A stretch of DNA of 58,169 nt, counting the filler, from Sluysia triapertura (taxonomy: Eukaryota): NCBI GenBank assembly GCA_046118255.1. It is 4 parts of 4 records of this genome, joined end to end, with 100 filler letters (N's around TTAATTAATTAA, not from the genome) between each part and the next. Parts side by side here need not be neighbours in the genome. Positions count along the whole stretch, not along the records: positions 25,610 to 43,105 come from JBJNIA010188387.1; 3 more parts are not named here. The stretch is one strand, 5' to 3'. How positions within the stretch are numbered: the stretch's first letter is position 1; the number at the start of each line of letters is the position of its first letter. The position numbers were made by a program, and so were the translations under genes. Shown here in pieces: positions 1-58,169 of the stretch. The notes under the pieces were generated by a model. That model saw only the letters and a list, made by a program, of their open reading frames with translations. It ran no database searches and was not told the origin of the DNA.

Positions 1-139
1 TTTTGTAGATCATTAGAGACTTTAATAAACTCTGCCTTTTGAATATATATATATATATATATATATAAGTTTTTGTAAACTACTGAACAAGTTAGATTAA
101 AGATTTTACAACTAAATAAAACATTAAAACAATAATTTT

Positions 140-430
140 TCTTAACAACACCTTAATCTAAGGGTTGTGTAAAATACTAAAATAACATTTTTTCATACAT
201 CTCATTAAGAAAGTTGTGTAATTTATTTTTATTAACACCTTAATAAAAGGGTTGTGAAACCTAACTAAAATCAAGAAACTTAAATAGTCAATTTGAGTTT
301 TATTTAGTTGCAACTTAAGTTAAGTACTAAAATTCCAAAAAACCTAATAATACGTCTCCAAGTTTGGTATAAAGCTTATGTATTAGGCGGACCGACCTGT
401 CGGATAATTTGTTTAAGTATAAGAAAATAC
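140..430 (+). mobile_element. LTR 3'-part fragment, same family as the LTR at 49667-50652
   Basis: cctaataatacgtctcca...ggtataaagc...attaggcggaccga...gataatttg (343-411) and the aacaccttaa..aagggttg motifs match the reverse complement of ~49700-49990. Confidence 0.75.
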
Positions 431-1136
431 TAGCAATTATTTTATAATAATAAATAATAATTTTATATTTTTTTTCAAAATATCTTTAAAGAAAATCAGG
501 GTCACGACCCCCATAAAGCAAAAAGTATTTGCACAACGCCAATTATAACAAACAATATATAATCCTCATAGATGTGGTAATGATAATGACCATAGTTGTA
601 ATAGAGTCTAAAATAATTATTAAACAATAATAATGTAAAGAGAAAGATATGAAAAAAGATGAGTTAATTTCTAAGTTAAATATTAAATCGCGATACCCAC
701 TATTCTGAATAAGTATAACGGCACACAACATTTGATTGGATCCGTAATATTAAATGTTATCATTATTTCGGAAGCCCTCTCGTAGAACTTGAACTGTCAA
801 AACTTCGAGCTCTAATCATTGTTAGTTGAAATAATTCGTAAATTTTACTCATTTAAGCTTTTCCCTTCATTAATTTAAAGAATAAATTTGCACTTAAATT
901 AATAACATTTTGCAACTAATGTAAAAATAGTGACAAAATCCATTTAAAATACATTTAAAGTATTAAGGAAAAACAAGCACTAAAACCTTTAAAGCCGGCT
1001 AACCCGTTTTTAAAGAAATAATAAGTTTTCTTAAAATTTTATTTATTATATATAATCAACCAAAATTTCGTATTTCATTAGCTTATTTATTTATAATTTT
1101 CATGTACAATTATGTTTTTCTTCTCTTTACAGACAG

Positions 1137-2424
1137 ATGCAAGCAAAAATATTGAATCAACCCAAAAATTTTTATGTCCCTGCTTTCTTTTCTTGTCCCA
1201 TTGAGACTCCTAATAACCTTAAATCCGAATTAAATCTTAACTTAGCCACTCACATTTTTTCATTAACCCCCGATTCATCTTTTGTGTTGTTGGATGGTTT
1301 TTCTCAAATTCCTGATTCAATAGACTCTTTATTTGGTTGTGGCACGAGGTTACACTGGTAGATAACAGAGCTCCATTCATTACTCATGTCCACATGTTTT
1401 CTTCGTTATATATTTCGAACATACATAGAAAGTGCAATGTAATTGTGGAGGCTACCGAATATCCGATATCAATCGCCTTTCTATTTCCTTTATCAACCTC
1501 TTCCTTTCAGTACTTCCTTCCCAATCTCTATAAGGACGACACCGCTAATTTTACACACGTTCCACCCATGTCTGCCTACGATGAGGACCGCTTGGTTTTC
1601 ATTGGGTATTCATACGCCTATGATTTTTTGGACTGCCTTCATATTACTCAAATATCTTGCGTCCCATACTCCAAGCAATACCATACTGACATAAACATAA
1701 AACCCCGTTTACGCATTAAGAACTTCGTACGGGATGTTCAGGAAATGAAAGACTGGGACATTTCCAAAACAAAGGATATTGACGACGTTCGTCCATTTTT
1801 GCTGAGACATCTTCATGATAAGATCAAGGTGTCCTTGAACCCATGTCTTATTATCCGAGAATTGAATCTGTCTTTCGGTTGGCTTAAAGGTCTTATTAAT
1901 CTGTCTAACAATAACCTCTTGTCATATACTACCGATAATGCAATTTTTGATTACTTTATCCCATACCTCCTCGAATGACATGCTCACGGATGTCTTTCGA
2001 GTTAGTTGCTTTGCTGGACCTAATACGTGAAAAAGATCTAACTTTTATTCCGAATTGTTCACTACCTCCGCCTTCACTTTTTTCCACTCTTACTACTCCT
2101 AATAATAATACTCTCGCAATACCGTCTGTTTCTCAAGCATCACCATTGGTAACCTCGAAAACGACATCACCGTCTATTTCTCAATCAACATCATTAGCAA
2201 ACTCGAAACCGGCATCGCCATCTACAGTTGAATCAAGGCCGATCAATTACACCATTGCCACCTTCGCAGCAATCAAAGTCACCACTCCACCTTCTCTCAT
2301 CAATCTCTCCACGAACAACACGTGTGCCGTTTGGGCCATATGCTTCTTTCCCACCATTGAAACGAGGAAAATATCAATCCATGAGCAGCCCAGCGAACCC
2401 AACTTCGTGGAACAGCGATTCTGA
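1137..2424 (+). pseudogene. LTR-retroelement accessory ORF (~430 codons, two frameshifts), unknown function, Ser/Thr/Pro-rich C-terminus
   Basis: ORFs 1137-1361, 1337-1978 and 1975-2424 align colinearly with the minus-strand copy at ~50800-52150 (LKSELN..ATHIF; EDRL.F; KPR.RI.NF; KDIDD; VSLNP; ELV.LLD.IRE). Preceded by acceptor-like tttttcttctctttacag; followed by a PPT. Confidence 0.8.
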
Positions 2425-2476
2425 CGTACCTATTTTACTTATTACATTTCACGTTTTATGTTATGTGTTACTATGA

Positions 2477-2630
2477 TTCGGGACGAATCTTCCCTAATGG
2501 GGAAGTATTTGTAGATATTATATTTGTATTATATTTGTGAATATTGTAATTAACAATGGACATTATAATTTTTATTTGTATATTTTTATGTGCTATTAAA
2601 TTTTTATGTACTATTAAAAATAAAATCATC
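2477..2630 (+). mobile_element. Polypurine-tract region and start of a 3' LTR (TGT at 2510); right boundary uncertain
   Basis: ttcgggacgaatcttccctaatggggaagtatt|TGTAGA; counterpart on the minus strand at 50688-50647: ttcgaggacgaatcttcccgaaagggaaagtaatt|TGTAAA. Confidence 0.7.
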
Positions 2631-3569
2631 ATTTATTGGAATTATTTCGTTAATAAAATAATTTATCGAGAAAATAGAATAATTCTTAATAAAACAATTT
2701 ATAATTAACAAATAGTAAACAGAAATCCAATGGAACAATTTTTAAATGATTAACAATCATAATGATTATTGAAAAACATATATTATAATCTTAACTACAA
2801 TATTTATGAAAATAAATGATTATTAAAAAGCATGTTTAAATAATATTTAATTTTTAACTGACATCGACATAAAAGCTTAATCAATATATAAGCAATTCTC
2901 TAAAAAAATTTTGCACTCACAGAAAAAATACAATTTGAAAAAGAGTCATCAGTTTCGTTTTCAAAAAAGACATAGTTCAATTCTACTAAGGTTTAATCGT
3001 TTGGAAATTTTATACAAGTCCTCTTAATTATATTCTTAATTATACTAGAACATCATTTTAGTGGAAAATTCAGATGCTGTTCCGCGGAAATTATACTTTG
3101 GAGAAAAAATTATTATGACATTATCTCATAAACTAATTTTAAGTAAGCTAATTCTTTGTAGGTGCATGCATTTATAAAATTTGCATTAACGTATCACTTA
3201 AAATCATTTTTAATTTGAAATCCAAGAATTAATCCTGGATCAAAATCTTGACTAAACTCTATCAATTTGTTCATTTATTTTTTGAAAAGAAATCTTGATT
3301 ACATAAAGAAAAAGATATTATAATATTGTTATAAGTAGTTATAAAGTGAAATAAAGTTGTTAGAATATTGTTATAAGTTTGCTATAAAGTTGTTTACACA
3401 AAATAAAGTTATTATTAAAGTTCTTAAAAGAAGTAGGTTATAAGATAATAGTTTTAACATTATTCGTAAAGGAATTAGATCACAAGGGAATCGTTTCAGA
3501 CTACTGATTATAAAGAAAGATTAATTTCAGTAAACACATTAGAAAAATTCGACCCTCTCATTTCATTTC

Positions 3570-3663
3570 AAGAGTTAGATTTGCCTTTCATAGATTTGAC
3601 TAAATCCTGTGAGCACGTCCTTTTCGCAAGATAAGCCGTGTGACACAGGCGGCCCATTTTACA
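3570..3663 (+). repeat. Dispersed repeat, probable LTR 3' end (related copy at ~7220-7295)
   Basis: taaatcct..acgtcc..cgt.tgac..aggcgg(a)ccca shared with 7238-7291; ends in ...ttttaca. Confidence 0.45.
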
Positions 3664-3956
3664 GTAATTTTTATAATTATTTTTGTAAAAAAAGAACAAA
3701 ATTAATGCTCACATTAAATGAATTCAATATATGAAGTCTTCTATCATATACCTCATCCGAATATGATAATGGAAATATAGTATGCAACATTCAAAGAAAC
3801 GATTATTTAAAAAAAGATGTTAGATTAAAAGACCGATATGATATGTCTCAATACTTTAAAGACCAGAATAAATATTCAATAATTATAAAATTTCCTAACC
3901 TAGTGTTGATAATGAATTAAAAGTTTGTTTTCGGTAAATTAGTTCAACTACGAAAC

Positions 3957-4621
3957 ATGATTACAAGTTCCAATGAACAATGTTTTACAGATCAATTCAA
4001 GCAGTCTAGTTTTAATCACGTGCATTTATGGTACTGTAAAATGGTTAATAAAAATAAAGATGCTCACACATCAAGCATGCCGAAACATGATCAAGTTTTA
4101 GAAATTGCAATTAATAAAATTTTATACATTTACAAATTAGTTTGTACAAACATTGTAGATATTGATTCGAGTGTCATGACAAAAAGCAACACCAGTAGTA
4201 AAGTACATTTCCAAATCTATTCAAGATTCTTCAATGAAAACAGCAATCCTTTTTCTATCAAGAATCAATCTTACACCAACGAACACCAATACTACAAGAA
4301 CTCTATTTGCCTATATGAATCTAATCCACTGGCGAATGTTAGAGATATGGTAGAAAGTGTAACTATTGCCATCACGCATATGAAATAAGATATGATATTG
4401 GTTCCACATTGAACTTCGACATTCATCTAGACAGGATCAGTGTCGTATTATCAAGTTTGTCGATCTTATCCGACATGGAAAATTCCACTATTAGTATCAT
4501 TAACGTCGGTCAAGCTACTATGTCATTGGACACAGTGATTCAAGAGGACTCTAAAGTAATCTTACAAGTTATTTCATTTTATTTTGTTATATTTTCAATT
4601 TTTATGTTTATACCTTTTTAG
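3957..4621 (+). pseudogene. Degenerate multicopy gene, possibly derived from a retropepsin fold
   Basis: ORFs 3957-4388 and 4409-4621; LNFDIHL recurs as LNFDINL at ~24842; FFNENSNPFSI resembles FCNVNNTPFDI at ~28450; probable short intron gttatttc...tttttag at 4568-4621. Confidence 0.4.
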
Positions 4622-6303
4622 AAGTTTAATCAAAGAAAAGCCAAGGTGTATTCAGGAAATAATTAACCAGTGTAAGAAAAATTTCAAATTAGATTTAACT
4701 TTAATAAAAATAAATTTGTTTAGATTATTTTTTGTCATTTTTGTACTTTTAAAATTCTAGATTGAATTTTGTAATAGATTTTTTTGTAGAAGATAATATA
4801 AAAAGTAATTTGAAATTTGTTTTAAAGTTCACGAAAATTTATTAATAATTTTGATAAAAAACTTGTGGTTATTATATTTATCTTAAAAACATATGTCAAT
4901 AATAGCATATATGACCAAGCGTATAAATTTCTTTTTGTTAAAATCTCTTTGGGACGAATTATTGTAAATTTAGTAAACATATAATTTATTGTTTTACAGA
5001 CTGTTTAGGAATCTGTTTGACACTTGAAACTCGAGTTATATTCATTCGAACAATAGCTATATAATAACCAAAGCATAAGGATTGTAGTTATCATTAATTC
5101 ATTTTTTCATATAATTTGGAAGTAAATTTAAATATAAATTGTAAGTATTTATATGTAATTTATCGATTTTTTAATATGCCTCTTAGGCAATAAATAAATA
5201 TTAATTTTTGCATATTTGTTTTATTTTCAGATACGATGGAAAATTAGTGGTAGCAACAGGAGCAACAGCAACAGTGGATGCAGTAAAAGCAAAAGCAGTA
5301 GTAGTAATTGTAATAATAATAGTAGTAGTAATTTGTGTTATCATTCTACATGAATAAGATGTTTTAGATTTCAGTATTTTCATCTATTATTTAACTTTCA
5401 CTAGAATTTTGAGAAAGTCGTTGTTTTCCAACATTTTACAACAATGTTTTTGTGAACTTGTATTTATACACTTTTGATTAATAGTTTCATCGTATCCTTG
5501 AAAAATGTTGAATTTTATAACAAAATGGTCTTTTAATAGAATCACCTTTTCATATGAACCATGATGTGTTAGAAATTTGTCTGGTTCTTTATCAGCTTTA
5601 TGAAATTTTTATGTTTGCGAATTTTATCAGATTCATTATGTCGTTTAATATCTCGGTAAGGACTTCGCTTATCACCTGATCGATGATGATTTTTTGGACT
5701 TTGTTCTTTACCCCGTCTAATACCAATATCTTGGACTAGCATTAGAAGAAAATAAAACTGTAATAAAATATAAAAATAGTGAAAAAGAATAAACACGCAT
5801 CCAGAAGTGGAGACACATGCATAACATATGGACATCATTCAAACAAAAAAGAAGTAAAGGTAAAATAGAGTAATTTTAACAATAAAAGTTATAATGATAA
5901 CAATATTATCTGTAATAATTTGTTGCAGCTCCAGTTAATCCAAAATCGGATATTTTCAGTCGAAAATTATTATCAGTGAGAACATTTCGAGAACATGTTT
6001 GATTTCAAATAAGACATTCCATTTAGAACATTTGCATAAAACCATGAAAACCAAAAATATTTGGATCATAATTATCATTTCCTTTTTTTAAATTTAAGAA
6101 ATATTTTAAGATCTTTAGAATAATTTTATAATACTACAAACAATTATAATACATAAAAATTGAAGGACAATGACAATAATGTTTTACATTTTTGTGGTTT
6201 ATTAAGTTGCGGTCTTAACTTCATATTTGTAAATAATAAAGCTTATAACAGCTCTAAAATAATTTTTAAAATAAACAGTGAAAAGATATAGTTCGAAAAA
6301 AAA

Positions 6304-6460
6304 AGTTAATTGAACTGATTTATTGGAACAGTCGATTTAATTGTTGGAGCATTCGATTTAATTGGAATTGATTACGAGTTAATTGAACTGATTATTGGAA
6401 CAGTCGATTTAATTGTTGGAACATTCGATTTAATTGGAATTGATTACAATTCGATTTAAT
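6304..6460. repeat. Tandem duplication, ~73-bp unit x2, with internal tcgatttaat subrepeats
   Basis: agttaattgaactgatt...ggaacagtcgatttaattgttgga.cattcgatttaattggaattgattac at 6304 and 6377. Confidence 0.9.
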
Positions 6461-7579
6461 CACTCAAGTTGCTGATCACCGTCTTTTCAATTTGGCTTTT
6501 TTGTGCTCGAGATCGATTTAGTAAGCTTTTTATTATAGGTTATAGACCCGATTATAAACGGTCTCAAAATCTACTAAAAATCTATACACATTCATAGATA
6601 CTCACGATTAAAAATCCTGAGTCAAAATCCACTTAACCTACAAATTGTATATTGCTATTATAATCATATTACTTTATTAAATTGAAATTTTATTGTCATT
6701 ATAAAAATTGACCACACTGTTTAGCCGAAATTTTGTCTATATTATTTAAGTTGAAATTTTGATTAAGTTATTATTATAATTATCTGTCGAATTCTTATTG
6801 TGTTATAAAGCCATTCATATTATTGTTTTATAAAAATTGTATTATTATTTAGTAATAAAAATTTACGAAACTAGAGTTCCTTTTTCATTATAATTTTGAA
6901 AATTGTTAATAGTTATAAAAGATAGAAAGAAAAAAGGATTTTAAAAAATTTAGAAGAATTAGTTCATTGCTTAAGGATTTAATTAAAGAAGTTTTATCAA
7001 TTAAAAGAGTTCTTTAAGATTGAGTAATTTAGACTAAAGAAAAAACATTAATAGATAATTTTAAAAAGAATTGAAAGCATATAAATATAAGAATTAAAGT
7101 AATTCTTAAATCAGGTTATTAATAGACATTTTATAAGATAAAGATTATTAAATATAGACTTACGCACAAGATAAATTAAATATTATAAAAGAAGATAAAA
7201 ATCGTAGCATTCTTACACTAGCATTTGACAAAGCTTTAAAATCCTACGCAGACGTCCATTACAGGTAAATCGTTTGACGTAGGCGGACCCAAAATATAAA
7301 TTTATCATTTTTATAATTGTTCGAAAGGTTAAAAAACCGAACAATAAGCTTAATCTTCTTCATGATTCATGATGATTCATTTCAAAAACTCGACATCATC
7401 GATATTATTTCTATAAAATGATCCAAAGTTGCGATATTTAAGATTTATTTATTTATTTATTATGACTATATTTTGTCAACCTTTTATATTTTACAAAAGT
7501 TTAAATTTAGATAATTTCCGCAAAAATTATACATTTGCACAATAAATAAAACTATTCAATTTTCTGATAATAATTGTAT

Positions 7580-8040
7580 TGGTTCTCGAATGTCCCACCC
7601 ATAAACACATCATTCTCTTATTCTGTTTAGGGTTTGAAGGTACAGGTTGTTCGAGTTCACACCACGCTTTTCTTACGATGTTTTTGTAAGTAACCTACTT
7701 CTCATTCACAATTATCCAGTCTAAGAAGGGTTCGATTTCCTTCCGATTCAATCATTCTCATGCAGCAACCAACCACACCAGTCCTAGTATCCGAATATGA
7801 TCCGAAATGGTTTCCACAAGCTCTAACATGACTTTGATAGCATCGTAATCGATCAAAGATGGCCGCTCAGAGCGTGGTTTATCAATAAGGTCGAAATCAC
7901 GTTTTTAAATTTATCTAACCGTCTCTTAAATGTCTTATCCGAAAGTGTACTTTCACAAAACATATTCAATAAATTTTTACAAGTTAATTAGCGCTTCTTC
8001 CTTCTTAGAATTCGTACAAAATACAGTGGCGTAAATGAAC
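7580..8040 (-). mobile_element. mariner-family transposase remnant
   Basis: Minus-strand fragments HLRHCILYEF, DFDLIDKPRSERPS and PFLDWIIVNEK*VTYKNIVRK match the mariner HTH region and TGDEKW region; many stops and deletions. Confidence 0.85.
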
Positions 8041-8189
8041 TTTATCAGTAACAATGTTTACATAACATACTAACATAAGTCATCTTCGTTTTAGTTAATT
8101 TACAAGGTCATACATGTATACAGCCATATATGAGGCAGCCATACATGCCTCAAATTAATATACGCTAATAATATTTACAAAGATTATTT

Positions 8190-8540
8190 CGAGGAAAGTT
8201 TGTTTATGCCAAATAACGATCCTAAACACAAGTAAATTGTGCAAAAATTATTTAGAACAATTAGAGCAACGTCAAATCCTTAAACTTATGAAATGGCCAC
8301 CTCAGTCTCCAGATCTCAACCCCATCGATTTGTTCTGGGATGAGCTTGATAAAACATATTGAATCCGGATCTGAGGAAAATCGAGGAAAATATTTTGATG
8401 AAGCGAAAGTTTAATTTTTGTCGAACACTTAAATTTTGATTTTGATTTTTATAAATTAATTAATATACATATTTGTGAAAAAAATGTTTCCTAATGTTTT
8501 TTTAAATTTATATCCTGCTACAAACTTTTCGCCGATACTT
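8190..8540 (+). mobile_element. Tc1-family transposase C-terminal remnant with probable right TIR
   Basis: NDPKH..KLCKNYLEQ...MKWPPQSPDLNPIDLFWDELD; caaacttttcgccgatact at ~8521-8539 resembles a Tc1 terminus. Confidence 0.9.
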
Positions 8541-8772
8541 TATGTTGAAATTTGATATTGTACTATCGAATAGGACCTTCTCAGCATCCCTGAAACGTAC
8601 CCTATGCCACATAATTCACTATAATAATGTAATCCTAATAATACCTGATTTAAGTTTAAGCAGAATTCATACACTAAATTTTAATTGGATTTTGTTGAAC
8701 AATTTGAATAAAAAATGATTTTAGGAAACCTTGTGGCGATAGCTAACCGCGCAAATATTGCATGTGGAGAAA

Positions 8773-9480
8773 CTAATCTATTGATGAACAATCAAAATGT
8801 GGAATTTTAACAACTGACGCAATAATTGTAGTCATCCAGAAACTGAAAAGTTTCACATTAGTAGGTACATAAAACTGTCCAAAATAACAAAAATGCATAT
8901 TTAACATACAAAAGCAAAAAGAACATGCGGTAAAAAGATATACTTGTTTAGAAGCTTTCCAGAAATGGTACTTTTTTGTGAATAATGTTTCAGTGCAGAA
9001 TGCTATGTCCAAGTTGAAATTTTGTATATTTGAAGGTATGATTAGACGTAGTTCATGCAAGGAAAGCTTTATTATTGAGCAAAGTCAATTTTATGAAATT
9101 GTGTGTCTGAGAATGAGAACCTTCAATATTTTCCATTAGAAAACTGGGTATGCAAAACTGAAAATCAAATGAATTCTACATTCATTATTTTTATGCTAAC
9201 AATACTGATGATTGTCATTTAATGTGGGAAGTAATTTAAGTAACAATAAATCAATTTTGTGTTTTGTACTTAATAAAGTGTGACAGGTCGAACCATATGA
9301 TTGTCAAAGCTGTTATGATCGCTTTAATCTTCAAAAGAGGTTCTAAGGATTCGTGCGAGTGTTTGATTGTGAAATTCAAGAGTGATTGGATAATGAGAAA
9401 GTATAAAAGGAAATGCTTAAAAACTTAAAACGTATCAATACGAGAAAGAAAATCAATGTTCCATGATTGGTAAAGTTTTG
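8773..9480 (-). pseudogene. Degenerate multicopy gene family 'X' (copy 1)
   Basis: Nucleotide similarity to 37360-38040 (gaatgagaac...ttttccattagaaaa.tg; LEPLLKIKAIIT..IIWFDLS vs SEHLLKIRTTLT..ITWYDLS) and to 16490-16630 (gctttccttgcatgaact..catagcattc). Confidence 0.6.
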
Positions 9481-10269
9481 TTTATTTTATTTATTATTAT
9501 TAAATTTTAAAATCTAAAAATTAAAATTTTTTGGAGGATTACATTGTAGGTCTTTCTTAGATTTGGATTTTCGGGAAATTTGCAAATTACTTTTATCATT
9601 CAGATATTTACTTGAATTATTTTATTCCTATTATTATAGTGATGTGAAATTTCTCTTGTGAGTTTCGTCAACCTTGTTTTATTAAATAGATTATGTAGTG
9701 TCCAACTCAATAATTCGAAATTTTAATTCAACAATTCACAACATTTTATAAGTCTAAACATTTTAGACATAAATTTCATAACATCAAATTTCCATCTACA
9801 AAAATTAATTTAAAACTTTATTCTCACCTTCTCAAAACATTTTTAATTCGTAACTTTACATCATTAAAACTACATTCATTTCAGATTAACGTACATTTAA
9901 AATTCATTAGAAACATTTTATTCATAGTTCCATAACAGTACAATCATAAGTATATTTGTTAACATACCACAAATGCCTTTTAGAATGTATCAAAACACCT
10001 GCTATATTTTATTTCAAATTCACTAAAATCATTTTCCATACCGCAAAACATTTTAATTCACAGTTGAAACTATCAATCCACATTTTTAACTCAACTATAA
10101 CATTTTTACGCATTATTTAATAACATTAAAATCACAATTACATCTCAAACTATCAAATTTACACCTTAAAGTCAATCGAACACATTACAAGCTTACAATC
10201 TTTTATCACTCAGTTCTAAGACATATATTAATCAAAGAAATTTAATTATGTTGAGAAGATTTTCAATAA

Positions 10270-10620
10270 ATGAAAGATCATGTAAGAGGAGTTTTAAGAT
10301 TTATGCATTTCGATTTTATTTTTATTTATTATTATTATTCCATTTTATTTACTGAATCAATTATAATTATCAACATTACTATCATTCAAGACACAATCTA
10401 TGCTAGCAACTGCCAGTAATTGATAGTTTTAATTTAAATATAACTGTATGACTGTATTAATTGTCAATCACTGACAGTGACATGAATTCAAGACTAAGAG
10501 ACAAAACACACAAAATTTCACCAAATCTATGATACCTCAGTACTAAAATTACGCTTCTTTGGATTGGACGTCCAATCATCACCAGTAACAAAAATAGCAA
10601 AATTTGATTTTATAAAGAGA
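10270..10620 (+). promoter_or_regulatory. Conserved terminal promoter cassette of element A
   Basis: aaagatcatgtaag..ttatgcattt, (TAT)n, agcaactgcca..tgacagtgacatg, perfect palindrome GATTGGACGTCCAATC (10562-10577), TATAAA at 10611, ATG at 10685. Confidence 0.7.
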
Positions 10621-10684
10621 CTAATTTGATAATGTTGCACCATTTTATTATGTTTACATTAATACTAATAATTACCAATAATTT

Positions 10685-11830
10685 ATGGCAGATTTTGGTA
10701 AGCATTTGTATGATATTGTAACTACTAATTATTCTTATCTTAATACCATGGTTGAATTTGGTTTACAGCACAGTTTAATCGAATCATTAGATGGAGATTT
10801 ATTGAAAGTAAAATCAGTTGATAACAGAAGAAACAATTACGTAATTGTTCCAAAGTGCGTGATTGAATTAATGAGTCAATCAAATGAAAGAAGCTCAAAT
10901 GATTATTACGATTTCGAAGTTTTACCAAAGTTTTATGCGGGCAAAACGATCAATACAGTATCATTTCTAATTCTTACCTATGGATTAATTTGTCACAATT
11001 GTATTTCTTATGAAACTGGTGGCACCAACGAAAACCTTGTTGCTATTTATAATGAAACGTTGAATAGATCTAGTGTTAAAAGCGAACAATACGATGATAA
11101 TGTAACATTAAAAGAAGCTGTGTATGATGTTTATAACAGCAAATGTCATGATGAAATAAAGCAGATAGTGGATAAAAGAATACGTAACTGTTTTCTATAT
11201 TTAGTTCTATATTTATATTGATTATACTGACGAAAGATTCGTTTGTTTGAGTGAGATGGCTAAGGATTTCATAAAAACATTATTAACTAGAAAAACAAAT
11301 GATCGATTACTATCTGAAGCTTGTTTGAAACATAAGTGGATCAAAATTAATTGGAGACTACTGACGATTATGTTTAATAATATGATGGCAAGGGCAAATG
11401 GTGATGGTCATACAGTTTATCATCAATTAGGAGGACCGATGGTATTTGAAAAATCGGAACAAAAAAGCTTAAGTCTTACTCGTACGTTGAAACAATCTTT
11501 TTCCGAAGTCGAACAGCAATATCCCGGATCTTCATTAAATTTCCTTATCAGAACTTTAAATCGATTGGGAATAGAAAATGATGTTGATATGGATGAAACA
11601 TCTATGACCGATTCTGGAGGAATTCGCAATATTCAAAGACCAATTTATAGTGTCTTGGAAAATCGTGTTCAGATTTTTAAAAAGTGTTAAGTAGAATACC
11701 AGATGAAATTAGTTACAGAAGAAGATTTTTAGATACTATGAAAGAGATTTCTGATGTTAATACAGAAAATGATGTAGATTTGATGGAAATGCGTGATGTT
11801 GTTCTAAGATTTAAATATATTAGTGGATAT
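10685..11830 (+). CDS. Divergent CAMK-group (DAPK/MLCK-like) kinase C-lobe-derived protein, probable pseudokinase; split over three frames
   Basis: ERFVCLSEMAKDFIKTLL..K..DRLLSEACLKHKWI fits kinase subdomains X-XI; VEFGL (DFG-like) and LTYGLI (subdomain IX-like) lie upstream; no VAIK or HRD seen. Confidence 0.55.
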
Positions 11831-12103
11831 TATTATTTTTTCATACGTGTTATTATTTACAAATTTAACTTGCAATGTTTTTATAGCTTTAAGGACCTTA
11901 AGTCCATTTTTTCTAACCTTAAATTTATACGTTTGAAAATTAAACTAAATAAAGACATTATTCTGCCATCACATATGTTCTTCAAAATCAAATGTATAGC
12001 TTAAATTTTAATTAAACATTAATAAAAACATAGTTCTAATAATAAAATTAAAAGTAAATTTACATTTTATGTTATTCCTTAATAATCTAATTCATTAAAA
12101 ATA

Positions 12104-12135
<32 letters not shown>

Positions 12136-12157
12136 GTTATTGTTTGAAAAAATTTAA

Positions 12158-12487
12158 TGTCTTCAACATTTTATAACACCACTGTATGATTTATTTGAAT
12201 CGCAAGACTATCAAGGTATACCTTATTCCTCATCTATACTCGATGCAATGAGTCAAGGTTATATCGATTTTGGTGGAATATTTAATAATAAAAATTCGAT
12301 CTTATTAGATAGTGATTATGTATTAATTGATAATACATTGATTTCATTGAAAAAGAAATATCTATCCAGAAATCGAGATCGTATTCGGATTCATTTATTA
12401 TCGTCAAGTGGAGTTATATCTGTTTTTAATAGTGATAAATTTAAATTTAAACTTTTTATTAATATTTATTTTGTGTTATGGTTTTAA
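12158..12487 (+). pseudogene. Second plus-strand cargo ORF of element A, unknown function
   Basis: ATG at 12158, then a frameshift into LYDLFESQDYQGIPYSSSILDAMSQGYIDFGG... Confidence 0.35.
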
Positions 12488-12653
12488 ATTTGTAATTTAA
12501 ATTCTGAGTAAATATGAATTTTATTTAATTAAAAATCACAATTTTGTAATTATGTTACGCTATTTTAATGTGAATCTCTTAAAATTTCTAATTAAATTTA
12601 AGTAAAACTAAACACAGTAACTTTACGTTAAAACTAAACAAGTCTTTGAATCT

Positions 12654-13182
12654 TCAATTGCTTATGATTAGTATAAGTTCTAAGATCGATTTGATCGAAG
12701 TTTTTGTTGATTTTTCTATGAAGTACATGTAGATGAACAAATAGGAAGGTATGGGGTTGATGTATATGATAATTGAGTATTTTAATATCTTGTGGAGAAT
12801 GAGAAAAGTGGAGAAGTTTGAGGGCGTATTGGTTTGCACGTAAAGATGGATGTGGTCGAGTAGAACGCCTACCGGAAAACGTAACTTAATATCATGATCG
12901 AATGATGTATAGTCTTTTGTATGGTTATTGATATACATGTTCATAATATCTCTTGAGTATTTACAACGTTTAAATCTTTTAAAATATACATTTATTAAGA
13001 GTTTGATATTTACAAGATTACTTAATTTACACATTTCGTAGTAATTTTTTAACGCAATGAATTCAAGAATTTTATTATATACATTTATTATAACATTAAT
13101 GAAAAATTTATTCAGTGATGTGTAGCCGGATCGTCCTTCTTTCTCGCAGAGTCCAATTTCGATGAGATATAATTTAAGATAT
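12654..13182 (-). CDS. Terminal exon of the convergent cargo gene of element A, unknown function
   Basis: Frame stays open upstream of the listed ORF to acceptor-like ttttcttattacag (13183); weak similarity to the minus gene at 31550-32216 in element B. Confidence 0.5.
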
Positions 13183-13207
13183 CTGTAATAAGAAAATATA
13201 AATATAT

Positions 13208-13307
13208 NNNNNNNNNNNNNNNNNNNNNNNNNNNNNNNNNNNNNNNNNNNNTTAATTAATTAANNNNNNNNNNNNNNNNNNNNNNNNNNNNNNNNNNNNN
13301 NNNNNNN
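13208..13307. other. Artificial 100-nt scaffold join (N44-TTAATTAATTAA-N44); same at 25510-25609 and 43106-43205
   Basis: Identical N padding and an all-frame stop linker at three places. Confidence 0.97.
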
Positions 13308-13731
13308 TGGTTGGTGAAGTGTTTGATGAATTGATGTTGTGAATCTTGATAAGGTGTTTAGTGAGTGAGTGTTTTGAGTTGTTGGGATGAATGTAAGAGT
13401 TTATTGAGTTGGAAATGTTCAGATGTGAATTAATTTATTGTCGGGTGTAGTTTGATGAAATGTTAAAGTAGTAGTTGTGAGTATTGTTATTTTATGTGAT
13501 GAATTGTGTGGTGATTGTAGTTGTAGAGTGTGATTGTGGTGAATTTTATTTTAATGAATTATTTTTAATTTTGAGTTACGGAGTTGGCCACTACATACCC
13601 TTTTATTGTATTTTATTATCGCCTTTCTTTATCACCTGACAGAGCTAATTCTAAAACTATACTTTTATTACTATTCTAACTATTTGATATTTTTATACTT
13701 TTTATGCATTATAAATTGGAAATTTAATCAA

Positions 13732-13791
13732 TATAACTGTGATACATGTGAAAAAATATTTGATTTTAGAGAAGTATTAGAAATGCACTAA
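13732..13791 (+). pseudogene. C2H2 zinc-finger remnant at the start of a degraded coding region (to ~14580)
   Basis: YNCDTCEKIFDFREVLEMH* fits C-x2-C-x3-F-x5-L-x2-H; second His is lost. Confidence 0.55.
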
Positions 13792-14749
13792 GGCCTATAT
13801 AATCTCGGGCTTCCAAAACATAAATGCAATATTCATTAAAAGTTAAACATCAGAAGGCTTTTTTTGTTTTGCTGAATGAGAGAGAAGAATTGTTTGGTTT
13901 ATCGCATTGTAGAGGGAAAGGAAAGTCAGAAGAAAAGAATTATAAAGAAAGAAAACAAATAAATATGTAAAAAAAGAAAAGGTCTATTTATGTTATTTAA
14001 ACTTTTTGTTTAAATATTAATATTTTGGGAAAAGTTTAAAAAAAATTTTAAGGAAAGAATGTACGGAAATTTTTAACTTGTTAATCGAAATTTTATTAGA
14101 AAACCCAATTTTGAGAGTGTTTACATTCAAAATCTGTTGATAAAACGATTGATATGCTACTAAATGAGGCTGATGTTGTGAAAAAAGATTTTAAAATAAA
14201 GAAGACTAAAATGAATCTTTCAAAGGGGATGAGGAGTCAGCTGACTGTTTTTGCAGAATTATTGAAAGCGTGAAACTTGATTTTGATGAACTAGAGCCTA
14301 TAATTTTGAATTGTGCTAAGATGAACCTAAATATGAAGCATATTAATGAACACAAATCGAATCATCGTCGATTAAAGATGCAGTATCACAAGAAGTCCAT
14401 TATGACTGTGAATATCTGAAAAAGGTTATTAATTATAAACTATATCTCAAGCACTAACCAAAAGACACAGACAGAACCACAGAGGTAAATTCAAACATCT
14501 TTTGAACTGCAAACCAGAAAGAAAGAGATCAGCTTCTAAAGCTTGTCATGAATTTAAATTAGAAATTCCCGGCTTGAGGTCTAACTTCATTTGAATAGTT
14601 TAACAAAAGTTAAAGATTCAAATACTTCATATGATAACATCCATGAAGATTTAATTAAATTACCATTTTTGTCGTTTTCTATTGAATCTACTCATAAGTA
14701 TAGCAATGTTATAATTGATATATTATCAAATAACGTCGTTTAAAAATTA

Positions 14750-15340
14750 ATAGAGCTCATCGTTCGTCGTAAAAATGAACATTACGAAGTCGCGCAAAAT
14801 ATCTCTCATGATCATGTTTTAGAAAATAAAAATTATGTCTTTTACGTTAAACAATATAAGGACACGGAATTTAAACATTTGAATTGTTTTGAAGTGACTA
14901 TAGTTTTCTTAAGACAGTCCGGCAGTAATTTTGAATTAAGAATTGTATTTACCAGTTTTTCCTCTTATGGTATCAAATACTCGTGCCATCAACCAAGCTA
15001 TAACACCAATTTCAATCATTTGAATTATATAAAGATGATTAAGATGTCTTTTAAGCATACCCATGGTGCAATCGTATGCGTAAGTGTAGACAACAATTAT
15101 TTCCACAGGTACTATAAGGACGAATCAAGCGTCGAAGATATTTGTCGTGTCATTAGAGTGAGAATACTTGGATACGGGATATATTACAAGTGTAAGATCT
15201 TTTCTTTTAGCCTTGCATTTCTCTGTCGTATTTTAAAAATGACTATGATTATGTCTTACCTACATTTTAAAAAACAATTTTGGCATATTTTTATTTTATT
15301 CGCCCTCACAGCAGAGTATGAACATTTTGATGTGCCTTAA
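14750..15340 (+). pseudogene. Multicopy gene of unknown function (family 'Y')
   Basis: ORF 14879-15340 FEVTIVFLRQSGSNFELR..YGIKY..THGA..GYGIYY parallels 42200-42440 FKVLLFQKNDGLNFRLS..LGI*Y..IHGS..EWIYY. Confidence 0.4.
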
Positions 15341-16319
15341 GCAGAGATTTTGTAATTATGATAAAGATTCTAATCTAAAGATTTGTAATCTAATAAAGAT
15401 TCTAGATTTTGTAAGTTTTCTAAATTAGATAAGAATTTCGTTAAGATAAATAAAGATCTTTTACTAATAAAACTTTTGCTAATAAAATAGTTACTAATGA
15501 AATTTAATCAAATTCACCTAAACAATAACACAACAACAACGATGTCAACAATGATGATAGAAGATCCATGCATATAGTAAATTTTGTAATTTTTGCTTAT
15601 TTATTTATTATTTCATTAAAAGAACATAAATAAATGATTTTATCTTAATTTGGATAATTTTAAAATTACATTATTTTCAGTTAATTTTTAAGCTGTTTTT
15701 AAGGTAAGTTGATAGGTAACTCCCTGCACAATTTTTGTTAAAAGGTATATTTAATTTTAAATTTATTTTTAAAGTAATCTGAATTATTCATTTGATTGTT
15801 TTAGCGAAATAAAAGATAATTTTAGAGGGAGACACTGCCCAATTTATTTTTAACGTATTTTGAATTAACTATTTGATTTTTAGCTAAATAGAAGATAATT
15901 CTAGAAGGAGACACTCTGCTTCTTAATCATCATTACTATTCTAAACTTTCTGGATATTCCTATATTTTAGTGGTTGTTGGGACACTCCTGGTTGTTTTGT
16001 CTTAATTGGTAGTAGTGTCTTTGATTTTATTATAAACATTATAGTTATTTTTGTCATTTTAGTGATTCTCAGCATTTAATAAAGATTTTCATTGACCATA
16101 AATTGTATTACGAATTTTTGTTTAATAGTACATTATTGACTTAGTTTTGATTTTGATTGTCAAGAACTTAAATTTGGGGATAATAGCTATTGATATAGTT
16201 ACAAAAGTAGAACACGATAAAATTATACTTGATATACTAACTATTGAAATTATTAAGGTTTAAACTGATCAGATAATAATAGTGAGTTTAATATTTAACA
16301 ATTTTTAAAGACGCAACAG

Positions 16320-16445
16320 TTATAAAGAATATTTTAGTTGTAATATTGTGATAATATAAACAATATATCGAGATTTTGAATTTATTTAGTTATTGAGTTC
16401 TAATTAATAATTCTGGAAAATGAAAGTATTAAAAGACGCAACATA
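16320..16445 (+). mobile_element. LTR 3'-end fragment of the gag-bearing gypsy family at 40.5 kb
   Basis: Near-identical to 40470-40585 (tcgagattttgaatttatttagttattga.ttctaat...aaagtattaaaa..aacata). Confidence 0.8.
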
Positions 16446-16484
16446 TGAGTAAAATTGAACATTCCATCATTAAGAATTAATTAA

Positions 16485-17090
16485 AATTTGTCTTTGATCA
16501 ATATTAAGGCTTTCCTTGCATGAACTCAGTCAAACCATATCTTCATCCAAAGGTCTTTTAAAACAAATACACACAGTTTCAACTTTAACATAGCATTCCG
16601 CATTCAAACGTTATTCACAAAAACGTTAAACTTTTTCTTTATTAAGTTAATTGAGGTTTTAATTATATTAATCTATTTTTGGATGTGATCTTTTTATATT
16701 TAAAGGTTTCGCTAAGGTTCTAAAATTATTTAGTACTTTGTAAGGCATTCAAGGGCTTCCAGATGCTTTCATCTTCATTCTTCTAATTCAATTTCCCACT
16801 TCTTTAAGTTATTATTATATCGAATTTATCATTAATAATAATAATGATGATGATTTCACTCAAAAGTCTTAAATGATTGTCAGAGTTTCAGGATTATCTA
16901 AATTCTTAAATTATTTCAAAGTTCACAAGTTTAAAGCTACCCTAATGCATATAAAAGTTTTCATGTTTATATCAAATCTCCACGAAGTCTCAACACATTA
17001 TATAGCTCTTTGGAACTCTAAGGTATTCTTCAGCTGTTAAGATGACTTTAAACGTCTTCATCCTCATCCATTACTTTATATCAGTTCTTC
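16485..17090 (+). pseudogene. Family 'X' 3' part plus short-period repeat tail (copy 2)
   Basis: Colinear with the reverse complement of 36900-37510 (tatcttcatc..aaaacaaatac..agcatt.cgcattcaaa.gttattca; gggcttc). Confidence 0.6.
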
Positions 17091-17774
17091 CTTCATTTTA
17101 TTGTGCTAAATATTTTACACTCATATCTTGATTCACAGTTGGGCAATTCCAACATTTGCAACAAAGTTACTTCATCTCCAATATTTAAAACAATAACAAG
17201 AGGCACTACTATATATGAACCTTACGAATGCTTTACAGAACCATATTTTTTTGAGTATAATTATACTGTCTGATTTGTCAAAAACATCTAATTCCACTAT
17301 TAACTTAAATGGACCATTATCTCATACGTTTATGGGTTCACCAATATTTATCCAATATTGTTATTTGACATAATAATAATTGACGTTGTCGCATTCATGT
17401 CTCTTATCTACCTACCATTTAATGTGCATTTTGAAATATCTGATTTTGTACTCCATTGATGCAGTCATGATCATCATCATCATCATTACTTCTTTATTAA
17501 ACCTTTCTCGAACAGCGTCATATATATGTGACGACCTAATTTTCCAACATGAACCCAGAATTACAAATATGTGACAAGTGTTCATCATCATTTTATTATA
17601 AATGTTTGTTGCTTACATAGGGGTTATGTTATAAAACAATAAAATAGATAAAGGATGTTATTGGTCTGGCGACATTTACTTTTTTTCCTGAGGTCTTAGT
17701 AATGAAAAGGTTAACAAACGAATGAGCTGAAGGAGGATTGTCGCTATTTTTTGGTTTTTTCCACTTTTCTATTT

Positions 17775-17990
17775 CTTAGATTATATTCCTCTATGAGTTC
17801 CGCTTTGCGTGTACAACAAATGTCTTTGCGTTGATTTTATTTGGATCCTTGATAAACAAGTTGGTAGATGTGGTCTTCATTATTTCATACGGACCCTTAA
17901 AGGATTGTGTAATTTTGGTGAATGTCCTGGCTTAGATAATGGGTAATCACACATACCTTATAGTTGGTATGGCCAAACTTTTGTTCATGA
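17775..17990 (-). mobile_element. Gypsy integrase C-terminal GPY/F module remnant in an internally deleted element
   Basis: PGHSPKLHNP/KGPYEIMKTTSTNLFIKDPNKI..F.VH and YNLRNR; homologous to 28015-28185. Confidence 0.85.
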
Positions 17991-18514
17991 AATTGTAAAT
18001 ACGTGACTAAAATGACTAATCAATTATGTGTGTTCTACTATAATTACTGATCATTTATTGACTAATCAATTATGTGATAATTCAATTATGTGTTGTTCAT
18101 TTATATGTTTTACTGATTTGTGCTAATTTTATTAATACAATTATTTAAGAATTTTGTAAAAAGTACGTGATTTTTAATTTTTATTAAAATTATTTTTGAA
18201 TTAAATTATTAACTAATGTGATTCAATTATTTTTTTTCACAAAGTGCTTAGATAATTCTTAAATTATTCAAAAATCGTTAATTCTTCTTAAATTCTTAAT
18301 AATATAGTAAACTTCTTCTTAATTCTTAAAATATCTTAATATTACAAGTACTGATCCTTAAATTCTTCTAAAAATCAATTATAAGTCAAAAATCTTCTTA
18401 ATTCTTTATATTATTTATTGCAAATTATTGGTCAAAATCAATTTTAATCTTCAAATAAACTTCTTTTTTACTCTTAATAATCTTATATCTTATTTATATT
18501 ATTGTAATCACTGG

Positions 18515-18532
18515 TCCTCACTCTGGGCACCA
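18515..18532 (-). promoter_or_regulatory. Primer-binding-site-like sequence TGGTGCCCAGAGTGAGGA
   Basis: Starts with TGG (complement of tRNA CCA) and lies 10 nt inside an LTR end (...ttctcaCA at 18543). Confidence 0.6.
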
Positions 18533-18542
18533 GTTTATTCTA

Positions 18543-18668
18543 TGTGAGAAGGAAAAGTGTATAGAGTAAAGAGTTTAAAATTTAACGTGAGTTCACCAAC
18601 GTACTGGGCTTAACAGCGAGGGCCAGCCGTTGGGTTTTAATGCGAGAATAGATATTTAACTGTTAAAG
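18543..18668 (-). mobile_element. LTR 3' end (5' LTR of the deleted element; true extent is longer)
   Basis: Near-identical to 42989-43105; homology begins exactly at TGTGAGAA, as also at 49667. Confidence 0.8.
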
Positions 18669-21600
18669 TGATGATTCTACCTAGCACCTTAAATCTGGAG
18701 ATTAATATTTTCAAAAATTTGAATTAATTTGATTTAAATATTAAATACAGAGATTTAAAAATGATGATTTTGTGTAAATCCCGTTATATGGGATCAGTTA
18801 GAGAGATTTTTCCTAGTAGAATTAAATTCTAGTGTATGCAAGCTTCAATTCTTGCTGATTTTAACGAATATTAAAATTATAAAAATCAATATAAGAAATA
18901 AACAATTTATTAAGGGACAAAGATAAAATAATATATAAAATAGGTTAAAAATAATCAAAATTTTGCAATAACTAGGTAGAACTAGTTATATTACGATTTA
19001 GAAGTTTTAAAAAAAATCATTTTACTATAGACCTTTATAAGGTCCAAATTCATTAAATGATTTTAAGTATAAATATTACAATAGATATTATGATAATATC
19101 CTATCCTAATAATAATTAATCTAACGTGACTTTTTAATAAGTTGGTCCTTTGACGATTGAATTAACGACTTTACCAAATATTGAAAAATTTTAAAAATGA
19201 TTGTGAACAATTATAAAATGATATGAAAATTGTTTATTTTTATAGTCGTTTTAATCTGACTTTGGAAGACCAGATTAAAACAAATAACAAAATATTTCAA
19301 AAATAGTCACGTTAAAATAATACATTAAATCGATTAGAGTAATTAAAAATAATTAATATTAATTAAGTAAAGGTTAAAAATAAAAATTTAATAAAAATAA
19401 TTAATAAAAACATACTTTTAAATGTAATTTTTTCAAAATAAAATAATTCGAATAATTTAAAATAATAATATAACTAAACATTTATAAAATAATTCAGAAA
19501 TGTAGATAATAAATAATCAGTTTATTCAATAATATAAATAATCAATTTGTAATGTAAAATCAGTTCATAGTGCAGTATTCATTAGTTCATAGTACAGTAT
19601 TTACAACACAGTATTTACAACAATATTCTAAGTAAGAAAAGTATTCTTAAGTGGACATACGTCCATTAATTGTTAAATCTTACTTGAGACAGTGGCATGT
19701 TAAAATGTTATCTCTTAGTAGCGATTAACCTAGAAACTTTTGATCAATTTAATTCTCAAAATACGTTACTACTTAAGATAAAGTAACAAGAAATAACTTT
19801 TAATTTTTCTTAATTAAAATAAAACGATTACAAAGTGTAATATATAAATACAAATATTCAAAATTAATAATTAAGAATAAAAATCTTAGTTAAAATTGAT
19901 TTTAAAAATTTAGTTTGAACCAAGATTAATTCTTGGTTATCAAAATGATAAGATTTTACCTAAGATTTTAACTCTAAAGTATTATAGAGGAAGCTTATCA
20001 TTAAAAACTTAAGTTAACAAGGAAATAACAAGGATAAAATAAATTGAATTCCCAGTCGAATTTCTGTTTTAGTCCTTTGAAATGAGTATATGTCGCAAAC
20101 TCTAATCGCAAAACTCACTGTTGCTTCAATGTCGTTTTTTGTATTAGTTTAGATTTTGTATTAGTTATTTGTTATTTATAATCCACTGTGTGGTTATGAT
20201 AAATTATTTTTGCCTCTGAGTAAATCCGCTGTACGATATGATAAATTATTTTTTATTTATTTACTTCTAATAGAAAAATGATTTATTTATTTTTTCCTTG
20301 TTATCTGACCACAAATATCCAAATATTCATATCATTAATCATAAAAATATCTAAATATTTATTTTATTAGTCAAATTTTGTTCTATAAAAGGATTATTAA
20401 TTATCATCAAAATTAATATTTTTCATTTAAAAGTATTTGAATAATAAAAATAGTTATACTTTTAAATTTAATTTATATATATTATTAATATTCTTTTATT
20501 TTCTAAAAAAATAAAAAATATTTACACTTTTACGTAAATAGACCACTTTATGTGCACTATGCACCTTTACAATGTGGCAAAAGCTTCACTGGTAACACAA
20601 GAAGCATAACATAATGTATGCTAGCAATAGCGATTCTTAACGTCTTGGTGTCTCGTGATATATTAATTTCTCAGCAATATATTTGCGACATGGTTATTTA
20701 AAATCACTTGAAGATTATCTTCTTCAAGTTGATTGTGATTTAGTTACTTTTATTCATTCTAAATTATCCAGAAAATTTAATGAACTGAGAGCCGATGATG
20801 ATGAATTTTGAACAAAATTCAGCTTGAAAGCTGAAGAAAAAATATGATGAATGTTTATTTTTATTTTATTATTGTTATCAAAGAAAAATTTTGTTTAAAT
20901 ACTCATGGCCTAAGTCCACTTTTGAAAAATATTTGCTATTATATCAAAAATTGTATGAGAAAAATTTGGTGACTACGTGCCATCTAAGCTTTCTAAGTTG
21001 TATGATCAATTTCAGGACGGAATAACTTCTAAAAAAATCGTACCCTTCCAAATATCCACCTGATTATGTTATCAAAAAAGTGATGCAAGAGAATGGCAGT
21101 ATGCTTTATCATTATTATTCTAAAAATATACCAAACAATAAATTAGACAAATTAAAAAACTAAGACAGTTACACCAAATCAGATTGTAGACACTGTTGAA
21201 ACCGGCGAATTGAAAGATTGGTTTAATTACCAGTTGTATGCAGAAATGCATAATTCGAATCAAATGTTTATGAAAAGTTTTATTAACATAAATAAAAATT
21301 AGCAGAACCCAATTTCAATTATTTATCAAGTTGAGCGGCAGAATTTAAAAAATGTCACTGTAATAAAATGAAAGTCATATTTTTGAAGATCGTGATAAAT
21401 TTTGGGTAAATAATATAGAATTTAAAATAACGTTCGATGGTGCAGTAAGTTATTTTATTATGCATATTGAAATGAATTGTTTTTTCGTATCTGTAGCTTT
21501 TAAAAAATATCCGGAATTAAAAGCTAAACTTATCACTGTTTGTCGTATTTCAGAAAAAAGTTTAATGATTTAATGTAAGAAATCGCGTCATGCTCATACT

Positions 21601-24600
21601 GGTGTTTTTCATCACTTCTAACACTTATGCAAATTATAAAAATGTAATTAGGGTCCACCTACGATATACGGTTTAAGCCTAACGCGACGTATTAGTAGCA
21701 AAATTTCTTAACTTTCTTAACCTTGTATAAACTCTAAAGAGTCTTTGCTTAAATTTGTAAAATCTCAAATACTCTGTTGCAAATATTGAACGTGATGACA
21801 ATCCCTACCTTTATTTATATTTTTCAACTATTTCTAATCTCTATGAATTGGAATCAACTTTCTTTATTAATTCTTATGATATAATTTCAAATTTACAACT
21901 TACCTACGATTAGAAATTAACTTTTTATACTAAGCTCTTGATTTATTCAACTTAACAACATTCTTTGACATCTTTCTCATGAATGCTATTCCTTTAAATT
22001 GTATCTATTTCTTTAATTAATCTCTATATCTTAGTACTTTTGTAATTATGTTTTCTATTCACCTTTTTAACAAAATATATGTATCAATTGTTATTATCTT
22101 TGACTTTTAATTGCAAAATTACTAATGACTAGATAAAGAATTAAAATAAAGATTTATTTAAACTTAAGAAATTTTCCTTTTTAGCCGAAATTTCAGATTC
22201 CAATGACTGACGTTTCTGATTTCAATTAATTAATTCATATTGTTCTTTTTGTGAAAGAATCGACAGTTGTAGCTCGTAATTCTTCCATAATAAGTTGATT
22301 TTCTTCTAAATTCAGTTCGGTTTCTTCTAATGTTTCTTGTGGTACTTATTTAGTATGATAAGTAATAGAGAGTTACGAGAAGTTGAAGTCGTTTGTATAG
22401 AAATTTCATTGTTTGTTAAATTTTGAATTTTTTATTATGAAGATTTTAAATTATAAAGATTTGATATTTTAGGTTATTTAGCTGTATGGTTGTTTGATGT
22501 TTTGTGTAGTGGAAACTTTTGAGTGAATGAGTGGTTCACTACAATTTTCATAAACAAACAATATTCAATGATTCTAAAATGGATATTGAGATAAATATCG
22601 CAGTTAGGCACGGTGGAATTACCATAATATTGGTGGGTTGGTATTTATGTATGGCACTGAGCTATTTGAACCAAGATGAACGCACCATCCACAAAGTGCT
22701 GGTTCCCTTATATGTACATGTTGGTTATGGTTACATTGAAACAATCATTGGTTTTGTCGTCTATTCATCTAAATACAGTGTTAGGACTCATGTAATTACG
22801 TAAATATAAAGAATTTCGTTTTTATTTAGTATTTTGTGATAATAATAGTAATAGAAGTAATAGAAATAATAATAGAAGTAACGATAAAAGTAATAATAGA
22901 ATCAGTTGTAAAAACAATATAACTAAAGGCCATCAAGGCATAACATGAAATATAAAGTTCGAAATACTGAAATTGAAATCTAAATACTAAATCAAGTTTG
23001 TTAACAAATATAATATACGATCAATTATAAAATTGGTACAACGATTTAAAATGAAACTGTAGAAATAACAATAATAAAGGATAGAATGATAAAATTAACA
23101 ATAATGTGATAAAATATAGAAAAGCAACAAAAATAATACGATGACAATAATATTTAGAATTATAACAATTTTAAATTTTTGATTGTACTTGTATCTGCAA
23201 TTATCATGATTGTTGTAAAAATATGTCCAGTTTTGAATTATGATATTATATTGTCAGTGTTTTCGTTTTTTATATGTTCTTTATTTAATTTTTTAGCTGA
23301 GATGTGTTCGGTTGAAGTTTGTTTATAATATGTATGTTTGGGTTTTGAATTTACCACATAAGTATACCTTTAAGAGATTTCAAAGACATAATATTGACTT
23401 ACTAGAAATCTAAAGATTCATCAAAAATATTTTGAGGCAAGCTCGCCATTCTGCAAACTTCATATAAAAACTGAAATGGCATTCTTAATTCGATCAGAAA
23501 ATATAATAAAGAAAACATTAAATATTCTATTAGTGACATTTTGGCTAGAGAGTTTCACTAAGTATAAATTATGCAGATATATTCATGAACTTATCACCAT
23601 TTGCAACACCAGCATTTTGATATTTAAAATGTTTCATGGTTACATATTTTTTGATTATCTATAGTAAACCCTTTTCAAAGTAGATCAATAATTAGTGAAA
23701 AATCACGGAATGATATACTTAAATTAAATACTTCACCTCTTCAGAATACTAGACTTAATTTCTAGTGTGCGCTTTTGAAATAAACAATAACTAATGTTGC
23801 TATCATATATCGCAATAAGAACTTGGTAAGTCTTGTGAATAAGATAACTCCCATACATATAGCATATCTTTATGATATTCAAATCAAATCCAAACTAAGG
23901 CTCAAAAGTTTCAAAAATATGAAGAACATGTTTCTTTTAACACCTTTTTAATTTCAGCCTCTGATTTGTGGAATCCAGAAAATGAAAATTGTCTCAAGTT
24001 TCTGGAATTCAATAAATCTGACACATTTGTGTCTGAACTTTGTCCGCAAATCTTGTTTTAATACTTACAAGAATCACACTTGCAACATTCAAATTGAACT
24101 TCAACGCACAATCAACTGTATTGCATTATCTTTGCTTATTAAGTGTATCTTTCTTATTTATTTCTTTTTGTCCAATTATATATAAGTAAAGATTATTTAT
24201 TAATAGTAAAGTTTATTTGGGCAATTATTTGAAATTTAATACTATTAAAAAACCGTATTAAAAACAATAAAATTATTGTCAAAATTTATAATATAGAAAA
24301 ATAAAATGTAAATTAAAAATTAAAATAAAAAGTAATAACGTAATAGTAAACAGTAAAGTGAATTAAATAATAGTAATTAAAATTAAGAGAAGATTAATAA
24401 CACATACTATAAAATAATAACAAACTATAATGTAAATGAAATAGTATCAAAAAAGTAATTTTGCTATACGTTACTGTATTACAAAAATTAAAAAATGTCG
24501 TTATTATGGCAAAATCAAGTATAAATAGATGATGGGTTCCAGTCAACGATTTCAATTATTTATTAAAGATATTTGAAGAAGTTATTCGCTGAAGATATTT

Positions 24601-25609
24601 GATATAATTACTGTTAGAGTCAAGGCATTTGAATATTTATCAGAATAACATTTAAAATAATTAAAGTGTTAAATTTAAACTTAAAATAAATTTACGACCA
24701 CCGAAATATAACTACGTGTGGTATATTTTATATTGCGAATATTATTCGAATTATTTTGTAGACTTTGTATTTGTTACTTACGTTTGATAAATAAATTTTT
24801 AGTTGGTTCAGTTTATATTATTTGATTTTAAGGAGAAGAATTTGAATTTTGACATTAATCTAACAAAATTGCACTTCCATCTCTTACACCAGAGACAAGT
24901 GAACAGTAACCTCCACTTATTATTATAAGTGTTAGAAAATAATTACCTTAAACTCTAGTTACAATCTTAGCACATATAAGTCAAGTAGGAAGTCTTAAAT
25001 TAATATTATTATTATTAAAGTTACTTAACATTTTTATTCTAACATATACATTTTTTCTCATCCTATGTTATTATATGACTTTTGATATCAGCAATTTATC
25101 TACTTATTTATATTATATTATAACAAATGTTTCATTGTTTACTTGAAAATTTCAACGAGAAGATCTGGTGAATCTGCATCTTGAATTAATGAACTAGGAT
25201 CAAGCGTAATTCAAATGAGAGATAAGTAATGGAATATACGTCAAAGGCGACAATTACAAGATTTGTAAAAATGATTACGATAAAAACAAATTGAAACTTT
25301 TTTACATTGTGAAATGTTTTTATTTTCTCTATTTTAATTTATTTTATTTTATTTTGAGTTAATGAATGATTTAACATTTAAAAATTGAATTATGAGACTG
25401 TTAGAAAAATGGAACTTTTTCATAAAAATAATTAAGATTTTAATAATTTTATAATATTCAATAACTGATTAATGTAATATTATAATTTTATTTTTTGTAC
25501 GGAATATTANNNNNNNNNNNNNNNNNNNNNNNNNNNNNNNNNNNNNNNNNNNNTTAATTAATTAANNNNNNNNNNNNNNNNNNNNNNNNNNNNNNNNNNN
25601 NNNNNNNNN

Positions 25610-28200
25610 AAAAAATCGACTGCTTACATCAAATCTTTACGAATCCAATTACCAATTTTGTTGTGCATAATTACAACAAGTAGTCAATATTATGGCATCA
25701 ATACGTTATGTAGTGAATGCACAAATATGTTTACAAGATTCATTGTGCAATTTCGAACAATTCGTAAAATAGTATCGCATCATCGTTCATCCGAATTATT
25801 GAAAATTCTGAAACGCATTCTAGCGGTTATACACAAAAAGATGGTACTAAGCTGTTTTGTATTGATTTTATGGAATTAAACAAAATTACTAGAAGAGATG
25901 TTTTTCCGTTATCAAGAATTGATGAGATATTAGATAAATTATGAAACGCAATTTTCTTTACTACATTAGATTTACACAGTGGTTAATGGCAGATGGAAAT
26001 AGCTGAAAAAGATAAACACTAAACTGCACTCACTTGTGGAGATGAATTATTCGAATGCGAAAATATGCCCTTCGCTTTAACAGGAGCATCGGCAACATTC
26101 CAACGCTATATGAATTTCGTTCTTTCGGGTTAGAAGAATGTAATGGTTTATATTGATGACATTATAATATTTTCAAAGGATTTTGATACACGTTGCCGAT
26201 ATAGAAAATATTTTAAGATTACAAGTTGCTGGATTAAAAATTAGACCTACTAAGTATGCATGGCAGAAGAACAATTAGAATTTTTAGGACATATTGTATC
26301 AAAGAATGGGATAAACCAAATCCACGGAATATTGAGAAAGTAGTTATATTTCCACAACCTAATAATGTTGGCAAGTACAGAGTTTTTTTAGGTTTAGCTT
26401 ATTACTACCGTAGATTTGTTATAGATTTTGCTAAAATTGCACATCCGTTAAGAATTTTAACTAAGAAAGATGTCGAATTTAAAATAGCGAGATACACAAA
26501 TTACAGCATGTAATAACTTTAAAAAAGTTAATAACTGCACCAATTTTATTTTTTCCTGACATTAATAAACCTTTTATTTTAACTACCGATGAAAGTAATT
26601 GCGCAATAGGCACAATACTAAGTCAAAAAGATAGAGAAAACTTAGAAGGAGTAAGAGCATACTCCAGTAGAAGACTGAACAAAGCAGAAAGGAATTACTT
26701 GACAATAGAAAGAGAGTGTTTAGCAATCGTGTAAGTTTGTAAATTATTTCGTCATTATTATTATGATAAAAAGTATTTCTGTACACTGACTATAAGCCAC
26801 TAACTTATTTATACAATCATAGAGATGAAGTAAGTCGATTAAATAGGTGGTTCATTAAGTTATCCGAATTTGATATGGATATAATCTAGAAACCTGGCAC
26901 TCTAAATAATAGTACAGATTGTATGTCTCGACTGACGAATGTTAATATAAATTTTATTGATATCACGAATATATCGGGTAAGGCTGAAGATCCTAAAGAA
27001 ATAATAAAACATCAACATGATGATGAAGAAATTTCACTCGCTTTAGAACAACTTACTAAAAGGCAACATCAGTCCTAAACTGGCTGAAAAACTAACAATA
27101 ACAAATGGAGTTTTAAGATTTAAGAATTCCAAAGATCAATGGAGAACTCTAATTCCAAAATCCTTAGTCACTCCACTTCTCATACAATTTCAAGATGGAC
27201 AATTAGGTGGTCATCTTTCCAATAGAAAAACACTGTCACGAATAAAGGATAAATATTTGGATGGTATGGAAGCAGATATAAAGAAATGGTATTACGACTG
27301 TGTTGTTTGTGTCAAAATAAAAAAATTGCAGGTGTTAAAGTAAAGGTGTTAAATGAATACCTGTACAATTATCGCCAATGTAATTGACGGCTATGGATAT
27401 AATTGGTCCGTTGCCAGAAACTTTAAAAGGAAATAAATATATTTTAGTTTTCGCGGATTATTTAACTAAATGGCCAAAGGCTTACCCGATGCCCAAGCAA
27501 AAGGCCGAAACTGTAACTCAGATATTAGTTGAGAAAATTATAATAGATATGGAGCTCCAATAAAATTATTAACAGACCAGGTAGAAATTTTAGAAGTGAA
27601 ATCAGTTGATAAAATTTTTAACATAATAAGAATTTATACATCTCTTTACCATCTGCAAAGTGACGGTCATGTCGAAAGATTTAATGGAACTTTAACTAAC
27701 ATGTTACAATCGTTTCTAAATGATAGACAAACCGATTGAGATCTATGCATTGCTCCATATTTGTTCGCCTATAGAAGTTCTGTACATCCTACTACCAACT
27801 TTACACCTTTTTATTTAATGGACGGTAGACATATAAATATGCCAGTGAGAACTACTAACTTCGCAATACTTAGAAATTCCCGATTATGCTACAGTAATGT
27901 GCAAAAATCTACAAATTGCATGGAAACATGCTGGTTTACAAATAAGATACTTTCAAGAATCATATAAAGAAAGCTAAGGAGCATAATTTTAAAATAGGAG
28001 ATAAAGTTTTAATAGGTCACTCTCCTAAGCTTCACAAACCTTTTAAAGGACCATACGAAGTTGTCAAAACTACTTCAACTAATTTATATACTAAGGACCC
28101 TAACAAGATCTACTCGGAAACATTCGGTGTACATGTTAATCGATGTAAGTTAGCACCAAATAATGAATATAATTTAAGAAATAGGATTATTAATAAGACT
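25610..28200 (+). mobile_element. pol: Ty3/gypsy pol pseudogene: RT - RNase H - integrase - GPY/F
   Basis: FPLSRIDEILD, LDLHSG*WQ, MPFALTGASATFQR, VYIDDIIIFS, FLGLAYYYRRFV, AERNYLTIERECLAIV, GGH..KT, MDIIGPLP, DYLTKW, SDGHVERFN, KGPYEV; many stops and frameshifts. Confidence 0.97.
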
Positions 28201-28339
28201 GTGTTGAAAGTAATACCTAAGAAAAAAGATAGACAAGCCACATGTTATTCATTCATCAGTTGATAAGAAAATAATAATGATGTTAAATTCTTCACTGAAT
28301 TTAAATTTAATTTATCATATAACACGAAGCGTCCAGATA

Positions 28340-28866
28340 AATCGAAGATGGATTTGAGCTGTTTTTGATACTGGCGCGAGTAACTTATCGTTAATTACAA
28401 TATGTTAACTAATTTAGAAATTTTTATGATGCATCAACCAGCACTAACTTTCTGTAATGTCAACAATACTCCCTTTGACATAAATGGGTTATTACAATGT
28501 CAAATTACGATTTTAGATACGAATGTTTGTGCTCCAATACTAGTATGAGATAAATGTCCTTATGAAATAATTAATGGTTTATATGTAATCAAACATTTAT
28601 ATATAGTAATTCATAGAAGACGCGGATTTGTGGAAATACCAGTAGACTCACGCATAATTTTAGCGCAAGTGTTTCTCCCATCTATAGACGTTCAACCAAA
28701 TCCAACACAACAAGTGGTAGTACATGATTTTATAGCACCACATCACACGCATTTACCAGGTGTTCCTACACCAGACTTTATGGGGGATGAAGATGATTTT
28801 AATATTTTGTTGTTAATTATGAAAGAGCGTTGTATGATATACAATGAGTTTGAGGGCGTTAAATAA
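28340..28866 (+). pseudogene. Retropepsin-like aspartic protease ORF located downstream of integrase
   Basis: AVFDTGASNLSLI at 28358, then after a frameshift NVNNTPFDINGLLQCQITIL...ILV*DKCPYEIINGLYVIKHL (flap-like and ILG-like motifs); continues into ORF 28630-28866. Confidence 0.65.
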
Positions 28867-29360
28867 AAAAATGAAGAGAGATACAAACTGATTTTAAACC
28901 TTGAAAACTTATACTCGTTTTTGTTATTAAAATGTAACCACGTCTTATAAATCAAGATATGACATTTATGAATTACTTTGTGATACATTAAAGACATGAT
29001 TATCTTAAAAACATGCGTGTTTAAAATTGTAATTTCCGTTTATTCGTTCACATTGATTAAACTTCAATTTATTAATAGGTATTTTCGACAGTTTTTGACC
29101 AATCATATTTTAATACATAAATTTATTTTTATTTTTATAATTTTAATTTTATAATATTAATTCAAGAAAAATAATAATTTCAAAAATAAAAATTTAGTTT
29201 AACAATCATAATATTTTAATAAAATTATAAAATATTACTAATTTAAAAAAATTTTTAAATTTTATAAAATAAGTTCAATCAACAATTTAAAGTTTTCTTT
29301 ATTTTTTTTAAATTTTCTTTACATTCTTTTACATTTTTTACTACTTTTTATCTTTAAAAA

Positions 29361-29429
29361 GTAGTCGCTCTTTGGTAGAGCATTCGAACTGCATACATAA
29401 TGTCCCGGGTTCGATCTCCGGTCAGTCCA
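29361..29429 (+). tRNA. tRNA-Cys(GCA)-like pseudogene or SINE head
   Basis: tggtagagcattcga (A box), ctgca anticodon region, gtcccgggttcgatc (B box), then TTTT; acceptor stem does not pair. Confidence 0.65.
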
Positions 29430-30039
29430 TTTTATGAAGTCTAACAATAATATAAATATACATTTATTACAAAAATTGGATCTTTATAAAAATGATTATT
29501 TCTAACAAATGTTTTAAATTCTTTTCCATGTGGTGGCCCAACCTAATATCTTAAAATTTTAACTTAACAATACACATAATAACCAATATTCAATAATTAA
29601 TTCCTTTTATGATTCTGTAAAATTGTCAATATTTTCAAACATGTTACATTCAAAAGTTTATTACATTAAAATCTTATTCGACATCGAAAATCATCAAACG
29701 TACAAACTTTACTTAATCCAAAACATTTCAAGTTCACAATTCTCCACCACTCAATCATTAATATCATTGAAAAACAGTAAATTCACACCTCAAAATCATT
29801 TTTAACATTTCAATCAAAACAGAATTTCTTTTAATATCTATAACTGCGTGTCATTATTCTTTTACTTCTTCATAGGCTATTAAAAGATAATCAGACATAA
29901 TTAAAAGAATTCTATTTAAGAAAATTTTATTAGAAAGAAAAGAATCTGATTTATAAGAAGAAAGATTTATGCGTTTTAGTATAACTACCTCATTTATTCA
30001 TTTGTCACTTATTATCATTATCATTTTTATTTCTTGTAT

Positions 30040-30430
30040 ATTCAAAGGATTGTGTAAGAATTAAAAGGGAATAAAAAACTTTATGTATTATTTTTATTTT
30101 TCATTATTATTATTATTATCAACATTTTATTTCATTATCAATATCATTATCATTATTTTTATCATTTTTAGTTACACCATATGTTATGATAACTATTTAA
30201 CTATATTCAAAATAGATTTGTCTGCCACCATTTAATTACTAATTAATGAATTTTATAAACTTTATGGTGACATGCATACATTTGTACGTTGCTTTTACAC
30301 ACGACATTTTGATTGGCCATCAAATAATTTCTATTTTTGTTATATTTACATTGGATGCCCAACCATACCTAATTACACAAAACAATTAGTAGTTTAAAAA
30401 GCAGAAACACAAAAAGCAGACAAAAATTCA
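30040..30430 (+). promoter_or_regulatory. Left promoter cassette of element B
   Basis: aaaggattgtgtaag..ttatgtatt, (TAT)n, tctgccacc..ggtgacatg, tgattgg (30310), ttggatgcccaacc, aaaaagcaga x2. Confidence 0.65.
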
Positions 30431-30499
30431 TACATAAACAAGCCAATATAATTTACCAGACATACAGACGCATGCAGTGTAAAATTTTATTTCAAATGT

Positions 30500-31667
30500 A
30501 ATAAGTATAATTAGGACAATGCAAGAATTAGTTTAATGTAATTTTCAATAAACTAATTATATCAGTCTAATTTTAAAACAAATAATTATGTTGTTTCACA
30601 AATAATAAAAATTTTTGTAAAACAACATCGTCAAAAATTGAATTTTCATAGTGGATTTAAAAGTTAATTTCAAGAAAAATTATTTTTATTTTAAAAATGA
30701 ATTGGATATATTGTACATGTAGGTATAAAATTTCTCTCTCGATGAAAAACTGTAAAGCTTATTCAACTAATAAATCAATGTTAAATGTACAAGAAGTTAC
30801 CGTTCTAGCTCATCCTTGTTTTTGTATTAACGATGAAGTTGCTAATTTTAATTCTAAATTGATATCCCCTTTTGGGCATTTCCTAAGTATAAAAATAGGA
30901 GTACATCTAATGATTATATTTGTGATGGTAATGTGCACATGAAAAAGCAATGTTCTACGACAAACGACGTTGTGCAAGTTGCATGCATTTTGAGTATTCT
31001 TTCGATCATTTACACCCTATTAGAAGTTGTAAAAGTTTTGTGATGAATAAAGTGCACAATATAAAATCTGACGATATGAAAAATCAATGTATTTAAGAGT
31101 GAATTTTTCAAGAATAATGCTAACGAAAATAAATACCACAAGGCAGCACTTTTCTTATACCAATTAACAGAAACAGGTGAATGTTCCAGATATGTTAGAA
31201 ATTGAAAGTATTCTCATGGATCTTTCAAATTACAATGTGCTATTTATTGCACGTCAAATGCTAGTGACCACCATAAAAGAATACGAATCTTATTATCAAG
31301 TTCAGGAATCAGATCATACTTAGAAAAACCATCCAGAAAGGACGTTATAATTATCAATGATCATCAAATTAGCAATTCATCCGGTCATGTAATTCATGAC
31401 ATACCAGAAGTAATTAATTACTTATCTTTGTTTTTTCTTGATCATGACTATTTTATATGTTCAATTTTACTTAGAAAATTTTATGAATTTATCTGTGACA
31501 TTTTCAGAAAAATTAAGACAATTTCAACAATTTGTAAAAAATTCAAATTTCACAAAGTTTTAATTAATATATTTATAGAGAAATGTTGTGTTTGTGGTTT
31601 TGTTAAATCAAAATGGTTAAGAGTTGTAACATATTTTGAGCGTTTAGATCGATTTGGAGAAAAATAG
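30500..31667 (+). pseudogene. Left cargo gene of element B, Cys-containing, disrupted
   Basis: ORF pieces 30697-30942 and 31428-31667 with coding-like sequence between them, directly downstream of the cassette. Confidence 0.45.
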
Positions 31668-32480
31668 TGTTGATGCTGTGCGAGTTTTTGAATGGACCGA
31701 TTACTTATTAGATGGCCTATGAAGAATTGTTTAGGCGTTGAGGCGTAATGTTGCATGTGTTTACTAAAGATCGAAGTGTTCAAGGATCTTACTTCGTTTA
31801 GCGGATTTTTAACCCGACTTTCAATGGCTATTACGTCATTAATAATTTTAACCTCTGTGTCGTCCTCAAGTAATTTAACTATCTGCATTCGGTACTTGAT
31901 TCGATGAGGAGTTTTATTTAACCTATATTCACTATCTAACTTGGTGCTATTTTTATTTATGTTATTATCAGAATAAGGTGAATTTACTATTGCTGCGTTT
32001 ATTTTACAATTTAAAGCTAAGTTGTAATAATAAAACTGTTTATCAGAAACATTTATTAAGACTTTATTACTATTTAAAGTTAAGTTATAATAATAAAAGC
32101 GTTTATTTGAAACATTTATTAAGACTTTATTAATATTTATGAAACACAAAATATCGACAGGACTCCGGCTCAACTGTATCTGCTTCTCCACGAACCCGAG
32201 CATGTTGCATATAGATCTGTAAATAAAATAATAAAAGACACAATATATAACATGGTTAGAATAAGTAGTAATATCGAAATTGATAGTTATATAACAAAAG
32301 TTAAATTCGTTACCTCGTTTAATGCTGCTTGTATGGACTGCGTCAACTGTGTTGCATTTATTTCGGTTTGGTCTGGTTACACATGCTAAATACATTACAT
32401 CGATTGGCCGCTGCTTCTGAGAGATTGGGTAGAAAAGTTTTGCGTCCAATAGGAGATAATGGAAAAAGAAGAGTAACTGA
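31550..32480 (-). CDS. Inner minus-strand cargo gene of element B with an in-frame 21-aa duplication
   Basis: 346-codon open frame whose N-terminal part is low-complexity; NKVLINVS.K.FYYYNL.LN occurs twice. Confidence 0.55.
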
Positions 32481-33559
32481 ATTGAGATATTCTTGTGCTT
32501 CAGTTTGGATATCGTTATAATTATAATAATAATTATTTGGTTATTATTATTACTTACGATTTTATGACAATATGATTTACAATTAAACACTTATTTGTGA
32601 TAGTTAATGATTTGTAATTTTGTGATATCGAATATGTAATTTTAGTTAAATTTTATTTCCACTTTTTGCTTTAATTTTGAGATGCATAATTAAGATTTTT
32701 ATAAAGAAGAAACAATATTAAAGTCAAAATATGGAATATTGCTAAGTATTTTTTTTAAATAAAAAAATAATTTTTAAATAAAATTATGTTTACGAATTAC
32801 ATCGATTCAAAATACTTCAATTAATTTTTCATAGTATTTTGAAAAAATGAAATTAAAAATTTATTAACTTTGATATATTTTATTAATTATGTGCATTAAA
32901 TGTATATTTAACAATAAATAAATCAATGACGATTAAAACACTTGCGGCATAAAGTTAATGTGCGCTTGATACTTTTTGTTAAAATTTAAATCAATAATGA
33001 TTTTATTCGTATTTTTGAAATTATGGCAATTCGGGAGTTTATAAAAAATATTAAACTTATACAACTTAGGTTTGATCAAGACCAAAAAAGTATTTCACAT
33101 TTAATTATAAATTCTAATTTTTGGGATATATGATACGGTCAAAAAATACATAATATTAAAAAAATATTTAATTAATTTTAAATTCTGATGTTTAATTCAT
33201 TAAAAATACCTCCAAATGATCCTTACTGAATTTGTTAAGTATTTTTAATATTTGAAGTATTAAATAAGGACTTATAATAATAATCCCATTATAACAATTT
33301 ATTTTTATTATGGCCAATTACACTATAAATTAGATTTTAAGTTTGTAAAGTGGTAGCATTATTGATTATTAATTCAACATTAATGTAATTTTTATTAACA
33401 TTACTAGGTCTAAATTTTTTTAAACCTTTACAAATATTATTTTTAAAATAATTATCCCGTTTTATGATTAAAATTTTATAAAAACTCAGAAAAAAGAAAT
33501 TAACAAATATAAATTTATTACTTTTTATTACAACGAAAAATTAAACTTTAATGTTATAT

Positions 33560-34470
33560 CGTTATACTTGTTATTGAGCCTTGACCTTGGTTGATTATCT
33601 AAAATAAAATGAACACTTAGATAATAGTTAGAATAAACAAAAAAATAATTACATTACGATGCTTGACGAACGGATAGTCAATTGTTCTAGTAGAAGATAC
33701 ATAATGTGTCCGACAAAACTTTGAACAGTGTAATAAAGTTGAATCGTTGTCACAACAATTATTGTCATTGTGAAGGTACTGTAAAGCTTGTAAAATTGGC
33801 GCCATTAATTTTAGATCTTTGAACAGTACACAATCCACCCATTTAATATTGTTTCTAAAAAATTAATTTTCAATAATCTAAGAACAGCTGTTGCTTTGCG
33901 CTTAAATACTTTTCGCATTATTTCTTCATACATATTATATAATTCACTAGTTCTGAAATCATCATCTTTATTAATATTCATTTGAATTAATGTATTATCA
34001 CTTCTTTCCTCTCTAAACATATTTTCTACAAATAATCTAGAATCGAAAATTATAAAATATCTCGTTAAAACGATTGTTATTAGTAACCGAGCTTGATCTT
34101 TGATAAATAATAAATAATTTCTATATATATCAATTAGATACGATGATTCAAAACTATTAATTTGAAACCATTTTCTTATCCATTCTAAAACTGGAACTAT
34201 ATATTTCGAATTGCATATAGGAGTTGGATAACGTCGTTCCGTACTATTAAAAATGACATATTTGAATTCGTTATTGTCAGTTGATACTAAATAAAACTTC
34301 AATAGAATATCATAGTGTGTTTCACATAACCTTTTAATTTCATTTACTAATTGACAAAATGATACAATTAATTCGATTTTTTAATTAAGTCTGGAATTAT
34401 ACTTTAATTTTTTATCCATTTAATTTTGCGTTAGTTAATCCAATTCTTTCACAATCTTCTTAAGAGCATT
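33560..34470 (-). pseudogene. Right cargo gene of element B, disrupted, with a probable small last exon
   Basis: ATG near 34469, ORFs 33811-34302 and 33617-33838, intron-like gtaatt...ttttag at ~33655-33598. Confidence 0.5.
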
Positions 34471-34554
34471 TTTCCGTTTTTGTATCAATACTATGTAAAA
34501 ATTGAATTGAATAGCTGTACAATTATTGAGTCACCAAAATTTCACACACTTACT

Positions 34555-34840
34555 TTTATTTATTTATAAGATGACCATTGATTGGTCGACTAATATTGGT
34601 AATAAAAATTTAGTGTAAAACAAAATTGATTGAGTGAAGAGCCATCATCGGTATTGACAGAAATGTATTTACAATGATGATAATAATAATAATAAGGTAC
34701 AATTTTTATAATTGAATAAAATTATAAAATTTAATGTTACTAATAACAACAATAATGTTGCTGTTATTATTAACACTAATTAAATGCAAAATACATAAAT
34801 TCCTTGTACATTCCACAAGAACTTTCTTTCTTTTTCTTTA
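34555..34840 (-). promoter_or_regulatory. Right promoter cassette of element B
   Basis: On the minus strand: aaagag..gtggaatg..tttatgtattttgca, (AAT/TAT)n, tgtcaataccgatgatggc, accaat..gaccaatcaatgg, ttataaata. Confidence 0.6.
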
Positions 34841-36899
34841 ATTTCTAACACATTTTGAATAAATTAAAGTAAATAATGATAGAATTGAGTATAACAACAA
34901 AATGTTATTATAAATGCATAATTTCTTGTATTTTTGAACATGATCTTGCTTTTGATACTTTATTAATTCTTAACATATTTTAAATCTAATTGAAGTAAAA
35001 AATGATAAATTTGAATGCAGTAACAACAATAATAAGATACACGATGTTATAGTTATTGTAGTTATTGCATTGCATAAACATGAATTCTTTAAAACTGTAC
35101 ACGAACTTCCTTTGAATCGTTAGAATTCTAAATATATTGTAATGAGCTTAAATATATTTGAAGCTAAAATCTTTCGACAAGGATTAGTTTACATGAATTT
35201 ATATGTTTGATTAACGTTTCGAGGTATGTTAATAGTTTTATGTCGTTTAGTGAAACAGAGAATGTTAGAATAGATTTTTAAATGGTGGTTTAAGTTCTTG
35301 ATTGAGGACGACACTTGATTATTGGAAAATCGTGAATTAAAGACCTATTAAGAAAAGTTTGGTTTAATAAATGTGAAAAGGTAAATTATAGAACAACTCC
35401 TATTATATTTGGAAGGTTATTGTGCATTATTATACGTGATTTGTTTTCTTGTTGCTTTAAATGTTATTATCTTTTGTGTTGTTAGTGGTTATGTAATGAT
35501 AAATGATGGATTTAAGGTGTTGTAATTGATTCGAAGGTATGGAATGGGTAATTTCGAATATAGTTGTTGTTTGGTTGTTATGAATGTAGAGTAACATGTT
35601 TTAGGTGGATTTGTTGGTGTAAATTGGTAATATTGGGTGTAATTGTGATTTGTATGTTGTGGAATTGTGAGTATGAATTGATTTTAGTAGGTAAACTGTT
35701 TTGTAAGTATATAGGAGATAGATGTATGAATGTTAGAGTGTTAAAAAAATATATATTAATTTTTAATAAAATTTTTATGGTTGTGAATGTTGGCCACGAC
35801 AAAGATCCAAAAGGAATTTATTCGGCTTGGTGATGTGGCAGAAATGTTTTTAAAATGCTTCAACTGATTTAATTTTTCATATTTTGTATTTCAGAGAAAG
35901 TTTTTTATTCAGTTATGTACTGTGTTGTACGATGTTTACATTTATATCCCACATTTTCATTCGTTAAATTTTAAAACAGGATTCAAAATTAATTTGTGTC
36001 TGTTTTTTATCCAATTTAAGATTTTAGAACGAAGATTTCAAGCCGAAATTAAAAAAGATGATGTGGTTTGTACAAAAAGATTTTTGTTTTACTCAATCAG
36101 TTGAATCAATATATTTCAATATTTTTCAAATTTCGAATATATCATCACGTTTCGTTTGTAGTTCAGATCACAAAATTTAGAAGTAGATAAGCATATTATC
36201 ACGCTACATTCAGAGTCAGATATCAGTAATTCACCAAGGAATAAGCAATGTGAATCAGAGTAGTTGCCATTATCAGAGAAGTCACAAAGATAGCCAAAAT
36301 TATCAATGATTTAAAAATCGACATGATAGCCATTTCTTGTCGTGAACTCACTTTTCGTCAGTGATCAAGCACTTGATAAAGTAACACAAAATTTAGTAAA
36401 GCCTTATAAACGAGCTGCAACGCTTAAAAACAAAAAATTCCAAATTGAGTCAAGGTGGCACCTAAGTTATCATCATATTTTTAATCAGAACAGTCACAGA
36501 TTTTAGTTCTTTTTGAAAATTTTTAAAATACTAAATTTAAATGTGTTGTGTGAAAGTAGACGATATTCAGAACTAAGTCGAACTGAGTATAAAACTCGAC
36601 ATTGTAGGTTCATTCTCTAAATCGTCAGACGTACTCACCATATGCCCACTATGGTGTGTTCCACACCGGTTCAAGATGACTCGTATTCAAGATTGTTTAT
36701 GTAATGGGTTACTCTCCATTCGTGGGATAGTGGGATAGTAATGGGTTAACCCGACCTATTACCATTATATATAGTGATGTTGGGTTTGTCTAGTTCGTGA
36801 ATATAAAAAGGTTATAAGGTTAGAGAATTAAAATATGTAAGAAAAAGTGATAAAAATATGTGAAACATGGAAATATGAATATAATTAAATATTGCTGAA

Positions 36900-38045
36900 G
36901 CAAGAATGATGAAGAAGGAAATGTTTATAGTCATTTGGAAATCGAATAATATCTTGGAGTTCCAAAGACTTGTGGGATATTAAGACCATTACAAGGGATT
37001 AGGAAGGGTTTGGTAAGATGTTTTAAAATATGGAAATACCTGGGAACTTCTGAGACCTTGATCTTTTGGAACATTTGAAGACCTTCGAGTAACTTTGTAA
37101 AACACCCATGGGCTTTTGAGATATTCAAGTAACTTTGTAAAATGTTTGAAATCTTTAAAATGTCCAACAATTAAAATTATGGTTAATAATAAATTTGATA
37201 CATTAAAAAAGAACGTTAAAAAGTAGAAAAAGAATCAGATATCTGAAGGTGAAGCCCTGCATATCTTATAAAGTATCTAAAACTTTATAACCATAGTAAA
37301 ACCGTTAAACATAAAATTAAGTTAAATTAAAATAATTAGTTAACTTAATTAAGAAAAATTACATTTGTATGAATAACTTTTGAATGCGAAATGCTATTTT
37401 AAAAATGTTACTGTGTACGTATTTGTTTTAAAGAGGTCTTCCGATGAAGATAAGATTTGGCAGAATTCATGCGAGAAAATCTTCTCTATTGAACAAAGTT
37501 GAATTTTAATTAAGTTTCAGTTTAAAATATTGAATTTTTTTATTTAAAATGATGAAAAGAAAATGAATTGAATATGAAATGATTGCTATGAAAGAGAAGA
37601 ATCCAAAAATGAGATTGAAATATTTGTAAAATTGTTTGTTTGGGAATGAGAACTTTAAACATTTTCCATTAGAAAATTGAGTGATAGGAATTGAAAATTA
37701 ATTGAAGTCTAAAAACTAAAGTTAAATTCATCATTTTTGAATATGTTGATAATAATAATTGTTATCTTCTAACAATAAATCAAGTAAAGTAGAAGAAAAT
37801 AAAGGTCGGCTGTTAATAGAACATTTATGTTCCGTTTGACAAGTCATACCATGTAATTTTCAAAATTGTTAGGGTCGTTCTAATCTTTAAAAGATGTTCT
37901 GATGATTTGTTTAGAAATATTTTTGATTGAGTTTGGGTATGATTGATTAACACAAAAGTATGAAAGGAAACACTTAAAGAATTTTATCACAACAACAAAC
38001 CAAATGACATTATTCGGAAAGAAAATCCATGCTTGGGTAATGCTT
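36900..38045 (-). pseudogene. Family 'X' (copy 3) with short-period repeat tail
   Basis: Colinear with 9000-9480 and with the reverse complement of 16485-17090; the tail also resembles 47300-47430. Confidence 0.6.
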
Positions 38046-38071
38046 TTAATTTTATTTTTAAGTTTTAAATA

Positions 38072-38262
38072 CAGTGGACGCTCTATATAAGCAACTCCTG
38101 TGAACCAGTTTTTATAATCATTAAATATTGAATTATAAAAACAATTATTATACTATTTTTAAATTTATTAGCCATTGTCATATGAGTTTTTTCCTAAAAA
38201 GTATAAACCTAAGTCAACAATCTCTATTCAAAAATTAAGTTGCTTATATAGAGCGTTCACTG
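38072..38262. mobile_element. Tc1/mariner-pogo-type MITE, 191 bp
   Basis: TIR CAGTGGACGCTCTATATAAGCAACT / AGTTGCTTATATAGAGCGTTCACTG (24/25), TA on both sides. Confidence 0.93.
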
Positions 38263-38349
38263 TATATTCTAACAGTTACACAAAACATTCATTTTATTTC
38301 AAAATATTAACTTGTAAGGCTTTTATTCTTTATTAGTTTTAACTTTAAT

Positions 38350-50799: not shown

Positions 50800-52150
50800 C
50801 TAAGTCCACCGAATCATCGTCCTGAAGGAGATAGTTATACCGGAACAAATAGTGAGAACCACTGTCATTTCGAAATTTCTGTGGAGATAGTAGTTGTAAT
50901 TCTGGATACTTTGTTGATGTCGTCGGTAAAGTAGTGCGTGGTGGATTCTATGATGACGAAGACTTTGATGATGTGTCTATTGATGATTTGGTCAATGATG
51001 GAGCAGATGATGGTGAAGAAGTTAAGGAGGAGATAGAAAAAGAAGTAGAAGGAGAAGATGTAAGTTTCTTCTTTTTTGGAGAGGGAGGAGAGAGCTTAGA
51101 ATTAGAAGTGGGAATGGTGGAAGGTTTTTTAAAGAGAGCGGGTGGAGGGTTATTACAGCGAGAAATGAATTGCAACTCTCGCTCCCTTATGAAATCAAGT
51201 AAGGTTACCAGTTCTGACGCCATCTGCCTGCATGTTAGTACTGGTGAAATTGGAAAAATGAGCCGCAATGTTTGACGAGCTCTACAAAAATATCGTCTGT
51301 CGAAAACAGGACCAAGTTGTGATTTGACAAGTTTATTATCCCACGTAGTAACCTAAAATGTATACTTAGCGTCTCAATGAGAAATTTAGGATTTAATGAG
51401 ACTGGAACTTTGTTCCGAAGGATCCCAATAATCTGAGGGTGGATGTCGTCGATATCCTTAGCCTGTTTAAGGTCGACATCCGTAACTACCTGAATGTTTC
51501 AGCGGAAGTTTTGAATACGGCACCGAGGTTTTATGAGGGCCTCGGTGTTAAATTGACGACTCTAAGGAGTACAGGTCACACAAATCAATTGCGGGTTATT
51601 TAAGAAATCTGTGGCATATTGGAAAGCCACGAACTTAAGTCTATCCTCGTTTTTACGCCGAAAGAAGAGGAACATGCTATATGAGGAGCCGTTTTTCCAT
51701 CGACTTATATTGTCGAGACCTTCAGCAGCAGCAGGAAAGAAGGAGCGAAAAGAGGAGCAGAAGGTAAAACAAAACGAAAAGCAAGATGAGTGGGAAATTC
51801 AAGGGCTTCCACCATAATTTTACAAGTTTTTGATAGATTTGACAGATGGAGGGTTGAGTGATTTTCTACACGTAATAACAAGGGAATCTTTTCAACCTCT
51901 AACGTGACTTTAATCGCCCCGCTCGCAGCTACTATATACATTGTGTCAAATTCGTCGGGCATATTGGTTAACCCTTGTAAAGAAATGAAAGGTATCTCTG
52001 GCGATAAAGCAAAAATGTGGGTTGCCACATTATCATTTAATTCGGACTTTAATTTACAGTCGTGGCAAACGAGTTAGGAAAGAATTTAGGAGTAATATTT
52101 TCGACACAAAATTTGTCGATAGAAGAATAAAAGATTTTGATTTGGTTGAT
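50800..52150 (-). pseudogene. LTR-retroelement accessory ORF, diverged homologue of 1137-2424
   Basis: ORFs 51705-52028 and 50948-51268 plus the intervening EDRLKFVAFQYATDFL...IKPRCRIQNF...AKDIDDIHP...VPVSLNP (with stops). Confidence 0.8.
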
Positions 52151-52319
52151 GGTTCTGGCTCGGAATGTTTTGACTAGATGTGTACTGGATTACAAAGATA
52201 ATTAGAGTTTACATAAAGAGGAAAATTCGTAATAAAAAATTAAAGAAAAATATTAAAAAGTAATTTTTTATGCCGATGTATTTCAATACTATAATAAACG
52301 ATAATAATTAGGAAATATT

Positions 52320-52803
52320 CTAATGTTTTAAAAATGGGTTACTGCATAATCTTGCATGCCTCTTATGAAATTTCTTAAGTTGGCGTCTTCTATAATTACG
52401 CCTTTGTGATTTAGTTAGTCCTGGTGGATAATCAGGTTTTGGTACCTGAAATCCATTATACATGACGGTGACGCCTGGAAAAATTGGAGGTTGATAAATA
52501 TCAACACTCGCATTCTCCTGGAGCCCATTATAAGCTAGAAGAGGAGTTGAGCCAGGTCTAATGTATTTAACGGAGAAATCGTAAGACCTACGAAATGATT
52601 TTTTATAAAAGATATTGCATTCGGTGATTGTGACTCGGCACAAAGGACAAGATGGTAAGGGAGTTCGGGCAGAATCGAACAGAAAATATAGACATCTAAA
52701 ATGGAAACGATGTCTACAAGGCAATGCGATAGCGTAATATCTGTCTATAGTCCTTCGACAAATAGAACATAAGGTGAATCGCAGTGATGATTGTGTGGTT
52801 TTG
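52320..52803 (-). CDS. RING-H2 finger protein (putative E3 ubiquitin ligase) with basic C-terminus; 3' exon
   Basis: Frame extends upstream of the listed ORF: CSIC-x13-CRH-x2-H-x2-C-x14-CPLC; acceptor-like tttttatttttag at 52804; tail KSQRRNYRRRQLKKFHKR. Confidence 0.85.
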
Positions 52804-53310
52804 CTAAAAATAAAAATTATATAATAAGATAATACTTATGAAAAATAGTAAGTAAGATAGATTTAAATTTTACACTTATAAAAATTTATTTTAACTAATT
52901 ATACTAGTAAAACTTATTCTTAGCTAATTAACGTAGATAATTTTACTAAAATATGAGTTTCAAAACTGTCCTGCCCGCAACCGAAAATGGACAGTTAACA
53001 GCCATCACCCATGGTTCGTAAACAGGGAAATGTCATCACTCACATTTTATGCCTTATATAATTTATATTTTAATGATTTTTATGTCTTATAAATAAATGC
53101 AATATGTATAAATGAAGTAACAAAAAGAAAACTTAGTAAAATATAATAACTAAATATAGTGTGATACAAATTTATAGAGGTAGCAGGATGACTTAAACGT
53201 GAGTAATTATAAGATTGTAGACTTATATTCTTACTTAATATATTGGTGTAATTAGTAGTTTTAGCTTTATTTGTAGTTTTTAACGTATTTAAAGTAGTAG
53301 TGATTTTATT

Positions 53311-54036
53311 TTATGTTGGATAATTTACAACATTTGATTTGTCTAAAACAGGTACTACTAGATCACATACTCTATATTTCGGCCAAAGTCCAGGAGTATC
53401 GAGAATCTCGTTGTAACGTAGGATCCAAACCTCAATGAGTGTGAGATTGTGTTCCGGTATAAACAGTAAATGAATACTGGTATTAGGTATTATTAGTGCA
53501 TAATGTTGTTCATTGTCAAAATGTGAGTCAAAACTATTACTAGTAAGATTCTTTTTATTTGATTCGTAACCTATCACTATGCTATGTTTTAGTAAAGGGT
53601 TTGCTATACGAACGAAGTTATTGTTTTCCCTGTATAATGTCATTAAGAACCTAATAGTCGTTGTTAGATGACTAAAAGTGCATGGTTTTGTTCGAATCCT
53701 TTAACTATCTATAGACTTGGCTTTCGAAATTAAATTGGTTATAAATTCTAAACGTAGAGTGACGTTGAATAATTGATTTTCCATCAAACCATCACAAGAG
53801 GCAATCCAGTACATGGTATATTTACTAACATCTAATTCCCGATTACACCATTTAGTTAGACAACAATGCATGGTAATATTAGTAATTGTAACAGTCTCAC
53901 TTCCTATTTTCGCGTATATTGTTCGTTGTAATGCCTTTAGTGTGATTCGTGGTTTTGTTACTATTGGTTTTGCGTGTATGTTAATTATACAAGTCATACA
54001 TATACATGCCAACATGACAGATTGTAAATTAGTCAT
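53311..54036 (-). CDS. Secreted Cys-containing protein; one ~240-codon frame interrupted by a single TAA at 53701-53703
   Basis: Signal-peptide-like MTNLQSVMLACICMTCIINIHA|KP; ORFs 53701-54036 and 53311-53643 are in frame, joined by 19 sense codons (RIRTKPCTFSHLTTTIRFL). Confidence 0.6.
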
Positions 54037-54324
54037 TTACCACCCTCCGTATACTAAAGGTGAATGATTATTTGTTGCATACTCATACACAGGAGGTTGT
54101 CTTACTGGAAATCTTGGTGGTGGTTCATAGTTATTTCTATGTGGAATTGTATAATGATCATCGTCGTCATCGCGACTATATGGCAAACATGGATATCTAC
54201 ACTTATTTGATACAAACATAATTATTACGAGTATAACAATAGATAGTGCAATTACAAATAATATTCCGGCTAGAATTAAAATTAACAATGCTGGGTCATT
54301 TTTTAGCATTTCTGATAGTGACAA
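54037..54324 (-). CDS. Small single-pass membrane protein with a PPxY- and Tyr-motif tail
   Basis: Hydrophobic ALLILILAGILFVIALSIVILVIIMFV, juxtamembrane Cys, DDDDD, YTIP, YEPPP, PPVY; TATAAAA upstream at ~54402-54408. Confidence 0.7.
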   Translation of the reverse strand: MSLSEMLKNDPALLILILAGILFVIALSIVILVIIMFVSNKCRYPCLPYSRDDDDDHYTIPHRNNYEPPPRFPVRQPPVYEYATNNHSPLVYGGW

Positions 54325-55000
54325 ATATTTTTGTGTTCCTTTTAGAACAATATGATTGTTATAGGTTTAGTTTGAAGTGGATAATGCTAGGAAGGACACC
54401 ATTTTATAGGTGCTTATGTATTATTTTTCTATTTGTTTTACATATCTCATAGATGTTAGTTAACTTAGAGGGCAATTTATAATTTTTATTACTAAAGATC
54501 AGATTGAGTGGTATTTTAAAAACATGGATACTTTTGCTGAATTTAATGGATGAATACTTAATTTAAAGTTTAGTATTTGGTCGATATATATAAATTTTAC
54601 TCCGTTTAATTTAATTCCGTTTTACTACAAATTTTGTAATGATTTTTAGAATAACTAAAACAGTAATGTGTATTAAACTTATATTCAAAATTGTTTTCTA
54701 CAATACAATTAGTTTTTATCAAATTGATTAAGATTTTAACAAAAAAATGATTGACTAAAGTTAATATTTTATTACAAATGAAAATACGAACAAATGAAAA
54801 CTTTTGAACAATTCTAAAAACAAGATTAACTGCACCAGGATGACCATAATATCCAATCCGCCACCGTTTCGTGTTCCAACAACTTCCTTGATCAACTAAA
54901 AGATGATTAAATACACAAATTAATTTAAAACTAACAGAATTCGAATGGCATAAAAAGCATGAAAATTATCTATGACAGTAACTCTATATTTCGCCAATAA

Positions 55001-55909
55001 CTAGATATATTGATCACTCCTTTGCATAATTGTAGCTCGAAATAAGTTACGTAAATTTACTAGAAAGTTTTCCACTTTATCAAGTACGAGATCGTTATTC
55101 TTGAATAGCCTACTTTCTAATATTGAAGCTTTAATTCGAACGGTTCTTATTCTTAATTTCACAAGTTCATATTGGTGCAGCAATATTTTAGTTACCGGAT
55201 CAATGAAACTCATTATTAATGTCAAGTTTAAATATTGACTGCATTGCATTAAACTAAAAGCATTTATTCCATGATAATGTACTAAAACTAAAAAACGATT
55301 AATAACATGCATTCTGAATAATAAAAGGTCTTTTTCATGACTAACACAAAATGGCATTAAACTGGAAACATTTATTTCATGATAATGTACTAAAACTAAG
55401 AAACGATTAATAACATGCATTTTGAATAATAAAATGTTATTCTCATGACTAACACAAAATGGAATCGTAACATATTTACCACAATTGTAATTATTAGACC
55501 ATAAAGATTTTGGAAGGTGGGCCCACTTTCTTGATATTAGAGATTTTAAGAATTCATGGTTTGATTTAAATCGATTCCAACAATTTATATTAATCTTGAA
55601 AATTGGTTCAAATACTAATGGATATAAATCGTCTATCATTAGATTGTCTGATTCTTGGGATAATTCCTTTGATAATTCTAGACAGTACATTTTACAATCT
55701 TTATTTCTTGAAATAAACGAAAAATTGTCAACACTTTTTACATTACAAATACTTCGTAATAGCAAAGAAGATTGTTTATCCTTTCGTTCCTTATAAATTA
55801 TGATCACATAATGATTAGAGTGACGTAAAACGCCAGTTAAGACATACGTTGGAAACAACATTAATCTCACATCGATATTAATGCATGGTCTAACTAAATC
55901 ATCGTACAT
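55001..55909 (-). CDS. Intact 302-aa cargo ORF of element C with an in-frame 36-aa tandem duplication; unknown function
   Basis: ATG-initiated ORF directly downstream of the promoter cassette; PFCVSHE..LLF.MHVINRFLVLVHYH.IN..SLM occurs twice. Confidence 0.75.
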   Translation of the reverse strand: MYDDLVRPCINIDVRLMLFPTYVLTGVLRHSNHYVIIIYKERKDKQSSLLLRSICNVKSVDNFSFISRNKDCKMYCLELSKELSQESDNLMIDDLYPLVFEPIFKININCWNRFKSNHEFLKSLISRKWAHLPKSLWSNNYNCGKYVTIPFCVSHENNILLFKMHVINRFLVLVHYHEINVSSLMPFCVSHEKDLLLFRMHVINRFLVLVHYHGINAFSLMQCSQYLNLTLIMSFIDPVTKILLHQYELVKLRIRTVRIKASILESRLFKNNDLVLDKVENFLVNLRNLFRATIMQRSDQYI

Positions 55910-55979
55910 TTTCGATATTCAAGTAAAAGAAAATTTGAAATTCTCTGTTTTGTCTGAAATTTTTATTTTTTGTCTGTTA

Positions 55980-57199
55980 AGAATTTTTCTGCCTTTTTTG
56001 GACTGTCTGCTTTTTATTGATTATTTTTAATTGAGACTATTTTTAATCCACCCAATCAGATTAGTAATAATAAGACAAAAAGTGATCATTCTGATTGGGT
56101 GGTGTGTTAATCGAAAAATGAACTCATTAAAATGCTGATGGCTGATTACTGACCGTCATCAACGTTGACAGTCTAATGAAAATGTACATAGACTGTCATC
56201 GTTAGTGATGGCAGCAACCAGTTTAAACGACGATAATTAAATTTTGTTTATTTTATTTTTATATTTAGGTAATTAGGAAGAAGAGTAATGATAATAACAA
56301 TAATAACAACAACGCTAATAGTAATATGGTTATCATTATTGTTATTGTGATTAAAAAATACATGAATTCTATCTTTTAAAAGTTTACACAATCTTTTTCT
56401 TTTAGCTTCTTTGATTTCTAGTATACATAATAAATAAAAGAAATAAAACTTATAAAATACCGTGAAGAAACAACGATAACGAGGTATATTACGTCTCAGT
56501 TATCGTTGCTTGTTGTTGAGATAATGAATCGTTTGAAGCTTTAATGTGTTTATTTATAAAATAAAAGAAATGATTTGAGTTGAAATTGAAACGAAAGATG
56601 TTGAAATAGAGTAATAAGATTTATTAGGATTTGGAATTAAAAGTAAGATTTGATCCATGAATATGATAGTTTGAGATGCTTAATGAAAAGTCAAAGTTAT
56701 TTTAATTTTAAAAGATGATTACAAAATAAATTTTAATATATTATAATGTTATTGCGAATAATTGTGAATGATGAATATGTGTATATGAAGTGGATTTAGG
56801 TCGGTTTTGTTGATTAAGGTTTTAGATGGAAATGATCTATGTTTCTGAGGTATTTGTTAGCGTTGTTTGATAATGCTATTATATTTATGATTTGTGAAGT
56901 TTATATTATGATTGTGATTTGTTTGTTGAAATATCTTATGAATGAATGTTGTGGATTATTTGAGATTAAATGTCGGAGTTTGTTATGCTATGGATGGTTG
57001 AAATGTTAGTTAGATTATTGATGTGTGTGAGTTGATGAAGTGCTGTAAACATCGAATATTATTTTATGATGTTTGTGTTGGTGAAGTTCGATAGCAAAAA
57101 GTGTGATTATTTTGAAAAGTGAATTTTGATGAGATTTAATTTGTGAATATTACATATGAAATTTTGATTAATTATAAATTATGAATGTTGGCCACTACA
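55980..57199 (-). mobile_element. Terminus and promoter cassette of cargo element C (other end not identified)
   Basis: Minus strand: TGTAGTGGCCAAC (57199), ~600-nt G-poor spacer, gaaaaagattgtgtaa..ttcatgtatt, microsatellite, hairpin 56161-56203, 13-bp inverted CCAAT pair 56048-56060/56090-56102, aaaaagcaga. Confidence 0.8.
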
Positions 57200-57521
57200 A
57201 CAGCAACTTATTAGAAATGAAATCATTAATCGAACTGTTATCATGTGTCTTCGCTATCCATTCCTTTTTCCAATTCATTATTTCTTGACACTGTATATCA
57301 TTATTGAAGGATGATGTTATTTTATTCATACAAATATTACAAATAGGTTTACCATTTGAAAAATGATACCATTTCAAATTAGAATCAGAATATTCTTTGA
57401 TAGCATGTAAAAAATATATTGATAAAGTTAAAAAATATTTGTTTTCACTACATTGTTTAATTAATTTCTTTTTCATAAGTGCTACAGTTTTAGAATTGAA
57501 ATTTTGCCGTAATTGATCCAT
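57200..57521 (-). pseudogene. Cargo gene of copy D, truncated by the terminus of element C
   Basis: The ORF's TAG stop is supplied by the TGTAG terminus of element C; contains CNIC. Confidence 0.6.
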
Positions 57522-57544
57522 CTCAACTTTTTTTGAAGTACAAA

Positions 57545-58030
57545 TGAAATCTGCTTTTTTGATTACAAGCCGAAATATTGTCTGGATTTAAAATTTTTAC
57601 TTGTCTGGATTTTTAATTGTGAAAAGAAAATTGGGAATGAATGTGCTATTTTTTGTATACCCAATCAGAGTATTTTAAGTATATTGAAAATTATCTGTGC
57701 TCTGATTGGGCGATAACAAAAATTAATTTTTAAAATAGATTGAGAGACCAACTACCGTGATGGGTATTGTCATTTTAATGGCAGATTTAAAAAGCACAAT
57801 CATCACTAATGAAGGTAGTAACTATTTTAATGTGTTGAATTAAGAATTGATGAAAGCATCAAGTATGACTAACAACGAGAATAATAAAAATGATGATGAT
57901 AATAATAATAATAATAGTAAGAACAACAATAATAACAATAATAATATTGTTATTATTGTGATCTGTAAATAAAATTGCATAAATAATCTTTAAGCTTTTT
58001 ACACGATCTTTTTCTTTTTGTTCTTTAAAG
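57545..58030 (-). promoter_or_regulatory. Promoter cassette of copy D (terminus predicted beyond the window)
   Basis: gaaaaagatcgtgtaa..ttatgcaattt, (TAT)n, tctgccatt..tgacaa, 11-bp inverted CCAAT pair 57660-57670/57700-57710, aaaaaagcaga. Confidence 0.75.
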
Positions 58031-58169
58031 TTCTGACATATAAATGAAATAAAAAGGAATAAAACAAATGTCGTATTGTGAAGGAACAACAATAACTAAG
58101 TATATAATGTATCATTTGTAGTTGTTGCTTCACAGTACGATAATGAAATCTTTAAAGTTATCTTAAATT

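What the first reader, a model, noticed from the sequence alone, without database searches (positions are those of the whole stretch)
29529..35801. Family of TGT...ACA-ended cargo elements with a promoter at each end, convergent variable genes and no recognisable transposase
Seen: five ends share the terminus TGT(A/G/C)GTG(G/T)CC(C)AAC (9694+, 13595-, 29529+, 35801-, 57199-). Each is followed inward by 300-600 nt that is nearly free of G on that strand. Twice the ends form inverted pairs (3.9 kb across a gap; 6.27 kb gap-free) enclosing 3 or more genes read inward from both ends. Two more cassettes without visible termini occur at 38350 and 57545-58030. Cargo differs between copies (pseudokinase-like, Asp-rich repeat, Cys-containing, 302-aa ORF). 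I see no transposase, integrase, polymerase, helicase or capsid motif inside them. Established: TG...CA ends are substrates of retroviral-type DDE integrases (LTR elements, Ginger DNA transposons). Inference: these are non-autonomous gene-shuttling elements mobilised in trans by a Ginger- or gypsy-type integrase, or integrated segments of a multipartite linear DNA virus or polydnavirus-like system. I do not recognise this architecture as a described family.
Basis: partly seen in the sequence, partly recalled or inferred. Interest (0 to 1): 0.92.

Follow-up and report, generated by a model that had tools for sequence, protein, structure and literature searches.

The report
Mirror-ended DNA unit with G-poor arms
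A 6.3-kb stretch of a very AT-rich eukaryotic genome is bounded by two mirrored 13-letter end motifs, each followed inward by an unusually G-poor arm, and carries reading frames with no known relatives; it looks like a decayed non-autonomous mobile element, but movement is not shown and the two ends could be separate repeat copies.

Summary
The sequence features are real in this piece. Two mirrored ends, TGTGGTGGCCCAAC at 29529 (+) and TGTCGTGGCCAAC at 35801 (-), were found where about 0.001 is expected by chance. Each borders one of the two most strand-skewed stretches of the piece.

I found a further mirrored landmark: a repeat block of about 125-170 nt lies in both arms and once more at 38311-38659.

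Inside the unit, three reading frames are longer than chance allows (346, 189 and 153 codons). They converge on each other. None has a relative among billions of proteins, and none has a Pfam domain. No transposase, integrase, polymerase or capsid domain is present.

Four points count against a clean transposon. The arms do not align beyond 13 nt. There is no target-site duplication. "Promoters" cannot be verified. The neighbourhood is a graveyard of transposable elements, with a broken Ty3/gypsy pol next door.

My best reading (0.4) is a decayed non-autonomous element with integrase-type TGTNR ends. The rivals are two independent repeat or LTR-type ends, or shared promoter-leader modules of host genes. 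A virus or polydnavirus origin has no support. The genome-wide family claim could not be tested here. Interest is moderate.

The parts
29529..29542 (+). Left end motif TGTGGTGGCCCAAC (fits TGTNR)
29543..29846 (+). Left G-depleted arm (13 G, 57 C in 304 nt). Read inward, the predicted RNA is almost structure-free.
29985..30175 (+). Weak left copy of the inner repeat block, followed by a (TTA)n tract; no hairpin
   Evidence: (7 of 500 shuffles reach the score)
31206..31667 (+). 153-codon open frame without any ATG. It runs tail-to-tail into the 346-codon frame.
   Evidence: no Pfam hit
31550..32590 (-). 346-codon ORF (281 codons from the first ATG) with an in-frame 63-nt tandem duplication; orphan
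   Evidence: shuffle maximum 121-140; duplication; no relative; model pLDDT 29
32591..33619 (.). AT-rich spacer (about 18% GC) without an ORF
33620..34380 (-). ORF region: a 189-codon and an 81-codon open frame that overlap in different frames. Whether they are one gene or two is unknown. Orphan.
   Evidence: weak non-significant DB-module hit
34543..34900 (-). Inner repeat block, best copy, with a 12-bp hairpin
   Evidence: (score 74 against a shuffle maximum of 45)
34901..35150 (-). Two further diverged tandem units (about 125 nt each) of the first part of the block
   Evidence: (E 0.013 and 0.018)
35190..35788 (-). Right G-depleted arm on the minus strand (25 G and 137 C in 599 nt; 7 and 86 in the outer 349 nt)
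35789..35801 (-). Right end motif TGTCGTGGCCAAC (fits TGTNR)
38311..38659 (+). Third copy of the inner block, outside the unit, with a 16-bp hairpin. It has no end motif and no G-poor arm upstream.

Best explanation
The interval 29529-35801 is one unit with mirrored ends. Each end is an 'arm module' built, from outside to inside, of:
- a 13-nt TGTNR-type end motif;
- 0.3-0.6 kb of A/C-rich, G-depleted sequence;
- one to three copies of a repeat of about 125 nt.

The two arms enclose about 4 kb that carries three convergent open frames with no relatives.

The most likely nature is a decayed non-autonomous DNA element of the kind cut and joined at TG...CA ends by a retroviral-type DDE integrase or transposase supplied in trans. 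This would resemble Ginger or IS481EU non-autonomous families. It also shares the 'short TIR plus long non-homologous subterminal region' architecture of Ac/Ds-type elements.

Shown:
- the motif pair;
- the mirrored skew;
- the mirrored inner block;
- open frames longer than chance;
- the absence of any catalytic domain.

Inferred:
- the two ends belong together;
- the unit was once inserted as a whole;
- the arms, whose inward transcripts would be nearly free of secondary structure, serve as leaders or regulatory regions for the cargo.

Not shown: any movement, any partner enzyme, any transcript.
For: - Motif pair: 2 found against about 0.001 expected.
- The two motifs sit exactly at the outer edges of the two strongest skew zones of the piece, with mirrored polarity.
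- Predicted RNA structure of the inward strands is -4.8 and -2.1 kcal per 100 nt. Across 98 background windows the mean is -15.3 (sd 3.4) and the weakest is -8.9. The opposite strands of the arms are ordinary.
- The inner block is present in both arms facing inward. The right copy scores 74 against a shuffle maximum of 45. The left copy is weak (7 of 500 shuffles reach its score).
- ORFs of 346, 189 and 153 codons exceed every shuffle of their regions or of the whole unit.
- Both ends fit TGTNR, the end rule of Ginger elements and gypsy LTRs (PMC2836005). TGT...ACA ends with TIRs under 50 bp are described for IS481EU (PMC10045372).
- No catalytic domain lies inside, which is consistent with non-autonomy.
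Against: - No target-site duplication of 2-10 bp at or near the ends. The best 15-16-bp direct repeat in the flanks is not above chance.
- The arms cannot be aligned beyond 13 nt and share no enriched short words. They are therefore not ordinary TIRs.
- The inner block also occurs alone at 38311-38659, without end motif or G-poor arm, so it may be an independent small repeat.
- A convergent orientation of two independent copies has a prior of 1 in 4.
- No second copy, empty site or autonomous partner could be examined. The source genome is not in the collections searched.
- Weak similarity continues about 12 nt outside the proposed ends (p about 0.03), so TGT may not be the true boundary.
Confidence: 0.4

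Rival explanations
1. The two ends are independent copies of the 5' part of one repeat family that happen to face each other in a TE-dense region. Examples would be old LTRs or LTR-plus-leader fragments of a gypsy-type or non-autonomous LTR element. In a variant of this reading the 12-nt core of the motif, which starts with TGG, is a tRNA primer-binding site, the G-poor stretch is the untranslated leader, and the LTRs lie outside the reader's interval.
For: - TGTNR is also the start of gypsy LTRs.
- A broken Ty3/gypsy pol lies 1.3 kb to the left on the same strand.
- The inner block exists alone elsewhere.
- The tandem repeats in the right arm resemble repeated enhancer units of an LTR U3 region (my inference).
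- Weak similarity extends just outside both motifs.
Against: - No direct repeat of LTR size anywhere in the piece.
- No LTR 3' end with a matching TSD.
- No purine-rich tract before either end.
- No gag or pol remnant inside.
- The outward flanks are not alignable over 100-200 nt.
- Two LTRs of one family would normally align.
Confidence: 0.25
2. The arm modules are not mobile at all. They are the shared regulatory region and unstructured 5' leader of a fast-evolving host gene family, such as lineage-specific secreted or orphan genes. In such a family the upstream part stays recognisable while the coding part diverges. The 6.3 kb would then simply be two or three neighbouring convergent genes.
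For: - Conservation of composition rather than sequence in the arms fits a functional constraint such as an unstructured leader.
- The inner block lies upstream of three different downstream ORF regions: the left plus-strand ORFs, the 189-codon frame, and the Asp-rich array at 38874.
- There is no TSD.
- The ORFs are intact although the arms are highly diverged.
Against: - The distance from the end motif to the first long ORF is 1.1-1.4 kb, which is long for a leader.
- The downstream ORFs share no similarity.
- The third block has no motif or G-poor stretch.
- The compositional boundary at the right motif is abrupt, as at an insertion edge.
- The surroundings are dead TEs, not genes.
Confidence: 0.2
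3. An integrated segment of a linear DNA virus, an ambisense parvovirus-like genome, or a polydnavirus-like proviral segment.
For: Only the geometry: about 6 kb, mirrored ends, and convergent frames.
Against: - No viral or replication domain in any frame.
- No relative of the 346- or 189-codon products in 5.8 billion or 1.84 billion protein sets, which include viral proteins, or in the PDB.
- The ends are not homologous hairpin ITRs.
- There are no direct-repeat junctions as in polydnavirus segments.
Confidence: 0.05

Closest known systems
Ginger1 / Ginger2 (TDD) DNA transposons and their non-autonomous copies (PMC2836005)
   Same: TGTNR...YNACA ends shared with gypsy LTRs. Sizes of 2.6-7 kb. 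Non-autonomous copies keep only the ends. They occur in AT-rich animal and protist genomes.
   Different: Ginger TIRs are 40-270 bp and alignable, whereas here only 13 nt align. Ginger makes 4-bp (or 5-bp) TSDs, and none is seen here. No integrase-like transposase copy is available. G-depleted arms are not described for Ginger.
IS481EU and its non-autonomous families in parabasalids (PMC10045372)
   Same: TGT...ACA or TNT...AYA ends. TIRs mostly under 50 bp. Non-autonomous families exist without a known partner.
   Different: TSDs of about 4, 15 or 25 bp are expected. The best 15-mer flank match here (12 of 15) is at chance level. The host lineage is unknown. No DDD/E transposase is present.
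Ac/Ds-type (hAT) and CACTA architecture (my own knowledge)
   Same: A very short imperfect TIR plus several hundred bp of subterminal sequence. The subterminal regions differ between the two ends and may carry repeated units. Non-autonomous members have unrelated interiors.
   Different: The end motifs and TSD lengths differ (8 bp and 3 bp). No shared short subterminal word was found here. This is a likeness of design only, not of membership.
Solo or 5' LTRs of Ty3/gypsy retrotransposons
   Same: TGTNR start, repeated units inside, and a gypsy pol remnant next door.
   Different: No direct LTR pair, no identifiable LTR 3' end or TSD, no PPT, and no gag-pol inside.
Gene-carrying non-autonomous elements such as Pack-MULEs (my own knowledge)
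   Same: Conserved ends with differing captured or orphan content.
   Different: Pack-MULE TIRs are long and homologous, with 9-10-bp TSDs. The cargo there is recognisable host gene fragments, whereas here the frames have no relatives.

Membership tests
Ginger1/Ginger2 DNA transposons | Ends follow TGTNR...YNACA | tested here: met
   TGTGG at 29529 (+) and TGTCG at 35801 (-). Rule taken from PMC2836005.
Ginger1/Ginger2 DNA transposons | Alignable TIRs of about 40-270 bp | tested here: not met
   Local alignment of 650-nt arms scores 28 against a shuffle mean of 29.5. Only 13 nt match.
Ginger1/Ginger2 DNA transposons | 4-bp (TDD-4/5: 5-bp) target-site duplication | tested here: not met
   The flanks are TCCA and AAGA. 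The only 4-mer match needs a shifted boundary and is expected by chance.
Ginger1/Ginger2 DNA transposons | Gypsy-integrase-like transposase, or an autonomous copy with the same ends | not testable with these tools
   None lies inside the unit. The rest of the genome is not available.
IS481EU | TGT...ACA ends with TIRs mostly under 50 bp | tested here: met
   13-nt imperfect TIR with TGT/ACA ends. Rule from PMC10045372.
IS481EU | TSDs of about 4, 15-16 or 24-25 bp | tested here: inconclusive
   The best 15-mer is 12 of 15 at shifted boundaries, and 91 of 300 shuffles do as well. The longest exact match is 9 nt, reached in 14-19% of controls.
Ty3/gypsy LTR retrotransposon (full, solo LTR, or LTR plus PBS) | Two LTRs in direct orientation | tested here: not met
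   No direct repeat longer than 73 nt in the piece, apart from the coding-repeat array.
Ty3/gypsy LTR retrotransposon (full, solo LTR, or LTR plus PBS) | LTR 3' end ...CA followed by the same 4-6-bp TSD as before the 5' end | tested here: not met
   No CA plus 5- or 6-mer flank match within 2.5 kb of either end. There are single 4-mer matches only.
Ty3/gypsy LTR retrotransposon (full, solo LTR, or LTR plus PBS) | gag/pol between the ends | tested here: not met
   57 ORFs of 38 aa or more inside the unit have no RT, RNase H, protease, integrase or gag family.
Ty3/gypsy LTR retrotransposon (full, solo LTR, or LTR plus PBS) | Primer-binding site complementary to a host tRNA 3' end | not testable with these tools
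   The motif core begins with TGG, but no tRNA gene is in the piece and the host tRNA set is not available.
DIRS-like retroelements | Homologous inverted terminal repeats plus RT and tyrosine recombinase | tested here: not met
   The arms are not homologous. No RT or recombinase domain is present. The absence of a TSD would fit.
Ambisense parvovirus-like endogenous element | NS1-type helicase and capsid genes between hairpin ITRs | tested here: not met
   No such Pfam family. The ends are not palindromic hairpins.
Polydnavirus proviral segment | Segment bounded by direct repeat junctions, with known segment gene families | tested here: not met
   The ends are inverted, not direct. No known domain family occurs in the frames.

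The most novel reading that the evidence does not exclude
A eukaryotic family of mobile 'expression cassettes'. The ends would be defined only by a 13-nt integrase-type motif. Each end would carry its own regulatory region and a G-free, structure-free leader that drives lineage-specific cargo genes inward. A trans-acting integrase that needs no long TIR would move the cassettes. The architecture would be closer in logic to integron cassettes or packaged proviral segments than to any described transposon superfamily.
Probability: 0.1. Interest if true: 0.8.

Novelty: new variant of a known kind. Interest (0 to 1): 0.35.

Why it matters
If the mirrored ends truly delimit a mobile unit, this would be a non-autonomous element with three unusual properties:
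- it is recognised through a very short integrase-type end;
- its subterminal arms are conserved in base composition (G-free, unstructured as RNA) rather than in sequence;
- it carries intact orphan reading frames.

Such an element could be a vehicle for spreading or creating lineage-specific genes in an AT-rich genome.

If instead the ends are independent repeat fragments or gene leaders, the finding is an ordinary unclassified repeat. It would still be a useful annotation landmark: a motif plus a skew signature that can be searched genome-wide.

Tried and rejected
1. Bacterial-type promoter and terminator scan: at chance level and uninformative.
2. tRNA and Rfam scans of the piece and of the unit at relaxed thresholds: nothing. 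The tRNA-like stretch at 29355-29430 is not recognised as a tRNA.
3. Ciliate or other genetic codes: with only TGA as a stop, all frames open up in this composition, so the test does not discriminate.
4. Homology searches for the 346- and 189-codon products found none: word-indexed search of 5.8 billion proteins, full HMMER against 1.84 billion representatives, and the PDB.
5. Single-sequence structure models had pLDDT 29 and 43. They were unusable, so no fold search was run.
6. Attempts to reach the source genome: exact-protein look-ups and a metagenome scan with the MITE inverted repeat found nothing. The RNase H fragment found only one anonymous metagenome contig, so the host lineage stays unknown.
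7. Paralogy among all 261 ORFs of the piece: none.
8. Shared subterminal words in the arms: none beyond composition.
9. G-to-A hypermutation as the cause of the G-poor arms: rejected. C is raised and T lowered as much as A is raised, and hypermutation would not destroy alignability.
10. Long TSDs (15-25 bp): not above chance.
11. Literature search for the end motifs and the MITE repeat as text: no relevant paper.
12. My by-eye calls of a gag-like stretch (about 40700-41120) and a protease-like DTGAS stretch (about 28360) were not confirmed by Pfam.

For searching I built a profile HMM from two window copies of the inner block in /scratch.


Full report
**Scope.** Only the piece 25610-43105 was available (17,496 bases, no N). 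The piece is very AT-rich (26.5% GC, 18-34% in 500-nt windows). It has no tRNA or Rfam family and few long ORFs in the standard code. It looks like repeat-rich eukaryotic DNA. The host could not be identified: exact look-ups of ten window ORFs, a contig look-up and a metagenome scan with a MITE repeat all failed.

**The ends.**
- The left end reads TGTGGTGGCCCAAC at 29529-29542 (+).
- The right end reads TGTCGTGGCCAAC on the minus strand at 35801-35789.
The expected count is 0.0007 analytically, and 0 of 3000 Markov shuffles gave two matches.
- The pattern was defined after the fact. Even so, a second hit has a chance of about one in a thousand.
- The interval is 6273 bp.
- Both ends satisfy TGTNR, the rule described for Ginger transposons and gypsy LTRs (PMC2836005).

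**The arms.**
- Reading inward, the left arm 29543-29846 has 13 G and 57 C in 304 nt.
- The right arm has 7 G and 86 C in its outer 349 nt, and 25 G and 137 C over 599 nt.
- In a 200-nt scan these are the two strongest skew zones of the piece, and each begins right at a motif.
- At the right end the composition returns to normal within a few bases outside the motif. At the left end the outside is so AT-poor in G+C that the edge is less sharp.
- The bias is amino/keto (A+C against G+T), not a simple loss of G. It therefore does not look like G-to-A hypermutation.
- The inward transcripts would be almost free of secondary structure. Predicted values are -4.8 and -2.1 kcal per 100 nt. Across 98 background windows the mean is -15.3 (sd 3.4) and none is weaker than -8.9. 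The opposite strands of the arms are ordinary.
- The arms share composition only. A local alignment of 650 nt from each end scores no better than shuffles, with or without the terminal motif. They share no enriched 5-7-mers.

- The core of about 170 nt scores 74 against a shuffle mean of 29 and a maximum of 45.
- In the right arm, two more diverged tandem units of about 125 nt lie just outside it (nhmmer E 0.013 and 0.018).
- A weak copy lies in the left arm at about 29985-30175, facing inward. Its score is 44, reached by 7 of 500 shuffles.
- The right and third copies carry a 12-16-bp hairpin (z -3.7 and -5.2). The left copy has none.
- Each arm can therefore be described as motif, then G-poor stretch, then repeat unit(s), with the two arms mirrored.
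- The third copy has no motif and no G-poor stretch upstream. Homology does not extend beyond the block in either direction.

**The interior.**
- Three open frames are longer than any shuffle of their surroundings allows:
  - 346 codons on the minus strand (31550-32590), with an in-frame 63-nt tandem duplication;
  - 189 codons on the minus strand, within 33620-34380, followed by an overlapping 81-codon frame;
  - 153 codons on the plus strand (31206-31667), without any ATG.
- The plus-strand frame and the 346-codon frame meet tail to tail, so 'convergent' is a fair description. 'Three or more genes from both ends' is generous.
- None of the 57 frames of 38 aa or more has a significant Pfam domain.
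- The 346-codon product has no relative in the word-indexed set of 5.8 billion proteins, among 1.84 billion representatives read by HMMER, or in the PDB.
- The 189-codon product also has no relative.
- Single-sequence structure models were useless (pLDDT 29 and 43), so no fold search was run.
- The frames of the piece show no paralogy with each other.
- 'A promoter at each end' cannot be tested with sequence alone. The only scan available is bacterial and at chance level.

**Insertion signatures.**
- There is no direct repeat of 2-10 bp at or near the ends. The one 4-mer match needs a shifted boundary, and about two such matches are expected by chance.
- Longer duplications of the IS481EU type were also sought. 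The best 15-mer is 12 of 15 and the longest exact match is 9 nt. Both are reached in 14-30% of controls.
- A solo-LTR model also fails: no '...CA' followed by the same 5-6-mer as the upstream flank occurs within 2.5 kb of either end.
- No LTR-sized direct repeat exists in the piece.
- Weak similarity continues about 12 nt outside both motifs (p about 0.03), so TGT is not certainly the true edge.

**Neighbourhood.**
- To the left (25610-28260, plus strand, cut by the edge of the piece) lies a Ty3/gypsy-type pol remnant.
- Its RNase H (E 2e-21), integrase zinc-binding (E 2e-9), integrase core and C-terminal SH3-like parts follow in that order.
- It is broken into at least ten reading-frame pieces in all three frames. 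That means at least nine breaks, a mixture of stops and frameshifts. I could not split the count further because no intact relative was available.
- It is dead, and its own LTRs could not be identified. It therefore gives no evidence on who might move the unit.
- Between it and the left end lie an extremely AT-rich tract and a tRNA-like stretch that neither ARAGORN nor Rfam accepts.
- To the right lie a Tc1/mariner-type MITE, the third block, an Asp-rich coding-repeat array with a 90-nt period interrupted several times, and more unclassifiable sequence.

**Interpretation.**
- The mirrored motif, skew and inner block make it more likely than not that the arm module is a real repeated entity.
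- The single-unit reading is reasonable: a decayed non-autonomous element with integrase-type ends, in an Ac/Ds-like 'short TIR plus long non-homologous subterminal region' design. I put it at 0.4.
- It fails two defining tests for Ginger (TIR length and TSD). It is inconclusive for IS481EU. It is therefore not filed under either.
- Rival 1 (0.25): two independent 5' fragments of one repeat family, LTR or LTR-leader, with the motif core possibly a primer-binding site.
- Rival 2 (0.2): shared regulatory or leader modules of fast-evolving host genes.
- Rival 3 (0.05): a viral or polydnavirus-like origin. This has only geometry in its favour.
- The remainder covers chance and things I have not thought of.

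**Literature.** The Ginger paper (PMC2836005) and the IS481EU paper (PMC10045372) supplied the family definitions used in the membership table. Text searches for the motifs themselves found nothing relevant.

**Limits and declarations.**
- The family-wide claim (five ends, two pairs, differing cargo) could not be tested.
- I did not scan the public viral-contig collection by pattern or protein (see referred steps).
- A profile HMM of two window copies of the inner block was built in /scratch for searching.

Noticed in passing
window 25610-28260 (+): Degraded Ty3/gypsy-type pol with the order RT (by eye), RNase H, integrase zinc finger, integrase core, SH3-like C-terminus. It is cut by the edge of the piece and broken at least nine times by stops and frameshifts.
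   Followed up: partly
window 29355-29430 (+): tRNA-like stretch with D-loop-like and T-arm-like parts, about 100 nt outside the left end. ARAGORN and Rfam do not accept it. It may be a tRNA-derived SINE head or a pseudogene.
   Followed up: partly
window 38069-38265: Small Tc1/mariner-type MITE with 28-nt inverted repeats (27 of 28 complementary), TA on both sides and 141 nt between the arms. It sits 60 nt upstream of the third copy of the inner block. Its repeat was not found in the metagenome collection.
   Followed up: partly
window 38874-39430 (+): Asp/Lys/Asn-rich coding-like array with a period of about 90 nt (66% self-identity at offset 90), interrupted several times by stops or frame changes. 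It has no Pfam family.
   Followed up: partly
window 32004-32139 (-): A 63-nt tandem duplication (2.2 copies, 89% identical) that stays in frame inside the 346-codon ORF, giving a repeated 21-residue segment.
   Followed up: no
window 38529-38597: A second, 17-bp-stem palindrome just downstream of the third block. Part of the surrounding sequence has a counterpart downstream of the right-arm block.
   Followed up: no
window 28360-28860 (+) and 40700-41120 (+): By eye, a protease-like DTGAS stretch and a gag-like stretch. Neither was confirmed by Pfam. They may be remnants of further retroelements.
   Followed up: partly
window 35100-43105: Positive GC skew on the plus strand persists over most of the right 8 kb of the piece, not only in the right arm. 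No explanation was sought.
   Followed up: no
window 29505-29519 and 35840-35854: A direct repeat of about 15 nt (12 of 15, with a 9-nt exact core) in the outer flanks, 10 and 39 nt outside the proposed ends. It is not above chance but is worth re-checking if other copies show long duplications.
   Followed up: yes

Follow-up and report, generated by a model that had tools for sequence, protein, structure and literature searches.

A CCAAT- and hairpin-bearing cassette that probably forms the promoter region in the ends of a mobile element family of Sluysia triapertura

INTRODUCTION

Does an ordered series of short motifs that recurs in front of different genes act as a promoter, and what kind of DNA carries it? 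This question is raised by the region around position 56400 (minus strand) of the window, i.e., the whole stretch of 58,169 nucleotides of Sluysia triapertura DNA analyzed in this work, whose blocks reappear at five further sites. Sequence comparison leads to the answer that the cassette is probably a conserved promoter region situated in the 1.0- to 1.4-kb end of a high-copy mobile element family with exchangeable cargo. Promoters in element ends and the capture of genes are each already known. If the reading is true, one promoter/hairpin end of a multicopy animal family fronting at least five different genes, members of the death-kinase, PDCD10, and myotubularin families among them, would extend the theme of elements sustaining host cells that is associated with the Burro elements.

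The window has a GC content of 25% and consists of four pieces joined at N-linkers at 13208, 25510, and 43106. These linkers (13208-13307, 25510-25609, and 43106-43205) are artificial stretches of 100 nt (N44, a 12-nt all-frame stop, N44) and generate the top-scoring "repeats" of the window. Decayed elements crowd the sequence, among them remnants of a Tc1-type DDE_3 and of Gypsy RNase H and integrase.

RESULTS

Six copies and their motifs. The original prediction had placed ordered blocks at six sites, and all six were located, with the order as stated. Apart from the 56400 copy, these are the 10270 copy (9694..10684, plus strand), composed of terminus, C-rich stretch, and cassette; the 30045 copy (29529..30500, plus strand), with terminus and cassette; the 34825 copy (33811..35801, minus strand), which faces 29529 and comprises terminus, cassette, and the orphan ORF 33811-34419; the 38350 copy (38266..39460, plus strand), which has no terminus and is followed by a broken D/K-rich ORF; and the 58020 copy (57195..58169, minus strand), with the hairpins H1 to H4 described below, CAGAC repeats, and a 108-aa orphan ORF, whose terminus would fall outside the window. 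The best-matching pairs of copies align at only about 60 to 65%, and the 34825 copy is weak in global pairwise tests (z 0.1 to 2.4). When each copy was left out in turn from the HMM, four of the six returned as top match (E values of 1.6e-13, 5.5e-11, 8e-8, and 8e-6); the 10270 copy was at background level (3.6e-4, compared with 1.6e-4 for an unrelated TAT tract), and the 30045 copy was missed (E 0.05). The latter two are linked to the family through the shared terminus instead. The leave-one-out profile did not recover a seventh cassette at 32693 (minus strand). The segment 32400-32700 (minus strand) contains a CCAAT pair, an AAT/TAT tract, and TTATGCA upstream of the antisense ORF 32395-31550, and the other cassette blocks are absent from it. 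Partial duplications of the AAGAT..TTATGC block are present upstream of the main block at 35020-35140 (minus strand) and 29850-29980 (plus strand).

Motif slots were anchored at the last CCAAT box and defined after the copies had been viewed; since they are post hoc and the copies are homologous, the slot P values speak of retention and not of independent origin. Each copy carries at least one CCAATCA in its slot, and 8 of the 12 occurrences in the window fall inside CCAAT slots, for a slot expectation of 0.09 (6.97 expected for the window as a whole). TTYATGYA, the AAG..TGT block, and CT(G/A)CC are each present in the anchored slots of five of the six copies, TG(T/A)CA in those of all six, and AAAAGCAGA in those of three. 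In the 56400 copy, motif slots and arm comparison delimit a T-rich/A-rich stretch with the AAAGAT..TGTAA and TTCATGTA blocks at 56355..56452 (minus strand). Ten occurrences of CAGAC, against 0.33 expected, lie between CCAAT and ATG. This block, which five copies carry, had been only half noticed in the original prediction. Its representative in the 56400 copy, namely, AAAAAGCAGA and three CAGACA repeats in the CCAAT-to-ATG interval (55950..56016, minus strand), is a candidate core-promoter or 5'UTR block. An identification of CAGAC with the published planarian initiator was rejected; in the label and first matrix rows of the source, the initiator is given as TTTGTTTAAATA (PMC10558129). TATAWAW occurs in a single copy, once against 1.8 expected, and the predicted TATA-like element is therefore without support.

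CCAAT pairs. Two arrangements of the CCAAT boxes occur: in the 56400 and 58020 copies the arms are head-to-head and separated by 29 nt, and in the 10270, 38350, and 30045 copies they are tail-to-tail and separated by 4 nt. In the 56400 copy, the inverted pair (H4; 56048..56102, minus strand) has 13-bp arms 29 nt apart and contains candidate NF-Y sites. The three CCAAT palindromes quoted in the original prediction are all present. Its claim that their flanks differ between copies yet stay complementary did not hold: the four arms at 56048/56090 and 57660/57700 consist of a single 10-mer, none of the columns paired in the two copies shows a substituted pair, and a copy pairs best with its own arm in just one of four rows. 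What had been called an established NF-Y site is a motif match and not an established fact. The CA(G) 3' flank of CCAAT in NF-Y promoters is found in six of six copies, as CCAATCA; the C directly preceding CCAAT in the 56400 and 58020 arms is presumably not the preferred base of the vertebrate NF-Y matrix. In five copies the last CCAAT box lies 113, 144, 147, 166, and 166 nt upstream of the ATG, and in the 30045 copy 346 nt, with all ATGs chosen by eye. NF-Y/CCAAT boxes are typically located 60 to 100 nt upstream of the transcription start, and a TATA box is optional in promoters of this kind. According to PMC10558129, tissue-specific promoters of an AT-rich invertebrate contain CCAAT boxes together with A/T trinucleotide repeats, and TATA is present in only 5% of promoters. 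What stands of the promoter interpretation is thus the location of the cassette in element ends, the retention of CCAATCA at a promoter-like distance from the ATG, and the different genes behind it; the TATA box and the covarying CCAAT flanks do not stand. The covarying symmetry sits upstream of the CCAAT pair, in 20- to 23-bp stems that are far longer than the site of one factor.

A chain of hairpins. The predicted blocks form a chain of four to five inverted repeats of 55 to 75 nt at a spacing of about 100 nt, in the order H1 (AAC/GTT), a T-rich/A-rich pair with the AAAGAT block, H2 (AAT/TAT), H3, and H4 (the CCAAT pair). In the 56400 copy, H1 with its AAC/GTT arms is located at 56458..56530 (minus strand; homologues at 58071-58140 and 35014-35071). 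H2, at 56290..56352 (minus strand), is the (AAT)n/(TAT)n tract, which forms an inverted repeat in its own right and is found also at 38428-38466, 57926-57959, and about 34730-34782. H3, at 56146..56215 (minus strand), reads TGCCATCA..TGACA..TGTCA..TGATG and has a 23-bp covarying stem, with counterparts at 38529-38597, 10409-10478, and about 57750-57821. Eight of the nine long inverted repeats in the window are inside cassettes. Local shuffling, done three times, produced 2, 0, and 1 such repeats with the threshold unchanged; at a higher threshold the shuffles had none, compared with four in the actual sequence. Likewise, the cassette cores, which cover 6% of the window, contain 12 of its 35 folding peaks.

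The stems of H3 (TGCCATCA..TGATGG) measure 20 to 23 bp. Folding z scores are -9.4 and -6.5 for the two strongest copies, -2.8 and -2.2 for a second pair, and nonsignificant (-0.4 and -1.1) for the remaining two. Seven of 26 pairs have changed on both sides among three copies, which are the best folders and were chosen as such. Duplexes of own arms reach -27.1 kcal/mol, compared with -15.7 kcal/mol for cross-arm duplexes, and the own arm is best in three of four rows. H1b and H2 are of low complexity; the own arm is the best partner in none of 5 rows for H1b and in 2 of 4 for H2. On the sense strand, 160 stem positions comprise 146 Watson-Crick pairs, 4 G-U, 7 A-C, and 3 others, and the two strands fold alike, without strand bias. 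The best Rfam match in the window is that of H3 to a miRNA model, at 27.9 bits, below the cut-off of 54. Because of the lack of strand bias and this subthreshold match, the chain is read primarily as a series of DNA dyads and only secondarily as a small-RNA cluster.

Termini. The pattern TGTNGTG(G/T)CC(A/C)A, which was derived from its own matches, occurs five times in the window against 0.03 expected, namely, at 9694 (plus strand), 13595 (minus strand), 29529 (plus strand), 35801 (minus strand), and 57199 (minus strand). For four of these termini, a same-strand cassette follows 821 to 1,216 nt downstream. The fifth enters a gap: with its C-rich stretch it occupies 13308..13595 (minus strand) and faces 9694, its inner part being lost in the gap 13208-13307. 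No bases are conserved outside TGT, and inside it C exceeds G 1.9- to 5.4-fold. The 12-nt termini are almost invariant and the following several hundred bases scarcely align; the homologous ends, 1.0 to 1.4 kb long, are mutually weakly alike. In the 56400 copy, the terminus TGTAGTGGCCAA (57188..57199, minus strand) doubles as the stop codon of the ORF of the 58020 copy and is followed by a C-rich, G-poor subterminal stretch (56531..57187, minus strand) with 129 C and 24 G in its first 600 nt. The place of the absent terminus of the 38350 copy is occupied by a small TA-flanked inverted-repeat element at about 38070-38265. Two other sites, 22543 and 54629 (both minus strand), begin with TGTAGT, and the terminus profile finds neither of them. 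At 22505-22543, TGTAGTG and CACTACA bound a stretch of 39 nt, perhaps a remnant terminus, and the adjoining sequence is skewed over about 200 nt. A CACTA assignment was rejected because conservation falls on the wrong side of CACTACA, and a Polinton was rejected on the TGT end, Polinton ends being AG. All five termini have a TGTNR 5' end, which the available part of PMC2836005 gives as the end of Gypsy LTRs and Ginger transposons alike; the 5' motif of CsRN1 elements is TGTGGYG in the corresponding part of PMC3601003.

Cargo. Behind the 56400 cassette lies an intronless 302-aa ORF (55001..55909, minus strand) that derives from a myotubularin of the MTMR6-9 type and contains a 108-bp internal duplication at 55243-55458. 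A search of 1.84 billion representatives yielded a single relative, P0001 (E 2.2e-12, 31%). P0001 carries the Myotub-related domain (7e-15), and a two-sequence profile of both proteins matches MTMR6 (6e-8). The ORF alone gave no myotubularin match in Pfam or PDB and no match in the Atlas or in metagenome contigs, and protein searches with a possible continuation at 54609-54965 gave none either. The cargo of the 10270 copy (10685..11800, plus strand) consists of a 178-aa ORF starting at 10685 and then a DRAK/STK17-type kinase tail fused to PDCD10, with the frame broken near 11683; the ORF at 11205 matches STK17A (5e-8) and PDCD10 domains. A comparison of ORF 10685 with longer proteins gave no match, and ORF 10685-11101 has none in PDB, so that only the kinase tail is assigned. 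A possible GT-AG intron at 11103-11204 (plus strand), right before this tail, would point to capture as DNA; the myotubularin ORF is, by contrast, intronless. The four remaining copies are followed by orphan ORFs without clear mutual relation. That of the 30045 copy is the broken orphan gene X2 (about 30700-31660), with relatives at 3957-4620 and, weakly, at 12158-12484, and the ORFs 57195 and 33811 have no detectable relation to each other. As the ORFs behind the 56400 copy, the 10270 copy, and the others differ, at least five different genes follow one cassette. The orphan ORF 33811-34419 (minus strand) gave an Atlas lead to Pox_D5-type/giant-virus proteins with a score below 0.9, and its predicted model has a pLDDT of 43; PHROGs returned weak matches only (4 of 19, at E 0.009 to 0.05). 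A link of the cargo genes to cell death or autophagy is presumed from the names of their matches and from the cell-death roles of DRAK and myotubularins, and a present-day function of the cargo is doubtful because most of it is broken or orphan.

Abundance and relatives. Contigs of the public run X1, possibly the window's own source, were mapped on 43206-58169. Long single contigs gave a depth of 8.5 to 15.8; summed depth, which is inflated by AT tracts and does not equal copy number, reached 4,844 and 10,718 in the cassette bins and did not fall below 530 in any bin from 47.2 kb onward. Of the 18,362 contigs mapped, 12,998 were under 95% alike. Cassette and cargo thus appear repeated and diverged, given the summed depth and low contig identity, and the 100- to 1,000-fold pile-up over the region points to a high-copy repeat. 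Searches of viral and metagenome contigs with DNA patterns gave 4, 13, and 1 loci. None of the 18 matches the window or the profile of the cassette, so that these contigs yielded no outside relative. A published description of the cassette or the cargo set was not found in a literature that included few subscription journals; the supplements of the Burro genome paper and of the Burro1-IAP study, or Repbase entries, may already contain the family.

DISCUSSION

In a promoter-bearing element end of the kind favored here, an integrase or transposase would cut and join at the TGT motif, and NF-Y would bind the CCAAT boxes and start inward Pol II transcription some 40 to 100 nt downstream. The inverted repeats would act as DNA dyads or cruciforms, with arms kept matched to each other, and the captured host-derived genes (myotubularin, DRAK, and PDCD10) would be expressed in an accessory role, with a possible influence on the survival of the host cell. 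As to the class of this element, one with long inverted ends (Ginger-ended, Pack-type) is quite possible, a giant LTR is a tentative option, and anything else is improbable. Two inward-facing end pairs, 9694/13595 and 29529/35801, suggest a long-TIR element. Both pairs enclose an X2-like gene and then a convergent antisense ORF, a weak resemblance (E 0.007; z 4.2). The two ends within one pair are only weakly alike (z 2.1 to 2.4), the 9694/13595 pair spans an assembly gap, and the 14-kb contig that carries the 57199 end contains no partner for it. None of the five possible end pairs has a target-site duplication of 3 to 10 nt, the sole full match being a 2-nt TA at 9694/13595. No transposase or integrase Pfam match was found between the paired ends; nonautonomous copies would lack one.

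The likeness to known systems is partial in each case. Pack-MULE/Pack-TIR elements, as far as described in the accessible parts of PMC8277862 and PMC6431247, carry host gene fragments, including chimeras, between long ends, with some multicopy cases in animals. Host gene fragments are captured between the ends here as well (myotubularin, DRAK/STK17, and PDCD10), but the ends begin with TGT and are distantly alike, the cargo is far diverged from every host gene found, each end has a conserved, putative promoter and hairpin block, and at most 4 bases agree where a Pack-MULE would show a 9- to 10-bp target duplication. Ginger1 and Ginger2 share TGTNR termini and inverted ends with the present elements, whereas the TIRs of 40 to 270 bp, the 4-bp duplication (CCGG/CCGT or RTATAY target), and the integrase-like gene given in the available part of PMC2836005 are not found here; 0 to 2 of 4 bases agree in all five pairings. 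The TGTGGYG motif of CsRN1-type Gypsy U3 regions is exact at one of five ends and has one change at the other four, but those LTRs average about 330 bp with a 3' motif, according to the accessible part of PMC3601003, whereas here a U3-like stretch of more than 1 kb runs into an ORF. The planarian giant Gypsy elements Burro and GYPSM1 (PMC6431247, with PMC13465017 on a Burro1 IAP, both in part), which serve as an analogy, resemble this family in high copy number, Gypsy-type ends, host-derived apoptosis/RING cargo, and an AT-rich animal genome; here, in contrast, the cargo follows immediately after the putative promoter of the end and varies from copy to copy. No Pfam match to a Burro-type gag-env-pol polyprotein with BIR, BCL2, or MATH was found, only short decayed gag-like and pol pieces. 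Since a defining feature of Ginger, of Pack-MULE, of the canonical LTR, and of Burro is lacking in turn, the element is placed in no named class; by analogy, it may work in the manner of Pack-type elements, with cargo whose theme recalls Burro. It is doubtful that it represents an undescribed animal family with inverted Gypsy-att-type ends, each with a standard promoter and a covarying hairpin array that might be a small-RNA cluster, that swaps host-derived cell-death and phosphoinositide genes behind these ends as an expression-cassette transposon and marks a possible inverted-LTR route to DNA transposons. If the favored reading holds, the family would also test the proposal, made in PMC2836005, that inverted ends can come from two opposed LTRs.

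A rather unlikely alternative takes the ends as the U3 start of giant Gypsy/Metaviridae LTRs of several kilobases, with accessory ORFs inside or behind the LTR as in Burro and with the inverted pairs arising from nested or tail-to-tail insertions. The TGTNGTG start fits both published motifs, with the exact CsRN1 form at 29529, and one broken antisense gene is present both outside the terminus at 9694 (8970-9505) and before the 38350 cassette (37116-38070), so that the outer flank can be element interior; shared flank and Gypsy-type end together suggest a giant LTR. Gypsy pol/integrase remnants are found upstream in matching polarity (25.8 to 28.9 kb, plus strand; 17.8 to 17.9 kb, minus strand), there is an LTR-type end 7.5 kb downstream of 57199, a primer-site-like TGG stretch comes after a related end at 18543, and Burro elements carry apoptosis and ubiquitin domains in the accessible part of PMC6431247. 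However, no primer-binding site or LTR end stands right behind any of the six cassettes, and a polypurine tract is missing at four of five termini (3 to 8 purines of 15), which could, however, be 5' or solo LTRs; the purine-rich run (11 of 15) that precedes 13595 speaks for an LTR. No near-identical direct-repeat pair surrounds gag-pol in the four pieces of the window, and a separate LTR, about 550 bp long, may account for the CTCACA ends (depth peaks at 49693-50191). The sense-strand GT-AG intron in a RING gene (52946-52804) and the internal layout common to both inverted pairs also count against it. Were the ends ordinary giant LTRs, the significance of the family would shrink to an unusual U3 architecture.

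Two further readings concern the cassette itself. We give little credence to the H1-H3 chain as an element-encoded microRNA/siRNA precursor cluster upstream of a CCAAT promoter, a reading compatible with the promoter-bearing element end. It fits the dimensions of such precursors (about 60 to 75 nt and about 22 bp), the concentration of inverted repeats and folding peaks in cassettes, the z scores of -6 to -9 for H3 in two copies, its covariation and own-arm preference, and the Rfam match, and there is a precedent in the miRNA clusters of foamy-virus LTRs, where hairpins are grouped in a terminal repeat with a Pol II promoter (PMC3993851, in part). Unlike in those clusters, strand bias is lacking and no mature arm of 22 nt is preserved; moreover, the Rfam score is about half the cut-off, H3 is weak in two of six copies, H1b and H2 are of low complexity, and the covarying copies were selected as the best folders. 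It is very improbable that the cassette is common by descent only, with template switching in AT-rich repeats making or homogenizing the palindromes and the CCAAT boxes being relics. The copies do lie within a heap of decayed elements, stem mismatches are mainly transitions without strand bias, and the leave-one-out profile missed two copies. Yet CCAATCA is retained in all copies at a steady distance from the ATG despite their low overall identity, the termini are near-invariant next to several hundred bases that barely align, and the diverged myotubularin copy remains open over 302 codons. This retention points to selection while the subfamilies were active, even if the present copies are dead.

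No tRNA genes were found in the window. Downstream of the myotubularin ORF, a repeated ORF cluster at 49667..54629 (minus strand; orphan ORFs also at 1056-2424) ends in an LTR-like CTCACA end and may be a separate nested element. This second repeated unit, present also at 109-2921 (plus strand), comprises a membrane peptide that has a PPxY-like motif, a glycosylation-rich signal-peptide protein broken by a stop, a RING protein encoded in two exons and bearing a basic tail, and three orphan ORFs that overlap and lack a database relative, in a tight stop-start packing reminiscent of viral genomes; the orphan ORF 1316 gave no match among longer and near-length proteins. LTR-type CTCACA ends were observed at 18516-18545, 42989-43105, and 49667-49850 (all minus strand) and at 290-445 (plus strand), with weaker ones at 21620-21695 and 7232-7291; in the end at 18543, the primer-site-like stretch starts after 10 nt. 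The repeated broken orphan gene, which points away from the termini and lies outside two cassettes, occurs at 8776-9505, 16451-16902, 37116-38070, and, weakly, 47300-47430. Decayed Gypsy pol, a gag-like piece, and an integrase tail are distributed over 25650-28863 and 40680-41700 (plus strand) and 17284-17931 (minus strand). Smaller remnants are a tRNA-like SINE at 29360-29430, the TA-flanked miniature inverted-repeat element at 38070-38265, and the Tc1-type DDE_3 fragment at 8159-8359.
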